NCBI GenBank assembly: GCA_016186955.1
Contig: JACPKP010000007.1
Span: 1,962-65,961 of the forward strand
Source of the DNA: Candidatus Daviesbacteria bacterium
Lineage (GTDB): Bacteria > Patescibacteriota > Microgenomatia > Daviesbacterales > UBA10151
DNA length: 64,000 nucleotides
Reading direction: 5' to 3'
Shown: positions 1 through 64,000 of the stretch, piece after piece
Layout of the letters: each line of letters opens with the position of its first letter
Position numbering within the stretch: the first letter of the stretch is position 1
Notes under the pieces: generated by a model
The model's database searches: none
What the model saw: the letters and a program-made list of their open reading frames with translations, nothing else
Told to the model about the DNA's origin: nothing
Translations under genes and position numbers: made by a program

Positions 1-40
1 AAAGAAACGGTTAGGCTTAAGAAAAAATATAAAAAAATTT

Positions 41-688
41 TCACTTAAAATTTGGTTTTCCGGGCACAATATGGTGATTTAAACAACGCGCTCCGTAGGT
101 GACCTTGCTGTTTTTGAGAGGATTTTTGTCTCCCACTGCTACTTTTGGGCTATTGTATGGGGCAGGCTGCCCGTCTATTAACATTTGTGTGCGGGTGGCA
201 CTGTCCAGTCCACACACATCGCAGCCCGAGGCTAATTTTTCTATGCTTGTAGCAACAGCCATCATGGCAGCTGATGTAGGACAAAATTCTTCATTAAAAT
301 ACTGGTCAAGCCCCGCAGCAAATACCCTGATACCGTTTCTCTGGGCTTCAACAGCAAGTAATGCCAGTTTTGTATCAAAAAACTGCATTTCGTCAATTGC
401 TAAAGTTCGGGGTTTGGAGGTTCTATCGAAAATTTTCCTGGCAAGCATCAGATTATAGATTTCATCTGCAGAGGAAGCATTCTCACATGGCAATAACAGT
501 CCGTTCCTTGATTTTAAGGTTTTTACCCCGGCCCTTTTTGCTTCCAAAATATGTGTGACAATCAGAGCAGGATTTTTAAAATGGAGATGTTTTGCAACTT
601 TAATCCCCAGCCAGCCTGTTTTGTCGGCAAACATCGGCCCAACAGCCACTTCAATAGTTCCAAGTTCGTGAGAATTTTCAGCCCCCAT
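41..688 (-). CDS. tdk: thymidine kinase
   Basis: P-loop GPMFADKTG, TK-like core and C-terminal Cys/His zinc-ribbon region (CDVCG...CLNHH). Confidence 0.75.
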   Translation of the reverse strand: MGAENSHELGTIEVAVGPMFADKTGWLGIKVAKHLHFKNPALIVTHILEAKRAGVKTLKSRNGLLLPCENASSADEIYNLMLARKIFDRTSKPRTLAIDEMQFFDTKLALLAVEAQRNGIRVFAAGLDQYFNEEFCPTSAAMMAVATSIEKLASGCDVCGLDSATRTQMLIDGQPAPYNSPKVAVGDKNPLKNSKVTYGARCLNHHIVPGKPNFK

Positions 689-772
689 GCAATTAAATTA
701 TAAGAAGTCCCCAAAAATAGCAAGTACAAAAAAACAAGATTACGATTGAGATTTTAATATCGGTTTGCCTAC

Positions 773-801
773 TTGACGATTTAACGCTGAAGATTTACAT
801 T
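773..801 (+). promoter_or_regulatory. candidate sigma70 promoter (TTGACG-17nt-TACATT) for the cupredoxin gene
   Basis: -35/-10 hexamers with a 17-nt spacer about 25 nt upstream of the ATG at 826. Confidence 0.3.
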
Positions 802-825
802 TTCAATGAATTGAAATTAGAGGCT

Positions 826-1260
826 ATGGAAAGAAGGGAATTTCTAAGGATTTTCGGTAGCACAACAGGATTGTTGGTTTTGAGTAGTTGTATCAACATT
901 CCAGAAAATACGATGGGGCAAGCAACGGCAGAAAGAGCAGGCCCACAAGAAATATCAATCAAAGCAGATGAATTCTCCTTCAAACCAAACAAAATTTTAT
1001 TAAAGCTTCAAAAACCTGTTTCACTCACAATAATCAATAAGGGTAAGATAGCCCATGATTTAAAAACAGGCATGCCTATTAAGGATTTAGAATATCAGCA
1101 GGCTGATAATAAAAATGGTACTTTTGATGTAGATTTTGAAGTAGGTCATACTGCAAAACTGACATTTACACCAATTCAAACCGGAGATTTTCCATTTTTT
1201 TGCGATATTAAAGGACATAAAGAATCAGGAATGGTAGGGACATTTACTGTAAAGGCATAA
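826..1260 (+). CDS. cupredoxin (azurin-like blue copper protein) with Tat-type signal and lipobox
   Basis: MERREFLRIF...LSSC signal. C-terminal FPFFCDIKGHKESGMVGTFTV resembles the azurin Cu ligand loop (C-x4-H-x4-M). An SD-like GAGG precedes the ATG at 826; the ORF-track start at 811 is TTG. Confidence 0.6.
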   Translation: MERREFLRIFGSTTGLLVLSSCINIPENTMGQATAERAGPQEISIKADEFSFKPNKILLKLQKPVSLTIINKGKIAHDLKTGMPIKDLEYQQADNKNGTFDVDFEVGHTAKLTFTPIQTGDFPFFCDIKGHKESGMVGTFTVKA

Positions 1261-1423
1261 TCTAATTTGATTTAGCTAGGCATCTCTCCTTTTTTGCTGC
1301 GGGATTGTACACTTTTAGTCGGCACTCACTGCGTTCTAACCTGGCACATCGGAGGTGGCAGGCTAGAGATTGGAGCTGTTTTTAGCTATTTACATGAAGT
1401 TTAATTTGAGGGATGATTAAAAG

Positions 1424-2179
1424 GTGCAAAAGGGATTTTCCGCTATTTTAGTTTTGGTAATGGTTCTACTTTTGGCTGCAATTGGCGGGGGTGCATATTA
1501 TTTTGGAAAGCAGAGCAATACTTCTGAGACTTTACCCAAACAGAGCAAAAGAGTAGATATCAAGCTGATTTCTCCCTCGCCCTCCCCAGCGCCGGTTGAT
1601 GAAACAGCTAAATGGAAAACTTATATAATAAAAACTCTTAGTTTGGAGTTTAAACTCCCTCCAGAAATTGGGTCATTAGGTGAGTTAACAGAAGTGATAG
1701 AGCCAGGTCAAACAGGTACACAACTTTGTGTTAGTTTTACAAAACCGCTAAGTTTAATTAAAAACGCATATGCTGGTGGTTTTTGTGTTACAGAATATCC
1801 TTTAACTATGAATATTGGAACAACTTCAGTAGATTATTCGCAAGGTCGGGGGGGCACTTTTACTGATTTGCAAGGTTTTAAATATCAGGATGGAAAGTAT
1901 TTAACAAGATTTGTTAATGGTCAGTTTTTAGAAGAGTTCCCTCAAGATTTAATTACTAAAGTGCAAAATAATAATGGAGTCGAAATAATTAAAATTAAGC
2001 CCCACCTTCCTTTAGATGATGGACCCTCACTTAGAAATACATTACCAGAAGGTTGGGTAGGAGTTGTGATGAATACAAAAAACACGACTTATCCAGGTCT
2101 TGCTTTGAAAATACAGCTATCCGATAAAGTCAACGAACAATTAGTGGATAAGATACTTTCGACATTTCAATTCAATTGA
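1424..2179 (+). CDS. membrane-anchored hypothetical protein (possible pilin-like N-terminus MQKGFSAIL)
   Basis: Single N-terminal hydrophobic segment after KGFS. The conserved Glu5 of type IV prepilins is absent, so the pilin call is weak. Confidence 0.35.
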   Translation: MQKGFSAILVLVMVLLLAAIGGGAYYFGKQSNTSETLPKQSKRVDIKLISPSPSPAPVDETAKWKTYIIKTLSLEFKLPPEIGSLGELTEVIEPGQTGTQLCVSFTKPLSLIKNAYAGGFCVTEYPLTMNIGTTSVDYSQGRGGTFTDLQGFKYQDGKYLTRFVNGQFLEEFPQDLITKVQNNNGVEIIKIKPHLPLDDGPSLRNTLPEGWVGVVMNTKNTTYPGLALKIQLSDKVNEQLVDKILSTFQFN

Positions 2180-2217
2180 CTTCTTTTCAAGGCTGAGATA
2201 AGCTAACAGAAATACTT

Positions 2218-3066
2218 ATGCCATATGGTGATGGGATAGAAAGGATTAATTGCTATTCTTTGACGGATTTTCATGATTTTGATTTTTGCCCTTTCAGGTT
2301 TTTTGTCAAACACCACTTAAACAAAAAATATGAAATTGAAGAAGGAAACCCCGCTATGGCTTTGGGGAGCTTGCTGGACCAGTCAATCAAGCTTTTTCAC
2401 AAATCCAAAGCTTATGGGCAGCCATCGGAATATCTGATCAATATTGTCAGGGCTGCATTCAATGAGATCAGAGAAAATGTGGCCAGAACTTCCGGCCCCT
2501 CGTTTTATTCAAGCATCGTGCCGTTTCTGGACCATTCAGTAATTTCAGAGGCCAATAAAATTTTCGTCAGTTACTACGGGGCCAGAAATAAAAAAATTAA
2601 TAGGTCTTTGGGGTATGAAAGATTTTCTGAATGGGTAATGGAAGGGGAAGACGGTAGATTCAAACTCTGGGGCGGAGCGGATGCTTATGAGATAGGTGAT
2701 GACGGTATGCCTGAGGTGGTAGATTACAAATCCAGGCAGAATTTAGAAAAAGGCAAAAACAATCTTGATATGGATTTGATGCCCAAAATCTATGTGCTTT
2801 TGGCTTCAAAATTCCTCAAAAATAAGGGATATGATAAAGCCAGGTTTAAAGTCAGGATCTGGCAAGACCCTTTAAATGAGGATTATTATGAGGAGTTTGA
2901 CCTGCAAAAAATTGGGGATCAGGAAAACCTGTTTAAGCAAAAAATTAATAGGATTTTGGCTGTTTCAGAGATAAAGTTTTGCGGGAGGGAATTTTGTAAA
3001 GCTTGTAAATCAGATAAAAGAGATGAGTTGATAAAAAGTTTAGCTGGGATGGGAATTTATGTTTAA
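2218..3066 (+). CDS. PD-(D/E)xK nuclease of the Cas4/RecB-like type with Cys cluster
   Basis: N-terminal Cys pair (INCYS, DFCPF). Motifs D(AYEIGDD)...EVVDYK (ExK) and a QxxxY-like PKIYVL. C-terminal C-x4-C-x2-C (CGREFCKAC) fits a 4Fe-4S Cas4/DUF83 arrangement. Confidence 0.5.
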   Translation: MPYGDGIERINCYSLTDFHDFDFCPFRFFVKHHLNKKYEIEEGNPAMALGSLLDQSIKLFHKSKAYGQPSEYLINIVRAAFNEIRENVARTSGPSFYSSIVPFLDHSVISEANKIFVSYYGARNKKINRSLGYERFSEWVMEGEDGRFKLWGGADAYEIGDDGMPEVVDYKSRQNLEKGKNNLDMDLMPKIYVLLASKFLKNKGYDKARFKVRIWQDPLNEDYYEEFDLQKIGDQENLFKQKINRILAVSEIKFCGREFCKACKSDKRDELIKSLAGMGIYV

Positions 3067-3568
3067 AAACATCGCTGTTTCAGGGGCTATTGCAACGGGC
3101 AAATCTACACTTGCTAGGAACCTGGCTCAAACCTTAGGCTGGCAGTGGCTCAGCGCTGGGGAGTACTTCAGGAAATGGCATGGTAAGCATAAAATTCCCC
3201 TCCATCATTCTGGGAAAGTGCCGCAGGAGTTAGACAAAAAATTCGATAAACATTTCCAAAACTTAATGAAAAATAAAGAGCATGTGGTATTCGAATCACA
3301 TCTGGCTGGTTTTTTTGCCAAAGATTATCCGCAAACCTTCAAAGTCCTTTGCTGCTCTGAATTGAAAACCAGGATTAAAAGGGCAGCAAAAGAAGCTGCA
3401 AAAAGCATAAAGATGAGGGCAGAGTCACACAGAAGGAAGTTTAAAAAGTTGTACGGGGTGGAAAACAGGCTGGATGAGAGCTATTTTAATCTTGTAGTGG
3501 ACACAACGGCTAAAACCCCGGAAGAAGTTTTACAGTTTGTGTTAAAATCAATCTATAGAAAATCCTGA
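3059..3568 (+). CDS. cmk: cytidylate kinase (short archaeal-type CMP kinase family)
   Basis: Walker A GAIATGKST followed by SAGEYFR; ~170 aa, typical of cytidylate-kinase-like family 2. Confidence 0.55.
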   Translation: MFKNIAVSGAIATGKSTLARNLAQTLGWQWLSAGEYFRKWHGKHKIPLHHSGKVPQELDKKFDKHFQNLMKNKEHVVFESHLAGFFAKDYPQTFKVLCCSELKTRIKRAAKEAAKSIKMRAESHRRKFKKLYGVENRLDESYFNLVVDTTAKTPEEVLQFVLKSIYRKS

Positions 3569-4953
3569 TGAAGGTTGATGAGAGTATCTTCAAAAGCTAC
3601 GATATTAGAGGGGTATACCCTACACAATTAAATGAACAGGTTTTACCCGTAATTATATCTTCAATATATTCATTCTTTCAGTCTAAACTTGGGGAAAAAC
3701 AGTTAAGTATAGCGCTGGGGAGGGATATGCGTTTGTCTTCACCGTCTTTATTTAAAATAGCTAGCAAAACACTGGTCGATTTAGGGGCAGATGTAGTTGA
3801 TATTGGTCTTGTTGCAACCACAACCTTTTATTTTGCAGTGCATAAATATAGATATGACGGGGGAATCCAGATTAGCGCTTCACACAACCCAAAAGAATAC
3901 AATGGCCTCAAAATTGTAATGAAGGCTGAAAAGGGGTTGATTAAGATAGGTAAAAGTACTGGAATGGAGGAAATTAAAAAGTCAGCCCTTGAAGCGAACA
4001 GTGAAAAGAGAAAAGCAAAAAACGGCAAAGTTGTTAAAAAGAAAAATATGGTTAGGGAGGAAGTTAAAAATGCATTTAAAATTGCTGGGGAAGGAAAGGT
4101 AAAAAAATTCAAAATTATAGCTGACACTGCAAATGCAATGGGTGCAACTTATATACAGGAATTATTTAAAAAGATCCCTTGCGAACTGGTAAAGATGAAT
4201 TTTAAACTTGATGGTACTTTTCCGGCCCATCAGCCTGACCCACTTCAGCTTGAAACCTTAAAAGATTTACAACAAAGAGTTGTTGAGGAAAAAGCTGATT
4301 TGGGGCTTGCGCCTGATGGGGATGGGGACAGAATCTTTTTTATTGATGAAAAAGGTGAAATTATACCGCCTTCTGTCATTACTGCAATTGTTGCCAAAGA
4401 GTTGCTCAAAAACAACAAGGGAGAGAAAATCCTATTTGACATAAGATATATATTAACCCCCAAGAGGGTGACAGAAGAACACGGCGGGATACCTGTTGTG
4501 ACCAAAGTTGGGCATGCTTTTATAACTGAGGCGATGCAAAAAGAAGATGGGCTTTTTGCAGGGGAGTCCTCCGGGCATTATTACTTTAGGACTACAGGAG
4601 GGGCTGAATCTTCGGTCTCTGTAATTTTGATCCTATTAAATGTATTAAGCAGAGAGGATATAAAGTTTTCTGAACTGGTTAAAAGATTTACAAGAAGCAG
4701 GGAATCAGGGGAGATCAATTTTAAAGTTAAAAATGCCCCTGAAATTATAGAAGTTTTAAAGGATAAATTTAGCGATGGGATGGTTTCTGAACTTGATGGA
4801 GTGGCAGTGGAGTACCCGGAATGGAGATTTTCTTTGAGAACTTCCAATACTGAACCGCTTTTAAGATTAAATGTGGAAGAAGAATTGATTGCTGCAAAAG
4901 GTAGGCATGCAGAGTTAGTGGATATTATTAAAAAGAATGCAATTTCTGAATAA
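3568..4953 (+). CDS. phosphoglucomutase/phosphomannomutase family protein
   Basis: Active-site SASHNP, metal-binding APDGDGDR, GESSGH sugar-binding loop; contains a Lys-rich insertion. Confidence 0.85.
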   Translation: MKVDESIFKSYDIRGVYPTQLNEQVLPVIISSIYSFFQSKLGEKQLSIALGRDMRLSSPSLFKIASKTLVDLGADVVDIGLVATTTFYFAVHKYRYDGGIQISASHNPKEYNGLKIVMKAEKGLIKIGKSTGMEEIKKSALEANSEKRKAKNGKVVKKKNMVREEVKNAFKIAGEGKVKKFKIIADTANAMGATYIQELFKKIPCELVKMNFKLDGTFPAHQPDPLQLETLKDLQQRVVEEKADLGLAPDGDGDRIFFIDEKGEIIPPSVITAIVAKELLKNNKGEKILFDIRYILTPKRVTEEHGGIPVVTKVGHAFITEAMQKEDGLFAGESSGHYYFRTTGGAESSVSVILILLNVLSREDIKFSELVKRFTRSRESGEINFKVKNAPEIIEVLKDKFSDGMVSELDGVAVEYPEWRFSLRTSNTEPLLRLNVEEELIAAKGRHAELVDIIKKNAISE

Positions 4954-5013
4954 CTTGACCTCCTATATAAATTCCCAATTGTAAGTCAAGAATGGGATTC
5001 TACCGGGCATTAG

Positions 5014-5256
5014 TTATTTTTTGAGTATTTCAATCAGTTTTTCAATTGAAATATCAATGTCGTCTAAAATTGCCTTTAGCGTGCCTTTTCTAATTTCTTG
5101 TTTCGGATGATAAGGGATAGTAGTGCGTCTCCCATCTGGATGCTTCAATTGAATATGGCTACCTACCTGATGATATTTTACAAAGCCTAGTTTTTGTAAA
5201 GTTTTGAGCAGCTTGTCAGCTTTGACAACCGGAAGTTTAGGCATGCAGAGTGACAA
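5014..5256 (-). CDS. hicA: HicA-family toxin (YcfA-like mRNA interferase)
   Basis: VGSHIQLKHPDGRRTTIPYH signature; ~75 aa; overlaps the upstream hicB stop. Confidence 0.8.
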   Translation of the reverse strand: MSLCMPKLPVVKADKLLKTLQKLGFVKYHQVGSHIQLKHPDGRRTTIPYHPKQEIRKGTLKAILDDIDISIEKLIEILKK

Positions 5257-5467
5257 TTTGGATTTCTTCTATTGCGTCTCTTTGTTGCAACGGTTTGACA
5301 CCATCTTTTAGCAAACCTTCTAAGTGGGTTTGAATGGCTTCTGCCAAGTTTTTTTTGGTTTCAGTAACAGTTCCCCCCCAAGTATGGACACCTTTTAAAA
5401 GAGGAACAAATCCATGGTAGCCATCTTCATCAGGTTCAATAATTGTACGGTAAGTATAAGTTTTCAT
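5237..5467 (-). CDS. hicB: HicB-family antitoxin (UPF0150)
   Basis: MKTYTYRTIIEPDEDGYHGFVPLLKGVHTWG matches the HicB N-domain. The ORF-track 5' extension to 5647 is probably not translated; the ATG is at 5465-5467 on the minus strand. Confidence 0.7.
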   Translation of the reverse strand: MKTYTYRTIIEPDEDGYHGFVPLLKGVHTWGGTVTETKKNLAEAIQTHLEGLLKDGVKPLQQRDAIEEIQIVTLHA

Positions 5468-5480
5468 GCTTGTATTATAA

Positions 5481-6902
<1,422 letters not shown>

Positions 6903-6968
6903 TCACACCTCCGAGGTGTGATATTTCTACAACAGTTGATTGACAAAGGGTTTGTTTGGTGTTAATAG
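6903..6968 (+). promoter_or_regulatory. 19-bp perfect palindrome TCACACCTCCGAGGTGTGA followed by candidate sigma70 promoter (TTGACA-17-TAATAG)
   Basis: Palindrome at 6903-6921, TTGACA at 6940-6945. The same palindrome and a TTGACA recur at 29979-30038. Confidence 0.4.
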
Positions 6969-7094
6969 TAAGTTTGGTTTTCAATAATATGACCGAATTA
7001 AATGGTTGAAAGATGCGAAGATGCAGAACATTATTTATGCCCGGGATACCCTTTTTGTGATGGAGGTGTTATAATCCAGATTGGAGGTGATGAT

Positions 7095-7367
7095 ATGACA
7101 CAAGAACAAGAAAATGTTGCAGAGGTACAGCCTGAGGTGCGTAAAAAAATTCTTGTAAAAGTAAATTTTTTTGAGGATGAGTTAGAAGATTTAAAAAGAC
7201 TTGCTGAAGCTAGAGGTACCAATATGACGGAGGCATTGCGAGGTGCGATTGCTACTGAAAAATTTTTGCGTGAGAAAATTGCTGAGGGGAACAGTATATT
7301 AATACAAAATAAAGAGGTTGGTACAATCAGAGAAGTGTTGCTGATTCCAAAAAAAGAGCAAACCTAA
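7095..7367 (+). CDS. ribbon-helix-helix (CopG/Arc/ParD-like) DNA-binding protein
   Basis: Beta-strand KILVKVNFFEDEL followed by two helices (LEDLKRLAEARGTNMTEALRGAIATEKFL). Strong SD GGAGGT before the ATG at 7095. Confidence 0.5.
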   Translation: MTQEQENVAEVQPEVRKKILVKVNFFEDELEDLKRLAEARGTNMTEALRGAIATEKFLREKIAEGNSILIQNKEVGTIREVLLIPKKEQT

Positions 7368-7408
7368 AATAGTTTAGAAACAAAACAAGTAGTAATTAAT
7401 TCTGAAAC

Positions 7409-8590
7409 ATGAAAGAGGTTTATATTGTCAGCGCTGCCAGGACTCCGATTGGTAAATTTTTGGGTTCCCTCTCCCCTTTTGGCGCCCCTGAACTTGGAGG
7501 TTTTGCAATCAGGGCAGCAGTTGGGTGGTCAGGTTTGAGGTCGGAAAATATAGAAGAGGTGATCATGGGGCAGGCGCTTCAGGCAGGAGTTGGCCAGGCG
7601 CCCGCCAGGCAGGCAATGCTTAAAGCCGGTTTACCCGAATCAGCGTCTGCCACCACAATAAACAAAGTTTGCGCTTCAGGTCTTGAAGCAATCCACATTG
7701 GCGCTTTAAAAATCCAAACCGGTGAAGCAAATTGTCTAGTTGCAGGCGGGATGGAAAGTATGAGTAGGGCTCCCCACATCCTGAAAAATTCCAGGAATTT
7801 AAAAATGGGTGATGTAAATTTGGTTGATAGTGCAATAAGTGATGGGTTATGGTGTGCTTTTGAAAACACCCATATGGGGAATTTGGCGGAATTTATTGCG
7901 AGAGAGCGGGGAATCAACCGGATGGAAATGGATAAATTTGCGCTACTTAGCCACCTCAAAGCAGTCAGCGCAATAAATAAGGGTAAATTTTTACAGGAAA
8001 TTATACCAGTACCTCAATTTGGAGGGAAAGGGTTTGTGGGCCGGGATGAAAATCCCCGGGCAGACACCAGTATGGAGAAACTTATGAAATTGGATCCGGT
8101 ATTTGAGAAGGGCAGCGGAATTGTCACTGCAGGCAATGCCCCGGGGTTGGCAGACGGGGCGGCAGCGCTGGTTTTGGCTGAAAAATCCTGGCTTGAAAAA
8201 AGTGGTATTCCTCCCCTGGCAAAAATTACCGGTTATGCTACAGCTGCAACAGAGCCAAAATGGCTTTTTGCAGCGCCTGAGGTTGCCATCAAAAAATTGC
8301 TGGCCAGGACAAAAACCCAGCTTTCAGATTATCACCTTTTAGAAGTAAATGAGGCTTTTGCTGCGCAGATTTTGGCAAACGGGCAGGCGCTCAATTGGGA
8401 TTGGGACAGGGTTAATGTCAACGGCGGGGCAATCGCTTTGGGCCATCCGGTTGGCGCCACAGGGGCCAGAATTGTTGTGACACTCGTCCATGCTTTAAAA
8501 GCCCGTGGTTTAAAAAGCGGTCTTGCCGCGCTTTGCCATGGCGGAGGCGGGGCTGTGGCAATGAGTTTTGAGCTATCCCGCTATTGTTAA
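7409..8590 (+). CDS. acetyl-CoA C-acetyltransferase (thiolase)
   Basis: VSAARTPIGKF N-terminus; catalytic Cys (NKVCASG); C-terminal GHPVGATGAR and CHGGG motifs. Confidence 0.85.
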   Translation: MKEVYIVSAARTPIGKFLGSLSPFGAPELGGFAIRAAVGWSGLRSENIEEVIMGQALQAGVGQAPARQAMLKAGLPESASATTINKVCASGLEAIHIGALKIQTGEANCLVAGGMESMSRAPHILKNSRNLKMGDVNLVDSAISDGLWCAFENTHMGNLAEFIARERGINRMEMDKFALLSHLKAVSAINKGKFLQEIIPVPQFGGKGFVGRDENPRADTSMEKLMKLDPVFEKGSGIVTAGNAPGLADGAAALVLAEKSWLEKSGIPPLAKITGYATAATEPKWLFAAPEVAIKKLLARTKTQLSDYHLLEVNEAFAAQILANGQALNWDWDRVNVNGGAIALGHPVGATGARIVVTLVHALKARGLKSGLAALCHGGGGAVAMSFELSRYC

Positions 8591-8598
8591 ACAATGCA

Positions 8599-8820
8599 TC
8601 AAAATAGATTTAAAAAAGTATCTTTATCCATTTCTGCCTGATGGAGTATAGAATTTAGAGTACCCGGAGCAATTGGTTTGTTATGTATTGCAATAGTGAT
8701 TTTTCTACCATCTGGGTGGACAAGTCTAAGATGAGAACCAGTTTGTCTGCTAATCATAAATCCTTGTTTTTGAAAAAATTTAAGCAGATCTTTTGGTCTG
8801 ATCTGTGGTAACTTGGCCAT
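8599..8820 (-). CDS. hicA: HicA-family toxin
   Basis: TGSHLRLVHPDGRKITIAIH signature; paralog of the 5014..5256 gene. Confidence 0.8.
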   Translation of the reverse strand: MAKLPQIRPKDLLKFFQKQGFMISRQTGSHLRLVHPDGRKITIAIHNKPIAPGTLNSILHQAEMDKDTFLNLF

Positions 8821-9092
8821 TAAAAAGTAAGGTGGGCGTTTTTCGGAATCTCTGTTTCAAAGCTGGTGAGAACAGGATGGTCTATCTCAATAGGTATCTT
8901 TTCTCCCTCCTCTGTTAAAGATTCTAAATGAAATGCAACTAGAGATTTAATCTCTTTTTGGACCTGCTCAAAAGTATCTGCCTCAGTGGCAACCTCCAAA
9001 ATAGGAACATAGGCACTATAGCAACCTTTATTAGTTCCGATCCGCTTCTCTTTTTTGATAACTACTGTATAATTTGCAACTTTCTGTTTCAT
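8820..9092 (-). CDS. hicB: HicB-family antitoxin (short form)
   Basis: YTVVIKKEKRIGTNKGCYSAYVPILEVATEADTFEQ has a UPF0150-like fold; directly upstream of and overlapping hicA. Confidence 0.65.
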   Translation of the reverse strand: MKQKVANYTVVIKKEKRIGTNKGCYSAYVPILEVATEADTFEQVQKEIKSLVAFHLESLTEEGEKIPIEIDHPVLTSFETEIPKNAHLTF

Positions 9093-9170
9093 AATAATAT
9101 TATAACACGTGGCAAAGACTTGTTTTCAGAATCCAGTTAGGATATATTTTATTTACTGAGCAGATTTATA

Positions 9171-12100
9171 ATGTTTGAAAAAAACATTATCCAAAAAGGC
9201 CTGTCTATCCGGCAGGCAGGCATAGCCCATCTGATGCTGCTAATTGCTGTGGTAGGGCTGGTGGCATTCCTGCTCATCTCCAACACTTTTGATTTTAAGA
9301 ATAAGATTTTCAATGCCCTGTTCCCAAAACCTGCTTCAAAAGCAGCTGAAAATTTAGATACGACTAAAATTATTTCAAATGAGCTTTTAGTAAAATTAAA
9401 ACCTGAAATAGCAAATGTTTTAAAAGGTAAAGTGGAAACTGCAGCACTTACAGAAACTGGAATAGCCTCATTTGATGAATCTTTGAAGAAAGCAAAAGTT
9501 AAGAAAATTGAGTTTGTATCTAAAAAGTCTAAAGTTAATAAAGGTAAAAGAGTTCAAAACCCTAATTTCAGCAGTGACCATGTTGATAGATGGTTTAAAT
9601 TAACTCTAGCAAACCCTCAAGAAAAGTTGTCTGTTGATGGAATTATACTGGATTCAGATCCAAAGTTAAATAACAGTCAACTTAATGCTAGTGTTCAAAG
9701 TCCATCAACATCTCGAAGCAATAGATTGTTTAACCTGAAACCTAAACCAACAAGTGAGTCGAGTTTTCAGCTAAAGGATCGTTCTATTCCCGAGCCAACA
9801 TTAGAGGCTAATAAAAATCTTGGATATGGATTATTAGCTGATTCGATGAAAGAGTTAAAGAAAAATTCTCAGATTGAAGTGGTGGAACCGAATTACATCT
9901 ATCATAAGTTCGAAGTGACCACGAATGATTTTTATTTTAATTCACCATTAAATGAACTTTGGGATTTAAAAAGAATTAATATTTCAAAAGCTTGGGATTT
10001 AACAATGGGGAGTAAGTCAACAGTGGTAGCTGTAGTTGATTCGGGTATTGATTATACACATCCTGATCTTTTGGATAATATATGGATTAATCCAGGTGAA
10101 AGTGGTGGTAAAGAGAATAATGGCATAGACGATGATAGCAACGGTTTTATAGATGATTATAGGGGATATGATTTTGTTACAATTGATCCAAGAAAAGAAG
10201 ATGTTTTAGATACTACTGATAATGATCCTATGGATGAGTTAGGGCATGGTACTCATGTTGCTGGGATAATTGGGGCTTTAGGAAATAATGATCCTGATCA
10301 TTCAATAGACACCGGCAAGCGGATGGTAGGAGTAAGCAATATTAGTTTAATGGCGGTGAAAGGATTGAACGCTAATGGTGAAGGATTAATAAGTGATTTG
10401 GGCGCAGCTATAAGGTATGTAACGGATAATGGGGCTGATGTTATAAACATGAGTTGGGGGGGAATGGGGAAAAGCCAATTTTTGGATGATCAACTTCAGT
10501 ACAGCTACAACAGGGGCGTGGTTTTGATTGCAGCTGCAGGTAATAGTGCTATTAATGCAGCTTATTTTAGTCCCGCTAGTTCGTCATATGTTATTACTGT
10601 TGCGTCCTCTAATGACCAGGATTCTTATTCCTGTTTTTCCAACTTTGGTTTCAAAATAGACCTTTCTGCTCCAGGAGGCGATTCTTCAAGTTGTGGTGGG
10701 GGCGGAAAGAACATTCTTTCCACAATTTCTAAGACTCACAGCAGTTCATTTTCCATATATGGTTGTTGTTATGCAGTTGCAGCAGGTACATCTATGGCGA
10801 CACCCCATGTTGCTGGAACTGCAGCCTTGCTTTTGACGCTTCATCCTGACTGGACTCAGGAGATGGTCAGACAAGCTTTGAGAAAAGGTAGTGATGATAT
10901 CGGGCCTCCTGGTTTTGACCTTGATACAGGATATGGCAGGTTGGATGTATTCAAAACCTTAAGTTGGCAAAAACCGTTATCAGTTAAAATAACCTATCCT
11001 ACCGAAAGTACGCTTTTTTCAACAACTAATATTCAAATTTCAGGGATAGTCAGTGGTGAAAATTTAAGCAATTGGAAACTCGAATATGCTTCTTATTATG
11101 ATCAAAATAATTGGCAGCTTTTAAATAGCGCCACCGTACCTGTGAATTACGGGCTTTTAAAAGATTGGGATATAACATCTTTGCTTGATAAGCCTTATAT
11201 TTTGAAACTTACAGCAACAGATCAGTCAGGGATAATTTATGAAGATAGGGTTGCAGTGGTAATAAATCAATTGATTTTGGATGATCCACCGCTTGCATAC
11301 CCAGATAACCGGTTTAGGGATTTTGCAGTTTATAACATAGGGCAGAAAGTAGTTATCAAAGGCACTGCAGCTCAGGCTAACTTGAAAAATTATCAGGTTA
11401 AAATTTATAAAGCCAATACATACGCAGAGATTACAAACGTCAAGATAGCCTTAACAAATGACGGATTGCAAAAGGTAAGAAACGGCATTTTAGGAACATG
11501 GGATACGAGTGGTCTTGCTCAGGATATGTATATTGTTGAACTCAGGGCTAACTTATCCGACGGAAGTTACAGCGCATTAGGTGGGACAGTATTGTTGGAT
11601 AATTTTGTTCATTCAGGTTGGCCAAAAAAGATCTTTGATTATGAAGGTAGTAATTGGTATTTACCCTCGCCATATGGTCATTTAATCACTGAAGATATAG
11701 ACGGAGACGGAAAAAAAGATCTGCTGACCGCTTATGGCGACAAAGTGGTTATTTATAATGGTGATGGAGGGGTTTTATCCGGATGGCCACAAACAGTTGA
11801 TCCATTTAATAAATTTGAATCTATTATTAAAGGGCCTACGGTTGGAGATTTAGATAATGATGGTAAACCCGAAATAGTGGCAGCTGCAAATTCTGTATCC
11901 GTCGAGACGGGCACATTTTTATTAAATGATGCTTTAATCTTGATTTGGCGTTCTGATGGGACTCTTTTTCCTGGTTGGCCAAAAAGGATATCGGGGATTA
12001 AAAATCCTTTCATAGTATTGAGTGATGTCGATGACGATGGTCAACAGGATATAGTATTAGAAAGTAGTTCTGGTGTGAATGCGGATCCTGCAAGGATTAC

Positions 12101-14012
12101 TGTTTTAAGAAAAGATGGGAGTATTCTACCGGGTTGGCCAAGAGATATAGAGCAAAGCCAGCAATTCAAATTGTTAATTGACCCCGCTGTATCGGATTTA
12201 AACGGGGATGGTAAAAAGGAAATTATTATAGCAGATGATCGGGGGCCGAGTAACTTGTATATCCTTGATTATAAAGGAGGTGTTATAAGTGGGTGGCCTA
12301 AGCCTCTAAATCCATCGTTACCTAACAACACTTCCGGAATATTGCTGTCAAACTTTGTCATAGGAGATATTGATAACGACGGCAAACCTGAAATTGTAGC
12401 GGGTAATCACAGCGGAGTTATTACCGCCTATAAAATTGACGGATCAATTGTTCTTGGTTGGCCGGTAACTGTCAATCCGTCAGGGCATATATATCCTGTG
12501 GTAATAGGAGATTTAGATAATGATGGCAAGCCGGAAATTGTTGCAGGAACAAGCAAAAACTATCTTTATGTGTTTAGGGGTGACGGCACTCTTGTTCCAG
12601 GTTGGCCAAAGAACATAAGCGTAACTTATGGAGGTTCAGGTTTTGGTTACCCGGTTTTAGCAGATACAGATGGAGATGACCTACCCGAAATAATTGTTGT
12701 GAGCAGTATGGATTTAAGAAATCCCTTTCCTTTGCATGCTTATAAATTAAACGGACAAGAAGCAAGTGGTTTTCCGAAACCTCTTTTGACAGGAGATGAT
12801 TCTCGCCATAATAATTCTCCTGTTGTGGGTGATTTTGATGGGGACGGGTTTTTAGAATTGGCATTCATTGATGGGACTTTGAGGCTAAATGTTTGGGATC
12901 TAGTTGGACCGGTTAATTCCAACCAGCCTTGGCCAATGTTCATGCATGATCCTCAAAAAACTGGAGTTTCTATCAAGACTGCGGAATCATTGATAACTTC
13001 CTGTGCCCCTGCTAAAAATACAGTAGGCATTAATGAACCCGTAATATGGTCCGCCCAGGCCAGCGGTGGTACTGGTTCCTACCAATTCAGCTGGTCAGGG
13101 GCTGACGGGCTTACCGGCGCCAGCCAATCTGTTACTAAAAGCTATGCTTCTCCAGGCATAAAGAATGCATCAGTTGCAGTTTCTTCAGGGACACAGGCAA
13201 AAACTGCAAATTGTGTGGTAACAGTAGCAGATAACATTCCGCCTGCAGTTTCAATTACATTCCCTGGCAATAACCAGACTGTACTTAGAACCTTCAATCT
13301 TACAGCTAATGCATCTGATAATGTGGCAGTGGCAGGAGTCCAGTTTAAAATGGATGGAGTAAACTTAGGTCCAGAAGATACAACTGCCCCCTATTCAGCT
13401 TCCTGGAATACCAAACTTGCTGCCAATGCAGTGCATACTTTAACTGCAGTTGCCAGGGATAGTTCTGGAAATACCACCACCAGTTCTTCTGTGACAGTCA
13501 CTGTAGATAACTCATATAACAGGGCATTTATCACAAAATCTACCTTCAATGGTAGTTTAGGAGGGTTGTCTGGCGGTGATTCAAAATGTCAGCAGGCTGT
13601 AAACTCCCTTACTTTTGGGGGCACATTTAAAGCCTGGTTGTCTGATTCAGTAACTTCTGTATCTTCGAGACTAAATCAGAGCAGTTTGTCATATAAACTT
13701 CTTAATCCAACTGCAGTAGGTGGTGGTACAATAATTGCCAATAACTGGACAGACTTAGTTGATGGGACACTGCTTGCCCCTATCAACATAGATGAAACAG
13801 GAAATACTGTTGCAGCAGGCAGAGTTGTCTGGACTAATACTAACCCTTCAGGTGGCATTGACTCCACATCCAACAACTGCAGTAACTTTTCTTCCTCCAA
13901 CTTTTCTTACAAATCAGGTATTGGTAAAAATGACCAGATAAAGAGTGGTTGGACAACAGGCGCTAACCAGTCCTGTGACCAGCAAGCCTCCCTTTATTGC
14001 TTTGAGCAATAA
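9171..14012 (+). CDS. giant secreted S8 subtilisin-like serine peptidase fused to FG-GAP beta-propeller and Ig-like domains
   Basis: N-terminal TM/signal. Catalytic triad motifs VVAVVDSGID (Asp), HGTHVAGII (His), GTSMATPHVAG (Ser). Eight DxDxDGxxE FG-GAP-like repeats alternate with (P/S)GWP motifs. The C-terminal part is Ig-like and Cys-containing. Confidence 0.8.
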   Translation: MFEKNIIQKGLSIRQAGIAHLMLLIAVVGLVAFLLISNTFDFKNKIFNALFPKPASKAAENLDTTKIISNELLVKLKPEIANVLKGKVETAALTETGIASFDESLKKAKVKKIEFVSKKSKVNKGKRVQNPNFSSDHVDRWFKLTLANPQEKLSVDGIILDSDPKLNNSQLNASVQSPSTSRSNRLFNLKPKPTSESSFQLKDRSIPEPTLEANKNLGYGLLADSMKELKKNSQIEVVEPNYIYHKFEVTTNDFYFNSPLNELWDLKRINISKAWDLTMGSKSTVVAVVDSGIDYTHPDLLDNIWINPGESGGKENNGIDDDSNGFIDDYRGYDFVTIDPRKEDVLDTTDNDPMDELGHGTHVAGIIGALGNNDPDHSIDTGKRMVGVSNISLMAVKGLNANGEGLISDLGAAIRYVTDNGADVINMSWGGMGKSQFLDDQLQYSYNRGVVLIAAAGNSAINAAYFSPASSSYVITVASSNDQDSYSCFSNFGFKIDLSAPGGDSSSCGGGGKNILSTISKTHSSSFSIYGCCYAVAAGTSMATPHVAGTAALLLTLHPDWTQEMVRQALRKGSDDIGPPGFDLDTGYGRLDVFKTLSWQKPLSVKITYPTESTLFSTTNIQISGIVSGENLSNWKLEYASYYDQNNWQLLNSATVPVNYGLLKDWDITSLLDKPYILKLTATDQSGIIYEDRVAVVINQLILDDPPLAYPDNRFRDFAVYNIGQKVVIKGTAAQANLKNYQVKIYKANTYAEITNVKIALTNDGLQKVRNGILGTWDTSGLAQDMYIVELRANLSDGSYSALGGTVLLDNFVHSGWPKKIFDYEGSNWYLPSPYGHLITEDIDGDGKKDLLTAYGDKVVIYNGDGGVLSGWPQTVDPFNKFESIIKGPTVGDLDNDGKPEIVAAANSVSVETGTFLLNDALILIWRSDGTLFPGWPKRISGIKNPFIVLSDVDDDGQQDIVLESSSGVNADPARITVLRKDGSILPGWPRDIEQSQQFKLLIDPAVSDLNGDGKKEIIIADDRGPSNLYILDYKGGVISGWPKPLNPSLPNNTSGILLSNFVIGDIDNDGKPEIVAGNHSGVITAYKIDGSIVLGWPVTVNPSGHIYPVVIGDLDNDGKPEIVAGTSKNYLYVFRGDGTLVPGWPKNISVTYGGSGFGYPVLADTDGDDLPEIIVVSSMDLRNPFPLHAYKLNGQEASGFPKPLLTGDDSRHNNSPVVGDFDGDGFLELAFIDGTLRLNVWDLVGPVNSNQPWPMFMHDPQKTGVSIKTAESLITSCAPAKNTVGINEPVIWSAQASGGTGSYQFSWSGADGLTGASQSVTKSYASPGIKNASVAVSSGTQAKTANCVVTVADNIPPAVSITFPGNNQTVLRTFNLTANASDNVAVAGVQFKMDGVNLGPEDTTAPYSASWNTKLAANAVHTLTAVARDSSGNTTTSSSVTVTVDNSYNRAFITKSTFNGSLGGLSGGDSKCQQAVNSLTFGGTFKAWLSDSVTSVSSRLNQSSLSYKLLNPTAVGGGTIIANNWTDLVDGTLLAPINIDETGNTVAAGRVVWTNTNPSGGIDSTSNNCSNFSSSNFSYKSGIGKNDQIKSGWTTGANQSCDQQASLYCFEQ

Positions 14013-14036
14013 CCGGAAATTAAATTAAACTAGGGG

Positions 14037-14066
14037 TTGACAGGGCGCTAAGTTTTGTGGTATCTT
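14037..14066 (+). promoter_or_regulatory. candidate promoter (TTGACA-18-TATCTT) upstream of rpoB
   Basis: Hexamers in the 96-nt gap between the protease gene and rpoB. Confidence 0.3.
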
Positions 14067-14150
14067 TACATTAATTCAATCATTTCTAAATAAGTAGGCG
14101 TACCAGAGGTGTATGCTTATTTTTTTGTGTTGCATAGGTATTATTTTTTT

Positions 14151-17100
14151 ATGCAAGCCGCAAAAGCCAGCAATATTAATAATAGGCTGTATTGGGGGAA
14201 AAGAAGCTCTATAGCGGAGCTTAAAAAACTTGATCTTACCAGGCTCCAAAAACAATCCTACGAACTTTTTTTAAACTCCGGCATCGGACAGCTTTTAAAT
14301 GAAATATCACCTGTTGCAGATTTCACCGGAAAAAACTGGAGACTTGAATTCGGCGAATACTTTTTCGGTAAAAGCAGGTTTTCACCTGAGCAGTGCATGA
14401 TTAAAGGGGTTTCTTTTGATGCCCCGCTCCGGGTTAAAGTGGTCCTGACCAACCTCCAGACAAATGAAACATACAAACAGGAGGCTTTTTTGGGTGATAT
14501 CCCCCAGATGACGGAAAAAGGCACCTTTATTATTAATGGTGTTGAAAGGGTGATAGTCAACCAGATTGTCCGTTCCCCAGGGGTTTTTTTCTCAGCCATA
14601 GAAGATCCTATCACAGGCAGGAAGCTGTTTGGCGCTGAGCTGCGCCCTTCCCATGGTTCCTGGCTGGAATTTTCAATCTCCCGCTCTGATGTGTTAACAG
14701 TCAAAATCGACCGGAGAAGAAAATTTGCAGCAACCACTCTGCTTAGGGCGCTTGGGTTTACTGACGGCCAGATCAGGGATAGGTTTTCATCAGCAGACCA
14801 AAACAGCGACCACCGCTACATTGAATCAACCCTGGCCAAAGACATGACTAAAGACGAGAATGAAGCTCTGCTGGAAATCTTCCGCAAGATGAGGCCCGGC
14901 GACCCGGTAGTTTTAGAAACTGCACGGACACTTTTGGAAAATATGTTTTTTAATGCCCGCCGGTATAACCTGACCAGGGTGGGCAGGTTTAAAATCAATA
15001 AAAGGTTAGGTTTAAATATCCCCAATACACCGGAAAACTGGACCCTGACTAAAGAAGATATAGTTGAAACCCTAATATACTTGATCGGGTTAGCAAACGG
15101 TGCGGGGAAAGTTGACGATATTGACCATTTATCCAACAGGAGGGTGAGGATGGTTGGGGAGCTGGTGGCCCAGAATGCTTTTTGGGTCGGCCTGCAAAGG
15201 TTGGAGAGGGTAATCAGGGAAAGGATGAGCCTGCTTTCGGCTGACCAGGAGATTACTGCTTCGGGTCTGGTCAACGCCAGGCCGGTTATTGCCGCCATTA
15301 ATGAATTTTTCCGCTCTTCGCAATTGTCTCAGATACTTGACCAGATCAACCCTTTATCGGAAGTGGACCATTTAAGAAGGCTTTCCGTAACAGGCACAGG
15401 GGGTATCTCCAGGGATAGGGCCAGTTTTTCCATCCGTGATATTAACCATTCCCAATACGGCAGGATTGACCCTGTCCGTTCCCCTGAAGGGCAAAATATC
15501 GGGCTGGTTACTTATCTTGCGCTCTATGCCAGGATTAATGAGTATGGTTTTTTAGAGACACCATACAGGAAGGTGGTTTTACAGGGGAACAAGCCGAAAA
15601 TCACTGATGAAATAGTTTATTTAACAGCAGACGATGAGGAGAACTTGTATATTACCGAAGCAACTATTGAAATCAGCAATGACGGATATATTACCCAAAA
15701 AAGAGTGCCTGTGCGTTTCGGCGGTAACTTTTTTGAAACAGACAACAAAATGGTTAATTTAATTGATGTATCTCCGCAGCAGATAGTCGGGACTTCGGCA
15801 TCGCTGATCCCCTTTTTGGCCCATGATGATGCCAACAGGGCCTTGATGGGTACCCATATGCAGTGCCAGGCAGTGCCCCTGCTTTTACCGCAATCCCCCA
15901 TGGTTGGGACAGGTATGGAGGAGATTATAGCCGATAATATGGCCAGGGTTGTCAGGGCAGGTTTTGATGGGACGATAACTTATGTTGATGGGGAAAAACT
16001 GGTGCTTGAGGGAAAAGGTAAAAAAGAGGAGCTTAAAATTGAGAAGTTTGTCAATTCCCCGGCTATGACCTGTTACTCCCAACGCCCGGCTGTTTTTTTG
16101 GGCCAAAAGGTCAAAACAGGTGACCTGCTTATTGAGGGTGTATCAACTCAGGGAGGAGAGTTGGCTTTGGGACAAAATTTAATGATAGCATATATGAGCT
16201 ATGACGGTTTAGAATACGAAGACGCGATCATCATCTCTGATCGGCTTGTCAAAGAAGACCTTTTAACCAGTATCCATATTGAAGAATATTCCACAGATGT
16301 GGTTGAGACGAAACTCGGGCCGGATGAGGTCACAAGCGATATACCAAATGTTTCGGAAGATAACCTGGCCAACCTTGATGCCGGAGGTGTTGTCAGGATT
16401 GGCGCAGAGGTGGGCCCGGGGGATATATTAGTCGGTAAAGTCCAGCCTAAAGGTGAAACTGAGCTGACTGCAGAGGAGAGGTTGCTGCGGGCAATATTCG
16501 GGGAAAAAGCCAAAGAAGTCAGGGATACATCTTTGAGGATGCCCCATGGTGAAAAAGGCATTGTTATCGGGATACAGATCTTATCCAGGGAGGCAGGGGA
16601 TGATTTGGGGGCAGGGGTGCTGCAGAGGATTAAAGTTAAAGTTGCCCAGTATAGGAAAGTTTCCGCAGGTGACAAATTAGCAGGCAGGCATGGCAATAAA
16701 GGGGTTATTTCTAAAGTAGTGCCTGAGTATGATATGCCGCGTCTTGAAGACGGCACCCCGGTTGATATTATTATCCGCCCGGCAGCTATTTTAAACAGGA
16801 TGAATTTGGGGCAGCTTTTGGAAGCGCATTTTGGTTTTGCTGCCAAAAAACTGGGTTATAAAATCGCTGCGCCGGTATTTGAAAAAATTCCCGAGGAGAT
16901 ACTCACAGAAGAGCTCAAAAAAGCAAAACTTCCTGTTTCAGGCAAAAGCCGCCTGATTGACGGAAGAACAGGGGATTACTTCTACCAAGACGTGACTGTG
17001 GGGTATGCATATTTCCTGAAATTGATACATATGGTTGAGGATAAAACCCACGCACGCTCTACCGGTCCTTATTCCCTGGTTACACAACAGCCTTTAGGCG

Positions 17101-17540
17101 GGAAAGCGCAAATGGGAGGCCAAAGGTTGGGGGAGATGGAGGTTTGGGCGCTTGAAGCATACGGCGCTGCAAATATATTACAGGAAATGTTGACTATCAA
17201 ATCTGATGATGTAGTCGGAAGGGCCAAAGCATTTGAGGCGATAGTCAAAGGGACAGAGATCCCGCAGGCTTTGATACCGGAGTCATTTAAGGTTTTGGGC
17301 AAAGAATTGCAGAGCCTGGCTGTATCGGTAGAGCCTCAGGGTGTGCAGATTGTCAGCGCTCCAGCTGTTGTGGGTTTGGATGATTCAGCTGCCGCAAGTG
17401 ATGATACCAAGCTAAAGGAAAAGAAAGAGTTGGAAGAGTTCAAAGAGGCGCTTGAAGTCACTGATGTTGGGGATGTTGCTGAATTGGAGAGTGAATCAAG
17501 CCCGATGGAGATTGTTGATGTTCCCAAAACATATGAATGA
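14151..17540 (+). CDS. rpoB: DNA-directed RNA polymerase subunit beta
   Basis: Full-length RpoB hallmarks ([25 protein letters not shown] etc.). The likely start is the ATG at 14151 rather than the ORF-track 14109. Confidence 0.95.
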
Positions 17541-20500
17541 CCTACTTGATTTTGAAAGCTTAAAAGTATCAATTGCCAGCCCTGAGGTAATCAGGGGGTG
17601 GTCTTTTGGTGAAGTTACAAAACCTGAGACTATCAATTACCGTACCTTAAAGGCTGAGAAAGATGGGCTTTTCTCGGAAAATATTTTTGGGCCTACCAAA
17701 GATTTTGAATGTTATTGCGGTAAGTACAAGAGGATCCGTTACAGGGGTGTAATCTGTGATAAGTGCGGGGTTGAGGTAACGCAGTCAAAGGTTAGGCGGG
17801 AGAGGATGGGTCATATCTCCCTTGCTACCCCTGTTGCACACATATGGTTTGTCAAAGGTGCTCCTTCCAAAATCTCACTGGTTTTGGACCTGACAATGAA
17901 AAACCTGGAGTCAGTGATATATTTTGCATCATATATGGTGGTGGAAATTGACAGTGAAGGGAAACAGCAAGCTTTAGAACATTTGGCTAGTCAACTCGCG
18001 GACAAGAAAGCGCTGACAGTCCAAAACCTGGACAGGGCTATTGGTGAGGTAGAGAAAAATCTTGAGCAAATCCTGAAGGAATTAAAAAAGAAACTGAAAG
18101 AGCATGAAAAATTTGAATTGGCTGCTTCTGAAGAAGAATTAAAGACCCGCCAGTTTGTTGCAAGCCTAAGGGATGGCAACCAAGTTGAGTTGGGCCAGTT
18201 GGAAGGTATATACAAGGTTGTTACTGATTTGACAAACAGCATTGTACCTCTCAGGCTTCTTTCTGAAGATGAGTATTATAAACTGCAGGAGTATGGCGTA
18301 GCTGATTTTCTCAAAGTGGGTATGGGCGCAGAGGTCCTTTTGGAGGTTTTACAAAGAATTGACCTTGATAAACTGGCTGCTGAATTGAGGATAGAAGTCC
18401 AAAAATCTTCAGGGCAACGCCATATTAAAGCTACAAAAAGGCTGCGTTTAGTTGAAGGGATGCGCAAATCTAAAATCAGCCCTGCATGGATGGTGTTGAC
18501 AGTTTTGCCTGTATTACCGCCTGACCTGCGGCCTATGGTGCAGCTCCCGGGGGGCAGGTTTGCAACAAGTGATTTAAATGACCTGTACAGACGGGTTATC
18601 AACAGGAATAACAGGTTAAAAAGGTTGATTGAGCTGGGCGCTCCCGAAATTATTTTAAGGAATGAAAAACGGATGCTGCAGGAGGCCGTTGATTCTTTGA
18701 TTGACACCAATACCAGGACAACCAGGAGGATTGGAGGCCACCAGTTGCGTTCCCTCTCTGATATGTTGCGCGGTAAACAAGGCAGGTTCAGGCAAAACTT
18801 ATTGGGTAAAAGGGTTGATTACTCCGGCAGGTCAGTTATTATTGTCGGGCCTAAACTTAAACTTCATCAGGTGGGTGTGCCAAAAGAGATGGCGCTTGAG
18901 GTGTTTAAACCGTTTGTTTTAAGGGAGTTGATCTCGCGCGGTCTGGCATCAAATGTGAAAGGTGCAAAAAATATCCTGGAATTTAGGCCGCCGGAAGTTT
19001 GGGATATCCTGGAAGAAGTTATTGAAAACCACCCGGTGCTCATTAACAGGGCCCCTACACTTCACAGGCTTGGGATACAGGCATTTTACCCGGTATTGAC
19101 AGACGGTGATGCAATCCAGATCCACCCGTGTATTTGTGCAGGGTTTAATGCAGATTTTGACGGGGATCAGATGGCCATACATGTGCCGTTATCTGAAAAA
19201 GCCAAAGCTGAAGCCAGGGAGCTGATGATGGCTAAAGAAAATATCTTAAAACCGGGTGACAGCTCGCCTGTCAATATGCCGAACAAAGAGATGGCGCTTG
19301 GTTGTTTCTACATAACTTCGATAGATAAAAAACTGGAGCCATCCGAAAAAATTTACTCCGAGCAGGAAGCGTTGCTGGCCTACCAGACCAATAAATTGCA
19401 GGCAAGAAGGCTGATAAAATGTTATATCCAGGACAAATTGTTAGAGACTACTGTCGGCAGGATTTTATTTAACAAATTTTTGCCCAAAGAGCTGCAATTT
19501 CTTAATGAAAACATATCGCAAGCCTGGATTGTCAAAATTATTATGAAAGCTTTCAAAACTTTTGAGAAATCTGAAATCGCCAAACTGATTGATGACATTA
19601 AAGATTTTGGTTTTTGGGGGGTAACTATTTCAGGACTATCGCTGGCTATTTCAGATAATAAAATTATCCCTGAAAAACCTAAGCTGATCGCTCAGGGGGA
19701 TCAAGAGATTGCGGAGATTGAAAATAACCTGGCAAAAGGACTCATTACAAATGAAGAAAGACGGGCCTTAGCCCAAGAGGTTTGGACTAGGATTGGTGAG
19801 GAGATAGTCAGGGGGACATTTGCCTCGATAGATGCTGATAGCCCGATCCAGATTATTATGCAGTCAGGGGGAGCCAGGGCTACTACTGCCCAAATTGCCC
19901 AGACCTCAGGCATGAGAGGGTTTTCGGTTGACCCAACCGGAAAGATTGTAGAGCTTCCTACGAAATCCAATTACAGGGAAGGGTTAGGTGTATTTGAATA
20001 CTTTACTTCCTGCAGGGGCGCCAGAAAAGGTGTTGCAGATAGGGCTATCAGGACTGCAGATGCAGGGTATTTGACCAGAAGACTGGTTGATGTTTCCCAC
20101 GATGTAATTATCAGGATCGAAGAATGCGGTACAGACCAGGGGATAAGTCTTGAAGTTTCAAAAGAGAATATCCCATCAAACAATTCAAGATTTTTAGGCA
20201 GGAAGACTCTAAACAAGGTAGTCGATCCCAAAACAAAGAAAACAATTATTGGAAGTGATTCCTACATTGAAGAGAATGAGGTTGTTGAGCTTTTTAAAAG
20301 CAATGTGGCAGAGGTGACTATCCGTTCTCCCCTGACATGCAAGGCTAAAATTGGACTTTGTTCAAACTGTTACGGGTTAGATCTATCAAGCAGGAAGCCG
20401 GTCCAGTTGGGGACTCCGGTTGGTGTAGTTGCAGCCCAAGCTATAGGTGAACCGGGCACCCAGTTGACGATGCGGACTTTTCATACCGGTGGAGTTGTCG

Positions 20501-21213
20501 GAGTGGATATAACCCAAGGATTGCCAAGGATAGAAGAGTTATTTGAAGCGAGAAGCCCCAAAGTTGCAAGCCCGGTTTCCGAGATCGCCGGAAAGATAAC
20601 TCTGGTTGATTCAGACCAGGGCAGGATTGTACGGGTGAGAACCACATCCAAGCCTCATGAAGAACGCGAATATAATATTCCCCCTTCAGCAGAGTTATTG
20701 GTTGAAGATGGTAATTTGGTAGCAGCCGGCAGCCCGCTGGCATCAGGGCATCTGGAAATTAATGAGGTTTTAAGAGTGAGGGGTTTGAGGGAGGCGCAAA
20801 GGTATATAGTGGGCCAGGCAAGGGAGGTGTATGAGTCGCAAGGGGTGCACATCCATGAGAAACACTTTGAGGTGATTGTACGCAAGATGTCTGACAAAGT
20901 TAGGATTGAATCCCAGGGTGATGCTGTGCTTTTGCCTGGAGAGATTGTAGATAGGAACAGGTTTGAGGATGAAAATACCAGGGTGCTGGCTGAAGGCGGG
21001 GAACCTGCTACAGCAGGGGTTATAATCTTGGGGATTACCAGGTCCTCGCTTCAGACAGAGAGTTTTCTTTCTGCAGCCTCATTTCAGGAAACCACTACTG
21101 TTTTGGCAGATGCTGCATCATCCGGTAAGGTGGACAAGTTGCTTGGGCTCAAAGAAAATGTTATCATTGGACGATTAATACCAACTAGCCCCGAACGGGC
21201 GAAGATGGAGTAA
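17533..21213 (+). CDS. rpoC: DNA-directed RNA polymerase subunit beta'
   Basis: Zn-finger [35 protein letters not shown] catalytic motif, trigger loop. The ATG at 17533 overlaps the rpoB stop (ATGAATGA). Confidence 0.95.
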
Positions 21214-21215
21214 AT

Positions 21216-21689
21216 ATGCCGACAATTAACCAATTAGTCAGAAAAGGGCGGAAAAGCAAGGCTAAGAAATTTAAAGCAACACTGCTGCGCCGTTCATATA
21301 ATGCTAAAGAGAGGAGATATACTTCCTCGCCAAATCCGCAAAAACGCGGGGTAGTTACTTTAGTGCGTACAATGACACCAAGAAAGCCAAATTCAGCCTT
21401 GCGTAAAGTTGCCAGAGTGAGGCTTTCAAACCGTGGGGAAGTCACAGCTTATATCCAGGGGATAGGGCATGATTTAGCTGAGCATGGGATTGTTTTGGTG
21501 CGGGGAGGCAGGGTTAAAGACCTTCCGGGTGTAAAATACCATTTGATCAGAGGGAAGCTTGACCTGGCAGGGGTTGCAGGCAGAAAAACATCAAGGAGCA
21601 AGTATGGTTCTAAAAAAGGCGGGGGTGGGGTAGCTGCGCCAAGAGCAGCAGCGCCTGCGCCGGCACCTGTAGCTGGAGGAGGAGCATAA
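21216..21689 (+). CDS. rpsL: 30S ribosomal protein S12 with Ala/Pro/Gly-rich C-terminal extension
   Basis: [12 protein letters not shown]...[13 protein letters not shown]; ~30 extra C-terminal residues. Confidence 0.9.
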
Positions 21690-21699
21690 GATTACAATT

Positions 21700-22173
21700 A
21701 TGAGATCAGGAAAAATTACAAAGAGAAAATTAGCGCCAGACCCGGTATATAATTCAAAACTTGTCACCCGTTTTATCAACAGGGTGATGTTTGACGGAAA
21801 AAAAACAGTTGCCCAAAACCTGGTGTACAAAGCTTTAGAACAAATTGAAAAAAGCGGCAAAAACCCGGTGCAGACCTTTGAGACAGCTATTGCTAATATC
21901 TCCCCCAGGATGGAAGTCAGGCCCAGAAGGGTGGGGGGAGCTTCCTACCAGGTGCCAACTGAGGTGCGGGGTGACAGGAGGGAAGCTTTGGCAATACGAT
22001 GGTTGATCACAGCCGCCAAATCCCGTTCCAACAAGGAATTCCACACTTTCTCGGAAAAATTGGCTGCAGAATTTTTGGCAGCTGCTGAAAACCAGGGTGC
22101 AGCCATTAAGAAAAAAGAAGATATTTCCAGGATGGCTGAAGCTAACAAAGCTTTCGCTCATTTCAGATGGTAA
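21700..22173 (+). CDS. rpsG: 30S ribosomal protein S7
   Basis: Typical S7 sequence; directly follows rpsL. Confidence 0.9.
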   Translation: MRSGKITKRKLAPDPVYNSKLVTRFINRVMFDGKKTVAQNLVYKALEQIEKSGKNPVQTFETAIANISPRMEVRPRRVGGASYQVPTEVRGDRREALAIRWLITAAKSRSNKEFHTFSEKLAAEFLAAAENQGAAIKKKEDISRMAEANKAFAHFRW

Positions 22174-22174
22174 T

Positions 22175-22366
22175 ATGAAAGAATTGACAAGAGATTTAAG
22201 CACGAGACAGGAAGCTATCAAAAACAATTTGAGTGATTTCAAATCTGATTATATGAATTTGCCTTTAAAGTGGAGAGTGGTGGGCACTGTTGCCTTTTTT
22301 GGATCAGCAATTGCAGCTGGAACTGGATTAGGGATTGCAGTAAGTATAGCCAAGTTATATTTTTAG
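22175..22366 (+). CDS. small hypothetical membrane protein (C-terminal TM)
   Basis: The ATG at 22175 immediately follows the rpsG stop. C-terminal VVGTVAFFGSAIAAGTGLGIAVSIA is hydrophobic. Confidence 0.3.
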   Translation: MKELTRDLSTRQEAIKNNLSDFKSDYMNLPLKWRVVGTVAFFGSAIAAGTGLGIAVSIAKLYF

Positions 22367-22376
22367 TTTTTTTTCA

Positions 22377-22401
22377 AATCCCGCCCCCGGGTAATCCTAG
22401 G
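22377..22401. repeat. X-repeat copy 0 (AATCCCGCCCCCGGGTAATCCTAGG)
   Basis: Related copies at 23724-23749 and 24431-24456. Confidence 0.5.
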
Positions 22402-22525
22402 CGCAACTTATGAAAGAACACCTACCAGACTTTAATCCTAAAACTGCTGTTTACATTGAAACAGGAGGCGATAGTGAAGTTTATCAAGTTGGGTTGGTGA
22501 TCTGATAATGTGATAAAATCTGGGT

Positions 22526-23383
22526 ATGGGTCCTGATGAAGAGACTGTGGAACCAGGGTTAGAAACAGAGGAATTGGCCCAAAAGATAAACCCCTTTTGG
22601 GAACAGCCCTATCAGTTGGCAAGAGCAGTTGCCAGAAGATGGAGAAAACCCGAGGCGAAAACAGAGATAGAACCTACTATTGCGTCTACTCACCAGGAAG
22701 ATATCCTTTCAACTAGAGATAAAAAAAACAAGCGGGAATTAGGAGCAGATAGCGCTAATGTTGTACTATTTGTTGAGCTTGAAGATGATGGCTCAGCAAT
22801 ATACAAACCCGTAAGTGGAGAGCAGCCTTACTTAAGACATGGTATTGAAGCAGGGACTTATTATCAAAGAGAACGGGCAGCATACCTAGTAGATAGGTTT
22901 TTAGGTCTCGGTTTAGTTCCACCAACCGTAATACGTGAATTAGATGGTGAGATTGGGAGTTTGCAGCAGTTTATTCCAGAAACAACGGGCAGTTGGGGTG
23001 TGGATCTTTCTCAACTACAAGAAGATTTATATCAACTTTGGGTTTTTGATTATATTATTTGGAATACAGATAGACATTCAGGTAATTTACTTTTTCAGGG
23101 TAATAAGCTTTTCGCAATCGATCATGGTCTGTCTTTTGGGAGTGAGTGTCGTATGTTCATGAGGCATTTTTATGACATTGCCGCTCCCAAACAACTGGTT
23201 GGTCTGCTGGAGCAATTTTTAAAAGATGACAAAAGCAAAAAAATTCTACAAGAACTACTTGAGGAGTTGCTCAGTGAAGATGAGGTAAAGGCTTGTGTGA
23301 GAAGGATTGAACATATCGGTTCTAAATTAATCAAAAATGGTATGATCAAACTTAATGAAGATAGCATTTTCAATCCTGAATAA
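22526..23383 (+). CDS. PI3K/PI4K-like atypical kinase-fold protein
   Basis: Catalytic-loop-like IWNTDRHSGNLLF (DRHxxN) and IDHGLSFG (DFG-equivalent). Upstream AIYKP beta-strand lysine and a conserved Glu in QRERAAYLVDRF. Confidence 0.45.
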   Translation: MGPDEETVEPGLETEELAQKINPFWEQPYQLARAVARRWRKPEAKTEIEPTIASTHQEDILSTRDKKNKRELGADSANVVLFVELEDDGSAIYKPVSGEQPYLRHGIEAGTYYQRERAAYLVDRFLGLGLVPPTVIRELDGEIGSLQQFIPETTGSWGVDLSQLQEDLYQLWVFDYIIWNTDRHSGNLLFQGNKLFAIDHGLSFGSECRMFMRHFYDIAAPKQLVGLLEQFLKDDKSKKILQELLEELLSEDEVKACVRRIEHIGSKLIKNGMIKLNEDSIFNPE

Positions 23384-23388
23384 CACAA

Positions 23389-23643
23389 ATGGCTTATGTA
23401 GAGATCTATAAATTAAATAATGATGGTTCGCAAAAGATTTTGGCTGTTTGCAGGCAGCTTGGGGAAGAGGTGGTTTGTGAAGGAGAGGAAAAGTTCATTG
23501 AATATTTAAATAAAGAGGGGATTAATGATTACAATTCCCCATCCCCGAAAAAATTATTCCCAAAAGACGGTAGGTTGTTTCTTGAACAATTAAAGTACAA
23601 TTTCAAATCAGGATACCTAAATGCCACTGATTTAAAAGAATGA
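23389..23643 (+). CDS. hypothetical protein
   Basis: ORF only; 84 aa; no recognisable motif. Confidence 0.3.
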   Translation: MAYVEIYKLNNDGSQKILAVCRQLGEEVVCEGEEKFIEYLNKEGINDYNSPSPKKLFPKDGRLFLEQLKYNFKSGYLNATDLKE

Positions 23644-23652
23644 ACCGCGTTA

Positions 23653-23719
23653 GGCACAAAAGGCGTCCCCTTTTGAGGCTAAATTAATTTATACCCCCTT
23701 GTTTTAACTGTAACTATTT
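23653..23719. repeat. Y-repeat copy 1: 67-nt exact duplicate of the 3' end of the regulator gene (24481..25785)
   Basis: Identical to 24457-24523. Its reverse complement encodes EIVTVKTRGYKLI*. Confidence 0.7.
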
Positions 23720-23723
23720 TTAA

Positions 23724-23749
23724 AATCCCACCCCCTGGGTGGTCCTGAG
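23724..23749. repeat. X-repeat copy 1 (variant, CCCACC-CCCT-GGGTGG hairpin)
   Basis: AAAATCCCACCCCCTGGGTGGTCCTGAG. Confidence 0.5.
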
Positions 23750-24449
23750 TATAGGTTTCCTTTCATCGAAAAGTTGCGGGCACAACAATTATAAGATATC
23801 ATTCTTGTTTATGGAGAGAATCAGTGTGCAGGAAGCAGGGTTAGAAGGTTTACCCAGGATTAGGGGACATCATCTAAATAAACTGAAAGAGCTCTATGTT
23901 TTTATGAATACTAAAAGGGAATCTTTATCCGAATCAGGATATCAAGGTTCTTTGTCAGGAGAAATGGAAGCTTTAATCAAATTTTTTATTCAGGAACATA
24001 GCAGCGATTTGTTGACATTTGTAGATCCTGCAACCCGTACTTTTGGTTTATCTCAAGAGTGGATGATGAGTTATATAAACGATACAATTGGAGGTATTGA
24101 AGCCGAGAAAGTTAAAATATACAATCAAAAAACATATGAAGCGATTGTAAAATATATTTCATATCCGGCAAGCCAACAAGTTCTATTGACAGTTACCCCG
24201 GATTTTATTTGCAGATTATGTTTAGTGGGAACACATTGTTTAAAAAGCTCAAAATTGATGCCACTTGATTATAGAGAAATCAGAGAATTTTCAAAGTTCC
24301 AAATAAACAGGAGAAGGGATATGCAAATTTATACGGAGGAATTTAAATTTAGCGATCGCCTGAAGCCATTAATCACTAAAGTAGTGTTAACCACCTTTGG
24401 AGATATTAGGTTTTACTTATCTTTTGGTGGAATCCCACCCCCGGGTTAG
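23739..24449 (+). CDS. hypothetical protein on a repeat-flanked cassette
   Basis: ORF bracketed by X/Y repeats. The true start may be MERISVQ at 23811. No recognisable domain. Confidence 0.4.
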   Translation: MVLSIGFLSSKSCGHNNYKISFLFMERISVQEAGLEGLPRIRGHHLNKLKELYVFMNTKRESLSESGYQGSLSGEMEALIKFFIQEHSSDLLTFVDPATRTFGLSQEWMMSYINDTIGGIEAEKVKIYNQKTYEAIVKYISYPASQQVLLTVTPDFICRLCLVGTHCLKSSKLMPLDYREIREFSKFQINRRRDMQIYTEEFKFSDRLKPLITKVVLTTFGDIRFYLSFGGIPPPG

Positions 24450-24523
24450 TCCTAGGCACAAAAGGCGTCCCCTTTTGAGGCTAAATTAATTTATACCCCC
24501 TTGTTTTAACTGTAACTATTTCA
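24431..24523. repeat. X-repeat copy 2 plus Y-repeat copy 2 (native 3' end of the regulator gene)
   Basis: AATCCCACCCCCGGGTTAGTCCTAGG followed by the 67-nt Y sequence. Confidence 0.7.
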
Positions 24524-25785
24524 TAAGAGCTGTTTTGTTGCTTCAGCTTACTCCGGACTCTTGCTACCAGCCTGTCTATTGCCCAATCGGAGACTCCCAA
24601 TTCCTCTTCTTCAGGCCAGACTGCTTCAATTATGGCTTCCCGCTCACATATCTGGTTTAAGTTATTTTGTAGACAAGTAAACAACAGATGTTCTTTTTTA
24701 CTGAGTTCCAACGGTGGCATTTCCAGCGGTTTGGCCCCATTTGTCTGTCTTGATTTGATGAAATTTTCAAAGATCGGGCTAAAAATCCGGGTTTTACCTT
24801 TTTCAGTAGCAACCAGGCCGGTATCCCAAAGGTATTTACTTGAAAGTTGCCCATCTTTTGAAATTTTTTCTTTGGAGACAATCTGAATCAGTGTATCTTG
24901 CTCTGTTTCATTTAAACTGTCCCAGAGTTCTTCGGATTGTAAAGCTATCCTTTCATCCTCTATCAAGGCCGGAAAAAGTTCAAAATTTTTGTTTAAAATT
25001 TTGATTTTTTCTGAGAGAGTAATCAAGGCGAGCAGCAGGTATTGGATATATCCGCCGGAAAACGCAAATAACTCTTCCTTAAATTTTTTGGGAAGGTGCA
25101 AGTTATACTTTCTGGTGTTAACTTTATAGATAGTTTCCAGATCTTTGGGCTCTGCTGTTTTAACATACATCTGGTATACGATTAGGGCGGGAGAGGCTTG
25201 GCTGAATGCCTTGGGTGCAAGCTGGTCTAAACTCCTAAAACTTGTCAAAACATAAGTTAACTGGTGGTTGGTTGCATCATACAGGCTTTCAAGGTTGGCA
25301 AAAAGCTCAGGCGTGACAGCATCTTTAATACGGTCAAAATGGATTAAAAACATTGTCGGGATAAAGCCTGCCTGTGTGATTTTTATCAAGCTTAACCTGA
25401 CACAATCAAATAATAAAAACAGGTCTTTTGATTGAATTGAATCCAAAAAAAGGTTCTCGACATATTTTTTAATTTTAGGTTCCAAATTTAAGCGCTCGCA
25501 GTTATCAACAATCCTTTTTAAAGTTAACATCCAAAATGGGAAAACCTCCCTTTCTACCAAATCATTTAGATCCACATGGATAAATAAATGTTTTTTTCTA
25601 TTTGGAATGTGTTTGTCTATCACCTTTTTATGGCTTAAGAAAAACCTTAAGAAATTGCTGATGCCAACCCGGCGCATACCGATCATAATGATTGTCTGGC
25701 GGTTTTTGAGATAATATCCTAAATTTTGGGAGATCTCTTTCCTGAAGGTTTTTGGGTAATACGATTCCAGGACCGTGTTTACCAT
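24481..25785 (-). CDS. transcriptional regulator: degenerate AAA/STAND-like NTPase domain fused to C-terminal OmpR/PhoB-type winged helix
   Basis: N-terminal IIMIGMRRVGISNFL resembles a Walker A with Lys replaced by Ile. Walker B-like LFIHVDLND. The C-terminus EAVWPEEE...IDRLVARVRSKL...IVTVKTRGYKLI is trans_reg_C-like. Confidence 0.6.
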   Translation of the reverse strand: MVNTVLESYYPKTFRKEISQNLGYYLKNRQTIIMIGMRRVGISNFLRFFLSHKKVIDKHIPNRKKHLFIHVDLNDLVEREVFPFWMLTLKRIVDNCERLNLEPKIKKYVENLFLDSIQSKDLFLLFDCVRLSLIKITQAGFIPTMFLIHFDRIKDAVTPELFANLESLYDATNHQLTYVLTSFRSLDQLAPKAFSQASPALIVYQMYVKTAEPKDLETIYKVNTRKYNLHLPKKFKEELFAFSGGYIQYLLLALITLSEKIKILNKNFELFPALIEDERIALQSEELWDSLNETEQDTLIQIVSKEKISKDGQLSSKYLWDTGLVATEKGKTRIFSPIFENFIKSRQTNGAKPLEMPPLELSKKEHLLFTCLQNNLNQICEREAIIEAVWPEEEELGVSDWAIDRLVARVRSKLKQQNSSYEIVTVKTRGYKLI

Positions 25786-25805
25786 GCAGGTTAATTTTAG
25801 AAGGA

Positions 25806-25862
25806 TTTGGTCAAATTAGCAAATAAATCAGGATTTTGTCAGAATGTGGTCAAAATAGCGTC
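25806..25862. promoter_or_regulatory. direct repeats GGTCAAAWTAGC(N) in the regulator gene's upstream region (possible wHTH operator)
   Basis: GGTCAAATTAGC (25808) and GGTCAAAATAGCG (25848), with a TTGTCAGAATG between them. Confidence 0.25.
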
Positions 25863-25898
25863 AAGCATATATTTTATCCTTGGCAATAAAATATATCA

Positions 25899-26177
25899 GT
25901 GACAGAAAAAGAATGGACGGATTACGGTTATGGTATCTCTCCGCTTTATGCTGCAGAAAACCCGGTGACTTATTTGCCTATTGCCCAGTTTTCTGCTCCT
26001 CTTGAATGTCCGCAGGGAATAATTGTAAAAGAAGCCCAACCGGAACAAAAAATTCAACCCAGACAAATTATTGTCGCACAGCCAAAAGTAGAGTACAGCA
26101 GCTATAAACGGCTACCCTTTTGGCGCAATTTAATAATAATTCTGCAAAAATGGGCGCCCCGTATAGGTTCCATTTGA
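25899..26177 (+). CDS. hypothetical protein
   Basis: ORF only; Gln/Pro-rich. Confidence 0.25.
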   Translation: MTEKEWTDYGYGISPLYAAENPVTYLPIAQFSAPLECPQGIIVKEAQPEQKIQPRQIIVAQPKVEYSSYKRLPFWRNLIIILQKWAPRIGSI

Positions 26178-26237
26178 CTTTTAAGTTCCAAGAGGTTAAT
26201 ATGTTATTCTGTCAAACGAAAAACCACGGAAGTTAAT

Positions 26238-26368
26238 CGTGGATGAAGTTTGCTTCGCCGACAGGCGAATCTCGCCGAAGGCGAGCAGGAAGAGAAACTA
26301 CGGGCGAAGCGAAGCGGAGTCCGTAGAGGCTCATTCTAAAGCACCCCTCTTCAGGGGGCTATTTTTTG
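26238..26368 (+). ncRNA. structured leader/possible small RNA: nested GC stems ending in an intrinsic-terminator-like hairpin plus T6
   Basis: GCTTCGCC...GGCGAAGC long-range pairing, CTCGCC-GAA-GGCGAG and CTACGG...CCGTAG stems, then CCCCTCTTCAGGGGG followed by TTTTTT (26343-26368). Confidence 0.3.
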
Positions 26369-26379
26369 AAATCACACCT

Positions 26380-26628
26380 ATGGATCAGTTAAAAAAACAA
26401 AAGCTTGAAATGTGGCAAAAAAAACTTGAAGGGCTTCAAAAAGAGTTCAAGGAGATTATGGTGCGCAAAGGGGAAGCTGCAGCTGACGGTGACCTTTCAG
26501 AAAATGCAGCATACAAACAGGCTGTGGAGGAGGCTGATATTTGCCTGGTCAGGATCAGTGAAATTAAAAAAATTATAGCTAATTTGGAAGGACCCGCCTC
26601 CGCCAAGGCTCCGGCGGGCAAGGGATAA
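26380..26628 (+). CDS. stand-alone GreA/GreB N-terminal coiled-coil domain protein
   Basis: GDLSENAAYKQA signature of the Gre-factor N-terminal domain, with two Asp/Glu near the coiled-coil tip. No FKBP-like C-domain; 82 aa. Confidence 0.55.
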   Translation: MDQLKKQKLEMWQKKLEGLQKEFKEIMVRKGEAAADGDLSENAAYKQAVEEADICLVRISEIKKIIANLEGPASAKAPAGKG

Positions 26629-26632
26629 TAGA

Positions 26633-28801
26633 ATGGCTGTTACAAAGACTAAGAGAGATTACCCCCTTGATAGGATACGTAACATAGGCATCATTGCCCA
26701 TATTGATGCCGGGAAGACCACCACAACAGAGCGGATCTTATTTTATACCGGTAAAACTTATAAAATAGGTAATATTGATGAAGGCACTACCACAACTGAT
26801 TGGATGGAACAGGAAAAGGAACGTGGTATTACAATAGTTTCTGCTGCTATAACCGCTTCCTGGACTGCCAAGTCAGGACCTTTTCAAGACCAGGAGATGA
26901 GGATTAATTTAATTGATACCCCCGGGCATGTGGATTTTACAGTGGAGGTAGAGCGGTCCTTGCGGGTTTTGGACGGAGGGGTGATTGTTTTGGATGCAGC
27001 CTCTGGTGTGCAGTCCCAGACCGAGACTGTCTGGAGGCAGGCCAATAAATACCATGTTCCTCTGATTGCATTTGCCAACAAGATGGATGTGGTTGGGGCT
27101 GATTTTTTGGGCACAATCCAGTCAGCCAGAGATAGATTAGGGGCAAACGCTATCGCCTATAACCTGCCGATTGGTGCGGAAACCAGTTTTAAAGGGGTTG
27201 TGGATTTGTTGGGTAATGATGAGAAGGGTGCTTTCGCGATTGTTTGGGAGCAAAGTGGTTCTGATTTTGATCCCAGTGGTTCAAAATTTAACATAACAGA
27301 TATTCCAGAAGATATGAAAATTGCAGTTGAGGAGCACAGAAATAAATTGATTGAAGAGATTTGTGCTACGGATGAAGTTTTATTGGAACAGTTTCTTAAT
27401 GGTAAGAAGATTGCTGTTAATGATTTGAAGTTAGCTTTGAGAAAAGCAGTAATTGCTGAAAAAATTGTCCCGGTTATGGCAGGTTCTTCACTTCGCAATA
27501 AAGGGGTGCAACCAATGCTTGATAATGTGGTTAATTTTTTGCCTTCCCCCCAGGATTTGCCTGAGATTAAAGGGCTTGACCCTAAAACCCAAGAGGAAAA
27601 GATTTTTCAGAATGTAAAAGATGCCCCTTTGGGCGCTTTGGCTTTTAAAATCCAGGTTGACCCTCATGTTGGGAGGCTCACTTATGTTAGGGTTTATTCT
27701 GGGATTTTAAAATCAGGTTCATATCTTTACAACTCAACAAAAGATGTAAAAGAGCGGGTAGGGAGGGTGCTTTTAATGCACGCCAATGATAGGGAGGAGA
27801 TTGATGAAGCTTTTGCAGGGGAAATTATAGCAGTAGTGGGGTTGAAAGATACTGTGACTGGAGATACGCTTTGTGATGATTCAAACCCGATTGTTTTGGA
27901 ATCCATTACTTTTGCAGAACCTGTGATCTCTCTTGCTATTGAACCCAAAACTAAATCAGACCAGGAAAAACTGGCTTATTCTTTGCAAAGACTGGGGGAA
28001 GAAGACCCAACATTTCGGGTAAAATCTAACCCTGAGACAGGACAGACTATTATCTCCGGTATGGGAGAGCTCCATCTGGAGATTATTGTGGACAGGATGA
28101 AAAGGGAGTTTAAGGTGGAGGCGAATATTGGAGAGCCTCAGGTTGCATACCGGGAAACTATCCAAAAAGAAGCAAGGGGTGAGGGTAAGTACATCAGGCA
28201 GACTGGTGGCAGAGGCCAATACGGACATTGCTTGCTTAGGATTGAACCTCTTCCCAGGGGCCAGGGACGGGAATTTGTCTCAGAAGTTGTGGGTGGGGCA
28301 ATACCAAGGGAGTTTATTCCGGCTATCGAAAAAGGGGTTATTGAAAAAGAAGACACCGGAATGTTGGCCGGTTTTCCGGTAACGGATATCAAAGTTGCGG
28401 TTTATGACGGGTCATATCATGATGTTGATTCATCTGAGATTGCATTTAAAATTGCCGGATCCTTAGGGCTTTCCGAGGCTGCCAAAGAGGCGGATATGAT
28501 ACTTTTGGAGCCTATTATGAAGGTGGAAGTGACAACGCCTGAGGAATTTATGGGAGATCTGATTGGGGATTTATCTTCAAAACGGGCACAGATCCTGGGT
28601 ACTGAGAAAAGGCATAATTCAAGCGTGATTAATGCTTTGGTGCCTCTTGCAGAACTTGGAGGTTATATAACTGCCATAAGGTCAATGTCACAAGGTCGTG
28701 CTTCAGCCTACATTGAGCCCTCCCATTATGAGAGTGTGCCAAGTAACATTACCCAAAAAATTGTTGCATCTTCAGGGTTCACTGGCAGAGTTGAGCATTA
28801 A
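26633..28801 (+). CDS. fusA: elongation factor G
   Basis: AHIDAGKTTTTERIL, DTPGHVDF, NKMD; full length. Confidence 0.95.
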   Translation: MAVTKTKRDYPLDRIRNIGIIAHIDAGKTTTTERILFYTGKTYKIGNIDEGTTTTDWMEQEKERGITIVSAAITASWTAKSGPFQDQEMRINLIDTPGHVDFTVEVERSLRVLDGGVIVLDAASGVQSQTETVWRQANKYHVPLIAFANKMDVVGADFLGTIQSARDRLGANAIAYNLPIGAETSFKGVVDLLGNDEKGAFAIVWEQSGSDFDPSGSKFNITDIPEDMKIAVEEHRNKLIEEICATDEVLLEQFLNGKKIAVNDLKLALRKAVIAEKIVPVMAGSSLRNKGVQPMLDNVVNFLPSPQDLPEIKGLDPKTQEEKIFQNVKDAPLGALAFKIQVDPHVGRLTYVRVYSGILKSGSYLYNSTKDVKERVGRVLLMHANDREEIDEAFAGEIIAVVGLKDTVTGDTLCDDSNPIVLESITFAEPVISLAIEPKTKSDQEKLAYSLQRLGEEDPTFRVKSNPETGQTIISGMGELHLEIIVDRMKREFKVEANIGEPQVAYRETIQKEARGEGKYIRQTGGRGQYGHCLLRIEPLPRGQGREFVSEVVGGAIPREFIPAIEKGVIEKEDTGMLAGFPVTDIKVAVYDGSYHDVDSSEIAFKIAGSLGLSEAAKEADMILLEPIMKVEVTTPEEFMGDLIGDLSSKRAQILGTEKRHNSSVINALVPLAELGGYITAIRSMSQGRASAYIEPSHYESVPSNITQKIVASSGFTGRVEH

Positions 28802-28900
28802 ATTTGCATTTTTTTGTAAGTTGTATTAGTATATATATACTTAAATCTCCCGCAAGGACCAAAAGTCATTTGCGGGATTTTTTGTGCTATACTCATTTGC

Positions 28901-29455
28901 ATGAAACAAGCCCGCTGCGTGATTATTATTGATGGGAGTAACTTCTACTTCAAGTTAAAAGATTTGGATTTACATTATGAACTGCAATTTGATTTCTCTG
29001 GTTTTGCTAAATTGCTGGCTGGTAAGAATAAAATTGCGAGGTGTGTGTACTATGTGGGTGCGGTAAGAACAGATGGTACAAAACATACCCAAAAGTTGTT
29101 TAATAAGCAGCAGAAACTTTTTGCAAATCTCAAGAAACATAATTTTCAATATTCGCTTGGATATTTGTTGAAATCTGGCGGAAAAATGCATGAAAAAGGA
29201 GTAGATGTTAATATGGCTGTTGATATAGTTAAAGGTGCGCTAAAAGATGAGTTTGAACATTTTATTATAGTCAGCTCGGACACGGATTTGTTACCAGCTA
29301 TATTAGTAGTCAAAGAAGCGGGCAAAACTATTGAATATATAGGATTTTCTCATCAAGCAAGTTTGGCGATGGTAGCTAATTGTTCCGAATCCAGGTTATT
29401 GAAAAAAGAGGATTTACTACCTTTTGTAAGTCGCAAAATATCACCCAAAAAATAG
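28901..29455 (+). CDS. NYN-domain (LabA/PIN-like) nuclease-fold protein
   Basis: IIIDGSNF and FIIVSSDTDL motifs typical of the NYN/DUF88 PIN-like fold. Confidence 0.65.
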   Translation: MKQARCVIIIDGSNFYFKLKDLDLHYELQFDFSGFAKLLAGKNKIARCVYYVGAVRTDGTKHTQKLFNKQQKLFANLKKHNFQYSLGYLLKSGGKMHEKGVDVNMAVDIVKGALKDEFEHFIIVSSDTDLLPAILVVKEAGKTIEYIGFSHQASLAMVANCSESRLLKKEDLLPFVSRKISPKK

Positions 29456-29494
29456 TGGCATCCTCCGGGTTTACAGGCAGAGTAGAGCATTAAT
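29444..29494 (+). repeat. 51-nt synonymous-codon duplicate of the fusA 3' terminus (encodes TQKIVASSGFTGRVEH*)
   Basis: 9 of 51 nt differ from 28751-28801, all at synonymous third positions; out of frame with the NYN gene. Confidence 0.8.
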
Positions 29495-29877
29495 TATTTG
29501 AAATATTGCCTTTTACGATAAATTGCCCAGAACCAGAGTGTGCTTACGATGATAAGACTTAACCAAGCAGGTATATAAGAATAGGGCCAATATGCACCTG
29601 AAGAATTTTTGAAAAAAATAACCAAATAATCAAGAAATGATATTATCCAGCTAATTATTGATAAATAAATCCCCCACTTTTGAAATTTCCAAAGTCCGTA
29701 TATTAAGACAATTGCCACTAAGTTTACTAAGATCCTGTAGGGAAAATACCAAATAGGGTTGAAATTTTCAAGGTTTATTTGGTTAAATTTGAAGAAAATT
29801 AAGTAAAGGGAATATAAAACGGATAAAGAAAAAATAAATAGAACAATTGTTAAAAATTTGCCTCGCTCTTTTTTCAT
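29494..29877 (-). CDS. integral membrane protein (4 predicted TM helices)
   Basis: Highly hydrophobic and Trp/Tyr-rich, with TM segments throughout. Confidence 0.5.
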   Translation of the reverse strand: MKKERGKFLTIVLFIFSLSVLYSLYLIFFKFNQINLENFNPIWYFPYRILVNLVAIVLIYGLWKFQKWGIYLSIISWIISFLDYLVIFFKNSSGAYWPYSYIPAWLSLIIVSTLWFWAIYRKRQYFK

Positions 29878-29978
29878 ATAAACTAATTATAATATTAAAT
29901 TACACTTTTTACAAAGATTGTTTAAGAAAACGTTTTTCTTAAACATTACCCCTCTGATGTGGCAGGACAATTTTAATA

Positions 29979-30038
29979 TCACACCTCCGAGGTGTGATAA
30001 AAATAGCTGTTGACAAATTGGATACAAGCTCATAGAAT
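29979..30038 (+). promoter_or_regulatory. 19-bp palindrome TCACACCTCCGAGGTGTGA followed by sigma70 promoter TTGACA-17-TAGAAT
   Basis: Second copy of the palindrome. The -10 lies only ~8 nt before the ATG at 30046, suggesting a near-leaderless transcript. Confidence 0.45.
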
Positions 30039-30045
30039 CACTGGC

Positions 30046-30780
30046 ATGGAGAGCCAAGGTGCAGTGAAGAAAATTTCAAGAGTTAGAAAAACCATCATTG
30101 ATACCAAACCAGAACCTGTATCACAAATAGACTCCATACCCACTATTCAACTTCACTCAAAAAAAGATATTTTCAATAACCTCAATGAAGAAATAAAAAA
30201 ATTAAAAGATCAATTTGATATTTTGGAAAAAGAAATTACTGAAACAAGACAAGAGTGGGTTAAGGAACAAAGAGTTCATCAACAGGAGATGGAGGAAAGA
30301 GAACGTCAAGAGAATCTTGGAAGAAAACATGAGCAAGAGCTGTACCAGTATGAAACAAATTTGAATCATAAAAAAGCGGAAGATGAATTTAGTGACAAAA
30401 AAACTAAGTGGGAAAAGGAGCTTTTAGAGCGTAAAGATGAGCTTGCAAAAGATAAACAGGAATTAGCGGAATTAAGAAGCAAGGTAGCAGGTTTTGAACA
30501 ACAGCTTGTCAAAGCAGCAGATGGGGCATCTGAAGCGGCTAAAAAAGAGCTGGAATCTAGGTTTGAGAATGAAAAAAGATTATATGAGCAGCAAGTCAAG
30601 GCGGAAAAAGATGTACTCAATTTAAGGCTCAGCAATTTGACTGCTGATAATAGTAGGCAAGCTCATGAGATAGAAACTCTCAAAAAAGCTTTGGATGAAG
30701 CTACAAGACAGGTGAAGGAGATAGCGGTAAAAGTGATTGAATCAAACAGCGGTGTAATTAAAACCTCCTCTGCAGAATAG
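30046..30780 (+). CDS. coiled-coil protein (Glu/Lys-rich)
   Basis: Heptad-like EELKKL periodicity throughout. The ORF-track start at 30010 lies inside the promoter; the ATG at 30046 is preferred. Confidence 0.45.
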   Translation: MESQGAVKKISRVRKTIIDTKPEPVSQIDSIPTIQLHSKKDIFNNLNEEIKKLKDQFDILEKEITETRQEWVKEQRVHQQEMEERERQENLGRKHEQELYQYETNLNHKKAEDEFSDKKTKWEKELLERKDELAKDKQELAELRSKVAGFEQQLVKAADGASEAAKKELESRFENEKRLYEQQVKAEKDVLNLRLSNLTADNSRQAHEIETLKKALDEATRQVKEIAVKVIESNSGVIKTSSAE

Positions 30781-30834
30781 TTACTTTTAATGTGATCGTT
30801 TAAATATCCGTAGTATGGTAAAATAAATTTACGT

Positions 30835-31191
30835 ATGAATGAACAAGAGGTTAGTTTAGACCAACTAAAACAGATAATACGGGAAAAAGGCATAAATCCC
30901 GCCCCTGGCGCTAAACCCGGCAGTTTTACAGCATATGGAATCGTTTTAGGAAACCATGGATTAGCAGCTACGGAAGTTTTTTATGAAATTTATAAAAGAC
31001 TTAAACCTATCTTTGGAGAAGCGCTGCTGGATGGTTTTTCAACTTCTGCCGCGCATGCGGAACTGGGGAGATTTGAGCCTAAATTAGCGCCTTACTCCGA
31101 TGGAGAAACAGCCTGGCTTGAGGCTCAGAAATCAGAGCTGACTGTTTATTTAAAAAGCACACTGAAGCGGAGGAAACAGGTAGGATTGTAA
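30835..31191 (+). CDS. hypothetical protein
   Basis: ORF only; 118 aa. Confidence 0.35.
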   Translation: MNEQEVSLDQLKQIIREKGINPAPGAKPGSFTAYGIVLGNHGLAATEVFYEIYKRLKPIFGEALLDGFSTSAAHAELGRFEPKLAPYSDGETAWLEAQKSELTVYLKSTLKRRKQVGL

Positions 31192-31205
31192 GTGGCCGAG
31201 CCAAT

Positions 31206-32291
31206 ATGGTTGAGAATAAACCCCAAAAATTATGGTTGTACGATCAAACTATTGCAGGTGAAGGTTTGAGCCAAATTGTCCAAGATCTTCTGAAAGATGT
31301 CCCAAGTATCGGGCAGCCAAATATCTTTCCATTGGAGTGGCATGGTGATGCCCATGGAAAATTAGCAAAGCTTTATGAAACAGCAAAAGAACGTGCTTGG
31401 AATCCGGCTCAGGCGATTGATTGGAAAAAGTTGGATCCCAAAGACTTTACAAGAGAACAACGGTTGGGGGTAATGTATTGGTATTCAGTTTTGGCGAATT
31501 TCGACGGTTCGGGGCCTCCGGTTTTTGCTAAAGCAATGATAAAATCTTATGAAACACATGAACCTAATGAGCTTAGAAATGCATTTTTTTCAATAGCCCG
31601 GGATGAAGTAAACCATGAAGAGGTTTGTTACCGGACAGTTTCCAGGCTTTGGTCTCAAACCCCGACAGAATGGGACCCTCAAAATGACCTAGAAGCTTTA
31701 GCCTTGAGAAACATCCGTTGGCTTTATTATAACGGCGGTAGATATTGGAAAGGTTATTCCAAGGCTTTGGAAGAAAAATATCCGATGAGCGTACTTTTTT
31801 CTTCATTTATGATGGGAGAGGTTGCGGCCACAACCCTTTTTCACAACATGAGTAAGGCAGCCAAACATCCTGTTTTTGCCCAGGGGCTTAAAAAAGTTGG
31901 GCAGGATGAAGCTAGGCATATGGCAATTTGCCTGGCTGCGTTGGAGCATGAATATATGAAACTGACAGAAGAAGATAAACAGATGATTACTAAGCAGCTT
32001 CGGGCCGGGTTTGTATTTCTTTCCATGATTTTGTATGAACCGCCTGATGAATTTTGGAAGCTGCCCCCGGAATTTTTGGAGGTTCATAGAAAATTAGAAC
32101 AGTTAGCAAGGGAAGCAGGTTTGGGAGTGGCAACCTTAAGCGAAAAGAAACAAGTTTGGCAGGAGGCAATGCTTAAAGTAAAAACAGTAGTAAACTCCTA
32201 TGGAGTGGAATTTCCAGCCATGCCTGAAGTAGGTATCACCGGAAAGGAGGTTGTAAATATCAGCATGGAAGATATAATTCCTGTATTCTAA
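31206..32291 (+). CDS. ferritin-like diiron-carboxylate oxygenase superfamily protein
   Basis: Two E...ExxH pairs (E-THE...DEVNH and GEVAA...DEARH) spaced as in diiron enzymes of the R2/AurF/desaturase type. Confidence 0.5.
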   Translation: MVENKPQKLWLYDQTIAGEGLSQIVQDLLKDVPSIGQPNIFPLEWHGDAHGKLAKLYETAKERAWNPAQAIDWKKLDPKDFTREQRLGVMYWYSVLANFDGSGPPVFAKAMIKSYETHEPNELRNAFFSIARDEVNHEEVCYRTVSRLWSQTPTEWDPQNDLEALALRNIRWLYYNGGRYWKGYSKALEEKYPMSVLFSSFMMGEVAATTLFHNMSKAAKHPVFAQGLKKVGQDEARHMAICLAALEHEYMKLTEEDKQMITKQLRAGFVFLSMILYEPPDEFWKLPPEFLEVHRKLEQLAREAGLGVATLSEKKQVWQEAMLKVKTVVNSYGVEFPAMPEVGITGKEVVNISMEDIIPVF

Positions 32292-32292
32292 T

Positions 32293-32778
32293 ATGGAAAG
32301 AATGGTTGGAAAAGCAGTCAGAACCTTAGATGACAAAACAACTGTTTTGAACTTTGACAGTATAAAGAGAGGCGACAGGTTTGTGATGGAGCAGGAAGTT
32401 ACAAGGGAAAAGGTGATGCTTTTTGCACAGGCTTCCGGTGATTTCAGTCTTTTACACTCTGATCCTCAATATGCATTAAATACCCGTTTTGGCAAGGTTA
32501 TTGCCCATGGAATGCTGACAGGGGGTTTTATTTCTGCAGCGCTTGCGGGTTTAGGTAAAGACGCAATGACTGCAGTCTATCTGGAGCAGTTTTTAAAATT
32601 CCACAGGCCGGTTGTAGAAGGGGATATTTTAAGGGTTTATTTAAAAATCACTTGTAAAAATAACACAGACAAAAGCCTTTGTTTGACGACAGATTGTTAC
32701 AACAGAAGAGATCGATTGGTAGTCAGCGGTAGGGCAAAAATCCGTTTGGATCCATACCCATATCCTCAAGCTGCCTGA
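32293..32778 (+). CDS. MaoC-like (R)-specific enoyl-CoA hydratase/dehydratase (hotdog fold)
   Basis: ASGDFSLLHSDPQYA...GKVIAHGML motif. Its start overlaps the stop of the diiron gene. Confidence 0.7.
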   Translation: MERMVGKAVRTLDDKTTVLNFDSIKRGDRFVMEQEVTREKVMLFAQASGDFSLLHSDPQYALNTRFGKVIAHGMLTGGFISAALAGLGKDAMTAVYLEQFLKFHRPVVEGDILRVYLKITCKNNTDKSLCLTTDCYNRRDRLVVSGRAKIRLDPYPYPQAA

Positions 32779-32821
32779 AAATTCAGGATGATCGGGATCA
32801 CGCAAAATTTCAAACTAACTA

Positions 32822-32850
32822 TTGCATTTTGCGCTAGATTATTATATTAT
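32822..32850 (+). promoter_or_regulatory. candidate tuf promoter TTGCAT-17-TATTAT with long leader
   Basis: Good hexamers, followed by a CCAGCTT-TGGA-AGCTGG hairpin and a ~140-nt leader ending in an AAGGA SD. Confidence 0.4.
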
Positions 32851-32991
32851 TTGGTATAAGCCCAGCTTTGGAAGCTGGATTTTAATGGGTTGGTACCCAT
32901 GTCATTTCGATACGCAAGTGAGAAATCTTATATAGAAATTAGATTGCCACGTCGCTCGTAAACTCACTCCTCGCAATGACAAAGGAAACAT

Positions 32992-34176
32992 ATGGCAGAT
33001 TCTAAAAAGTACGAAAGAACTAAACCGCACGTAAATGTCGGAACCATGGGTCATGTTGACCATGGTAAAACTACCCTGACTGCAGCGATTACCAAAGTTT
33101 TGGCAGGTAAAGGTTTGGCAGAGGTTAGAACTGTAGACCAAATTGATGCAGCCCCGGAGGAAAAAGCCCGCGGAATCACCATCAATATTTCCCATCAGGA
33201 ATATGAGACCGAAAAACGCCACTATGCCCACATCGATATGCCGGGTCATGCTGACTATATCAAAAACATGATTACCGGAGCAGCGCAGACAGACGGAGCT
33301 ATTCTGGTAGTTTCTGCCCCGGATGGCCCAATGCCTCAAACCAGGGAACATCTTTTGCTAGCCCGTCAGGTGGGGGTTCCGGCGATTGTGGTCTACCTTA
33401 ATAAAACAGATATGGTTGATGACCCTGAGCTTTTAGATTTAGTGGAAGAAGAGGTCAAAGACTTGCTTAAAAAATATGAATATGACCCCAATTCACCAAT
33501 AATCAGAGGCAGCGCTAAAAAAGCTTTGGAAGGCGATCCTGAAGCAGTTAAATCTATTGAAGCTTTAATGGAAGCTGTTGATACATGGATCCCAACCCCT
33601 GTTAGGGATAAAGATAAGCCGTTTTTGATGGCTGTTGAAGATGTATTTTCCATTAAAGGGCGTGGTACAGTGGCTACAGGCAGGATTGAAAGAGGGGTTG
33701 TCAAAATTAATGAGGAAATTGAAATTGTGGGTATCAGGCCTACCAAAAAGAGCGTTGTGACAGGCATTGAGATGTTCCATAAAATGCTCGACCAGGGTGA
33801 AGCAGGGGATAATGCCGGGATACTATTGCGGGGTGTTGAGAAAGATGATATTGAAAGAGGGCAGGTTTTGGCAAAACCCGGTTCAATCACCCCTCACAGT
33901 GAATTTGAGGCTGAAATTTATGTTTTGAGTAAGGAAGAGGGTGGAAGGCATACCCCGTTTTTTAAAGGCTACAGGCCGCAATTTTACATCAGGACTACTG
34001 ATGTGACAGGTGAGGTGCAGCTTCCTGAGGGGGTTGAGATGGCTATGCCTGGGGACACAGTTAAAATTGTAGGAAAATTAATCACCCCGGTTGCTATGGA
34101 GGATGGTTTGAGGTTTGCAGTCAGGGAAGGCGGGAAAACAGTAGGGGCAGGGGTCATTACCAAGATAATTGCTTAA
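32992..34176 (+). CDS. tuf: elongation factor Tu
   Basis: [22 protein letters not shown]; full length. Confidence 0.95.
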
Positions 34177-34234
34177 AATTTAGTCTGTCCCAAGGGGCCG
34201 AAAGGCTCCTTTTTATTATTAACAGAGAGGAAAG

Positions 34235-34501
34235 ATGCCTGAAATTGAAATTACCGAAGACAAGAGAAAAGATTTACGCAGTTGGGCTGATGGAGCTGGG
34301 AAGCGTTTAAAGAACATTGATCCAAACGGAGGAAGCTTAATATGGGACATTGCCGGCGAGCCGTTTGTCATGCATACAAGGCTTCTGGCGCTGTATACTA
34401 GCGGCCGCTCTTTTGACTGTTGGGCAGAGAGGTATTTTGTGCTTTGCAGCGATAAACATGCTGAGACCCTTGAGCAAGCAGGTATTATTGAGTTAGAGTA
34501 G
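34235..34501 (+). CDS. hypothetical protein inserted between tuf and rpsJ
   Basis: ORF with an SD-like AGAGAGGAAAG upstream; no known motif. Confidence 0.35.
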   Translation: MPEIEITEDKRKDLRSWADGAGKRLKNIDPNGGSLIWDIAGEPFVMHTRLLALYTSGRSFDCWAERYFVLCSDKHAETLEQAGIIELE

Positions 34502-34562
34502 TTGACCTATAATTGGTTTTTAGGGGGTTTGTGGTACAATAGCACATTGAAAGGGGAATAAT

Positions 34563-34871
34563 ATGGCAAAAGGCAGAATTAGAGTCCGTTTAAAATCTTA
34601 TGACCATCGGGTTTTAGATGCTACTTGTGAGCAGCTGCTGGATACTGCTTTGCGTACCGGCGCCAAAATTGTCGGTCCCATTCCCCTTCCCACAAAACGC
34701 TCCAGGATTACCATTCCCCGTTCTCCTTTTAAACACAAAGATTCCCAGGAAGCTTTTGAAATAAAAACCCACAAAAGAGTAGTAGATATCGTTGAACCCA
34801 CTGATAAAACCATAGATTCACTAATGCATTTGGAACTTCCAGCTGGTGTGGATATAGAAGTAAAGATGTGA
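34563..34871 (+). CDS. rpsJ: 30S ribosomal protein S10
   Basis: [14 protein letters not shown]...IVGPIPLPT. Confidence 0.9.
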
Positions 34872-34883
34872 TATTTTAAACAA

Positions 34884-35189
34884 ATGGTAGAGACAGAATA
34901 TCGCGACCCTATAGATACAGAATATAACAGGTATTTAGACAGTCCTTCTAAGAAGCTTTGGGATGATGTTGATATAGAGGTAAAAAAACTTTTATATTTT
35001 GCCGAAATGACCTCAGGTATGACATCCTTGGAAAGAACGGTTTATCTGTTGAGGTTTGAAGTTAGAAATATTATCAATAAAAGATACTCACGAAGAGAAG
35101 TGGGAGAGTTAATAGAAAAATCCCCCAGGACTGTACAAAGATTGGAAAAGAGTGCCATGGCCAAAATTGCATCCGGATTTGGCGCCTGA
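34884..35189 (+). CDS. stand-alone sigma-70 region-4-like HTH protein
   Basis: LERTVYLLRFEV...YSRREVGELIEKSPRTVQRLEKSAMAKI closely fits the sigma-70 region 4 pattern. Confidence 0.5.
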   Translation: MVETEYRDPIDTEYNRYLDSPSKKLWDDVDIEVKKLLYFAEMTSGMTSLERTVYLLRFEVRNIINKRYSRREVGELIEKSPRTVQRLEKSAMAKIASGFGA

Positions 35190-35526
35190 TTCTTCCATTC
35201 TTTATCCCAAAATAGTATACGATCGTACAACGTTTTGTCAAATGATAGCCCGGTGTTGCTTTTGTGCGCAAGCCTGTGTTAGAATTGTATAAGTGTTTAT
35301 GCCTAGAGTTTGTTAAAAAATAAACTTTAAGTTTTCAGTAGATCGCGCGTCTGAGCAGAAACAGATATGATGCAGCACACATAGATTGTCCGGTGGCGGG
35401 TAAAACCGTTATTTTTGACGTGTATGATGAGCCAATGATCTGTCCGGAGTGCCACAAACTGTTAGAGCCCCGGATTATTACTGAAGGGGAATTTAAATCG
35501 TTTGGAAAAGATAAAGAAAGGATAGT

Positions 35527-36324
35527 ATGATCCAGACATTACTGGGCACTAAAAAATTTATGACTTCAACTTATGATTCCCGCGGCAGGCGGGTGGGTGC
35601 AACAGTGGTTGAAATGAACCCGAATATGGTCACGCAAATTAAAGATAAGGAAGGGAAAGACGGATACGATGCTGTGCAATTGGGTTATGGAACTAAAAAG
35701 AGCGTAAAAAAACCCCAGATTGGTCATGCAAAAAAAGCCGGAGTTGAGGGTAAGATCAGGTGGATGCGTGAAGTTAGGGCTAGCGAGACTGTAAAACCTG
35801 GCGACCAGATCAGTTTGGGCCAGGTTTTTTCTGTTGGTGATGCAGTTAAAATAACAGGGGTAAGCAAGGGTAAAGGGTTTCAGGGTGGAGTCAGAAGGCA
35901 TGGATTCCATGGAGGGCCAAAAACCCATGGCCAATCAGACCGCCACCGGGCGCCAGGTTCCATCGGGGCCGGTACAACTCCGGGCCGGGTTTACAAGGGT
36001 AAAAGAATGGCAGGGCATATGGGAGTGGAGAGGGTGAGTTATAAAGGTTTGGAGGTTGTCAAAGTGGATAAACAAAACAACCTGTTGACTATCAAAGGCG
36101 GTGTGCCTGGTCCGGCAGGAGGATTTGTAATAGTTGAAAAACAAGGACGGATAAAAGGTTATACGCCACCACCTGAGGAAAAACCTGAAGAGGAAGAATT
36201 AGAGTCAAGTGACAACACCTCGGAGGTGAAGTCAGAAGAGCCAAAAGTTGAAGCAACAGAAGAGGTTGAATCTACTGAAAGTTCCGATGAGGTAAAGGAG
36301 GAAACAGGAAATGGCAGTAATTAA
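35527..36324 (+). CDS. rplC: 50S ribosomal protein L3 with acidic C-terminal tail
   Basis: L3 core (GVSKGKGFQGGVRRHGF); about 50 aa of Glu/Ser-rich extension. Confidence 0.9.
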   Translation: MIQTLLGTKKFMTSTYDSRGRRVGATVVEMNPNMVTQIKDKEGKDGYDAVQLGYGTKKSVKKPQIGHAKKAGVEGKIRWMREVRASETVKPGDQISLGQVFSVGDAVKITGVSKGKGFQGGVRRHGFHGGPKTHGQSDRHRAPGSIGAGTTPGRVYKGKRMAGHMGVERVSYKGLEVVKVDKQNNLLTIKGGVPGPAGGFVIVEKQGRIKGYTPPPEEKPEEEELESSDNTSEVKSEEPKVEATEEVESTESSDEVKEETGNGSN

Positions 36325-37180
36325 GTCAAAAGTCAAAAGCCCGTCTGCCGGACGGGCAGGTCAAAAGTCAAAAGTATCAAGAAAAGATTCTGTCGCCCCG
36401 AGTAACTCGGGGATCCAGAATGACAAAAAACCAAAAAAGACTAAAAAAGTTGCAGGAGTAAATAAGATTGCCACGTCCTCCGAAAAGGTTAAAAAACCTA
36501 TAGTTAAAACTAAGACAACATCAAATTTGTCAATTCCTGTTTATTCTCTGGCAGGCAGCAAGACCGCAGCAAGTTTGGCATTGCCTAAAGAAATTTTTGG
36601 CGCCAAAGTAAACAAAGCCTTGCTTGCCCAGGCGATGAGGGTTTACCTTAATAATCAGAAAAGCCATTGGTCAAATACCAAAACCCGTGGTGAAGTAAAA
36701 GGGTCAACCAGGAAAATTTTTAAACAAAAAGGCACCGGCAGGGCAAGACATGGGGCAATCAGGGCCCCAATTTTTGTGGGCGGGGGGATTGCTTTGGGGC
36801 CAAAAAACCGGAAGGTAGTTTTGGATCTGCCCGCAAAAATGAAAAATGCGGCGCTGGTTTCAGCCTTAGCACAAAAAGCAGATGAGAAGCAGGTTTTAGG
36901 GATCAGCGGCTTGGATAAAGCAAGCGGAAAAACCAAAGAGATGATAGGCTTAGTCACAAGAGTCCAGAGTCAAGAGTCCAGTAAAAAAAGTATTTTGATT
37001 GTGGTGGGGGAGAAGATAGAAAATGCTGCTAGGGCTGTGAGAAATATTACAGGGGTAGATTTACTGCAATTTGACCAGATTAATGCTTATGAAGTAATTA
37101 AACACCAAAGCCTGGTTTTAACAAAGGAAGCTGTTGAAAAATTGCAGGGAAGACTATTGGGTAAAAAGGAGGCTAAATAA
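36311..37180 (+). CDS. rplD: 50S ribosomal protein L4 with ~80-aa Lys-rich N-terminal extension
   Basis: L4 core from about IPVYSLAG. The N-terminal extension contains the palindromic element (36324-36374) in-frame. Confidence 0.9.
   Translation: MAVIKSKVKSPSAGRAGQKSKVSRKDSVAPSNSGIQNDKKPKKTKKVAGVNKIATSSEKVKKPIVKTKTTSNLSIPVYSLAGSKTAASLALPKEIFGAKVNKALLAQAMRVYLNNQKSHWSNTKTRGEVKGSTRKIFKQKGTGRARHGAIRAPIFVGGGIALGPKNRKVVLDLPAKMKNAALVSALAQKADEKQVLGISGLDKASGKTKEMIGLVTRVQSQESSKKSILIVVGEKIENAARAVRNITGVDLLQFDQINAYEVIKHQSLVLTKEAVEKLQGRLLGKKEAK
36324..36374. repeat. GTCAAAA(x2)-GCCCGTCTGCCGGACGGGCAGG-GTCAAAA(x2) palindromic element, in-frame in rplD
   Basis: Encodes KSKVKSPSAGRAGQKSKV; family members at 37599, 38199, 47643, 44466 and 49419. 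Confidence 0.75.
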
Positions 37181-37182
37181 AA

Positions 37183-37692
37183 ATGACAGCTGTTATATTA
37201 AAACCGTTGGTTACGGAAAAATCAATGTCGCTTGTCAAATCAGGAATGTTTACATTCCTGGTGGATAAAAACGCCACCAAAAGTCAGATTGGGAAAGCTG
37301 TTTCCGGGAGATTTGCAGTGGATGTTTTAAGTGTCAGTACAGTGAATATGAAGGGTAAAACCAAACTGCAAAAGAGCAGAAAAGGGTATTTTCAGAAACC
37401 ATCGTTTAAAAAAGCAATAGTCCAGCTTAAAAAAGGGCAAAAAATTGCTTTGTTTGAATCAGCAGAGAAAGAAGAAGTAGAAGTGAGGACAGCAGAAGGT
37501 GAAGTAGTTGGCAAAACCACAGAAAAAAAGAGTTTATTGGGGAGGACAAAGATAAAGATCAGCAAGCTGTCTCCTGTGGAGATTGAACAAAATACAGCAG
37601 TCAAAAGCCCGCCTGCCGGACGGGCAGGTCAAAAGGCAAAAGTTAAAAGTACAAGTAAAAAATTAAAAGTAAACAAGAAAGGAGCTAAGTAA
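37183..37692 (+). CDS. rplW: 50S ribosomal protein L23 with C-terminal extension
   Basis: L23 core; the C-terminal 70 aa are Lys-rich and contain the palindromic element. Confidence 0.85.
   Translation: MTAVILKPLVTEKSMSLVKSGMFTFLVDKNATKSQIGKAVSGRFAVDVLSVSTVNMKGKTKLQKSRKGYFQKPSFKKAIVQLKKGQKIALFESAEKEEVEVRTAEGEVVGKTTEKKSLLGRTKIKISKLSPVEIEQNTAVKSPPAGRAGQKAKVKSTSKKLKVNKKGAK
37599..37645. repeat. palindromic element copy in the rplW 3' extension (GCCCGCCTGCCGGACGGGCAGG flanked by GTCAAAAG)
   Basis: Encodes VKSPPAGRAGQKAKVKS. Confidence 0.7.
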
Positions 37693-37695
37693 AAA

Positions 37696-38556
37696 ATGGC
37701 GCTAATTAGTTACAAAGAAAACACACCAACCAGAAGGTTTATGACCAAGCTCGAAAAACCAAAGAAAAACGGTAAACATCATAAATCCCTGGTCAGTATA
37801 CTGCCGAAACAAAGCGGCCGGTCGCATGGCAAAGTTACAGTCCGCCACCAGGGCGGAAGGCACAAGAGATATTACAGGTTAGTTGATTTCAAAAGGAATA
37901 AATTTGGAGTAGAAGCAGTAGTGGAAGCTTTTGAGTATGACCCAAACAGGAATGTCAATATTGCCCTGGTTAAATATGCCGATGGTGAGAGAAGATACAT
38001 CTTAGCGCCTTCAGGTTTAAAGCCGGGGGATAGAGTGATATCAGGAGAAAGGGTTGAAGTAAAGGTTGGCAATGCCATGAAACTTAAAAATATGCCTGTA
38101 GGTACAATAGTCCATAATGTGGAGTTGACACCGGGCAGAGGAGGCCAGTTTGGGCGTAGTGCAGGTACAGGGTTGACTATCCAGGCGAAAGATAGCGGCC
38201 TGCCTGCCGACCTGCCTGACGGCAGTCAGGGCAGGCAGGGGTTTGCGCACTTGAAAATGCCCTCAGGAGAGATTAGAATGGTTCCCCTGGAGGCTATGGG
38301 GACTGTTGGAAGCTTGGGTAACGAAGAATGGAAGAATGTTACTTTTGGTAAGGCTGGAAGAAAAAGGCATATGGGGATCAGGCCGACTGTCAGGGGGACA
38401 GCCCAGGATCCCCACTCACATCCGCATGGTGGAGGAGAGGGCAGGTCAGGAATCGGCAGAAAAAGCCCCATGACGGTATACGGTAAAAAGGCAGTGGGAA
38501 ATACCAGAAAAAAGAATAAATGGACAAGCAAGTATATTTTGAAAAGGAGGAAATAG
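37696..38556 (+). CDS. rplB: 50S ribosomal protein L2 with ~14-aa internal insertion
   Basis: L2 core (HGGGEGR...). The insertion LPADLPDGSQGRQG is encoded by a ~41-nt palindrome. Confidence 0.9.
   Translation: MALISYKENTPTRRFMTKLEKPKKNGKHHKSLVSILPKQSGRSHGKVTVRHQGGRHKRYYRLVDFKRNKFGVEAVVEAFEYDPNRNVNIALVKYADGERRYILAPSGLKPGDRVISGERVEVKVGNAMKLKNMPVGTIVHNVELTPGRGGQFGRSAGTGLTIQAKDSGLPADLPDGSQGRQGFAHLKMPSGEIRMVPLEAMGTVGSLGNEEWKNVTFGKAGRKRHMGIRPTVRGTAQDPHSHPHGGGEGRSGIGRKSPMTVYGKKAVGNTRKKNKWTSKYILKRRK
38199..38239. repeat. GC-rich palindrome CCTGCCTGCCGACCTGCCTGACGGCAGTCAGGGCAGGCAGG in-frame inside rplB
   Basis: Outer arms CCTGCCTGC/GCAGGCAGG; shares the CTGCCGAC core with the intergenic copies. Confidence 0.65.
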
Positions 38557-38650
38557 AGTCTAGTCGCAAGAGTCCAGAGTCAAGTGAACGTCATTGCGAG
38601 GACTCCGATGGACATCGGAGGACGAAGCAATCTAATAAAAATTAAAAATT
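38556..38650. repeat. rplB-rpsS spacer element: GTCAAGA 7-mers, TCCGATG-GA-CATCGGA palindrome, AAAATTAAAAATT before the rpsS ATG
   Basis: A 94-nt spacer where these genes are normally adjacent. Confidence 0.5.
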
Positions 38651-38935
38651 ATGTCAAGATCATCATATAAAGGTCCGTATGTGGACGTCAAATTGTTAAA
38701 AAAAGTTAATGCACAAAAGGCTGATGGTGCAAAAACTCCGATTAAAACCTGGGCCAGAAGGTCACAGATTCCGCCTGAATTCGTGGGCCATACATTTTTG
38801 GTGCATCAAGGTAAGAATTTTGTGTCTGTTTATATTTCTGAATCCATGGTGGGGCACAAACTTGGGGAATTTGCGCCAACCAGAATTTTTAGGTCACATG
38901 GAAAGATGACTGAGAAAAGCGTAGCAAAAACATAA
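38651..38935 (+). CDS. rpsS: 30S ribosomal protein S19
   Basis: S19 signature [33 protein letters not shown]. Confidence 0.9.
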
Positions 38936-38941
38936 AACATA

Positions 38942-39418
38942 ATGGAGTATACAACAATACAAAAAAATATTACTACTTCGCCCAGGAAACTGAGGTTGGT
39001 GGCTGATATGGTGAGAAAAATGAGCCCAGAGCAGGCTGTAGAAATTTTGCAGTTTACCAATAAAGCGGCTGCTCAACCTTTGATCAAAGCCATCAAAACT
39101 GTTTTGGCAAACAGCAAAAAAGCTGATGTGGTTTTTAAAACCATTGAGATCAACGAAGGGCCAAAATTAAAAAGATACAGGGTGGGTACAGCCGGTAGAG
39201 GACGGGGCAGGCCGTACAGGAGAAGATGGAGCCATATAAAAATCGTTTTGATAGACGATTTAAATGTCAAAAGTCAAATGTCAAAAGTCAAAAGTACAGT
39301 TCAAAATGCAAAAGTAGAAGATAAGAAGGCAGCGTTAAAAGAAAAAGGAAGGGAGGGTAAAAAGAGTGTGCGGACTCCCGAAGTAGATCCTTCGACTCGC
39401 TACGCTCGCTCAGGATGA
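38942..39418 (+). CDS. rplV: 50S ribosomal protein L22 with C-terminal extension
   Basis: L22 core; the extension contains GTCAAAA/GTCAAAT 7-mer repeats (39266-39294). Confidence 0.9.
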   Translation: MEYTTIQKNITTSPRKLRLVADMVRKMSPEQAVEILQFTNKAAAQPLIKAIKTVLANSKKADVVFKTIEINEGPKLKRYRVGTAGRGRGRPYRRRWSHIKIVLIDDLNVKSQMSKVKSTVQNAKVEDKKAALKEKGREGKKSVRTPEVDPSTRYARSG

Positions 39419-39451
39419 CAAAGTAAGTTTAAAAATTGTACTTACTTTGTC
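39417..39451. repeat. perfect 12-bp inverted repeat hairpin GACAAAGTAAGT-N11-ACTTACTTTGTC between rplV and rpsC
   Basis: Overlaps the rplV stop; followed by an A-rich tract and then the rpsC ATG. Confidence 0.5.
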
Positions 39452-39462
39452 AAATAAAAACT

Positions 39463-40104
39463 ATGGCGCAAAAGATACATCCGGTTGGTTTTAGGTTGGG
39501 GATCGGTACCACCTGGGAGTCAAGGTGGTTTGCCAACGGCAAAAAATACCAGCAAAACTTACTGGAAGATATAAAAATAAGAAATTTGCTAATCAAAAAA
39601 CTCAGGCCCGCCGGGATTACAAAAATAGAAATAGAACGTTCTATCAATAAAATCAGGATCATTATTTTTGTTACACGCCCTGGTATACTAATTGGCAGGG
39701 GAGGTACAGGTTTAACAGATTTAAAAAAATATTTATTAAATGAGCTGAAAATAAAAGAGGAAAATAATTTAGAAGTTATACCTATGGATATTAAGCAGCC
39801 TGACCTATCAGCTTATTTAGTTGCGCAAAACATTGCAGAGCAATTAGCAAGAAGGATGCCTGCAGCCAGGGTAATGAACCAGGCTATAGACAGGGTGATG
39901 CGCTCAGGTGCAAAAGGGGTGAGGATTGTTTTGTCAGGTAGGATCGGAGGGGCTGAGATTGCCAGACGTGAGTGGAAAGCCTCTGGTTCAATGCCGTTGC
40001 ATACCTTAAGGTCGGATATTGATTTTACAGTTTACCCGGCAATGACCAAGTCTGGTTATGTGGGGGTAAAAGTTTGGATAAACAAGGGGGAAAGTAAAAT
40101 ATAA
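39463..40104 (+). CDS. rpsC: 30S ribosomal protein S3
   Basis: [13 protein letters not shown]...; KH and S3-C domains. Confidence 0.9.
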
Positions 40105-40517
40105 TGGCGCTTTTAGTACCAAAAAGAGTTAAATACCGGAAAGCCTTTAGAGGTAAGAGGGGTGGGGTAGCTACCCGCAATAATACCATTGTTTTTGGCA
40201 ACTTTGGATTAAAAAGCGAAGCTGCCGGTTGGGTATCTTCCCGCCAGCTGGAAGCTTCCAGGCGTGCCATGACCCGCTACACACAGCGGGGTGGACGTAT
40301 TTGGATCAGGGTTTTTCCTGATAAGCCGGTTACCAAACACCCGGCAGAATCAAGGATGGGTTCAGGGAAGGGAGATGTTGAGGGGTATGTGGCTGTGATT
40401 AGGCCGGGGACGATTTTATTTGAGATGGGCGCTGTTTCAGAGGAGATTGCGAAAGAAGCCATGAGGCTGGCAGCCCATAAATTACCGTTAAAAACCAGAT
40501 TTATTATAAAGGAATAA
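40104..40517 (+). CDS. rplP: 50S ribosomal protein L16
   Basis: L16 signature [14 protein letters not shown]. Confidence 0.9.
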
Positions 40518-40523
40518 TATTTT

Positions 40524-40760
40524 ATGCGTAAAAATGATTTTGTACAGATAAAAGGGTTAGACAAACAGGTTATTTCAGGCAAAGTTAAGGAGCTTAGGCA
40601 GGAGATCTCAGCTTTAATTATGGATAAAAATATGAATAAACTGAAGGATTTAAAAAGTATTTATAAAAAAAGGAAAGATTTAGCCCAACTGTTGACTGTA
40701 CGGCGGCAAAAACAGTTGTTGGAACAATTGGAGTCAACAGTGAAAGGAGCAACAGAATGA
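40524..40760 (+). CDS. rpmC: 50S ribosomal protein L29
   Basis: Position and size between L16 and S17; coiled-coil L29-like. Confidence 0.8.
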   Translation: MRKNDFVQIKGLDKQVISGKVKELRQEISALIMDKNMNKLKDLKSIYKKRKDLAQLLTVRRQKQLLEQLESTVKGATE

Positions 40761-41173
40761 TCGGACGGGTTATATCAACAAAAATGCAAAAAAGCGCTGT
40801 TGTTTTGGTAAACAACAAGAAAAAGCATCCATTGTATAAAAAAACCTTTTTAAGGACCAAAAAATATTTGGTTGATGACCCTATTGGGGTAAAAGACGGA
40901 AATATTGTAGAGATTATCAAAATAAAGCCGGTATCAAGGCATAAACATTGGGGCGTTGTGAAGGTGTTGGGTACAGATATAGTTACTTTAGGGACAGAGG
41001 TTTTGAAGGAAGAGGCAAAAGAGGCGATTGAAGAGGTTCTGCCTGTTGAAAAACAAGGAGAAGCTGCAGCTCAGGAGCCGCTGCCAAAAGAAGAAGTGAA
41101 AAAGAAAGTGGGAAAAACTGAAAAAGTAAAAATTGAAAGACCAAAAAGAAAAAGAAAGGGGGAACTTAGTTAG
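40757..41173 (+). CDS. rpsQ: 30S ribosomal protein S17 with Lys/Glu-rich C-terminal extension
   Basis: S17 core GRVISTKMQKSAVV... Confidence 0.85.
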   Translation: MIGRVISTKMQKSAVVLVNNKKKHPLYKKTFLRTKKYLVDDPIGVKDGNIVEIIKIKPVSRHKHWGVVKVLGTDIVTLGTEVLKEEAKEAIEEVLPVEKQGEAAAQEPLPKEEVKKKVGKTEKVKIERPKRKRKGELS

Positions 41174-41255
41174 TCCGCTTGTCAAAAATGCTGCGCATTT
41201 TTGCAAGCGATCTCAAAAACTATAATTGTTTGTAGTTTAGAGGAAGTTTTTTCCG

Positions 41256-41624
41256 ATGGTACAACACAGAAGTATGTTAAATGTAGCAGATAATTCAGGG
41301 GCCAGAAAGGTTCAGGTTATCCAGCTGCTTGGCGGATCGGGTAAACGGTTCGGCAGGTTGGGTGAGACCTTGGTGGCTGTAGTCAAGGGGGCTTTATCCA
41401 ACAGCCAGGTTAAAAACGGGGAGATTGTCAGGGCTGTCTTGGTTAGGGCCCGTAAAGAGAAACGGCGGGATGACGGTTCTTATGTAAAATTTGATGACAA
41501 TGCGGCAGTTGTAGTCGACAAAGACGGAAATTTGCGGGCAACCAGGATTTTTGGTCCTATTGCCAGAGAGGTGAGGGATGCCGGGCACAATAAAATTGCA
41601 TCACTAGCACAGGAGGTATGGTAA
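41256..41624 (+). CDS. rplN: 50S ribosomal protein L14
   Basis: L14 N-terminus MVQHRSMLNVADNSGARKV. Confidence 0.9.
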   Translation: MVQHRSMLNVADNSGARKVQVIQLLGGSGKRFGRLGETLVAVVKGALSNSQVKNGEIVRAVLVRARKEKRRDDGSYVKFDDNAAVVVDKDGNLRATRIFGPIAREVRDAGHNKIASLAQEVW

Positions 41625-41731
41625 TCGGACTGAAGCGAGAAACAATTACACTAATCCCTAATTGTTTCGAGCAAAGGAGATCGCTTGCCACAATTGTGTA
41701 ATCAATTGTGGACAAGGGAAAGGAAAACAAT
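41621..41731. repeat. intergenic element E copy 1 (GGTAATCGGACTGA...CCACAATTG-N6-CAATTGTGG...GGAAAGGAAAACAAT)
   Basis: Starts in the rplN stop codon and ends at the rplX ATG. Paralogous to 43397-43482. Contains a perfect 9-bp inverted repeat at 41689-41712. Confidence 0.65.
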
Positions 41732-42034
41732 ATGTCTAAAATAAGAAAAGGCGATAAAGTTAAAATTTTGTTGGGAAAAGACAGAGGAAAAACCGGCGCT
41801 ATCGAAAAAGTATTGGTTCAAAAAAGCCGGGTTTTAGTTTCAGGTGTCAATTTAGTAAAAAGGCATGTAAAAAAACAAGGGACTATTGAAGGCGGAATTA
41901 TTGATATCGCCAAGCCAGTCAATATTTCCAACGTTATGTTAATTTGTCCCAGTTGCAACTTGCCAACAAGAGTGGGGTTTAAGATAGGGGCAGAAAAAGC
42001 CAGGATATGTAAAAAATGCAAAAAGGAGATTTGA
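41732..42034 (+). CDS. rplX: 50S ribosomal protein L24 (KOW) with C-terminal 4-Cys zinc-ribbon variant
   Basis: L24 start MSKIRKGDKVKIL; C-terminal CPSC...CKKC. Confidence 0.85.
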   Translation: MSKIRKGDKVKILLGKDRGKTGAIEKVLVQKSRVLVSGVNLVKRHVKKQGTIEGGIIDIAKPVNISNVMLICPSCNLPTRVGFKIGAEKARICKKCKKEI

Positions 42035-42040
42035 TGATTT

Positions 42041-42589
42041 ATGAAGACTTTAAAAGAAAAATATTTGGAGGAGGTGCAACCGAAAATGATGGAAGAGTTC
42101 AGTATTAAAAATGTTTTTGCAGCGCCTAAATTAAAAAAGATAGTTATCAATATGGGTCTGGCTGACGCAAAAGAGGATGCCGGTATTTTAGAAAAATCAG
42201 TGGTTAATGTTGCAGCTATTTCAGGCCAGAAGCCGGTTGTGACAAAGGCTAAAAAATCCATCGCAGCTTTTAAACTTACGAAAGGCGCTTCAATAGGGTT
42301 GATGGTAACTTTAAGGGGTGATAAGATGTATGCTTTTTTCAATAAACTTGTAAATATAGTATTGCCAAAAGTGAGGGATTTTAGGGGAGTTGCACAAACC
42401 GGCTTTGACAGCAAGGGAAATTATAATTTAGGTTTTAAGGAACTACTCATATTCCCTGAAATAAACTATAAAAATGTTGATAAACCAAGGGGGTTGCAGG
42501 TTACTATTAATACAACAGCAGAAAACAGGGAGCAGGGGAAAATGTTGCTAGAGCTGATGGGGATGCCTTTTAAGAAAGGGGACAGATAA
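42041..42589 (+). CDS. rplE: 50S ribosomal protein L5
   Basis: Typical L5. Confidence 0.9.
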   Translation: MKTLKEKYLEEVQPKMMEEFSIKNVFAAPKLKKIVINMGLADAKEDAGILEKSVVNVAAISGQKPVVTKAKKSIAAFKLTKGASIGLMVTLRGDKMYAFFNKLVNIVLPKVRDFRGVAQTGFDSKGNYNLGFKELLIFPEINYKNVDKPRGLQVTINTTAENREQGKMLLELMGMPFKKGDR

Positions 42590-42690
42590 AATTTTCAATT
42601 TAAAATTTACAATTTTCAATCAAATCTTAATTTTAAATTAAAACATTGGAAATTCATTGAAAATTAAAAACTGAAAATTAAAAATTAATT
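42588..42690. repeat. AT-rich intergenic repeat R copy 1 (AAATTTTCAATTTAAAATTTACAATTTTCAAT...AAAATTAAAAATTAATTT-ATG)
   Basis: Paralogs at 42887, 44381 and 49333. Confidence 0.7.
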
Positions 42691-42870
42691 TATGGCTAAG
42701 GTTAGTAATATAGTCAAGAAAAAAGTTAAATATGAAGTCCAAAAAGTGAACCGCTGTTTACGGTGTGGCAGGTCACGTGGTTTTATCAGACGCTTTGGTG
42801 TATGCAGAATTTGTTTTAGGGAACTTGTTTACCGCGGTTATTTACCGGGAGTAAAAAAATCATCATGGTA
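42691..42870 (+). CDS. rpsZ: 30S ribosomal protein S14 type Z (zinc-binding, 59 aa)
   Basis: [59 protein letters not shown] with a CxxC...CxxC motif. Below the 60-aa ORF-track cutoff; called by eye. Confidence 0.8.
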
Positions 42871-42886
42871 ATAGAAAGGAAAAAAG

Positions 42887-43004
42887 AGAAATTTTCAATT
42901 TAAAATTTACAATTTTCAATCAATGATTTAATGTTTAAATTTTGAAAATTAATCAAATGAAAATTCATTAAAAATTGAAAAATAAAAATTAAAAATTAAT
43001 TATT
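42887..43004. repeat. AT-rich intergenic repeat R copy 2
   Basis: Same head (GAAATTTTCAATTTAAAATTTACAATTTTCAATCAATGATTTAAT) and tail (AAAATTAAAAATTAATTATT-ATG) as copy 1. Confidence 0.7.
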
Positions 43005-43400
43005 ATGGATACAGTAGCCGATGCATTAACCAGAATAAAGAATGGATATATGGCCCGTAGGACCGAGGCGGTTTTGACATACTCAAAACTGGTTTTAGCA
43101 GTGCTCAAAGTTTTAGAAAAAGAGGGTTATATTGAAAATTTTAAAGAAAAAAAAGATGAGAAAAATAAAAATATTATTCAGATTTTAGTGGGGTTAAAGT
43201 ATGACGGCAAGAAGCCGGTTTTGACAGATCTTAAAAAGATTTCGAAACCCGGTTTGAGGGTATATAAAAGCAGCAAGAAGTTGCCCAGGGTTTTGAATGG
43301 TTTAGGTGTTGCAATAATTTCAACCCCAAAAGGGGTTATGACAGACAGACAAGCCAGAAAAGTTGGGCTCGGAGGAGAAATATTGGCGTATGTCTGGTAA
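43005..43400 (+). CDS. rpsH: 30S ribosomal protein S8
   Basis: S8 N-terminus DTVADALTRIKNG. Confidence 0.9.
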   Translation: MDTVADALTRIKNGYMARRTEAVLTYSKLVLAVLKVLEKEGYIENFKEKKDEKNKNIIQILVGLKYDGKKPVLTDLKKISKPGLRVYKSSKKLPRVLNGLGVAIISTPKGVMTDRQARKVGLGGEILAYVW

Positions 43401-43482
43401 TCGGACTGAGCGTAGCGAAGGAGATCGCTTGCCACAATTGTGTAACCAATTGTGGACAAGGGTAAAGAAAGGATAAAAATTT
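43397..43482. repeat. intergenic element E copy 2 (with CCACAATTG-N6-CAATTGTGG at 43432-43455)
   Basis: Starts in the rpsH stop codon and ends at the rplF ATG. Confidence 0.65.
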
Positions 43483-44037
43483 ATGTCACGGATAGGGAAT
43501 GTGCCAATTACTATACCTGCAGGTGTTGATGTCCGGATAGATGGGCAAAATATTGCTGTGTCCGGTCCAAAAGGGGAACTTGAGATAGTTGTCCGTCCGG
43601 AACTAAAAATAGAAAAAGGGGATACTAAACTGTTAATCAAAACCATAAAACAGAACCGTATCTCCCGTTCTTTGCATGGTTTGACCCGGTCCCTGTTAAA
43701 TAATATGGTTTTGGGTGTCCATACAGGATGGATTAAAAATTTAGAGATGGTGGGAGTTGGGTACCGGGCTCAGGGAGGGGGAGATACATTAACGCTTAGT
43801 ATAGGATTTTCTCATCCTGTGACAGTCAAAGCGCCTGCAGGGATAACTTTTAGTGTTACGGACAATACCAAAATAACCGTTGCAGGCATTGATAAAAATC
43901 TGGTCGGGCAAACTGCGGCAAATATCAGGGCAGTAAAACCTCCGGAAGTATACAAAGGAAAAGGGATCAGGATGAGCGGTGAATATGTCAGGCGGAAACC
44001 AGGCAAGGCAGGTAAAGCCATAGGAGGAGCAAAATAA
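43483..44037 (+). CDS. rplF: 50S ribosomal protein L6
   Basis: MSRIGNVPITIPAGVDV. Confidence 0.9.
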   Translation: MSRIGNVPITIPAGVDVRIDGQNIAVSGPKGELEIVVRPELKIEKGDTKLLIKTIKQNRISRSLHGLTRSLLNNMVLGVHTGWIKNLEMVGVGYRAQGGGDTLTLSIGFSHPVTVKAPAGITFSVTDNTKITVAGIDKNLVGQTAANIRAVKPPEVYKGKGIRMSGEYVRRKPGKAGKAIGGAK

Positions 44038-44038
44038 T

Positions 44039-44374
44039 ATGTATAAGATCAAGCGGATGCAAAAACATAAAAAGATCAGGAAGGATATATCAGGGACTCA
44101 AGATAGGCCTAGGCTAGCTGTGTTTAAATCCAGCCAGCATATTTATGCCCAGATTATTGATGATACACAAAATAAAACCCTGGTGGATGCGTCAGACCTC
44201 AAGATAAAAAATGGTAAAAAATCAGACAAGGCATCAATGGTCGGTGAAGAATTGGCTAAAAAAGCTGTCAAAAGAAACTTAAAAAAAGTTGTTTTTGACA
44301 GAGGTGGTTTTAGATACCATGGCAGGATAATGGCTTTAGCAGAAGCTGCAAGGAAGGGAGGACTAGAGTTCTGA
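44039..44374 (+). CDS. rplR: 50S ribosomal protein L18
   Basis: L18 core ...RPRLAVFKSSQHIYAQIID. Confidence 0.85.
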   Translation: MYKIKRMQKHKKIRKDISGTQDRPRLAVFKSSQHIYAQIIDDTQNKTLVDASDLKIKNGKKSDKASMVGEELAKKAVKRNLKKVVFDRGGFRYHGRIMALAEAARKGGLEF

Positions 44375-44380
44375 GGAACT

Positions 44381-44507
44381 CAAATTTTCAAGTCACAATT
44401 TACAATTTTCAATAAATGATTTAATTTTAAATTTTAAACATTGAAAATTCATTGTAAATTGAAAACCTGTCTGCCGACAGGCAAGACTAAAAATTAAAAA
44501 TTAATTT
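44381..44507. repeat. AT-rich intergenic repeat R copy 3, carrying embedded GC hairpin CCTGTCTGCCGACAGG (44466-44481)
   Basis: Head CAAATTTTCAAGTCACAATTTACAATTTTCAAT, tail AAAATTAAAAATTAATTT-ATG (rpsE). Confidence 0.7.
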
Positions 44508-45020
44508 ATGGATCCAAGAAATAGGTTTAACAATCAAAGAAGGGGTTATAACAGGCCACCGCAAGAGCCCTCTGAATTTTTTGAAAAAGTAGTCCAGGTC
44601 AATAGGGTATCAAAAAAGACAAAGGGAGGAGATAAACGTTCGTTGTCTGTTTTGGTGGTCGTTGGGGATAAGAAAGGCAGGGTGGGTGTGGGCTTGGGCA
44701 AAGCGGCGGATGTCCAGTCAGCTGTCAGGAAAGCTACAGCCTATGCTAAAAAACATCTTTTCGCAGTCCCTTTAAAAAACAATCGGACAATTCCCCACAG
44801 CATATTTGTAAAACTGGGCGCTGCAAAGGTAATGATGAAGCCTGCATCGGAGGGGATAGGGGTGATTGCAGGGGGGGCAGTCAGGGTTGTGATGGAGGCG
44901 GCAGGCATCAAAGATATAATTTCAAAAGTATTGGGCACCAGTAACCAGGCATCTAATGTCTATGCAAGTTTGGAGGCGTTGAAGCAGCTTAAGCCTTTTG
45001 TAAAGAGGGGGGATAAATGA
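44508..45020 (+). CDS. rpsE: 30S ribosomal protein S5
   Basis: S5 dsRBD and C-domain. Followed directly by rplO with no L30 gene between them. Confidence 0.9.
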   Translation: MDPRNRFNNQRRGYNRPPQEPSEFFEKVVQVNRVSKKTKGGDKRSLSVLVVVGDKKGRVGVGLGKAADVQSAVRKATAYAKKHLFAVPLKNNRTIPHSIFVKLGAAKVMMKPASEGIGVIAGGAVRVVMEAAGIKDIISKVLGTSNQASNVYASLEALKQLKPFVKRGDK

Positions 45021-45472
45021 AATTACATAAATTACCAAAACTGAAAGCCAGGCCTAAAAAACGCCTCGGGAGGGGTTTGGGTTCAGGTAAAGGAAAAACC
45101 GGCGGGAGAGGACAAAAAGGCCAGAAAGCACGCGGAAAGATTCCTGCAGCCAATGTCGGCGGAGGCCTGATTTTATATAAAAAACTGCCCTTCCGGAGGG
45201 GGTTAAGCCGGAAAGGCGGTAACCCGCCCCGTTTGCCAAAACCTATATTAATTAGTCTTTCCAGCTTAAATCAGGTTAAAGCAAAAACACATATTAATAT
45301 AGATACTTTGATTGAAAATGGTTTGATTAAGGCAAAAGATGCTAAAATTAGGGGAGTTAAAATATTAGCCAACGGTAAATTACAGATACCGCTTGTAGTT
45401 GAGCTGCCTGTAAGCAAAAAAGCCAAGGAGTTAATTGAAAAGGCCGGAGGTAATATTGGAATTATAGGTTAA
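45017..45472 (+). CDS. rplO: 50S ribosomal protein L15
   Basis: Gly/Arg-rich L15 N-terminal region. Confidence 0.85.
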   Translation: MKLHKLPKLKARPKKRLGRGLGSGKGKTGGRGQKGQKARGKIPAANVGGGLILYKKLPFRRGLSRKGGNPPRLPKPILISLSSLNQVKAKTHINIDTLIENGLIKAKDAKIRGVKILANGKLQIPLVVELPVSKKAKELIEKAGGNIGIIG

Positions 45473-46765
45473 TTGATGAATAAGATATTTGCCCCTCTGC
45501 TCAATGCATTTAAAATACCGGATCTCAGAAAAAAAATTCTGATCTCTATCCTCATTTTAATAATTTTCAGGATAGCTGCCTATATTCCAGTCAGTGGTGT
45601 GGACCTTGTAGGGCTGCGCGATTTATTTACAAATAATGAATTTTTAGGCCTTTTGGATATTTTCTCAGGAGGGACTCTGGCAAACTTTTCAGTGATTGCC
45701 TTAGGGTTAAACCCGTATATTAATGCGTCGATTATTATCCAGCTTTTAACAATGGTTTTTCCAAAACTTGAAGCAATGAGCAAAGAAGGGGAACAGGGCA
45801 GACAAAAAATAACCCAATACACCCGTTATTTGACAGTGCCTTTAGCAGTCGTCCAGGCGATAGGTATGGTTACCCTTTTGAAAAAACAGGATCTTATAAC
45901 CGTTTCTACACCTGTTGATATCCTGGCGATTATTATCGGGATGACAGCAGGCACCCTGTTTTTAATGTGGTTGGGAGAACTTTTAACTGAATACGGGATA
46001 GGTAACGGCATTTCAGTTTTGATTTTTGCAGGCATTGTGGCGAGAGCGCCTGTGGTGCTTTTCCAAACAGCATCAGTGGTGCAGCAGCAACAGGTCATTA
46101 ACCTGTTAATTTTTGCAGGTGTGGCAATTCTAATTATAGCAGGCGTTGTTTTTGTCAACGAAGGCAGAAGACAGATTCTGGTGCAGTATGCCAGAAGATA
46201 TTCCGGCGCCAGACAGGTTGCAGCATCCCACACATACCTGCCGCTTAGAGTAAACCAGGCAGGAGTTATACCGATCATTTTTGCAGTTTCACTGGTTTTA
46301 ATACCTTCTTTCGGAGGGCAGTTTTTAACGCAACTCCCCCAACCTTTTTTCCAGCAGGTAGGATATTTCTTAAACGCAAATTTTCAACCCAGGTCTTTGG
46401 TTTATAACCTTGTTTACTTTATTCTTGTTATAGGGTTTACTTATTTTTACACGGCGGTAGTTTTTAACCCGACAAAAATTGCAGACGAGATTAAAAAATA
46501 TGGTGGATTTATCCCGGGAATCAGGCCGGGGAGTGCCACAGCCAGTTACTTAAATTATATCTTAGTGAGGATTACTTTGGCTGGCGCTGTATTCTTGGGG
46601 ATGATTGCTATTCTGCCTTCAATGATCTCGCAATTGACTGACATTTCAACGTTGGTGGTTGGAGGCACCTCGCTTTTGATCGTAGTTTCAGTAATATTGG
46701 ATACTGCCAAACAGTTTGAAAGCAAGCTGATTGAACGAAATTATGAAGGGTTTTTGAAAAAGTGA
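45473..46765 (+). CDS. secY: preprotein translocase subunit SecY
   Basis: 10-TM SecY topology with conserved motifs. Confidence 0.95.
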
Positions 46766-47313
46766 AAATTTTAATCACCGGTCCGCAGGGTTCTGGTAAA
46801 ACAACCCACGCCAAAATTGTGGCAGAAAAATTTAATTTATGTTTTATCAAAACCGGGGACTTGGTGAGGAATAAAGCTTTAGAAAATAGTGATGAAGGAA
46901 GAAAGTTGAAAGAGGCTTTGGATAAAGGTGAGTTGGCAGATGATAGGATTATTGCAAATTTAGTAGAAAATGCGTTGGTACAACAAAATTGCAAAGATAA
47001 TTTTGTAATGGATGGTTATCCCAGGCGGCTGCCCCAGCTTCAGGTTTTTGACCCTGGTTTTGATAAGGTTTTTTATTTGGACTTATCTGATGAGATGGCA
47101 GTAGAGAGGATGCTGAAAAGAAGCAGGGAGGATGATACTCCTCAATTAATTCAACAAAGGCTAATGTTGTACCATCGGGAAACTGAAAAAGCGCTAAAGT
47201 ACTATCAAACTATGGGAATTTTAATAAAAATTAATGCAGCAAGAAGTATTGGAGAAGTTGCTGGAGATATAGTGGACCATTTAAAAAGACATGGCAATAA
47301 ATACAAGGACTAA
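46762..47313 (+). CDS. adk: adenylate kinase (short form, no zinc lid)
   Basis: [15 protein letters not shown]. Confidence 0.85.
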
Positions 47314-48091
47314 GGGAGAACTGGCGCTAATGAGAAAGAGTGGGGTTATTACTGCCAGGGCGTTGGGAGAAGTCTTGAAGAATGTCCGTGAAGGTATTAG
47401 CCTGATAGAATTGGAAAAAGTTGCGGAAAACCAGGTTGTCAAGTTGGGAGGAGAACCTTCATTTAAAACCGTCCCTGGTTACAGATGGACTTCCTGCTTG
47501 ACTATCAACAATGAGGTTGTACACGGAATCCCAAGGGATATTAAGTTGAAAAATGGTGATATCTTAAGTGTTGATTTAGGCGCAGTTTTTAAAGGCTGGC
47601 ATACGGATGCTGCATGGAGTGTGGTGGTGGGAAGTCAAAAGTCAAAAGCCCGTTTGCCGAACGGGCAGGTCAAAAGTCAAAATGATGAAAAAGAGAAATT
47701 TTTAGCAGTGGGGGAAGAGGCTCTATGGAAGGGGATTGGGCAGGCAGTGGATGGTAATAGAATAGGTGATATCTCCGGGGTTATACAGGAAGTTGTGGAG
47801 AGCGCAGGTTATTCAGTTGTGCGGGCGCTGGTAGGGCATGGGGTGGGCAGGGAGCTGCATGAAGACCCCGAAGTGCCGGGATATGGTAAAAAAAGTACAG
47901 GGCTCAAACTTATTGCAGGCATGACGCTTGCGGTAGAGGTGATTTACACCAGCGGGAAACCTGATGTAGTTTTGGATCCTGATGGTTGGACTATCACTAC
48001 TGCAGATGGAAGCCTGGGTGGACTTTTTGAGATGAGTGTGGTGGTAGGTGTAAAACAAGCTGAAGCGCTGACGGATTGGAGACAAAAGTGA
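47291..48091 (+). CDS. map: methionine aminopeptidase type I with ~25-aa internal insertion
   Basis: Pita-bread fold motifs. The true start may be the internal Met at 47324. The insertion is encoded by the palindromic element (47643-47690). Confidence 0.85.
   Translation: MAINTRTKGELALMRKSGVITARALGEVLKNVREGISLIELEKVAENQVVKLGGEPSFKTVPGYRWTSCLTINNEVVHGIPRDIKLKNGDILSVDLGAVFKGWHTDAAWSVVVGSQKSKARLPNGQVKSQNDEKEKFLAVGEEALWKGIGQAVDGNRIGDISGVIQEVVESAGYSVVRALVGHGVGRELHEDPEVPGYGKKSTGLKLIAGMTLAVEVIYTSGKPDVVLDPDGWTITTADGSLGGLFEMSVVVGVKQAEALTDWRQK
47643..47690. repeat. palindromic element copy in-frame in map (GTCAAAAGTCAAAAG-CCCGTTTGCCGAACGGGCAGG-TCAAAAGTCAAAA)
   Basis: Stem bases differ from the rplD copy in a compensatory manner (GCCCGTT/AACGGGC versus GCCCGTC/GACGGGC). 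Confidence 0.75.
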
Positions 48092-48139
48092 CTATGGGTT
48101 GTTTTTTGAATTTAAAACTGCTACAATTGTAAGGTTAAT

Positions 48140-48391
48140 ATGGATGACCAGATACCGGATTTAATTAAAGTGCAGGGAGTAGTCAGGGAGGTTTTGCCGA
48201 ACACTTTATTCCGGGTTGAAGTCACCGGTTCCGCGGATCTGCCTGAACTGACTAGCCGGGTGATTTTATGTCACATATCTGGTAAAATGCGTAGGCACTA
48301 TATCAGGCTGTTGGCAGGAGATAGGGTTGAGGTAGAGATGAGCCCGAAATATGATCTTGATAAAGGACGAATTACTTTTAGATTAAAGTGA
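48140..48391 (+). CDS. infA: translation initiation factor IF-1
   Basis: S1-like OB fold: [18 protein letters not shown]... Confidence 0.9.
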
Positions 48392-48392
48392 T

Positions 48393-48509
48393 ATGAGAGT
48401 ACAAGCAAGCGTTAAAACCAGATGCAAGTTTTGTAAATTTGTGCGCAGGGAGGGCGTATTGTTTGTAATATGCCCGCGTGACCCAAAACACAAGCAGAGG
48501 CAGGGATAA
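48393..48509 (+). CDS. rpmJ: 50S ribosomal protein L36 (38 aa)
   Basis: [38 protein letters not shown], a zinc-ribbon L36; below the ORF-track cutoff. Confidence 0.8.
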
Positions 48510-48512
48510 ATT

Positions 48513-48908
48513 ATGGCACGTATCGCAGGAGTGGATTTACCAAATGAAAAAAGGGCGGATATCGGGCTTACTTACATCTATGGTGTAGGCAGGTCTAATG
48601 TTGTGCAAATTTTGGAAAAAGCAGGAGTGGATGGCAGCAAAAGGATTAAAGATTTAAGTGAGGAAGAGGTTAATAAATTAGCTAAAGCTTTGGAGGGGAT
48701 TACAGTTGAAGGAGACCTGCAGAGAGAGATTGAACAAAATATCAAAAGGTTGGAGGAGATCGGAAGTTACCGGGGTTTGAGGCACAGAAAAGGGTTGCCG
48801 GTTAGAGGCCAGAGGACCAGGTCAAACGCCAGGACTAAAAAAGGCAAGAGAAAAACAGTAGGCACTGTCAGAAAGGAAGTTACAGCCAAAACGATGCCGA
48901 AGCAATGA
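48513..48908 (+). CDS. rpsM: 30S ribosomal protein S13
   Basis: [14 protein letters not shown]. Confidence 0.9.
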
Positions 48909-48934
48909 GGCATCGTCCTGAACAAGAAGGAAAC

Positions 48935-49330
48935 ATGGCAAAGAAAACAATTATAACAAAGAAAAAGATTACAACCGGAAAGCATATAAGCGCTGGAAGG
49001 ATCTACGTGACCGCCACCTTCAATAATACGCTGGTTACCCTAACTGATATGAATGGTCAGACTTTAGCTTGGAGCTCTTCAGGAAATGCCGGTTTTAAAG
49101 GAGCCAGGAAAGCCACGCCTTTTGCTGCAATCAGCGCTATTGAGAAGGTGGCGAAAAAAGGCAAAGAGGGTGGGTTGGCCACGGTTGAGGTATTTATCAA
49201 AGGCCCGGGGCCAGGAAGGGATGCTGCGATCAGGGCTTTAAGGAATGCCGGTTTAAATATTACTATGATTGCAGATGTAACGCCTGTACCGCATAACGGC
49301 CCAAGGGCTAAGAAAAGGAGAAGAGTATAA
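48935..49330 (+). CDS. rpsK: 30S ribosomal protein S11
   Basis: S11 core; the preferred start is the ATG at 48935, preceded by an AAGGAAACA SD. Confidence 0.9.
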
Positions 49331-49332
49331 AC

Positions 49333-49458
49333 TAAATTTTCAAGTCACAATTTACAATTTTCAATCAATGATTTAATTCTTAAATTTTAAACATTGAAAA
49401 TTCATTAAAAATTGAAAACCTGTCTGCCGACAGGCAAGACTGAAAATTAAAAATTATT
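49333..49458. repeat. AT-rich intergenic repeat R copy 4, carrying GC hairpin CCTGTCTGCCGACAGG (49419-49434)
   Basis: Near-identical to copy 3; tail AAAATTAAAAATTATT-ATG (rpsD). Confidence 0.7.
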
Positions 49459-50061
49459 ATGTCTCGCTATACAGGACCAAAACGAAGATTATCAAAAAGA
49501 GAAGGGGTGGCGCTATTTGCTAAAGATGCTAAAGCGCTGGAAAGAAAAGGTGCAGTCCCTCCCGGGATGAGGGGTACAAAAGTCAGGCCCAGATTTTCAG
49601 AATACAGTTTTCAGCTTAGGGAAAAGCAAAAAACCAAAAGGATTTTTGGTTTAAATGAGAGGCAGTTCAGGAATACTTTTAATGAGGCTTCGAAATCTAA
49701 AGGTGCGACAGGCAACAGGTTGCTTGAACTTTTAGAAAGAAGGTTGGATAATGTAGTTTATAGGTTGGGGTTTGTAAAATCCAGGGCTGAAGCAAGGCAA
49801 ATAGTTACGCATGGGCACATTACTGTTGACGGCAAAAAGGTAAGTATTCCGTCATTTAAGGTGAAAACAAACTCAGTAGTTGCAATTTCACCTAAATTTG
49901 TGGATAATACACAAGTACAAAAAAGCCTAGAGGAAAATACACCGGTTCCTGGATGGCTTTCAAGAAAGGCAACGGTAGGCAAGATTTTACGGGTTCCGGA
50001 ACGGCAAGAGATGGAAAGTATAGTAAATGAGCAGCTGATAGTAGAGTACTATAGTAGGTAA
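49459..50061 (+). CDS. rpsD: 30S ribosomal protein S4
   Basis: MSRYTGPKRRLSKREG. Confidence 0.9.
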   Translation: MSRYTGPKRRLSKREGVALFAKDAKALERKGAVPPGMRGTKVRPRFSEYSFQLREKQKTKRIFGLNERQFRNTFNEASKSKGATGNRLLELLERRLDNVVYRLGFVKSRAEARQIVTHGHITVDGKKVSIPSFKVKTNSVVAISPKFVDNTQVQKSLEENTPVPGWLSRKATVGKILRVPERQEMESIVNEQLIVEYYSR

Positions 50062-50067
50062 CATGAT

Positions 50068-50268
50068 ATGAGTTGTGAAAACTTAGATTTAAAAAGATTA
50101 ACAGGTGAAGAGTTATTTCATTTGATGGATCATCATCAGGATGGAATATGGTTGGCAACTGAAGAAATGCTGCAACACTGTAAGTCAAGTGGTGACATTA
50201 TGCGTGAGCTAGAAGAAAGAAATTTATTTGCAAAATATTTGGATCAAAGAGTTCAAAAGTTAATATGA
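50068..50268 (+). CDS. small hypothetical protein inserted between rpsD and rpoA
   Basis: 66-aa ORF whose stop overlaps the rpoA start (ATGA). Confidence 0.3.
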   Translation: MSCENLDLKRLTGEELFHLMDHHQDGIWLATEEMLQHCKSSGDIMRELEERNLFAKYLDQRVQKLI

Positions 50269-51179
50269 TTAAATTTAAAATAAAAACTGAAAATGAAAAA
50301 GAAAATTATGCCAAAGTGGTAATCGAACCGCTTGAGCAGGGCTACGGGCATACGCTGGGTAATAGTTTAAGGCGCTGTATGCTTAATTCCCTGCCCGGGG
50401 CTGCCATCACTTCTGTCAAAATTGCAGGGGTATCCCACCAGTTTTCTACAATCCCCGGAGTAGTAGAAGATGTAATTGAAATGATCCTAAACCTCAAAAA
50501 AGTCAGGGTTAAAGTGTTTGGTGAAAAATCTATCCGGTTGTCTTTGCAAAAAAGCGGAAAAGGCGAGGTTAGGGCTCGGGATATTGATACTTTAGGCCAA
50601 GGTGAAATTGTCAATGGCGACCAGCATATTGCCACCATAACAGACCCCAAGGTGAAACTTAATATGGAGATGACTTGTGAACTGGGAACGGGATATGTAC
50701 CTGCAGACGAGAGGAAGCTCAATGAAATTGGAGTTATCCCGACTGATGCTATTTATACCCCGGTCTTTTCGGTAAACTATACTGTGGATCAGACACGTGT
50801 CGGCAGGCGCACGGATTTTGACAGCCTGGTTTTAGAGGTGACGACCGATGGTACGATTGAACCGCAAGCAGCGGTTGAAAAAGCTGCGCGGATATTGGCC
50901 GGTTATTTTAAACAGGTTTATGAGCCGGAAGAGGAAGTTATAGCAGAAGTGCAAACCCCAAGTTTTGTATCGGATGATCTGCTCAAATCTTCTGTTGAAG
51001 AGTTGGATCTGCCGGTCAGGATAACCAATGCATTGAAGGCTATTGAGATTGATACAATAGGCAAACTTTTGACCATGCCGGCCCAACAACTTATGAAGGC
51101 AAAAAACCTTGGTGCAAAATCCCTGACACTGATTTCAGAAAAGCTTGCAGAGAGGGGGCTGTCTTTAGGTGAGGCATAA
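50265..51179 (+). CDS. rpoA: DNA-directed RNA polymerase subunit alpha
   Basis: N-terminal domain motifs (GYGHTLGNSLRR) and C-terminal domain. Confidence 0.9.
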   Translation: MIKFKIKTENEKENYAKVVIEPLEQGYGHTLGNSLRRCMLNSLPGAAITSVKIAGVSHQFSTIPGVVEDVIEMILNLKKVRVKVFGEKSIRLSLQKSGKGEVRARDIDTLGQGEIVNGDQHIATITDPKVKLNMEMTCELGTGYVPADERKLNEIGVIPTDAIYTPVFSVNYTVDQTRVGRRTDFDSLVLEVTTDGTIEPQAAVEKAARILAGYFKQVYEPEEEVIAEVQTPSFVSDDLLKSSVEELDLPVRITNALKAIEIDTIGKLLTMPAQQLMKAKNLGAKSLTLISEKLAERGLSLGEA

Positions 51180-51588
51180 GGTATATGGTAAGCGCCTCGG
51201 TAGAGATAAGAATGCAAGGAACGCACTTTTTAAAAACCTAGTGCGTTCTCTGGTTTTGTGGGAAAAAATTGAAACTACAGAAGCTAAAGCAAAAGCTGTA
51301 AAAGGGCTGGTTGATAAACTGATCAATGCTGCTAAAACTCCAAACACCAGGAGGTTAGTTTCCCAGTTTTTGATTGATAAAAAAGCGCAGGAAAAATTAA
51401 TTAAAGACCTATCCCCCAGGCTTGGAAGCAGAAATTGTGGGTATACATCAGTTATTAAACTGGGGAAAAGATTGGGGGATAGGGCGATGATGGTAGAGAT
51501 GAGGTTGTTAACAGAAGAACCAAAGGCGCAGGTTTCTAAAGAGTTAGTGAAGAAACCAACTGCGAGAGGAGTGAAAAAAGAAGTTTGA
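51169..51588 (+). CDS. rplQ: 50S ribosomal protein L17
   Basis: MRHKVYGKRLGRDKNARNALFKNL. Confidence 0.85.
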   Translation: MRHKVYGKRLGRDKNARNALFKNLVRSLVLWEKIETTEAKAKAVKGLVDKLINAAKTPNTRRLVSQFLIDKKAQEKLIKDLSPRLGSRNCGYTSVIKLGKRLGDRAMMVEMRLLTEEPKAQVSKELVKKPTARGVKKEV

Positions 51589-51591
51589 TCT

Positions 51592-52017
51592 ATGTCTACG
51601 AATGTTTTATCAGCAAAAGATATAAAGCGGGATTGGCATTTAATTGATGCAGAAGGGAAAATATTGGGCAGGCTGGCAACGGATGTGGCGGTTAAGCTTT
51701 CGGGAAAACATAAGCCTTCCAGAGTACCATATTTGGATACAGGGGATTTTGTGGTAGTGACTAATGCTGCAAAAGTCCGTGTTACAGGGAAAAAAGCCCA
51801 GCAAAAAAAATATGTCCGTCATTCCGGTTATCCCGGGGGTTTGAGAGAGGAAACTTTTAGCAAGCTTTTAGTCCGCCGGCCGGAGGAGGTAATAAGACAT
51901 GCTGTCAAAGGAATGCTGCCAAAGACAAGTTTGGGAAGAGCGATGATTACTAAATTGCATATTTTTGCCGGGAGTGAACACCCGTTTGAAAAACAATTGG
52001 AGACAAAAGATGCCTGA
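51592..52017 (+). CDS. rplM: 50S ribosomal protein L13
   Basis: L13 signature DAEGKILGRLAT. Confidence 0.9.
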   Translation: MSTNVLSAKDIKRDWHLIDAEGKILGRLATDVAVKLSGKHKPSRVPYLDTGDFVVVTNAAKVRVTGKKAQQKKYVRHSGYPGGLREETFSKLLVRRPEEVIRHAVKGMLPKTSLGRAMITKLHIFAGSEHPFEKQLETKDA

Positions 52018-52411
52018 CCAAAACTACAAACAAGCAGTGGGGAGAAGAAAAGAGGCGGTTGCCAGAGTTAGGGTTTTCCCCGGACAGGGGCAGATGATAA
52101 TAAACGGCAAACAGGTGGCAGAGTACTTTAAAGGCCCGGTCTTCCAGAAAAAATACCAGAAGCCTTTTGAAGTAACAAAAACTTTGGGTAAATATACTGC
52201 GACGGTAAAAGTGTTGGGAGGGGGTGTGGTTTCCCAGCTTGATGCAACAGTCCACGGGATTGCCAGGGCTTTGGATCTTTTTGATAGGGATAATTACAGG
52301 CCAAGTTTGAAAAAGGTAGGGCTTTTAACAAGGGATGCCAGAGTGAAAGAGAGAAGAAAATATGGCCTCGCCCATAAAGCCAGGGCAAAAAAGCAATCCC
52401 CAAAAAGGTAA
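52010..52411 (+). CDS. rpsI: 30S ribosomal protein S9
   Basis: GRRKEAVARV...; C-terminal KKQSPKR. The ATG at 52010 overlaps the rplM stop. Confidence 0.9.
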   Translation: MPDQNYKQAVGRRKEAVARVRVFPGQGQMIINGKQVAEYFKGPVFQKKYQKPFEVTKTLGKYTATVKVLGGGVVSQLDATVHGIARALDLFDRDNYRPSLKKVGLLTRDARVKERRKYGLAHKARAKKQSPKR

Positions 52412-52427
52412 AAATTAAACGGTATAC

Positions 52428-53372
52428 TTACTTGAATACTACTGCGTTTGGTAATGCCCTGCCAGGTCCGGCTTTGTACCCGCCGCTATAAAGAGCAATG
52501 GACCCGCCACCGTCTAAATTAAGCGCGTATTTTGCGCCTAAGGCTTTAAAGACTGCTGCGAAATCGTACATATCAACATTATAAGCAACTACTAAAAAGA
52601 TATTAGAATCGTTAAACCCGATTCCGCCTTTTGTGCCTTTAGAAGATTGTTTCGCTGAAAGCGATCCGCCCTCTACTGTAATATGACCGTTATTTAAAAT
52701 GCCCGGATAATTAACAATTCCTGCACGGATTCCATCGGCCCGGCCGGCATCCTGACGGTAATGGTAAGCGCCTCCGTTATCCTGATAAACCATGCTTCTT
52801 CCGCCCCAACCGAGATTACCCTCATTAATCCACTTATTTAACCTAGAGTTATAAACTGAAAAATCAAAAGAATTCTTTTTAGCAGCGCAATCGGCATAAT
52901 CTGCAGGACATGTATAAGTGCCGTGGATCCCTGCGTAACCCCCGAAATGATTAATATATTCTGCTAAGGGTTTTACAGGACAATCTGCGGCACAGTCTGA
53001 ATCATTGGCGGTATCCGTAATCATTTGTGCGCTAATCGGGAGGGTAACGACTGTTGCCCTGAAACTACCCTGTTCTGTCTGAATATTTCCTCCGGAATTT
53101 ACACCTGAGGAAGTGGTGGCAGAAGGTTTAGGAGTGGGGGAAGATTGAGGAGTTGGCGAAGAAGTTGATATTGGTGTGGGAGTTGGTGTGGGGGTAGAGG
53201 TAGACGATGGGGAAGGGGAGGGGCTTGGAGATAGTAATGGTGATGGACTGGGAGAGGGGGCAAGAAAGGTTTTACTTTTGCCCGCCTGGTTATAAGTGAC
53301 AACCAGAGTTGTTACTACAGCAATAATTAAAATTAAAACAATAGGGGCGATTCCTGAAGAATTCAACTGCAC
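52428..53372 (-). CDS. secreted/membrane-anchored protein with Pro/Ser/Thr linker and phosphodiester-glycosidase-like (DUF2233/NAGPA-like) C-domain
   Basis: N-terminal TM, a PSPSP/TPTP linker, and C-terminal NLDGGGS...GGYKAGPGRALPNAVVFK; paralog of 56225..57406. Confidence 0.45.
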   Translation of the reverse strand: MQLNSSGIAPIVLILIIAVVTTLVVTYNQAGKSKTFLAPSPSPSPLLSPSPSPSPSSTSTPTPTPTPISTSSPTPQSSPTPKPSATTSSGVNSGGNIQTEQGSFRATVVTLPISAQMITDTANDSDCAADCPVKPLAEYINHFGGYAGIHGTYTCPADYADCAAKKNSFDFSVYNSRLNKWINEGNLGWGGRSMVYQDNGGAYHYRQDAGRADGIRAGIVNYPGILNNGHITVEGGSLSAKQSSKGTKGGIGFNDSNIFLVVAYNVDMYDFAAVFKALGAKYALNLDGGGSIALYSGGYKAGPGRALPNAVVFK

Positions 53373-53384
53373 AATCTTAGAATA

Positions 53385-54461
53385 TCACAACTTGATTATC
53401 TGTTCCCATGGGTAATCTGGGTTACCAAAGTGGCCATAGCTAGCTGTTTGAAGATAAATGGGTTTTCTTAAATTGAGTCTTTCTATAATTGCCAAAGGCC
53501 GGAAATCAAAATTTTTTTCAACCAATCTGGAAAGGCTTTTGGCGTCTTGGTCAACTGCTTCAACCATCAAAGGTTCTGCGCGGCCTATTGCGTATGAAAC
53601 AGATACCAGGCAGTTTTTGGCATGTTTGTTGGCTACAATATTTTTGGCAACAAACCTGCACATATAAGCTGCGGAGCGGTCAACTTTTGTCGGGTCTTTG
53701 CCGGAAAAACAACCCCCGCCATGCGGGACCAGTCCGCCATAGGTATCAACAATAATTTTCCTGCCGGTCAACCCCGTATCAGAGGCGAAACCGCCAATTA
53801 CAAAAGAGCCGGTCGGGTTAACCAAAATTTCAATTCCTTTGATATTTCCCACAATAGGTTTGATTAGTTTGTTGGCCAGGTCTTTTCTGATTTGGGACTG
53901 GGTTACTTTTTTATCATGCTGGCAGGAAATAAGGATTGTTTTGACTGTTTTGCCTTCAATGGTAACCTGGGCTTTGCCGTCAGGTTTTAACCATTTGAGA
54001 ATGCCTTCTTCACGCAGTTTCTGCAGACCTTTGGTAAGTTGATGGACTAAGACTACACCTTTGGGTAAAAACTGGGGTGTTTCATCAGTGGCAAACCCGT
54101 ACATAATGCCCTGGTCGCCTGCGCCGCCGCTGTCGACCCCCTGTGCAATGTCAGGGGATTGCCGGACTATGCGGGTGATGATTTTGATTGGTTCTTTATA
54201 TCCCAATTTTTTGTATAAATCAGCTGCTATTTTTTTAAAGTTGACTTCTGCTTGAGTTGTCAGCTCCCCGCCAATAACCAGCATCCCATGGCAGCCGAAA
54301 GATTCAATAGCCACTCGCGATTTGGGGTCTTGCCGTAAACATTCATCTAAAATTGCGTCTGAGATTTGGTCGCAGACTTTATCAGGGTGTCCGCAGGTGA
54401 CAGATTCTACAGTGTAGATTTTTGGGTTGATAATCATAAACCCCCGCATCATCTTTGGCAC
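53385..54461 (-). CDS. metK: S-adenosylmethionine synthetase
   Basis: ESVTCGHPDKVCDQISDAILD, GGGAFSGKD. Confidence 0.9.
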   Translation of the reverse strand: MPKMMRGFMIINPKIYTVESVTCGHPDKVCDQISDAILDECLRQDPKSRVAIESFGCHGMLVIGGELTTQAEVNFKKIAADLYKKLGYKEPIKIITRIVRQSPDIAQGVDSGGAGDQGIMYGFATDETPQFLPKGVVLVHQLTKGLQKLREEGILKWLKPDGKAQVTIEGKTVKTILISCQHDKKVTQSQIRKDLANKLIKPIVGNIKGIEILVNPTGSFVIGGFASDTGLTGRKIIVDTYGGLVPHGGGCFSGKDPTKVDRSAAYMCRFVAKNIVANKHAKNCLVSVSYAIGRAEPLMVEAVDQDAKSLSRLVEKNFDFRPLAIIERLNLRKPIYLQTASYGHFGNPDYPWEQIIKL

Positions 54462-54589
54462 CGCGTCCTGTTTACCAACAAACTCGGTTGCCGGTCCGAT
54501 GTTAGATCGGACTCTCTTGATGTTTACATCTATATTTTTAACTTATTGAAAATTTTTTGTCAAGACATTGTTGTAGATACGAACTAATA

Positions 54590-55567
54590 TTAATAAGTAC
54601 AAATACCACCTGCACCGATAATTGTTAGATCAGATCCTACCTCATAAACTGCATTATCATTCCCGCCATCTGAAACCACTTTGGGTGATTGTTGACTGGA
54701 TTCCAGTGCAGCATCGATCTCCCATTTTGAACCTCCATCCGAACAATAGGTATAGTGATAAATACCACTATTAACCGGATCTACCGGTAAAATTGGTACG
54801 CCCACAGCTTTTTGGGCCTGCAAATTAACTTTTATCCATCCTGTTCCTGCAGCAGACCGGTTATTTGAACTGGTATCTAAACTTCTACCTGTACATCCTT
54901 CTTTTGCAACTCCTCCCATGCACAAAACTGAAGCTGTTGATGTTGCCTCTTGGTATGTAACATTAATAGCTTGTTGCAGGTTCGCAAGATCAGAAAGCCT
55001 GTAAGCGTCTCTTGACCTTTTAGTTAATTCGGACACATCATTCGGGGTGTTTTGCTTTGTTGATTCACCATTAATTGGAGCCGGAGGGACCAAAGCCGAA
55101 TTAGCATTTAATTTAAAACAGTAATTTCCCTTTGGATGCTGCCATTTTTTATCAGTGTATGAATAATCATAAACTTGACCCAAACGCGGCTCATCTGAAA
55201 CTTTTGTATTATCTGTCGAGAAATCTGCGCAAAGCTGGTAATCACTACTGGCCCCGGCTGTATATTGATAATCAGCTTTTGTCTCCGGATCCTTGGTATT
55301 TTTACTAACATAACTGTAAGTACTATCTTCAGTAACTTCTTTCAGGTCTTTGGGTAGCTTGTTGCTTTTTTGGTAGTAGCTTTCTATGGCGTAACTGATA
55401 TTTGATAAATCAGAAATTCTCTGAGCATCAAATTTTTTATTCCTGGTTTCAAAAGGTGAGCCGGATTCAGAAATCCCATAAATTACTGCCCCGAGCATAA
55501 TCAAGCTTAAGATGGTGATAGTTATTATCTGCTTAATCATTGGTTTTGCGGTCTTCCCGGACTTCAT
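54590..55567 (-). CDS. secreted hypothetical protein with N-terminal TM anchor (weakly pilin/pseudopilin-like)
   Basis: A single N-terminal TM followed by RISDLSNISYAIESYYQKSNKLP, reminiscent of pseudopilin N-domains. No prepilin cleavage motif. Confidence 0.3.
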   Translation of the reverse strand: MKSGKTAKPMIKQIITITILSLIMLGAVIYGISESGSPFETRNKKFDAQRISDLSNISYAIESYYQKSNKLPKDLKEVTEDSTYSYVSKNTKDPETKADYQYTAGASSDYQLCADFSTDNTKVSDEPRLGQVYDYSYTDKKWQHPKGNYCFKLNANSALVPPAPINGESTKQNTPNDVSELTKRSRDAYRLSDLANLQQAINVTYQEATSTASVLCMGGVAKEGCTGRSLDTSSNNRSAAGTGWIKVNLQAQKAVGVPILPVDPVNSGIYHYTYCSDGGSKWEIDAALESSQQSPKVVSDGGNDNAVYEVGSDLTIIGAGGICTY

Positions 55568-56177
55568 TTAAAAGATAAACAAATATTGAACCGGCGACCA
55601 GAAAAGTTACCCCCAAGTGGGCAAAAGAACGGGTGCTGGTAGTTCCGCCCAGGAAACCGTATATTGTGGAAATCAGGTGGCTGATCATGATAATAAAAGT
55701 GCCGACCAGGGTTAAATAGATGAGAACTTTTCTCGCCCTTAAGTTTCTGATACCAGGTTTGGTTATGAGTTGGTGTTTCAGCAGCAAAAAAAGCGCTGCA
55801 AATACCGGAAAAGTCACAATGATTCCGGCAATATAGCCCTTCAAAAGCCAATTATCGGCATAGGACAGATAATTCAAAGTTGTCCGGTCAATGCTATCTT
55901 TAATCAGTTGGTCAACCGCGTGGTGAAGGATTCCTCCCAGTGAGGTAAAACTAACATAAAGACAGATAAAAAGCAGGATGTATTGGAAGGAAACCCACAT
56001 TCCAAATTGAGGTACAGGCGGAGGAGGCAGATTAATACCCGGTGTTGACGGAGCCAAGGCTTCATTAACATCATGTTCAGACCAGCCGGATTTTATTAAA
56101 TGGGCTTTAATCTGTTCATCTGTAACTTTTTGGGTTCTTGCTTGGGTGATATATTTTATTAATTCCGAATTTGCCAT
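55533..56177 (-). CDS. integral membrane protein (cytoplasmic N-domain plus 4 TM)
   Basis: Hydropathy only. Confidence 0.4.
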   Translation of the reverse strand: MANSELIKYITQARTQKVTDEQIKAHLIKSGWSEHDVNEALAPSTPGINLPPPPVPQFGMWVSFQYILLFICLYVSFTSLGGILHHAVDQLIKDSIDRTTLNYLSYADNWLLKGYIAGIIVTFPVFAALFLLLKHQLITKPGIRNLRARKVLIYLTLVGTFIIMISHLISTIYGFLGGTTSTRSFAHLGVTFLVAGSIFVYLLNEVREDRKTND

Positions 56178-56224
56178 TTCAATTAATTATTGCTGAATAA
56201 AATCATAAAATCAACAAACATGCA

Positions 56225-57406
56225 CTACTTTTTTACTAAAAGCAGGGCATTGGGGATCTGTCTGCCCGGGCCGGCTTTGTAACCGCCAAACCAGAGGGCG
56301 GTTGAGCCGCCTTGGTCCAAACCTAAAGCATTTTGCATCCCCATTGTTTTTAAGACCTGGGCTGTTTCTCCTGCGGAGGCATTATAAACAAGCCCTATAT
56401 AAACCGTTGAACCGGTAGTTCCTACAAAAGTCCTTGTCCCTTTGCTGTCAATTTTCGGGTCGCCGTTTGCAGAGAATTGTACTTCGCCGTTTAAAACATA
56501 CAATGGGTAATTTGCCAACACGCTGTCTACGGAGGTATCGCGCCCCCATTGCAGGCTTTGGGTGACAAACCTGGCGCTGCCTCCGGAAAAAATCACCGCC
56601 GGGACATTTGAGTAAACGTTATTGTCGGAGTTAAAATAAGTTTTATTTTTATTCATCAGCAGCGTATCAAAAGAGTTAGTTTTGCCGGTGCAGGACGGGT
56701 AAGATGAAGGGCAAAAAAATGAGCCGTTGATCCCGGCAAAAGCGCCTGACCTGGAGACAAAATCAGCCAGCGGTAAAACCGGGCAGTTGTCTCTGCAATC
56801 CCCATCTGACGCTGTATCAACGATAACTTTGGTGGAGTTTAAGTCTGCAGAAACGATGTTGACTAAAAAATCCCTGTTATCAATGTGGACTTTTTGCTGT
56901 GAGAAGCCTGAGCTTGGGGGAGTATTATTTTGGGGGACATTTTCCGGGATTTTAAAAGCTGCAGCTGCTTTTTGATTTTCTTTCTCAATGGAGCTTTTTA
57001 CATCAGCCAAAATCTTGCCGGCTTCGGAATAATTTCTTCCAGACAAAAGCTTTAGGGATTTGGCAAAACTTTTTTCAAATTCCGCTTTTTTTGTTTTATC
57101 GCCGGAGAAGTCCAGCATCTTTTCATAGGTTACGACAGCGCTGTCATAAGTTTTTTGGATATTGTCAACCTCTTTTTTAAGGTCCTGGTTTATTTTATAC
57201 TGGTCCTGGCTTTTTAATTCCAACAACTCTTTTTGTATGGCAAAAAGATCCTTCCTTAACTTTGTATCGTCATTGGAGATTTTTTGATAAATTACTTCCA
57301 GCTGGTTGGTTTTGTATAAAAAACCGCCGGATAACAGAATGAAAAACACAACTAAAATTATCAGGAATTTTGTCCGCAATATTTTAAACGGGGGAAAATG
57401 CTTCAC
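56225..57406 (-). CDS. membrane-anchored coiled-coil protein with phosphodiester-glycosidase-like C-domain (paralog of 52428..53372)
   Basis: C-terminal GLDQGGSTALWFGGYKAGPGRQIPNALLLVKK and shared CP..D/C motifs. Confidence 0.45.
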   Translation of the reverse strand: MKHFPPFKILRTKFLIILVVFFILLSGGFLYKTNQLEVIYQKISNDDTKLRKDLFAIQKELLELKSQDQYKINQDLKKEVDNIQKTYDSAVVTYEKMLDFSGDKTKKAEFEKSFAKSLKLLSGRNYSEAGKILADVKSSIEKENQKAAAAFKIPENVPQNNTPPSSGFSQQKVHIDNRDFLVNIVSADLNSTKVIVDTASDGDCRDNCPVLPLADFVSRSGAFAGINGSFFCPSSYPSCTGKTNSFDTLLMNKNKTYFNSDNNVYSNVPAVIFSGGSARFVTQSLQWGRDTSVDSVLANYPLYVLNGEVQFSANGDPKIDSKGTRTFVGTTGSTVYIGLVYNASAGETAQVLKTMGMQNALGLDQGGSTALWFGGYKAGPGRQIPNALLLVKK

Positions 57407-57437
57407 ATAAATTATAGTAACAAAGAATTAGATGGAA

Positions 57438-57824
57438 TTAAAGCGACTCCGGCAGATATTTCATCAGGAATTGTTCGGTCCCTGTGATAGCTTCGTTTAC
57501 AGAATCAGGTGGGTTTTGTTTGTGTTTAAGCGCATAGACTTCATAAAGCTTTTTTAGGCTGCCATTAGGCGGTATTGGCAATAACTCAATCTCTTCTGCT
57601 GAATGTAAGCTAATGGGTGGAAATTTAATCAATATTGTCAGGATTTTTTTATCACCTAATGCCCGTTCTATAACAGATCCGGCAACAGTGTGCTGTTTAT
57701 CTGCACGATCAATCCTAAACAGGCCGTCATAAATCCTATTCCCTTTGACATGTTTTAATTTCCAGCCTTTCTGCTGCCATAACTCTTTTGGCTGTTCAGG
57801 CGATTTTCTGATCTTTCTTTCCAT
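57438..57824 (-). CDS. hypothetical protein
   Basis: ORF only; probable start MERKIRK. Confidence 0.3.
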   Translation of the reverse strand: MERKIRKSPEQPKELWQQKGWKLKHVKGNRIYDGLFRIDRADKQHTVAGSVIERALGDKKILTILIKFPPISLHSAEEIELLPIPPNGSLKKLYEVYALKHKQNPPDSVNEAITGTEQFLMKYLPESL

Positions 57825-57876
57825 TTTTGTATTATACCCAAAGGATGCATCCTTTTGCAACCATGAAATTTGTGGT

Positions 57877-58164
57877 ATGGTAAAGGTGATGGGCAAAAAA
57901 AGTTTTTTGGTGGTTTTGGGAGGGACTATTATTTGGTTTATTTCTACTATAATTCAACCTTTTGTTGATTTTTTTATATTTAAAAAACACATTGTGTCAA
58001 TTTTTGGGTCTCAATGTAGACCAACAGGTTACCCAATTCCACTTTGCCTAAGCGAAAATTCAGGTACGTTTTTTTACTACATGGTTATTTTAATTAATAT
58101 AATTTTTTGGTTTGCGGTTGTTTGGGTAATCTGGAAGATTCTTTTCAGAAGGAGAAAAAGCTAG
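57877..58164 (+). CDS. small membrane protein (2 TM)
   Basis: Hydrophobic ORF. The alternative longer ORF-track start would overlap the minus-strand gene. Confidence 0.25.
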   Translation: MVKVMGKKSFLVVLGGTIIWFISTIIQPFVDFFIFKKHIVSIFGSQCRPTGYPIPLCLSENSGTFFYYMVILINIIFWFAVVWVIWKILFRRRKS

Positions 58165-61160
58165 TACCCTGTTTCTAAGACCCCCTTGTTGGTAGTTAAA
58201 AAGATTAAGAGTAAACCATCTTTTTCTAAGACCTGTTTTTTATTATCATCAGATTTGATCTCCAGTTTGGTCCGGTTGGTTTTGGGGTCAAAATTGGCTG
58301 TCAGTTTGCCGTCACCGCTTAAAATTATTTTTTGGTCTAAGTTATCTTTGGCTTCCAGGTAGGTTTTATCAAAAGTAATTGGCGGTGATAAATTGTAGGA
58401 TAAACTTTTTAATTCCAGCCAGTCTTTTTTGTTTTGATTTTTTGGTTCAACTGCCAGTTGGGTTTGGTTGCCTGCCTCATCTGTTAAGTTTACCAGCCCG
58501 TTACCTGAATCTGAAACATCAACTGCGGATAGATTATCCGTGCCTAAAATATTGATATTCTGAAGCTGCGGGTTATAGATGATTTTTGCTTCCGGGGGAG
58601 TTTTATCAATTTTAATCCCTGTTTCCTGAGGAAACTCCCCGTTACCGGCATTATCAACAGACCTGAATTTTAATTTACTTAAACCTTCAACAGAGACAGT
58701 AAAAGGCCGGGTATAAGTTTGGACACTCTGGCCATTATCCAATGAGTACTCTGTTTTTAAAACACCGGAGTTGTCGTCTGTTGCGGTAAGTTCAACAGCC
58801 ACATCCGACCTGTACCAGCTGTTGCTGCCTGAGGCGCCGGTTAGTTTAACTGTGGTAATGGGGGGTGTCAGATCCGAGGTTTGGCTGCCGGTTAAAATAC
58901 TGGTTGGGGAAACTTGCAGGTCTTTTGTGCCGTCACCATCCCGGTCAATTTGTAGAATCGGCGGGTCGGCAGATCCGGTCTCAAAAACAGTTTCCGCTTT
59001 GGTATTTGGTGTTAAAGGGATATCTTGATAAAGGGTAGTTTGGGTGTTGATATCTTCGTTGTAGTCCCTGATTTTAAAATCAAAACTGCCCTGGCCAGTG
59101 GCTTCAAATTTAACGGTATAAATTCCATCATCAGGCAGAAAGATAAATTTGGCGTCACCTAAGCTGTCATAGGAACTGCCCGGGATATTTGCCTCAAACC
59201 CGCCATCAGGCAAAGGCCCGGTATGATTTCCCAAAAAGTCATAAAGATGGATGTTGACAGGCGAGTGGACGGAAAATAATTCCCCTTTTAATTTAAAAGC
59301 CTCTGCAGATACCCCTGAGGGTAAAGCAGGGTCGTCTTTTAAAATATTTTTAACTAAATTTAGCGCAGGACCGTTGCCCGGCAGGCTGGCATGGTTTTGT
59401 TTGGTGAAATAAACCCCGCCGGGTTTTTTTAAAGAAGCGCTCAAAAGCGGGACAGTATCATCGCCGTTGATTTTCAGCCCGTCGGTTTGGGGGATTTTTA
59501 TCCCGGCAAAGTCTATTTTATATTTTTCAATGATCTGGCCTAAAGTGTCTATGCCGGAGCCGGCAATAACAGATACCTGGACCCCGTTGGTGTTGTCCAG
59601 GCTATTGTCTAAGTTGTGGAAAGATTCTGCAGGGGTAAAAAGTTGGGTGTTGTGGCCAAGGTTGGTTAGAAGCTCTTTGGTCTGGGTATAGTTTAAACCA
59701 CCGGTGACGTTGTTGTTGTCGATATCCCGCAAATCCTTAAAAGGGACAGGGTGCTGGTTGTCAGACCCTGAATAAAAGTCATAATATTTTTGTGTAGGAG
59801 CAAGTTCAAATGCCCCAGTCAGGTTTTGAAAAACATCTTTTAGTTCTGAAGGAGAAATTCCTATACAAAGAGGACTCGTGTCTTTTGTACTCAAACAATC
59901 CCCGTACAACAATCCTTTTAAAATCTTTACTGATCCTAAATTTGGCGGCGCTAGGGTGATTAATTTCCTGACATTGCCTGCTTTGGTTGGGTCTGCAATA
60001 TAATTTCTGGCAACCAAACCGCCCATGGAGTGGGTGACAATGTCTACTTTATCAGCGCCTGTTTGGGTTTTTATGGCGTTTATTTTTTGGTCAAGCAGGT
60101 CTTTGGTTTGGGATAGATCTTTTCTCCAGTCATAAGGGAAGATAAACAGGTCCTGGTTTAGGATGTAGCCGTTTTGGGTGAAAAAATCTAAAGTCTGCTG
60201 GTAAGCACCAGGAAACAGATTACCGGTTAGTTCTAGATCGGCCTCCGGGGTTATCCCGTCAGCTTTTAACTTTAAAATATCAAAATAATCATCATCCCCG
60301 GGCTTGATTGCTTCCCCCTCATTGACCCAGACTTTTTCTCCTGCAGAGTAGTTATTGGTAAAAGTACCTCCATGGCCATTGGGTTTTGACCAGCTGACAG
60401 CATCTTTAGTTTTCAGCTCCGAACCCCCTATGCCCGGGATAAAAATTAAGGGGGTTTTGGTAGGCGGAGGGGGAGCGCTCAACAGGGAGGTAATTTTAAC
60501 ATTGTCAAACTTTACATAAATTTTTCCCAAGTCGCCGGTCCAGGACTGCAGCCCGATCCCGCCCTTTTTTAGATTCGTCCCGGCATCGGTATAGTTTATA
60601 ACTAAGTTATTATTGATCCAAAGCTTAATATTTTCACCTATAACCTCAATTTTGATGTGGTACCAGACGTTGTTTAAAAGCTGTTGGGAGCGGGTGGACT
60701 TGACCAGGGCGCCATGGCCATTTTCAGACTTCCAAAATTTTACCTCAGGGGTGTTATATGCACCAGTCCCGTGCCTTAAATTAAATGCATAAGCATTTCC
60801 TCCTGCCCTTCTGAACTCTATCCCCTCATCTACCCCGGAATAATTATTTACATCAATCTCAATCCGGTAATTATCCCACTCGCTGCTGCCTGTATTGATC
60901 TCACTGAAAATATTGGTTTTACCTGAAACATTAGATATTAAATTCCCGCCATTGACAGACCAAACCCCTGCAGCAACAGTCCAGCCGTTAAAATTTCCGT
61001 CATTGAAATTATCAGAAAAAAGCAGCGGGCCATCGGTTGTATCAGCAAAAACAAGGTTGGGAGGGACAAGTAAAAAAGAAAAGAGGATTAAAAAAATAAC
61101 TTTAAAAATTTTTGCTGCCATAAAGCCGGGCAGCTTTGAGTTCCGGGCAAAATATACCAT
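58161..61160 (-). CDS. large secreted LamG/concanavalin-like domain protein fused to alpha/beta-hydrolase lipase (GHSMGG) and Ig-like domains
   Basis: Signal/TM. An N-terminal lectin-like region, then DIVTHSMGGLVARNY (a GxSxG nucleophile elbow of PGAP1/LCAT-like lipases), then repeated Ig-like C-terminal modules. Confidence 0.6.
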   Translation of the reverse strand: MVYFARNSKLPGFMAAKIFKVIFLILFSFLLVPPNLVFADTTDGPLLFSDNFNDGNFNGWTVAAGVWSVNGGNLISNVSGKTNIFSEINTGSSEWDNYRIEIDVNNYSGVDEGIEFRRAGGNAYAFNLRHGTGAYNTPEVKFWKSENGHGALVKSTRSQQLLNNVWYHIKIEVIGENIKLWINNNLVINYTDAGTNLKKGGIGLQSWTGDLGKIYVKFDNVKITSLLSAPPPPTKTPLIFIPGIGGSELKTKDAVSWSKPNGHGGTFTNNYSAGEKVWVNEGEAIKPGDDDYFDILKLKADGITPEADLELTGNLFPGAYQQTLDFFTQNGYILNQDLFIFPYDWRKDLSQTKDLLDQKINAIKTQTGADKVDIVTHSMGGLVARNYIADPTKAGNVRKLITLAPPNLGSVKILKGLLYGDCLSTKDTSPLCIGISPSELKDVFQNLTGAFELAPTQKYYDFYSGSDNQHPVPFKDLRDIDNNNVTGGLNYTQTKELLTNLGHNTQLFTPAESFHNLDNSLDNTNGVQVSVIAGSGIDTLGQIIEKYKIDFAGIKIPQTDGLKINGDDTVPLLSASLKKPGGVYFTKQNHASLPGNGPALNLVKNILKDDPALPSGVSAEAFKLKGELFSVHSPVNIHLYDFLGNHTGPLPDGGFEANIPGSSYDSLGDAKFIFLPDDGIYTVKFEATGQGSFDFKIRDYNEDINTQTTLYQDIPLTPNTKAETVFETGSADPPILQIDRDGDGTKDLQVSPTSILTGSQTSDLTPPITTVKLTGASGSNSWYRSDVAVELTATDDNSGVLKTEYSLDNGQSVQTYTRPFTVSVEGLSKLKFRSVDNAGNGEFPQETGIKIDKTPPEAKIIYNPQLQNINILGTDNLSAVDVSDSGNGLVNLTDEAGNQTQLAVEPKNQNKKDWLELKSLSYNLSPPITFDKTYLEAKDNLDQKIILSGDGKLTANFDPKTNRTKLEIKSDDNKKQVLEKDGLLLIFLTTNKGVLETGY

Positions 61161-61182
61161 AACAATGTTATAATTTCAAGCA

Positions 61183-61253
61183 CGGGGAGTAGTATAGTGG
61201 TAACACGCCGCGCTGGGGGTGCGGCATCGGGAGTTCGATTCTCCCCTCCCCGA
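61183..61253 (+). tRNA. tRNA-Pro (anticodon GGG)
   Basis: Hand-folded. Acceptor CGGGGAG/CTCCCCG with C1-G72 and A73 (the bacterial tRNA-Pro identity). D-loop AGTGGTA with G18G19. Anticodon stem CCGCG/UGCGG, loop CUGGGGG. T-arm GGGAG-TTCGATT-CTCCC. No encoded CCA. Confidence 0.7.
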
Positions 61254-61335
61254 CCTTTCGACTCGCTTCGCTCGCTCAAGGTCTTCGACCAGCAAAATTT
61301 AGTAGAGTCGAAAGGCCCTGAGCTTGTCGAAGGGC
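61254..61335. repeat. long imperfect palindrome downstream of tRNA-Pro (CCTTTCGACTC...GAGTCGAAAGG; GTCTTCGAC...GTCGAAG)
   Basis: Also shares the 25-nt motif TTCGACTCGCTWCGCTCGCTCARG with 39391-39415. Confidence 0.5.
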
Positions 61336-61340
61336 TAAAT

Positions 61341-61595
61341 ATGTTCAAAGTATATATTTTGAGAGGTCCATTGAATCATCTTTACATAGGATATACTCAT
61401 GATCTAGACAATCGAATAAAGAGACATCAGTTGGGAGTTGGAGCTGAATTTACCAAACGCAATAAAACACTTGAGGTTGTATATACTGAAACATTTAATA
61501 CTTTGCTAGAAGCTCGTAGACGAGAATCACAAATTAAAGGTTGGAGAAGAGAAAAGAAAGAGAATTTAATCAAGTTTGGCAAACCAGTTTTATAA
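61341..61595 (+). CDS. GIY-YIG nuclease family protein (UPF0213/YhbQ-like)
   Basis: VYILRGPLNHLYIGYTHDLDNRIKRHQ...E...IKGWRREKK matches GIY-YIG motifs. Confidence 0.75.
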   Translation: MFKVYILRGPLNHLYIGYTHDLDNRIKRHQLGVGAEFTKRNKTLEVVYTETFNTLLEARRRESQIKGWRREKKENLIKFGKPVL

Positions 61596-61925
61596 TTATT
61601 AAACTGGATAAAGTAATCCTTTGATCTGTTTAGAACATTGGGCCTTCGGCCGAAGCTCTAAAACTGTCGGCTCGAACGGTCAAGAAAAATTCTTCGACTT
61701 CGCTCAGAACATGCGGAACACGCAAATTTTTAATACACCTCTCGCCTTTGGTGAGGCAAAGAACTTTTTTCCTTCTGCTTTCAACTTAAAAGGCGCAACC
61801 GGTGGAGACAATTTATATTAAAATCTATCTTATACTTTGCTTGAATTCCTTCAGTGCTTTAATTTTTACCTTTCAAAATACCTAAATGCTAATTACCCGC
61901 CTTGGTAAAAAACTAATCTTATAAT

Positions 61926-62333
61926 TTACTTACCTTGTTTTTCAGGTTGTTTAGTGTGTTCCTTATGAGCTTGGTTGTGTTCATCTCCCTCGTGGGTATG
62001 TTCAGGCTGGTTAGGATCTTCACCCTTAGCCCATCTTTTTAATACTTCATAATCAACTGCCCCACAAAGGACTACTTTTGAATCTTCGTTATAATACATT
62101 GGGACTCCTTGGCAGCCAGTTTGGAGACTAAACATCTTATTAGCGTTTTCCTCATTACCCCAAACTTCCAATCTTTCAAGTTTTACCCCAAGCTCTTTTT
62201 CTAACCTTTCATCCAGTGGTTTCATCTGATGACAATAACCACATCCCTGTCCATAAAATTTTATAAACGAAGCTTGAAAACTTCGTTTGAAAGATGAGCT
62301 TTCAAACTTGTTTATTAATGCCATATATTTCAC
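61926..62333 (-). CDS. thioredoxin/glutaredoxin-fold protein with His-rich C-terminal tail
   Basis: FYGQGCGYCHQMKP CxxC active site. Confidence 0.5.
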   Translation of the reverse strand: MKYMALINKFESSSFKRSFQASFIKFYGQGCGYCHQMKPLDERLEKELGVKLERLEVWGNEENANKMFSLQTGCQGVPMYYNEDSKVVLCGAVDYEVLKRWAKGEDPNQPEHTHEGDEHNQAHKEHTKQPEKQGK

Positions 62334-62779
62334 CTTCTTTGCTTAAATCTATTTAATGCTTCAATTTGAACTTTCCTAAGGTGAATTTGAGGTCTTTTAG
62401 ATTTGATCTTTTCAATAGCATCATTTATGTCCATCCCTTTGGAGATAAAATAGGCTGCTAAAAGTGTCGGCGACCTGCCGTGTCCGTTTTTACAATGGAC
62501 ATAAACTTTTTTATTGTTTTTTACTAAACTTTCTATAACGGCAACACCGGTATTGAGTTGTTCTTGGGTCGGGGCTTGTTGGTCTTTAACAGGCAACCAG
62601 AGGTAAGTATCGATATTGGCCGTTTGTTCCTGTCTGTCTTCCTCAAGGTCAATATCTGCTTTAATTCCATGATCCAGCAGAATTTTAATGTGGGGGACGG
62701 CACTGCAACAAAGATTAGTCCCGAGATATATTAAATCTGTAATCTGATTAAGCTCTAAAATTTTGTGGTTGTTATTCAT
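62330..62779 (-). CDS. dual-specificity/protein-tyrosine phosphatase
   Basis: VHCKNGHGRSPT is a CX5R P-loop. Confidence 0.7.
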   Translation of the reverse strand: MNNNHKILELNQITDLIYLGTNLCCSAVPHIKILLDHGIKADIDLEEDRQEQTANIDTYLWLPVKDQQAPTQEQLNTGVAVIESLVKNNKKVYVHCKNGHGRSPTLLAAYFISKGMDINDAIEKIKSKRPQIHLRKVQIEALNRFKQRR

Positions 62780-62783
62780 ATTG

Positions 62784-63173
62784 TTAAAGATTGGCTACCT
62801 TTTCTTTTACCAATGTTTTTAAGTCTTCTAAGCTTTTTAGTTGATTAATTTCATTGGTTGAAATAAACTCAGTGAGCAAATTTTCCTCTTTGACAAATGC
62901 TATAGGAAAGGTAATATTTTGCCTGTCGGGATAAAATTTTAAGAATTCATCTTTGTGTAAGAACCCTACTTTAACAGGTAGCAAGTTGATAAATTCTTTC
63001 CAGTCTTTTTTCATACTAGCCCCTGAGTAAGTTAAGCTACATAAATTGCATGGATAAGTTTTAGGTGAGATTGTCTTGTGAATAAAGTCGCCAACTTGAT
63101 TAAATAAAGACGAATCAGCGTTATAGACAAACAAGACAGGCTTGCCACTGCGTGATAAAAGTTTTTTGTTCAT
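62784..63173 (-). CDS. hypothetical CxxC protein
   Basis: YPCNLCSLTY; no further assignment. Confidence 0.3.
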   Translation of the reverse strand: MNKKLLSRSGKPVLFVYNADSSLFNQVGDFIHKTISPKTYPCNLCSLTYSGASMKKDWKEFINLLPVKVGFLHKDEFLKFYPDRQNITFPIAFVKEENLLTEFISTNEINQLKSLEDLKTLVKEKVANL

Positions 63174-63697
63174 TTAAGCTTCCTTTCTCCGGCTTTAATA
63201 GGAATTGGTAAAACGTTTTCTTTTGGAGTTATAGGGCAATCCCAATTGCCATTGTAAGAGCTATATGGATTGTAGGCATAATTAAAATCAACAATTAAAT
63301 TGTCCCCCTTTTTGGGAATTTGTAACATCCTGCCATTTTCATAAGTTTCTTCTCCAGTTGTTTGGTCGCGAAATAAAAGATAATATTGAAACTGTTCCTG
63401 TTCTGGATCCTCGAAAACTATCGCTTCTATTTCTTTTCCCTCAACTGTAAATGTAATTTTTCCAGCTCTTAAATAAATTTGCTCATCTCCGCCAGTGGTT
63501 TTAATATTTACCTCTTTGCTTACATCGGCAATGTTTTTATCTAGTGTTAACTCGAAACTTAAATTTGGGTTAGCGGGAAAGTAATTAAGCCCTTTAAAAT
63601 CCCTCTTTTGTCCTTCGGTTAAAGGAGATTCTTTATCGTTTTTCCAAGCCTCATCCTTTTGTTTTCTAAATTGTAAAAGCTTCTTTTCGTCGTACAT
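63170..63697 (-). CDS. DUF1684-family protein
   Basis: DFNYAYNPYSSYNGNWDCPITPKENVLPIPIKAGE resembles the conserved DUF1684 C-terminal motif. Confidence 0.5.
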   Translation of the reverse strand: MYDEKKLLQFRKQKDEAWKNDKESPLTEGQKRDFKGLNYFPANPNLSFELTLDKNIADVSKEVNIKTTGGDEQIYLRAGKITFTVEGKEIEAIVFEDPEQEQFQYYLLFRDQTTGEETYENGRMLQIPKKGDNLIVDFNYAYNPYSSYNGNWDCPITPKENVLPIPIKAGERKLK

Positions 63698-63708
63698 AAT
63701 TATTTTTG

Positions 63709-64000
63709 TTATCCAATATCAAAAAATGCTCTTTGTAACCATTCAGGTAAAGCCGGATGGATATAAACAGAATTCGTGATTGCCTCTACTTTACCGTTTG
63801 CCTTCATAGCAACAATGGCCTCATGTATTAAAATGGAAGCATTAGGCCCAATAATATGACAACCTAAAATATTATCCTGCTCCGAAACTAATACTTTAGC
63901 TAAACCATTTTGCTGCAGCGCGCCTCCCATACCTGTATCTTTAAGTTCTGCTTTACCAACTTTGTAAGAAATGCCTTCTTTTTTAAGTTCTTGTTCTGTT
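63709..64000 (-). CDS. FAD-dependent pyridine nucleotide-disulfide oxidoreductase, C-terminal dimerisation domain (partial; N-terminus outside window)
   Basis: GCHIIGPNASILIHEAIVAMKANGKVEAI...HPALPE is characteristic of the dimerisation domain of the lipoamide-dehydrogenase/glutathione-reductase family. The reading frame continues to the window edge. Confidence 0.6.
   Translation of the reverse strand, partial: TEQELKKEGISYKVGKAELKDTGMGGALQQNGLAKVLVSEQDNILGCHIIGPNASILIHEAIVAMKANGKVEAITNSVYIHPALPEWLQRAFFDIG

Follow-up and report, generated by a model that had tools for sequence, protein, structure and literature searches.

The gene for a diiron-carboxylate protein is wedged between two translation-factor genes of a tiny-genome Daviesbacteria bacterium, which raises the question of how it came there and on what its product would act. 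Within the window, the whole 64,000-nucleotide stretch of DNA analysed here, fusA (EF-G, 26633-28801, + strand) and tuf (EF-Tu, 32992-34176, + strand) were both verified by PDB sequence search (phmmer E 1e-259, aligned through residue 712-718 of 722, and E 4e-196, respectively). The interval of about 4.2 kb between them, noticed in a preliminary description of this DNA, is thus real and measures 4,190 bp (28802-32991), with six ORFs in the ORF list. GC3 lies at 0.31-0.38 in the island genes versus 0.40-0.41 in fusA and tuf, and since GC likewise matches, the island is not an assembly chimera. As had been proposed, the spacer is an insertion mosaic, and three parts make it up: a mobile NYN cassette, an opposite-strand gene with four transmembrane segments and a palindrome-fronted four-gene unit. 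The ribosomal-protein region around the spacer is also broken by other, unrelated insertions, as seen from the ORF list and Pfam.

The NYN-domain (PIN-like nuclease) gene (28901-29455, +; Pfam PF01936, 64.5 bits against a cutoff of 24.2) forms the core of a ~692-bp cassette and is bracketed by a 57-nt direct repeat found by blastn and alignment. Copy 1 (28745-28801, +) is the last 18 codons and stop of fusA itself, and copy 2 (29437-29493, +) encodes the same peptide, NITQKIVASSGFTGRVEH, again followed by a stop; codon comparison returned nine differences, nine of them synonymous and none nonsynonymous. A mobile NYN-nuclease cassette inserted at the fusA 3′-end and thereby gave rise to this synonymously diverged second copy. 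Next to it, on the opposite strand and divergent from the coiled-coil unit, lies an ORF for a 127-aa membrane protein (29494-29877, −), in which inspection shows four hydrophobic segments and for which Pfam and NCBIfam gave no match.

Two perfect palindromes stand upstream of the first gene of the four-gene unit. One, of 12+12 nt (TGTTTAAGAAAAcgtTTTTCTTAAACA, 29919-29945), is unique in the window, where none is expected; the other, of 11+11 nt (TATCACACCTCcGAGGTGTGATA, 29977-29999), is a candidate operator and has two matches in 64 kb, again with none expected. The second copy of this 23-bp palindrome (6901-6923) precedes a TTGACA box by 16 nt and lies ahead of a putative co-regulated operon (7002-8590, +) comprising a 121-aa ORF (7002-7367) and a thiolase (7409-8590), the latter an acetyl-CoA C-acyltransferase according to Thiolase_N/C Pfam matches and NCBIfam TIGR01930 (430 bits, cutoff 240). 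The thiolase, to which the preliminary description had drawn attention, is therefore linked to the island, and because the palindrome recurs upstream of its operon alone, the diiron/MaoC unit and this operon 23 kb away may belong to one regulon.

Transcription of the unit would start from a strong sigma-70-like promoter, TTGACA-17-TAGAAT (30010-30038, +; 11/12 matches); no other site in the region scores as high. The mechanical TTG start of a Lys/Glu-rich coiled-coil protein (30010-30780, +; 256 aa) overlaps with it, so that the ATG at 30046 (244 aa) is the likelier start; Pfam and NCBIfam return weak SMC/Rad50 coiled-coil-type matches only. There follows a 118-aa orphan ORF (30835-31191, +), which ends 14 nt before the diiron gene. 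Searched exhaustively with HMMER against 1.84 billion representatives, it gave three weak matches besides itself, and the locus survey did not find it beside the diiron genes of other loci. After the MaoC gene, a sequence scan detects a terminator-like hairpin with a T-run (32862-32878, +). It stands between tuf and the motif TTGCAT-17-TATTAT (32823-32851), from which tuf had been thought to be transcribed independently. The motif exists, but it falls under the scan threshold because its −35 box fits the consensus at 3/6 positions, and promoter-like matches in the region are no more frequent than chance (14 versus a shuffled expectation of 13 ± 4).

The diiron-carboxylate protein (31206-32291, +; 361 aa) is a probable oxygenase component, judging from homologue alignment, an AF2 model (pLDDT 85) and Foldseek. 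Its two E...ExxH motifs, already noted from the sequence, are invariant in 37 homologues (E134xxH137 and E235xxH238), as are D100/E116 and E205, giving the predicted ligand set D/E…ExxH…E…ExxH. All 75 invariant columns of the family, including both motifs and a C-terminal IIPVF, are retained here; the protein is thus intact, and the family to which it belongs is very large, strongly conserved and uncharacterised, with a predicted R2/R2lox fold. A first search returned 928 matches and the proteobacterial branch 759, and the family occurs in at least 568 GTDB species. The closest relatives are 78% identical, and a Vitreoscilla member still shares 45% identity over the full length. Neither Pfam nor NCBIfam has a model for the family, and no characterised member was found as far as literature searching reached.

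The best structural matches of the model in the PDB are R2lox (Foldseek E 3e-4, TM 0.53/0.65) and then the R2 subunit of class I RNR, proteins of similar size (~300-340 aa). RNR R2 also has a spacing between first carboxylate and ExxH like that seen here by inspection (D100 to E134, 34 residues). The R2 C-terminal tail is partner-binding, and the conserved, disordered C-terminal tail of the diiron protein resembles it. Scores are nevertheless far below the cutoffs (NCBIfam R2lox 15.9 versus 194 bits; Ribonuc_red_sm in 1/37 members, E 0.005), a Cys rather than a Tyr lies four residues after H137 (inspection), and the family has no R1 partner and occurs in a catabolic context. The sole Pfam model touched by most members is that of AurF/CmlI-type N-oxygenases (PF11583; 36/37 at E ≤ 0.01), to which the NCBI name 'diiron oxygenase' on some members is due. 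The score of the window protein is below the gathering threshold (24.7 versus 29.6) with residues 184-289 alone aligned, and the family is not in arylamine or natural-product contexts.

As to genomic context, the family recurs in CoA clusters of the phenylacetate (paa) type, at least seven lineages having one. In one cluster (L117-119), PaaF, G, H, I, J, K and N exceed NCBIfam equivalog cutoffs and are accompanied by a diiron-family protein, while canonical paaA, B, C, D and E are all missing. Variovorax chromids carry TetR, MaoC, crotonase, OB-fold protein, thiolase, PaaN (in one strain), PaaK-like ligase and the diiron-family protein, which shares an operon with MaoC, crotonase, thiolase and ligase. 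Next to it lies a Fer2+FAD_binding_6+NAD_binding_1 reductase closest to the NCBIfam models BenC and MmoC, and further neighbours are an ABC transporter and an indolepyruvate:ferredoxin oxidoreductase. At about 27 Eremiobacterota loci the diiron-family gene precedes PaaN (802 bits, cutoff 579), in most with a 4HBT thioesterase next. A Chloroflexota locus (L001) presents a PaaK-like ligase, the diiron-family protein and a PaaG-like crotonase, with acyl-CoA dehydrogenases (ACADs) on either side; an Acidimicrobiia locus (L075) has it amid PaaK, H, J and G-like genes; and Binatota/delta loci show the order TetR, diiron-family protein, crotonase. A hydratase of crotonase or MaoC fold adjoins the diiron-family gene or shares its operon in at least five lineages. 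Many members sit in contexts without a paa link, for instance with a divergent IdeR/DtxR repressor and a THAP4 haem-binding protein (Dormibacterota), an EamA transporter (Streptosporangiales), hemerythrin and MOSC (Marinobacterium) or isocitrate lyase (L089). The 64-kb window itself has no gene for a reductase, CoA ligase, PaaG, PaaN or dehydrogenase.

Since the recurring neighbours are phenylacetate-pathway equivalogs, oxygenation of an aromatic acyl-CoA is indicated, and the obvious comparison is with the phenylacetyl-CoA 1,2-epoxidase PaaABC(D)E. Like the diiron protein, PaaA belongs to the ferritin-like diiron-carboxylate superfamily; both systems occur in paa-type clusters with PaaK, G, H, I, J and N/Z, both have a functional tie to an enzyme of hotdog or crotonase type that processes the ring, and PaaABC(D)E depends on a flavodoxin or an NAD(P)H-linked Fe-S flavoprotein external to it, as the diiron family probably does. 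In L117-119 the oxygenase slot is filled by the diiron-family protein. On the other hand, a sequence relationship to PaaA is undetectable (hhalign probability 1.1%, no PF05138 match), the multi-subunit epoxidase contrasts with a single polypeptide of ~340-360 aa for which PaaB, C and D partners are absent in most loci, and the reductase beside the family has, unlike PaaE, the MmoC/BenC domain order (Fer2 N-terminal). On Vitreoscilla pVF1 the diiron-family protein and a reductase close a complete paa cluster; because both systems coexist there, the family is not simply a PaaABCDE replacement and may take another substrate. A second point of comparison is BoxB, which is larger than the diiron protein, the two having been compared by description only. 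BoxAB is a two-component benzoyl-CoA epoxidase (diiron oxygenase plus reductase) with an aromatic CoA thioester as its substrate; the steps after it fall to a ring hydrolase of crotonase type and an aldehyde dehydrogenase (PMC4498308).

The gene downstream (32293-32778, +) encodes, as had been proposed, a MaoC protein (Pfam PF01575, 74.7 bits versus 27). Its best PDB matches are the PhaJ structures 5cpg and 1iq6, its score is higher with PhaJ (68 bits) than with PaaZ (31 bits), and the Asp/His motif GDFSLLH is present by inspection, all of which makes it a PhaJ-like (R)-specific enoyl-CoA hydratase. The two genes do not overlap, contrary to the preliminary description; the junction reads TAA-T-ATG, a 1-nt spacer. 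Nor is the pair co-conserved, a point on which its proposed coupling had been staked beforehand: a first survey found a MaoC gene within 8 kb of a family member at 1/84 other loci, and later loci contributed two Variovorax operons with MaoC. The closest relative of the window MaoC is 43% identical and does not adjoin any diiron gene; the MaoCs of Variovorax and of locus L002 show 27-31% identity to it.

These observations leave room for a fortuitous juxtaposition, in which both genes came separately into a recombination-prone spacer and are functionally uncoupled, either of them perhaps being lost. Besides the missing co-conservation, their evolutionary depth is unequal (nearest relatives 78% versus 43% identical), the spacer demonstrably received a mobile cassette and the ribosomal-protein region holds its other insertions. 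We consider this unlikely, given two genes on the same strand, 1 nt apart and without an intervening terminator, invariant residues and Asp/His motif kept intact, a fully ameliorated composition and hydratases beside the family in several independent lineages. Still less probable, and indeed quite doubtful, is a metal or oxygen-stress protein, i.e., a rubrerythrin-, ferritin- or R2lox-like oxidase scavenging O2 or peroxide or buffering Fe/Mn, from which an oxygen-sensitive CPR cell would benefit. Members are named 'rubrerythrin' in some sources, 33/37 have sub-threshold Rubrerythrin Pfam matches, an IdeR/DtxR-FeoA repressor adjoins the gene divergently in 10 Dormibacterota loci, and the Marinobacterium neighbours include ferritin as well as hemerythrin. 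Those matches span one helix pair only, the fold is a ~340-aa R2-type and not a 4-helix ferritin, Betaproteobacteria members lie in catabolic operons and have an NAD(P)H reductase of their own as partner, and regulation by metal would be no less expected for an Fe- or Mn-dependent enzyme. A ferritin or rubrerythrin identity was thus rejected in favour of the catalytic type suspected earlier.

A lipid or acyl-modification module, the original suggestion, is supported in part only and is unlikely. The diiron protein would then desaturate or hydroxylate a fatty-acyl-CoA/ACP or, as an oxygenase, cleave its chain, and MaoC would hydrate or dehydrate the aliphatic product, forming with the thiolase a small aliphatic acyl-CoA pathway, perhaps on host-derived lipids. 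R2lox, the nearest solved fold, co-crystallises with a fatty-acid ligand. One abstract claims an alkane monooxygenase activity of a Geobacillus R2lox (PMC10867098). MaoC most resembles aliphatic PhaJ-type hydratases, the shared palindrome leads to a generic acetyl-CoA acyltransferase, ACADs flank the gene in the Chloroflexota locus, and the recently described BioE is a precedent for a stand-alone ferritin-like diiron enzyme that cleaves acyl-CoA/ACP thioesters (PMC12704756). BioE, however, is a ~24-kDa ADO-like homodimer (ligands E26, E53, H56, E125, E155, H158) encoded beside bioFD/BA genes (PMC12704756), whereas the family has 340-360 aa, an R2-like fold and no biotin-gene context. The protein matches neither acyl-ACP desaturase nor R2lox models, and fatty-acid synthesis or lipid genes are never recurrent beside the family, where phenylacetate-specific equivalogs above threshold are. 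The tie to CoA-thioester chemistry stands, while no pointer to lipid biosynthesis or modification was found among the recurring neighbours (PaaN, PaaK, PaaG, PaaH, PaaI, PaaJ). As the family takes the known ring epoxidase's place in phenylacetate-type clusters, its members are probably acyl-CoA oxygenases and not lipid-building enzymes.

Our preferred reading, to which we give about an even chance, is that the diiron protein serves an aryl/acyl-CoA oxygenase as the component that activates O2, that it is coupled to the PhaJ-like hydratase and that it was acquired horizontally. From the context we infer a hydroxylase or epoxidase component acting on CoA thioesters, most probably of the arylacetyl-CoA type, which would be an analogue of PaaA (in PaaABCE) or BoxB (in BoxAB), outside the PaaA family and presumably outside that of BoxB. 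A flavodoxin, or an MmoC-type Fer2-FAD-NAD reductase encoded by a separate gene, would supply the electrons. The translationally coupled MaoC would act on what the oxygenase makes, either hydrating it or opening its ring by hydrolysis, and may also relieve product inhibition, and Paa-type epoxidases do rely on a downstream enzyme (PMC4498308). A model for this step is offered by the C-terminal domain of PaaZ, an R-specific hotdog hydratase hydrolysing oxepin-CoA, and by the stand-alone hotdog hydratases that do so where a PaaN-type ALDH alone exists (PMC4498308). The pair would then be a two-enzyme fragment, presumably transferred into this genome, compositionally ameliorated and perhaps co-regulated with the thiolase operon via the common 23-bp palindrome. 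CPR bacteria are generally held to be fermentative, and an O2-dependent aromatic pathway would for this reason be unexpected here.

The 4,190 bp that separate fusA (EF-G, 26633-28801; PDB phmmer E 1e-259) from tuf (EF-Tu, 32992-34176; E 4e-196) hold six ORFs. An NYN nuclease gene (28901-29455; Pfam PF01936, 64.5 bits against a cutoff of 24.2) and a minus-strand gene for a 127-aa protein with four hydrophobic segments are accompanied by four plus-strand genes, which encode a coiled-coil protein, a 118-aa protein, a 361-aa ferritin-like diiron protein (31206-32291) and a MaoC hydratase (32293-32778; PF01575, 74.7 bits against 27). GC and GC3 of these genes are in line with those of the flanking translation genes and the locus is therefore no chimera. 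Rfam and tRNA scans returned no Rfam family and no tRNA in this island. The diiron and MaoC genes do not overlap, as a preliminary description of this DNA had it, but are separated by a single nucleotide (TAA-T-ATG junction). The promoter ascribed there to tuf, TTGCAT-17-TATTAT, is present as a motif, but it is a weak match, and promoter-like sites are no more frequent in the region than in shuffled sequence, their number being the expected one.

Across the 341 aa of the NCBI call the diiron protein is identical to HYW46_04150; conservation, in close relatives, of the N-terminal extension that precedes this call favours the ATG at 31206. Two ExxH motifs plus further carboxylate ligands and an all-helical AlphaFold2 model of 12 helices over the 361 aa (built with the family alignment; pLDDT 85, pTM 0.81) place it in the ferritin-like diiron-carboxylate superfamily. 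Its closest PDB folds are R2-like ligand-binding oxidases (R2lox; E 3e-4, TM 0.53/0.65), followed by class I RNR R2. Searches of PDB sequences, with the single sequence and with a profile, gave nothing significant, the best real match being R2lox at E 0.038 (profile), and the R2lox model NF006200 scored 15.9, far below its cutoff of 194. Hallmarks of R2lox are a Tyr-Val crosslink and a fatty-acid ligand.

The catalytic type proposed for this protein in the preliminary description would have been contradicted by a ferritin or rubrerythrin match; both families stayed below cutoff (PF02915, 20.4 against 22.8; PF13668, 14.1 against 24.7), and their four-helix bundles of ~140-190 aa contrast with 361 aa and 12 helices here. 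AurF (PF11583) reached 24.7 bits against 29.6, over residues 184-289 only, and the Variovorax and Vitreoscilla members of the family likewise fall short of that threshold. Pfam touches only AurF and Rubrerythrin, both sub-cutoff, and NCBIfam gave nothing meaningful. No Pfam or NCBIfam match to PaaA/PaaC (PF05138; TIGR02156) was found, the family profile, compared with Vitreoscilla PaaA by hhalign, gave a probability of 1.1%, and acyl-ACP desaturase (PF03405) was absent at E<=0.1 for the window protein and at E<=0.01 for 37 family members. Taken together, the sub-cutoff scores, the R2-type fold and the negative PaaA profile comparison place it, as judged from sequence and model, on the R2/R2lox structural branch as a diiron-carboxylate protein of catalytic type, outside all named families tested. 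A link to BioE, prompted by a MocR/GntR match in our regulator census, was discarded on differences in size, fold class and biotin-gene context.

A first search returned 928 homologues at 52-78% identity and 759 were found from a proteobacterial branch; no fewer than 568 GTDB species carry a member. Database names for its members are 'hypothetical', 'rubrerythrin', 'ferritin-like' and 'diiron oxygenase', and our literature search found no characterised member. Across 37 diverse members, 75 alignment columns are invariant, all of them kept in the window protein, among them D100, E116, H118, E134xxH137, E205 and E235xxH238. Also invariant are an N-terminal PNIFPxEW (window residues 33-45) and a C-terminal IIPVF (357-361); AlphaFold confidence is low to moderate at both, and either may serve to dock a partner. 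Four residues past H137, at the position that the radical Tyr occupies in RNR R2, lies a nearly invariant Cys (residue 141).

Genomic neighbourhoods of the family are clade-specific, and the search for a universal operon partner across 80 GTDB loci found none. A phenylacetate-type CoA theme nevertheless recurs in independent lineages. These observations rest on HMM or annotation-based calls; our own ORF calling in the high-GC loci was noisy. Family genes co-locate with paa clusters in loci L107 and L117, in Vitreoscilla and in Eremiobacterota, and partly in Variovorax, where only PaaN is above cutoff. The paa cluster of L117-L119 (1-11086) and L107/L108 encodes PaaF, G, H, I, J, K and N above NCBIfam equivalog cutoffs and lacks every canonical gene from paaA to paaE; their place is taken by the diiron-family protein, a flavodoxin and a PaaA-like protein of 258 aa that is degenerate and has a single ExxH. 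On the Variovorax chromids the gene order of the operon is TetR, MaoC, crotonase, OB-fold protein, thiolase, (PaaN), PaaK-like ligase, (CoA transferase), diiron-family protein, Fer2+FAD+NAD reductase, ABC transporter, FAD oxidase, Lrp and indolepyruvate:ferredoxin oxidoreductase. By gene content it would cover every upper Paa step, with the diiron-family protein and reductase filling the place of PaaABCE and the stand-alone MaoC that of the PaaZ hotdog domain. On Vitreoscilla pVF1 a complete paa cluster ends with a diiron-family protein and reductase. As to electron donors, a Fer2-FAD-NAD reductase gene adjoins the family member in Variovorax and Vitreoscilla, and a flavodoxin is encoded in L117.

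The theme extends to ~27 Eremiobacterota loci, where PaaN (802 bits against 579) follows the family gene, in most cases with a 4HBT thioesterase after it and often with TetR, E1 and E3-like genes nearby. A Chloroflexota locus (L001) has the order ACAD, PaaK-like ligase, diiron-family protein, PaaG-like crotonase, ACAD; in an Acidimicrobiia locus (L075) the gene sits amid PaaK, H, J and G-like genes, and Binatota/delta loci read TetR, diiron-family protein, crotonase. There are counter-examples. Ten Dormibacterota loci pair the gene with an IdeR/DtxR-FeoA metal-dependent repressor, encoded divergently, and a THAP4-like haem-binding protein. In the Dormibacterota loci L007-L017 these two, the latter encoded convergently, and an MpaB/Lcp-type oxygenase are consistent flanking genes, a context that suggests metal-regulated expression. 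Neighbours are an EamA transporter in 38 Streptosporangiales loci, hemerythrin and MOSC in Marinobacterium, and ArsR and AHSA1 in another locus (L111). Among the window ORFs scanned we found no reductase or other electron-donor gene, and as counterparts of such a cluster they include only MaoC and a generic thiolase, the latter 23 kb away.

The MaoC protein is recognised as a MaoC/(R)-specific enoyl-CoA hydratase by PF01575 above cutoff and by PhaJ structures as top PDB matches, and inspection of its GDFSLLH segment places Asp and His at the canonical hydratase-2 spacing. Its pairing with the diiron gene, from which a lipid or acyl-modification module had been proposed, is not conserved as an adjacent arrangement: in a first survey MaoC lay within 8 kb at just one of 84 other loci (L002). 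The closest MaoC homologue among 5.8 billion proteins is 43% identical, and this nearest relative does not adjoin a diiron gene. The closest diiron relatives (74-78% identity) come from soil bacteria of 64-71% GC, while the window gene has 42%. In a neighbour-joining tree the window protein pairs with one low-GC sequence (L089), and the enclosing clade is sister to Chloroflexota members. This fits a horizontal acquisition long enough ago for full amelioration. L089 (1338-3710), the closest low-GC relative at 68% identity and 40% GC, has its diiron gene 7 nt downstream of isocitrate lyase (670 bits against 562) and also next to a PhdYeFM/ParE toxin-antitoxin pair.

Two perfect palindromes occupy the intergenic region ahead of the coiled-coil gene (29878-30009), at 29919-29945 and, 23 bp long with sequence (T/A)ATCACACCTCCGAGGTGTGATA, at 29977-29999. 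Just downstream of both lies the best sigma-70-like site of the region, TTGACA-17-TAGAAT (30010-30038). Because the coiled-coil ORF has its mechanical TTG start within this promoter, the ATG at 30046 is the likelier start. With that ATG 8 nt past the -10 box, the mRNA would be leaderless or nearly so. Intervals of 54, 14 and 1 nt separate the coiled-coil, 118-aa, diiron and MaoC genes, and the first good hairpin with a T-run (32862-32878) comes after MaoC, an arrangement that fits a single transcription unit. The 118-aa ORF, considered as an MmoB/PaaB-like effector, was dropped as an orphan with 4 matches among 1.84 billion representatives that does not adjoin diiron genes elsewhere.

The 23-bp palindrome occurs exactly twice in the 64 kb, where none is expected. 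Its second copy (6901-6923) stands ahead of the thiolase operon, in which a TTGACA box and a 121-aa ORF (7002-7367) precede the thiolase (acetyl-CoA C-acyltransferase, 7409-8590). The distance from palindrome to the downstream TTGACA box is 10-16 nt, 16 nt for the copy at 6901-6923. This repetition suggests that the thiolase operon and the diiron–MaoC unit are under a common regulator, with the palindrome as a possible shared operator. The 121-aa ORF just ahead of the thiolase is Cys-rich at its N terminus, shows a ribbon-helix-helix-like segment, KKILVKVNFFEDELEDLKRLAEARG, judged by eye only, and is a candidate regulator acting on the palindrome. It has no match in Pfam, NCBIfam or PDB, and its candidacy as a DUF35/OB-fold thiolase partner was set aside for want of similarity to the Variovorax OB-fold protein.

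In the phenylacetate pathway, PaaABCE epoxidises phenylacetyl-CoA and the epoxide is then isomerised by PaaG, giving oxepin-CoA; where PaaZ is ALDH-only (PaaN type), organisms rely on a stand-alone hotdog hydratase that also hydrates crotonyl-CoA, and BoxB and PaaABCE both need a downstream enzyme against product inhibition (PMC4498308). Translational coupling of a diiron oxygenase to a PhaJ-like hotdog hydratase is in keeping with this scheme, and we therefore propose that the window diiron protein would act as an acyl-CoA, most likely arylacetyl-CoA, oxygenase, that MaoC would be the hydratase processing its product, and that the pair would be co-regulated with the thiolase. For an oxygenase acting on CoA thioesters in general we put the chances at about even; the narrower arylacetyl-CoA epoxidase is tentative and falls short of that. 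The substrate of the window oxygenase, its reaction type (epoxidation, hydroxylation or desaturation), the electron donor and any further pathway steps in this genome are all matters of inference.

The R2lox fold, the PhaJ-like character of MaoC, the generic thiolase and the precedent of BioE keep an aliphatic lipid module in play, but no lipid context recurs near the diiron family. That the two genes are neighbours by chance draws support from the lack of conservation of the pair; it is weakened by their 1-nt spacing, by the intact conservation of the proteins and by the repeated, independent linkage of the family to hydratases of two folds. The IdeR and hemerythrin contexts suggest a role of the diiron protein in metal or oxygen stress, which the dedicated reductase and the catabolic operons contradict. 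Returning to the oxygenase reading at family level, we could be looking at a hitherto unrecognised, widespread single-polypeptide diiron aryl-acyl-CoA ring epoxidase that replaces or supplements PaaABCE non-orthologously in many phyla (Eremiobacterota, Chloroflexota, Actinomycetota, Binatota, Proteobacteria); a candidate-phyla-radiation (CPR) bacterium would have captured it with a hotdog hydratase and brought both under a regulator shared with the thiolase. We hold this as a possibility with the balance somewhat against it. A CoA-dependent diiron ring oxygenase would be an unexpected presence in a CPR genome.

At the other end of the island, the last 18 fusA codons and stop (28745-28801) have a second copy at 29437-29493 that runs across the NYN gene's end; the two copies flank this gene. 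All 9 differences between the copies are synonymous, with 0 nonsynonymous, and both encode NITQKIVASSGFTGRVEH*. Since a decaying duplicate would gain nonsynonymous changes, the second copy comes from a functional fusA allele. The arrangement bears the apparent signature of a ~692-bp NYN cassette mobile between genomes via recombination at the fusA 3′ end, bringing along a synonymously recoded fusA end, and the locus illustrates how mobile cassettes break up the conserved str operon of a reduced genome. The str/S10 region is further interrupted by non-ribosomal insertions (22526-26628, 34235-34501, 34884-35189). They include a PI3/PI4-kinase/HipA-like protein, a minus-strand AAA + Trans_reg_C regulator, a small ORF that is GreA-N-terminal-like by eye, an 88-aa ORF (34235-34501) between tuf and a 102-aa ORF (34563-34871), and, just past the latter, a 101-aa ORF (34884-35189) with a weak sigma-70 region-4 match. 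Elsewhere in the window, a 999-aa minus-strand protein (58161-61160) combines 3-keto-disaccharide-hydrolase-like and LCAT/lipase/PGAP1-type alpha/beta-hydrolase domains and is a possible lipid-acting enzyme with a bearing on the scavenging of host lipids.

To our knowledge, two diiron systems for aerobic CoA-dependent ring epoxidation are known at present, PaaABCE and BoxAB. If our reading is true, a third diiron family, unrelated in sequence, would occupy the same pathway slot and would explain paa clusters without paaABCDE, and enzymologists would have a simpler, single-subunit system in a family that spans hundreds of species under merely generic annotations. It would also place an O2-dependent CoA-thioester oxidation step in a CPR organism. 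That an O2-activating enzyme is found here intact, ameliorated and coupled to enzymes of CoA-thioester chemistry speaks against seeing the CPR as purely fermentative and CoA-poor, and the diiron–MaoC locus offers a concrete, testable function for these bacteria.

Follow-up and report, generated by a model that had tools for sequence, protein, structure and literature searches.

What might an isolated sigma region-4 (sigma4) domain do when it is encoded directly behind the gene for ribosomal protein S10? Recognisable regulators are scarce in the tiny genomes of CPR bacteria. The window analysed here, a 64,000-nt stretch of a Candidatus Daviesbacteria genome (CPR, Microgenomates), contains such a gene. 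A preliminary description had flagged three small open reading frames among its ribosomal protein genes: ORF88 between tuf and rpsJ, ORF101 between rpsJ and rplC, and ORF66 between rpsD and rpoA. All three are present where it placed them. ORF101 (34884-35189, + strand) encodes 101 aa and starts 12 nt past the stop codon of rpsJ (34563-34871, + strand; Pfam Ribosomal_S10, E 2e-35), which encodes S10/NusE. Comparison with homologous sequences indicates that ORF101 is a real gene and that purifying selection acts on it. Its product corresponds to the C-terminal module alone of a primary-type (group 1-like) sigma factor, running from the end of the 3.2 linker through region 4.1 to the 4.2 helix-turn-helix (HTH).

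The C-terminal half of ORF101 had been read as sigma-70 region 4, and the family profile, the structural model and Foldseek all bear this out. Searched alone, ORF101 matches Pfam Sigma70_r4 (PF04545) with 16.1 bits (E 0.008; gathering cut-off 24.1) and NCBIfam sigma70-ECF at E 1e-4. Its relatives P0006, P0007 and P0010 score 39.6, 35.4 and 32.4 bits against Sigma70_r4, all three above the gathering score, and the top PDB matches of the family profile are SigA/RpoD region 4 (E 8e-12). Since ORF101 itself is sub-threshold and its homologues and the profile score well, membership of Sigma70_r4 rests on the family and not on the single sequence. The profile match spans the end of region 3.2, region 4.1 and region 4.2 of primary sigma factors, and for some SigA chains the alignment reaches into the 3.2-4.1 linker. 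All matches of ORF101 fall within residues 20-98 and lie against the C-terminal end of the sigma models. Neither Pfam nor NCBIfam gave a Sigma70_r2 match to ORF101, even at E <=1, in keeping with the earlier statement that it lacks region 2 and hence is no sigma factor by itself. A LuxR/GerE-like regulator had also been suggested. This assignment is ruled out: the Pfam search found no GerE (PF00196) match to ORF101, and P0006 and P0007 reach only 15.3 and 13.6 bits against a threshold of 23.5 (E 0.015-0.05, versus 4e-10 for Sigma70_r4).

An AlphaFold2 model of ORF101 contains helices at residues 31-42, 48-59, 70-76 and 81-96, which is the four-helix topology of sigma4, with pLDDT > 90 across the HTH. 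The fold is complete, comprising two 4.1 helices and the 4.2 HTH. The best 50 Foldseek matches are nearly all sigma region 4, the best of them (1ku7_A, 1ku3, 4g6d_A and 3n97) having rmsd values of 1.4-2.3 Å. The superposition on 1ku7_A gives an rmsd of 2.1 Å over 60 columns, and that on 1ku3 a target-normalised TM-score of 0.80. The small size of the sigma4 domain keeps the Foldseek E-values weak (0.06 or worse). Residues 1-45 form an acidic N-terminal half (net charge -5), and the C-terminal half, which holds the 4.1/4.2 domain, is basic (net charge +6). At the positions equivalent to R584, E585, R588 and Q589 of E. coli sigma70, which we take to be the residues that read the -35 element, ORF101 has P, R, Q and R. 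The recognition helix is little conserved within the family, R86 and A91 being its sole invariant residues.

ORF101 was described as lying inside the S10 operon. It does sit between rpsJ and rplC (L3; 35527-36324, + strand; Pfam Ribosomal_L3 and tblastn synteny), but these two genes are separated by a leader and, ahead of it, a conserved promoter-like element, and rplC opens a downstream unit. The element (35256-35285, + strand) consists of TTGCTT, an 18-nt spacer and TAGAAT after TGT, an extended -10, and fits the motif cTTGCwwTT...TGTTAnAAT that Daviesbacteria loci conserve ahead of the rplC leader, whether or not they have the sigma4 gene. It probably acts as the rplC promoter. Comparison with the leaders of relatives places the conserved 5' start of the rplC leader at 35332-35351 (+ strand; TTTTCAGTAGATCGCGCGTC). 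In relatives this leader ends in a terminator; the window keeps the 5' start, and the remaining canonical leader and the terminator are missing. In almost every Microgenomates locus the rpsJ-rplC spacer measures 150 to >3000 nt, versus 14-90 nt in Dehalococcoidia and Alcanivorax. A co-transcribed rpsJ-rplC operon would have short spacers without promoter or terminator, and the elements predicted here do not fit that description. Given the conserved promoter-like element and leader, we therefore regard the rpsJ-rplC junction as a boundary in regulation and a hot spot for insertions, and not as the inside of a tight operon. A promoter and a leader with a terminator are thus predicted to divide the Microgenomates "S10 operon" at rpsJ|rplC, which would explain why foreign small genes gather there. 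A link of the sigma4 gene with the adjacent rplC promoter and leader was rejected, as both look alike with and without the gene.

Upstream of rpsJ, a promoter-like extended -10 (TGgTACAAT) and a conserved 5'UTR (AGCACATTGAAAGGGGAATAA) at 34532-34562 (+ strand) likely act as the rpsJ promoter. Every Daviesbacteria locus keeps them immediately before rpsJ, even where the tuf-rpsJ gap is 36-40 nt. The predicted promoters of rpsJ and rplC all carry the extended -10 TGn motif. The upstream anchor gene, tuf (EF-Tu; 32992-34176, + strand; Pfam GTP_EFTU, D2 and D3, E 3e-61), is separated from ORF88 by a terminator-like hairpin found by a terminator scan, AAGGGGCC-GAAA-GGCTCCTT with a T-rich tail (34192-34221, + strand), and hairpins of the same kind occur behind tuf in L002-L007 and L032. 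The argument that tight insertion into ribosomal protein operons guarantees high constitutive expression is not supported here: ORF88 lies behind this hairpin, ORF101 has no Shine-Dalgarno sequence, and the junction downstream of rpsJ is a boundary.

Single-sequence protein searches with ORF101 and ORF88 recovered just the queries, and relatives were reached via synteny and profiles. At least nine other contigs carry intact or near-intact homologues of ORF101 between rpsJ and rplC, and all family members found (L006, L007, L010, L016 and L081-L086) occupy this site, right behind rpsJ and ahead of the predicted rplC promoter and leader, which answers the earlier call to check for conservation at the same operon position. 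The concern that no relative might conserve these ORFs falls away for ORF101 and ORF88, because syntenic homologues exist. The sigma4 gene is present in 5 of 19 species-level Daviesbacteria loci and absent from the other 14; the family is small, patchy and known so far only from Daviesbacteria. Intact ORFs of 101-126 aa occupy the rpsJ-rplC site in at least five divergent lineages, and family identity is 20-30%, versus 77-91% for S10. Between ORF101 and its closest homologue, in L081, pS is 0.71 (saturated), pN is 0.28 and omega is ~0.16, with equal omega in residues 1-41 and 42-101. For the flanking 5' end of rplC, the same pair of loci gives an omega of 0.11. The L081 copy carries a frameshift and the L085 and L086 copies an in-frame TGA, and most relatives can do without the gene. 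Codon-usage scoring places both ORF101 and ORF88 best in their own frames, with the score of ORF101 near the low end of the range of real genes. The L010/L016 subgroup has an AGGAG Shine-Dalgarno sequence. Two apparent relationships were discarded. P0003 (652 aa, E 2e-9 in an all-against-all HMMER comparison) matches residues 12-29 spuriously, through a repeat. A read-through fusion of S10 and sigma4, suggested by rpsJ and ORF101 lying in frame in the window with one TGA between them, is at chance level; the two are in frame in only ~4 of 9 family loci, and two stops separate them in L081.

We tentatively propose, at somewhat less than an even chance, that the product of ORF101, a sigma4-only gene that probably arose by partial duplication of a sigma gene, acts as a small sigma4-type HTH transcription regulator. 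This appears to be the likeliest role, and competition for the beta-flap of RNA polymerase the next likeliest. The 3' end of a sigma gene would have been duplicated, and the fragment would have settled at the rpsJ|rplC junction, the gene-insertion hot spot of this clade. ORF101 is most likely co-transcribed with rpsJ from the rpsJ promoter and may be translated by re-initiation or coupling, because it starts so close behind the rpsJ stop without a Shine-Dalgarno sequence. DNA binding would fall to the basic 4.2 recognition helix (residues 81-96), with a specificity unlike that for the housekeeping -35 element, as the substitutions at the -35-reading positions suggest. The acidic N-terminal part may auto-inhibit the sigma4 domain or dock ORF101 on a partner. 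Several observations count against a DNA-binding regulator. Predicted promoters near loci with and without the sigma4 gene look alike, and the recognition helix varies across the family. The absence of the gene from 14 of 19 loci, its disruption in two lineages, the missing Shine-Dalgarno sequence of the window copy and the weak Foldseek E-values also speak against it, and an isolated sigma4 might act on RNA polymerase instead of on DNA.

Acting on RNA polymerase, free sigma4 would bind the beta-flap tip helix as a sigma mimic and block or displace region 4 of the housekeeping sigma factor, with the acidic N-terminal linker sitting in the RNA exit channel. This would damp -35-dependent initiation, favour extended -10 promoters or affect the elongating polymerase. 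The family keeps the whole four-helix module (4.1 and 4.2) and not the HTH alone, and the profile alignment of some SigA chains enters the acidic 3.2-4.1 linker, which is sensible only inside RNA polymerase. The extended -10 of all predicted promoters here and the lack of conservation of the -35-reading residues are likewise consistent with such a competitor, as is the position of ORF101 beside rpsJ (NusE) in a cluster with rpoA (50265-51179) and rpoB/C (rpoB, 14109-17540). However, ORF101 lacks the C-terminal tail that primary sigmas have after the 4.2 helix, its fast divergence would be odd for a surface fitting the highly conserved flap tip, and most relatives dispense with the gene. We regard flap competition as a serious contender that is nevertheless unlikely. 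More generally, the solo sigma4 could be a trans-acting sigma mimic that re-tunes promoter usage with ribosomal-protein/NusE synthesis, via the beta-flap or via sigma4-targeting factors; this we consider distinctly unlikely. To our knowledge, cellular "half-sigma" regulators are so far unreported, such proteins being known merely as phage tricks or synthetic fragments. If the mimic reading were true, ORF101 would be a cellular, chromosomally encoded example, acting for instance on the choice between -35-dependent and extended -10 promoters.

It is improbable that ORF101 is a decaying relic, that is, a 3' remnant of a sigma gene that had been duplicated, functionless here and open by chance or newly free of selection. 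The patchy distribution and the disrupted copies (the frameshift in L081, the nonsense codon in L085 and L086) would fit decay, as would the lack of a Shine-Dalgarno sequence, the low-edge codon-usage score and the sub-threshold Pfam score of the single sequence. A relic would not be expected to keep omega at ~0.16 over its full length while synonymous sites are saturated, to stay intact at one site in at least five divergent lineages, or to yield a confidently folded model.

The fast evolution, patchiness and repeated loss of the family are typical of conflict genes, and the solo sigma4 could, by analogy with the sigma-like domain of PhyR, serve as a decoy. By titrating a host or phage protein directed at region 4 of the housekeeping sigma (an anti-sigma like AsiA, ORF67 or Rsd), it would protect transcription. 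The Foldseek neighbours include sigma4 in complex with G1 ORF67 and with WhiB proteins, as well as PhyR-NepR. This case is purely circumstantial and highly improbable: no partner gene is linked to ORF101, and the best PHROG match is to plain phage sigma factors (P0006, 3e-12). Nor were viral relatives of ORF101 or P0006 found in IMG/VR, and a phage origin of ORF101 was dropped on that ground.

ORF88 (88 aa; 34235-34501, + strand), confirmed between tuf and rpsJ, is acidic and unassigned, is preceded by the Shine-Dalgarno sequence GAGAGGAAAG and belongs to a three-member syntenic family. Its homologues occupy the same site in L010 (P0013, 39% identity, on 18 contigs) and L009 (P0015, 30% identity). 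ORF88 has no match in Pfam, NCBIfam or PHROG, and its AlphaFold2 model (pLDDT 80), of beta-alpha-beta4-alpha topology, has no fold match in the PDB. It is a lineage-specific small gene without a recognisable fold. A split sigma factor of the SigO-RsoA kind, with ORF101 as sigma4 and a separate small protein as sigma2, is hardly credible: sigma2 and sigma4 do exist on separate polypeptides elsewhere (PMC7826278), and ORF88 accompanies the sigma4 gene in the window and in L010, but ORF88 is ruled out as the sigma2 partner by its lack of a Sigma70_r2 signal and by a mixed alpha/beta model unlike the helical sigma2 fold, its homologue occurs alone in L009 and the sigma4 gene alone in L006, L007 and L016, and none of ORF88, ORF45, ORF66 or the other nearby unassigned ORFs matches region 2.

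Region 4 of primary sigma factors (SigA/RpoD; PDB 1KU3/1KU7, 7CKQ_F and 8H3V_G) is the closest known counterpart of the sigma4-type regulator proposed here, by profile homology and by its four-helix fold. Even the ...KLR(Y/H)P ending and the LRxGL..G...T..E(I/V)G pattern typical of group-1 sigmas survive in P0006. Unlike primary sigmas, the ORF101 family lacks regions 1.2-3 and totals 101-126 aa, and ORF101 itself has altered -35-reading residues, no tail after the 4.2 helix and a novel acidic N-terminal extension, and is encoded beside rpsJ. PhyR (PDB 2LFW, a Foldseek match) is an anti-anti-sigma acting by sigma mimicry. Its sigma-like domain is likewise sigma-derived, no longer a sigma factor and capable of mimicry, but PhyR fuses sigma2 and sigma4 to a receiver and has NepR as partner, none of which ORF101 has. 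In B. subtilis SigO-RsoA, sigma4 function also resides on a polypeptide apart from sigma2; PMC7826278 places the pair with an ECF-like family, whereas the sigma4 of ORF101 is primary-sigma-like and has no linked sigma2-bearing partner. The RinA/ArpU-type late activators of phages are small non-sigma proteins thought to bind specific promoter DNA, and their C-terminal half resembles sigma region 4 to a limited degree (PMC3152322). ORF101 differs from them in its chromosomal, ribosomal-gene context without viral relatives found in IMG/VR, and its family matches PHROG activator families only weakly (phrog_248 at 5.5e-4, phrog_36 at 1.3e-4 for P0007).

A sigma4-only protein, with its gene behind rpsJ (NusE), would offer a compact means of modulating either RNA polymerase or a small number of promoters, and the family would provide a natural test of how an isolated sigma4 domain acts in a cell. 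The immediate impact is modest, because only a small, dispensable family of uncharacterised function is involved. A literature search pairing Daviesbacteria with "sigma factor" found no paper.

The rplC leader is an undescribed candidate ribosomal-protein leader. Like the S10-operon leader of E. coli, an L4-responsive attenuator (PMC3616713), it is structured, has an intrinsic terminator and lies directly upstream of an operon encoding L3 and L4. In Microgenomates, however, it precedes rplC and not rpsJ, it has no sequence or Rfam similarity to the E. coli leader, and the window copy lacks the terminator part. An Rfam search over 34100-35600 and the relatives' leaders returned nothing but a chance snoRNA match (E 0.44). 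Within the remodelled leader of the window lies ORF45 (45 aa; 35393-35530, + strand), a doubtful gene with a GTG start and a TGA stop that overlaps the rplC ATG. No homologue was found in 80 loci, and its Pfam matches, to zinc ribbons, are all sub-threshold. The codon-usage score of its frame is good, but it covers just 45 codons.

ORF66 (66 aa; 50068-50268, + strand) is indeed wedged between rpsD (49459-50061) and rpoA, and the support from conservation and codon usage that had been sought for it was not found: no homologue was detected in relatives, and its own frame is not the best by codon usage. It is an unsupported orphan. The rpsD-rpoA gap is just 4-50 nt in ~25 relatives, and in the window ORF66 fills exactly a 203-nt insertion with a low GC content of 0.32, starting 6 nt past the rpsD stop and overlapping rpoA through ATGA.

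In the Candidatus Daviesbacteria genome (CPR, Microgenomates) from which the window derives, tuf (32992-34176) is followed by ORF88 (34235-34501), rpsJ (34563-34871), ORF101 (34884-35189) and, after a 337-nt spacer, rplC (35527-36324). Further downstream, ORF66 (50068-50268) lies between rpsD (49459-50061) and rpoA (50265-51179), so the gene order given in the preliminary description is borne out. The three small ORFs are annotated by NCBI as hypothetical proteins (ORF101, HYW46_04175; ORF88, HYW46_04165; ORF66, HYW46_04315).

Taken as a single sequence, ORF101 offers marginal indications of a sigma region 4: Pfam Sigma70_r4 scores 16.1 bits (E 0.008; cut-off 24.1 bits), and NCBIfam sigma70-ECF matches residues 45-96 (E 1e-4). 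A word-indexed protein search found no match beyond the query, and a full scan with HMMER, covering 1.84 billion representatives, gave two: a repeat protein, discarded as spurious, and the database protein P0004 of 60 aa, which shares 48% identity with residues 42-101. A synteny survey of 80 genomic loci around S10 homologues revealed, immediately 3' of rpsJ in the genomes of four further Daviesbacteria species (L006, L007, L010 and L016), ORFs of 101-126 aa that share the C-terminal motif, and a profile of these recovered four more database proteins. Once the family is included, the assignment becomes secure. The Pfam gathering score is exceeded by P0006, P0007 and P0010 (39.6, 35.4 and 32.4 bits, respectively), and the PDB entries that the family profile matches best are SigA/RpoD primary sigma factors (E 8e-12) over regions 4.1-4.2, the alignment with cyanobacterial SigA also taking in the acidic end of the 3.2 linker. 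The AlphaFold2 model of ORF101 (mean pLDDT 74, >90 over the helix-turn-helix, HTH) contains the four region-4 helices, and its top Foldseek matches are essentially all sigma region 4 (1ku7_A, rmsd 2.1 Å over 60 columns; 1ku3, target-normalised TM 0.80), with E-values that are weak because the domain is small. The protein had been described as a region 4 lacking region 2, possibly GerE-like; region 4 is upheld, the protein shows no detectable region 2 in any part, and GerE scores are far weaker than those of Sigma70_r4.

The architecture of a stand-alone region-4 HTH protein is familiar, and P0006 is already named "sigma factor-like helix-turn-helix DNA-binding protein" by NCBI. What is new is a distinct family, derived from a primary sigma factor, so far restricted to Daviesbacteria, strictly syntenic with rpsJ and bearing its own acidic N-terminal extension. 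Conservation at the same position is confirmed, in that every contig encoding a member has the order rpsJ 3' end, sigma4 ORF, rplC. No paper tying Daviesbacteria to sigma factors was found in the literature searched.

The closest homologue of ORF101 is at L081 (140-447), where a full-length protein can be recovered across a 1-nt frameshift. Between the window and this locus, synonymous sites are saturated (pS 0.71) and pN is 0.28, giving an omega of ~0.16 that is equal in the N-terminal 41 and C-terminal 60 codons; the flanks give 0.11 (rplC 5' end) and 0.02 (rpsJ 3' end). The whole 101-aa frame, beyond the HTH, has therefore been under purifying selection. The annotated frame is also the best for codon usage, although its score lies at the bottom of the range spanned by reference genes of the window. 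The family is fast-evolving, its subgroups being 20-30% identical where S10 is 77-91% identical. It is also dispensable: the gene is present in 5 of 19 species-level Daviesbacteria loci, and besides the L081 frameshift, two independent assemblies (L085, 123-443; L086, 133-453) share an in-frame TCA (Ser) to TGA nonsense codon mid-domain. These disrupted copies are either pseudogenes or assembly errors.

ORF101 begins 12 nt 3' of the rpsJ stop. The window copy has no Shine-Dalgarno sequence, while AGGAG precedes the sigma4 genes of the L010/L016 subgroup; ORF101 may plausibly be transcribed together with rpsJ and translated by coupling. The earlier placement inside the S10 operon needs qualifying: in Daviesbacteria a promoter-like element and a leader divide rpsJ from rplC. 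The rpsJ-rplC spacer measures 150 to >3000 nt in almost all Microgenomates loci and 14-90 nt in Dehalococcoidia and Alcanivorax loci from the same search. A conserved -10 box and 5'UTR (GCACATTGAAAGGGGAATAA) belonging to rpsJ itself are present in all Daviesbacteria loci, and a terminator-like hairpin usually follows tuf (34192-34211 in the window). Cargo is unrelated from genome to genome at both junctions: after rpsJ it comprises sigma4 ORFs, an M10-like metalloprotease (L008), a retropepsin-like ORF (L002), an 866-aa protein plus peptide deformylase (L049) or larger cassettes, and the tuf side of rpsJ carries either a four-helix-bundle ORF (L017) or homologues of ORF88. ORF101 thus sits at a regulatory boundary that tolerates insertions. 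The rpsJ|rplC junction (34872-35526) is a gene-insertion hot spot in Microgenomates, with spacers of 150 to >3400 nt across L001-L068, as is tuf|rpsJ to a lesser degree.

The spacer also holds a candidate undescribed ribosomal-protein leader or attenuator of Microgenomates, arguably the by-product more open to testing. Apart from the window copy, the Daviesbacteria spacer always runs from a promoter-like element (cTTGCwwTT...TGTTAnAAT) through a leader beginning TTTCAGTAGATCGCGCGTC to an intrinsic terminator (GAGTGAG...CTCACTC, then a U run) ending 10-35 nt before the rplC ATG. The leader occurs in L001-L016, L032 and L081-L086 (for example L016:4751-4836 and L010:2682-2766). Its RNA, of 85-140 nt, has a closing helix (UCAGUA..UCGC / GCGA..UACUGA) and an invariant core, GCGUC...GAUACGGCGAUU. 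Covariation backs the closing and terminator helices (17 sequences, 94% of cells paired, 8 pairs changed on both sides), values attained by none of 500 shuffles. No Rfam match was found, and terminator-like hairpins just before rplC are common in CPR loci and absent from non-CPR loci. The regulatory logic would be similar to that of the L4-responsive S10 leader of E. coli (PMC3616713), though the operon position differs and the sequences are unrelated. The window copy is atypical: the promoter-like element (35256-35285) and first ~20 nt (35332-35351) are kept, and in place of the conserved core and terminator there are a doubtful ORF of 45 aa (35393-35530, plus strand) and a normal Shine-Dalgarno sequence. 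This ORF has a GTG start, a CPEC motif, a good codon score in its own frame and a stop overlapping the rplC start (ATGA); it gave sub-threshold zinc-ribbon matches and no homologues.

ORF101 comprises an entire sigma4 module of primary-type sigma descent, basic in its HTH half (+6) and acidic in its N-terminal half (-5). In E. coli numbering, the -35 base-contacting residues R584, E585, R588 and Q589 of sigma70 correspond to P81, R82, Q85 and R86, and R562 and F563 are retained (R57 and F58). Across the family, R86 and A91 are the sole invariant residues. We tentatively favour, at somewhat short of even odds, a small sigma4-type HTH regulator whose DNA specificity would differ from the housekeeping -35. 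Its nearest functional analogy is with phage activators of the RinA/ArpU type, in which the C-terminal half is similar to region 4 (PMC3152322); PHROG matches of the family to such proteins are weak, and no viral relatives of ORF101 or P0006 were found in IMG/VR. The leading rival, unlikely though not negligible, has ORF101 acting as a mimic or competitor of sigma by occupying the beta-flap of RNA polymerase; the extended -10 nature of the local promoters and the retention of region 4.1, with part of the 3.2-4.1 linker, speak for it. That ORF101 is a decaying relic is improbable, and that it serves as a decoy for sigma4-binding factors more improbable still. Half of a split sigma, like SigO-RsoA (PMC7826278), is the least credible reading; no region-2 partner was found among neighbouring ORFs.

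ORF88 is a real, uncharacterised lineage-specific small protein. Conservation in place is seen here too, with two homologues between tuf and rpsJ: P0013 (L010, 39% identity, 18 contigs) and P0015 (L009, 30% identity). It has no family match in Pfam, NCBIfam or PHROGs, and its confident AlphaFold2 model (pLDDT 80, beta-alpha-beta4-alpha topology) has no meaningful PDB neighbour. A role as a sigma2-like partner was rejected, and ORF88 occurs independently of the sigma4 gene. ORF66 stays an unsupported orphan: the rpsD-rpoA gap is only 4-50 nt in ~25 metagenomic relatives (S4 60-76% identical), in none of which a homologue was found, and profile searches gave no family match. GC content of the insert is low (0.32), and in codon usage the annotated frame is outscored by another. 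The exact fit of ORF66 to the insertion speaks for a gene: its ATG lies 6 nt beyond the rpsD stop, and its end overlaps rpoA by ATGA. By a rough estimate, the chance that a single frame of this base composition has no stop in 66 codons is about 1-4%.

Accessory genes are interspersed through the whole ribosomal super-cluster, including an NYN domain protein and a MaoC dehydratase. Embedded in the rpsG-fusA interval of the str cluster are a HipA/PI3K-PI4K-like kinase ORF (22526-23383) and a 434-aa protein (24481-25785), encoded on the opposite strand, that carries an OmpR-type winged helix at its C-terminus. Directly upstream of fusA, a 129-aa ORF (26239-26628, plus strand) matches the GreA/GreB N-terminal coiled-coil domain alone (Pfam GreA_GreB_N, E 3e-11); lacking the C-terminal domain, it joins ORF101 as another "partial" transcription factor of this gene cluster. 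As is typical of CPR, rpmD (L30) is absent between the overlapping genes rpsE and rplO (44508-45472), and L3, L4 and L23 (265, 289 and 169 aa; 35527-37692) carry long charged or low-complexity extensions.

Follow-up and report, generated by a model that had tools for sequence, protein, structure and literature searches.

REP sequences are GC-rich imperfect palindromes of 20-35 nt that are present in many copies and have no terminal inverted repeats or target duplications; the mechanism suggested for them acts on single strands and depends on a hairpin (PMC3116915; PMC3184786). The small dispersed repeats (SDRs) of heterocyst-forming cyanobacteria are about 20-27 nt long and are cited as proposed mobile repeats (PMC2884548, PMC3116915). 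Rickettsia palindromic elements (RPEs) are about 105-150 bp long (PMC3184786; PMC10969869), and PARCELs are coding sequences that show dyad symmetry, occur in a punctate pattern and are suspected of spreading horizontally (PMC2996958). Heptamers are the most abundant class of long simple repeats in many bacteria (PMC4679880; PMC4692102). The ribosomal proteins of CPR bacteria (Patescibacteria) carry unexplained lineage-specific extensions and insertions (PMC9297842).

The window analysed here is the whole stretch of Candidatus Daviesbacteria DNA presented above, 64,000 nucleotides in length. The palindromic repeats found in it are best explained, with a probability of roughly 0.7, as copies of a very small dispersed repeated DNA element, a GC-rich imperfect palindrome of 21-22 nt with the consensus (R)CCCGCCTGCCGGACGGGCAGG, which by size comes closest to REP sequences and cyanobacterial SDRs. 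Three copies of GCCCGYYTGCCGRACGGGCAG(G) with flanking GTCAAAA heptamers are present in the 64-kb window (in rplD, rplW and map), and all three full copies lie within a 12-kb stretch of one operon region. Their covariance-model scores are 69-75 bits (cmsearch), and core matches numbered zero in 100 trials with dinucleotide-preserving shuffles.

The first copy (GCCCGTCTGCCGGACGGGCAG, 36339..36359, forward strand, 75.4 bits) is located in the N-terminal extension of rplD (36311-37180), where it is read as (S)PSAGRAG, and its predicted RNA hairpin has a free energy of -14.7 kcal/mol (z -3.7). It is bordered by two GTCAAAA units on the 5' side (36325..36338) and two on the 3' side (36360..36373), and removal of the 21-nt core leaves a four-unit heptamer array with its register kept. 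A separate perfect hairpin, CCCCGAG-TAA-CTCGGGG, in the same extension (36396..36412, forward strand) is a different small palindrome. The second copy (GCCCGCCTGCCGGACGGGCAG, 37607..37627, forward strand) is located in the C-terminal tail of rplW (37183-37692), is read as (S)PPAGRAG and has the same sequence as the consensus in other organisms; the 22-nt form GCCCGYCTGCCGGACGGGCAGG is found at 36339-36360 and 37607-37628 in these two genes. The preliminary description had given both copies two GTCAAAA units on each side and the translation KSKVKSP(S/P)AGRAGQK(S/A)KV, which needs correcting for rplW. There, a single intact GTCAAAA (37600..37606) precedes the core, a degenerate heptamer run (GTCAAAA GGCAAAA GTTAAAA ..., 37628..37677) that encodes the Lys-rich end of the protein follows it, and the peptide is AVKSPPAGRAGQKAKV, which has no leading KSKV. 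The third copy, which carries two substitutions (47648-47669; core GCCCGTTTGCCGAACGGGCAG at 47648..47668, forward strand), lies inside map (47291-48091) between two GTCAAAA units at 47634..47647 and two at 47669..47682. It had been described as a related copy; it is in fact a full one, read in another frame as ARLPNGQ within the peptide SQKSKARLPNGQVKSQ, and it shows the compensatory pair C7T/G13A. The rplD and map copies have in common a 51-nt (17-codon) block with two differences (repeat family D5).

More distant members were also found. The rplB copy of the preliminary description proved to be related, but is a different palindrome, a nested GC-rich one of 42 nt (2 x 21) inserted at about 38197..38238 of the forward strand, read as GLPADLPDGSQGRQ and belonging to the same CCTGCC...GGCAGG superfamily as the core. 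Both intergenic copies reported there were recovered, each containing the hairpin CCTGTCTGCCGACAGG on the forward strand: one at 44466..44481, in an AT-rich composite repeat (44382-44504; cmsearch 23.5 bits, E 0.05), and one at 49419..49434, in a composite repeat at 49334-49456 (30.2 bits, E 0.002). A weak superfamily member, CCTGCCTGCCGGATAGACAGG, on the minus strand at 9200..9220 within a 1613-aa ORF (9171-14012), differs by three substitutions from the form labelled core B, and its score of 13.9 bits is not significant alone. A covariance-model match at 14934-15008 falls in a conserved rpoB-like coding segment and was rejected as a chance match.

The conserved block measures 21-23 nt across copies. 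Two overlapping hairpins can be drawn for it, GCCCGYC/GRCGGGC or CCTGCC/GGCAGG, and the structure predictions proposed in the preliminary description gave hairpins of -12 to -16 kcal/mol. One register shows compensatory changes at three pairs; the other retains 98.4% pairing, with nine C-to-U (G.U) changes. All six frames of the 21-nt core are free of stop codons, and its length corresponds to exactly seven codons, so that the host reading frame is kept at any insertion, which adds seven small or charged residues. The core nucleotides are read in all three frames, as peptides of the types SPSAGRA (rplD, rplW), ARLPNGQ or ARLPDGQ (map and glycosyltransferases) and PACRTGR (L087, L086). Since the rplD and rplW copies are in one frame and the map copy in another, what is repeated is DNA and not a conserved peptide, as had been claimed at the outset against convergent Lys-rich tails. 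Ribosomal protein tails are often Lys-rich and lineage-specific extensions of CPR ribosomal proteins are known (PMC9297842), so two further readings were considered, a Lys-rich extension inherited vertically since ancient times and a low-complexity tail that arose by convergence; identical nucleotides in different frames, together with the empty orthologous sites described below, refute both. Assembly error does not account for the rplD and rplW copies either, because independent Logan assemblies from separate sequencing runs contain them in identical form (three for rplD, L001-L003; two for rplW, L001 and L002). Inheritance, convergence and artefact taken together are given next to no credence.

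The recurring, inserted unit is the 21-22-nt core and not the ~50-nt block first proposed, and the GTCAAAA heptamers are local context, not a constant part of the element. Period 7, 14 or 21 is found in 19 of the 35 tandem arrays of the window, with 7-nt units as the commonest class. Two such arrays lie in tgt on the forward strand, one of GTCAAAA type without a core (5819..5851), an 'empty' look-alike that the covariance model aligns with the 21-nt core exactly deleted, and one of GTCAAGA (5970..6002). A GTCMAGA array (36954..36985, forward strand) forms an internal insertion (TRVQSQESS) in rplD that is missing in the orthologue P0003 and present in variant form in P0006, and a GTCAAAA/GTCAAAT array forms the C-terminal tail of rplV (39262..39316, forward strand). 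Orthologous loops in different species are filled by arrays with different unit sequences. The 7-nt arrays in permissive protein segments are a wider habit of the lineage, building Lys/Ser-rich tails and loops. These flanks (not the core) are head-to-tail 7-nt arrays like the STRR/TAACTGA repeats of cyanobacteria and Beggiatoaceae; published heptamer arrays are mostly intergenic, whereas those of the window are translated, which only one orientation permits, and host a hairpin core. A strict search of all loci for a perfect hairpin with 7-periodic DNA on both sides returned only the window's own copies, and under relaxed conditions L004 map and L017 rplD were the only additions, which indicates that the heptamer-hairpin-heptamer layout is particular to the sub-lineage and not general.

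Alignment of orthologues, which the preliminary description had suggested as a check, revealed clean, frame-preserving presence and absence. No copy of the core was found in the S10/spc loci of other Daviesbacteria (about 60 loci, 1.17 Mb) or of other CPR bacteria (0.29 Mb). The closest relative, GCA_964522265.1, has empty sites in rplW, map and rplB, and its map gene carries a different 21-nt core. For rplB, comparison with this closest relative (L093) gives a clean gap of 42 nt between flanks that are about 90% identical; in the alignment the gap falls at 38193-38234, a placement that is ambiguous by a few nucleotides. The rplW copy lies inside a 29-aa (87-nt) segment missing in L093, and the rplD copy is missing in the nearest L4 relatives, P0002 and P0003 (L093). 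In map, the insertion site is a length-variable loop after WSVVVG that is missing in the shortest orthologues and in the solved MetAP structure 1o0x. Permissive sites were judged from alignment gaps against solved structures and from length variation among orthologues. Nearly all copies lie inside ORFs at positions of variable length, namely ribosomal protein N- and C-terminal tails, the methionine aminopeptidase loop, a turn of L2, a linker of GT4 glycosyltransferases and phage tail genes. The element contributes to the variable ribosomal protein tails of this lineage, as had been proposed.

Two filled/empty pairs from Parcubacteria-like contigs (L088 versus L089 and L090 versus L091, in genes with 81-85% nucleotide identity) differ by exactly 21 nt, with no target duplication. 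Insertion of the element involves a discrete unit of 21 nt and leaves no duplicated target site. The direction of change is not readable from a single filled/empty pair and hairpins are hotspots for deletion, so that the same polymorphisms could in principle be deletions, with an ancestral palindrome precisely excised by replication slippage in most lineages. This reading is very improbable. The rplB insert is unique, the site being empty in 55 of 55 other orthologues, those of other CPR phyla included, and all solved L2 chains are gapped at its position; in the glycosyltransferase (GT) family filled sites are rare and scattered and, on a rough neighbour-joining tree, not monophyletic; and an identical core in unrelated genes demands copying anyway.

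Copies outside the window bear out the proliferation that had been claimed. The core has the same sequence in lineages as distant as Microgenomates and Parcubacteria, and in phage-like contigs. In one IMG/VR genome, 64 kb of such contigs contain 35 copies, a density of about one copy per 2 kb, inside phage structural genes; the top 12-mers in these contigs all come from the element. ORFs contain 33 of the 35 copies (21 sense, 12 antisense), and three sense and three antisense frames are all in use among the copies. In L086, two tandem cores 37 nt apart in one ORF are read as PACRTGR and then ARLPDGQ, and in L085 one copy lies in a 5' untranslated region. A cyanobacterial origin of the phage-like contigs was rejected, as the HIP1 octamer GCGATCGC occurs only once in 66 kb; a terminase tblastn search from these contigs indicated no informative host. 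Single matches in high-GC viral contigs are compatible with chance. A protein-database search with the concatenated three-frame peptides returned nothing at E <= 10, the query being too short for HMMER statistics.

Spread without transposition was also considered, with the hairpin arising once in a heptamer array and the array-plus-core composite then spreading by homologous or short-homology recombination (gene conversion). Every window copy has GTCAAAA on both sides, so recombination between arrays could explain spread within this genome. The 51-nt block and a derived C6T change are common to rplD and map, the core-less arrays at 5819-5851 and 39262-39316 align as 'empty' sites, and the copies of core A in L084-L088 have AAA...GTCAAAA flanks, the right one of which was demanded by the search pattern. 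Against recombination between arrays, the flanks of the 35 phage-like copies are unrelated, non-repetitive and free of heptamers, core B is found both with and without arrays, and nothing but the 21-nt core separates the members of the filled/empty pairs. This account is considered unlikely.

A selected signal is less likely again. The hairpin would then act as an intrinsic terminator on the antisense strand, stabilise mRNA or direct its processing, bind a protein or mark DNA for uptake, and its location in coding DNA would be secondary. Between 35.5 and 50.5 kb, the five top-scoring terminator-like matches are the minus strands of the three copies and of the two intergenic relatives, in which TTTTGAC comes after a GC stem of 7 bp; conservation of the core across distant lineages is very strong, and C-to-U changes that keep G.U pairs are enriched on one arm. 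The antisense-terminator idea was downgraded on two grounds: other lineages do not conserve the U-tract, their tails being TTTATGAAC or random, and orientation to genes is mixed in the phage-like contigs. The same genes in close relatives are without the element, and one copy per 2 kb in phage structural genes is easier to reconcile with a selfish element than with a regulatory signal. The core's CCGTCTGCC resembles the Neisseria DUS; a role as DNA-uptake sequence was rejected given the low density in the window and the relatives without the sequence.

As a small dispersed element, the repeat can be set against the described systems. Like REP sequences, it is a GC-rich imperfect palindrome within 20-40 nt with a stem-loop. 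REP sequences are, however, extragenic by definition, whereas all three full window copies and 33 of the 35 phage-like copies lie in ORFs; REPs have a conserved GTAG-type head and a RAYT gene, and the element is without such a head; and REPs usually act as inverted doublets (REPINs), whereas the element occurs as singletons or direct tandems (L086), with a few nested clusters in L096 and L106. The SDRs of Elhai et al. (2008, Genome Res 18:1484), of which eight families are described, are reportedly imperfect palindromes that are not found in related genomes, some of them nested in tandem heptameric repeats. The element resembles SDRs in size, hairpin, heptamer context and patchy occurrence among relatives, as judged against a definition taken from secondary citations. 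It differs from them in belonging to another phylum, probably in sequence, in being mostly intragenic and exactly 21 nt long, and in having identical copies in very distant lineages.

Like RPEs, which occupy positions that the protein fold can accommodate, the element is a palindromic repeat found in frame in unrelated, often essential genes and also between genes (PMC10969869; PMC3184786 table 1), with in-frame insertions in rplD, rplW, map, rplB, glycosyltransferases and phage structural genes. The analogy drawn in the preliminary description is sound for behaviour only: the element is about six times smaller, and RPEs use a single frame for a conserved peptide of 35-50 aa and are known only from Rickettsia, whereas the element encodes 7 aa, in all frames and both orientations. 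Similarity between the two in sequence would not be expected. PARCELs are tandem 25-residue (75-nt) domains of surface proteins, as opposed to single 7-residue insertions in housekeeping genes. MITEs have terminal inverted repeats and target-site duplications; the element is a single short hairpin, and neither filled/empty pair shows a duplication.

Other candidate-phyla bacteria carry the identical sequence, and phage-like DNA carries it very densely, so the element behaves as one of the smallest known mobile DNA elements would. It may be DNA of a selfish or neutral kind, spreading both within genomes and from one distant lineage to another (Daviesbacteria, Parcubacteria-like bacteria and tailed-phage-like contigs), with phages as possible carriers; that phages transfer it into CPR bacteria is conjectural. 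Spread would be strand-specific and hairpin-dependent, a single-strand HUH/RAYT-like reaction being the leading guess, and purifying selection would leave copies only in permissive, disordered segments. Shallow searches for a transposase, RAYT or other mobilising gene gave none among the window ORFs scanned or the top Pfam families of the phage-like loci, and a tblastn search for IS200 TnpA (approximate query sequence, about 1.7 Mb) gave no match. For rplD and map, the common 51-nt block and derived C-to-T change suggest that one copy was probably made from the other, core and array together, with short-homology recombination between arrays as one possible route. A broader proposal is tentative and rather doubtful, namely that an autonomous-looking, 'frame-neutral', stop-free hairpin unit of 21 nt, moved by phages between distant CPR phyla without target duplication, is together with translated heptamer arrays a major generator of the lineage-specific insertions and tails that set CPR ribosomal and housekeeping proteins apart.

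These results give a view at nucleotide resolution of how some CPR ribosomal protein extensions are built from selfish repeats, in the form of translated 7-nt arrays together with a 21-nt palindrome. Near the lower size limit for mobile-like DNA, the element tolerates every reading frame and occupies essential genes of organisms with very small genomes. The clean filled/empty pairs are a direct test bed for the movement of hairpins of REP or SDR size, and such insertions can mislead alignments, ribosomal-protein phylogenies and searches for 'novel domains' in metagenomic proteins.

The tuf-S10-spc-alpha ribosomal protein gene cluster lies on the + strand of the window, and a GC-rich palindromic core, the 22-mer GCCCGYCTGCCGGACGGGCAGG, occurs on that strand as exact copies inside rplD (36339-36360) and rplW (37607-37628), and with two substitutions inside map (47648-47669). 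No core match was obtained in 100 dinucleotide-preserving shuffles of the window, versus 3 in the real sequence. Three independent assemblies from separate sequencing runs contain an identical rplD copy, and two of those the rplW copy, which excludes an assembly error for these two copies. The preliminary description, which had reported one palindromic unit in both genes, is thus borne out; it had considered map as a merely related copy, which has to be corrected since map holds a full one. Its further claim of two GTCAAAA heptamers on each side is accurate for rplD and also for map (exactly two units per side), and does not apply to rplW, where the full left flank is missing (one intact GTCAAAA in 5') and the 3' side is a degenerate heptamer run.

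The rplD and rplW cores encode (K)SP(S/P)AGRAGQK, and the map core is read in a different frame as KARLPNGQVK. A strong Shine-Dalgarno sequence (AAGGAGG) stands 9 nt upstream of the rplD ATG (36311) and the rplB ribosome-binding site directly continues from the rplW tail, so that both extensions are very likely translated. The core has no stop codon in the six frames checked, and its length of 21 nt, or 7 codons, keeps the reading frame at any codon phase. In GTCAAAA and GTCAAGA arrays the three sense frames are open and every antisense frame is closed by stops, which accounts for arrays running in the direction of the gene (42/42). The rplD and map copies have a 51-nt block (17 codons) in common, in which the derived C-to-T change is shared and the double-heptamer flanks are identical; one probably arose as a copy of the other, array included, which leaves room for array-to-array recombination as a mode of local spread within the source genome.

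By its SecY relatives, the window belongs to Candidatus Daviesbacteria (Microgenomates, CPR). Orthologues were compared with those of the closest relative, MAG GCA_964522265.1 (best SecY match, 86% identical), and of about 60 further Daviesbacteria loci, each with 10-kb flanks; beyond the L4 of the window itself, the best L4 match reaches only 66% identity, hence no strain-level relatives were available. The alignment of rplD, rplW, rplB and map proposed in the preliminary description revealed in rplB a clean 42-nt gap in the closest relative (flanks about 90% identical), corresponding to a related GC-rich nested palindrome, GLPADLPDGSQGRQ, which the window alone has out of about 55 orthologues, and solved L2 chains also have a gap at this position. 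The rplW tail, element included, is 29 residues longer than in the closest relative. The map element directly follows the conserved WSVVVG, in a segment of variable length among the approximately 60 Daviesbacteria (five residues in the shortest orthologues), where the alignment with the solved Thermotoga MetAP (1o0x) is gapped over 14 residues; in the closest relative, this site holds another GC-rich core, also of 21 nt (counted from the sequences), preceded by two AAATCCG units and followed by three. The rplD N-terminal extension is hypervariable across the clade, and the nearest relatives (P0002, from the closest relative, and P0003) have other small repeat-derived peptides in place of the element. 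As judged from these alignments, the core is confined to length-variable protein segments. It is absent from 1.17 Mb of other Daviesbacteria loci and from 0.29 Mb of other CPR loci.

JGI metagenomes were scanned using the core plus GTCAAAA as query, which returned five contigs (L084-L088). The core was located inside a GT4 glycosyltransferase in L084 and L088 (frame giving ARLPDGQ), inside a second glycosyltransferase in L087 (PACRTGR), twice in a single ORF of L086 (37 nt apart, each in a different frame), and in the 5' untranslated region of L085. The L088-type glycosyltransferase (L084, L086, L088), to which the L087 gene is similar, has its closest named homologue in Candidatus Terrybacteria (79%), and on this single gene the contigs L084 and L086-L088 are probably Parcubacteria; L085 was not placed. 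Most proteins 77-81% identical to the L088 enzyme are empty at the insertion site (SKVHK directly followed by VKSQ), the filled ones having 7 additional residues. Filled L088 (GTTCATAAA, inserted core GCCCGCCTGCCGGACGGGCAG, GTCAAAAGTC) and empty L089 (GTCCATAAG joined to GTCAAAAGTC) differ by exactly 21 nt, with no duplication; for another family member, filled L090 (AATCTCAAA, inserted core CCTGCCTGCCGGCGAGGCAGG, TCTTAAAAA) was paired with empty L091 (AATCTCAAA joined to TCTAAAAAA), the two genes being 85% identical. Comparison of filled and empty alleles shows the 21-nt core inserting as a discrete unit, without duplication. Considering these 21-nt differences, the 21-nt map core of the closest relative and the rplB insert of 2 x 21 nt, it is the core that is inserted, and the heptamers are part of the target; of the repeat unit of about 50 nt first proposed, the in-frame insertion of a DNA element is retained and the extent is not. 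Filled glycosyltransferase alleles were not monophyletic in a rough neighbour-joining tree (no support values), a hint that the position may have undergone recurrent insertion or recombination.

In a scan of IMG/VR, the core turned up in several contigs sharing the source UViG 2820306284 (L097, L098, L100, L101, L105 and L106; GC 0.40-0.43), which are tailed-phage-like and have genes for terminase, portal, sheath, tape measure, protease and endolysin. In 64 kb of these phage-like contigs there are 35 copies, none with more than 2-3 substitutions, about one per 2 kb, of which 33 are inside ORFs (21 sense, 12 antisense), with every frame in use and unrelated flanks. Six copies lie in a single tape-measure gene, and the most frequent 12-mers of the contigs are all element-derived. 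The block conserved over 46 copies is R-CCCGCCTGCCGGACGGGCAGG-Y, positions beyond it being random. The core is used in every frame and, in phage-like contigs, in both orientations; its distribution is patchy over very distant lineages and locally very dense in phage-like DNA. Lone matches in high-GC viral contigs were compatible with chance. Nested clusters with a CCTGTCTGCCGACAGG variant were observed in L096 and L106 (11390-11460).

Secondary structure prediction, also suggested in the preliminary description, gave a core hairpin (as RNA or single-stranded DNA) with a 7-8-bp stem (-12 to -16 kcal/mol) and two possible overlapping registers. In the CCTGCC/GGCAGG register, 98.4% of cells are paired, nine one-sided C-to-U changes retain G.U, and loop positions are variable; the GCCCGYC/GRCGGGC register has a consensus C.A mismatch that five copies repair, and three of its pairs show double changes that compensate each other, the map copy being one such case. 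As the copies are few and mutually related, these changes suggest, without proving it, selection on the structure of the core. The minus strands of the three core copies and of two intergenic relatives rank as the top five terminator-like sites over 15 kb; as their U-tract derives from A-rich sense flanks and is not conserved elsewhere, this signal was treated as a by-product.

Tandem arrays of period 7, 14 or 21 accounted for 19/35 in the window, 306/897 in Daviesbacteria loci and 37/188 in other CPR loci. Heptamer arrays of the window are located in tails and loops (tgt, rplD interior, rplV tail), and map and the GT4 enzyme each have one loop that carries arrays in many species, with differing unit sequences, which suggests that array "cassettes" turn over rapidly at fixed permissive sites. 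Units at these loops across CPR species include GGGGAAA, CTGGAAA, GACAGGN, AAATCCG and AATCTAA, and some arrays have another GC-rich core of 21 nt in the middle (e.g. 6876-6935 of L004, from the closest relative). The tgt product (queuine tRNA-ribosyltransferase, 5496-6902) is about 100 aa longer than the Pfam model covers, and this additional stretch includes translated GTCAAAA (5819-5851) and GTCAAGA (5970-6002) arrays; in the covariance-model alignment, the array at 5817-5859 corresponds to the element minus its core, the deletion being exact.

Other repeats were noted in the window. A separate perfect hairpin, CCCCGAG-TAA-CTCGGGG (36396-36412), is translated in the rplD N-terminal extension (SVAPSNSGIQ), with no second copy seen in the window. 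A small palindromic element, CATTGCGAGG...GAAGCAATC, occupies the rplB-rpsS spacer (38592-38632) with an inverted relative just upstream of tuf (32942-32980), and the peptides IATS..PRNDE and SLRA.AKQS at the rplD N-termini of related species seemingly derive from it. Intergenic spacers of the spc and alpha operons contain AT-rich composite repeats (42589-42700, 42889-43001, 44382-44504 and 49334-49456) made of 7-nt units (AATTTAC, AAATTAA and similar), several of them with promoter-like consensus matches and two of the four carrying a related hairpin, CCTGTCTGCCGACAGG. A 57-nt repeat (41670-41726 and 43414-43470, 93% identical) with the hairpin CCACAATTG...CAATTGTGG lies directly upstream of, and overlaps, the rplX and rplF starts. 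A perfect 69-nt direct repeat (23651-23719 and 24453-24521), in a low-GC stretch, brackets an ORF (23739-24449, 236 aa) without Pfam match; the arrangement may reflect the insertion of a small cassette or a recent duplication. Two small S10-operon ORFs, also without Pfam match, are found in the tuf-rpsJ spacer (34235-34501, 88 aa) and the rpsJ-rplC spacer (34884-35189, 101 aa, also called in the independent assembly L001); given a GIY-YIG ORF on the opposite strand of the latter spacer in a relative (L094, 2092-2382), this spacer appears to gather small genes.

Both the hairpin and the absent duplication would be in keeping with an HUH/RAYT-type reaction on single strands that depends on the hairpin. 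In three weak tests, no gene of this type was found: neither in the scanned window ORFs, nor by tblastn with an approximate IS200 TnpA query, nor in the top Pfam families of phage-like loci. The element would be selfish or neutral, with selection filtering which copies stay.

The closest resemblance of the core is to the "very small mobile repeated elements" from Nostoc (Elhai, in 2008), which are reportedly associated with heptameric repeats. These elements have secondary mentions in PMC2884548 and PMC3116915, and heptamer arrays, mostly intergenic, are reported in cyanobacteria and Beggiatoaceae (PMC4679880, PMC4692102). The analogy initially drawn with Rickettsia palindromic elements holds for in-frame insertion into unrelated genes (PMC10969869), but not for their size of about 105-150 bp (PMC3184786) or their single conserved peptide, neither of which the core shares. 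REP sequences are similar in size and hairpin, whereas the core is intragenic, with no REPIN doublets and no RAYT in view (PMC3116915). Our literature search yielded no account of elements of this kind in CPR or Patescibacteria, and a survey of CPR ribosomal proteins gives lineage-specific regions as uncharacterised (PMC9297842). The observation is real and its initial interpretation as a repeated DNA element inserted in frame essentially right, once refined to the 21-nt core. The element belongs with known dispersed repeats that are tiny and palindromic, and with palindromes that insert in frame; among these it is unusual in being exactly 7 codons long, in occurring within essential genes of reduced genomes, in having identical copies across CPR superphyla and in heavily colonising phage-like genomes.
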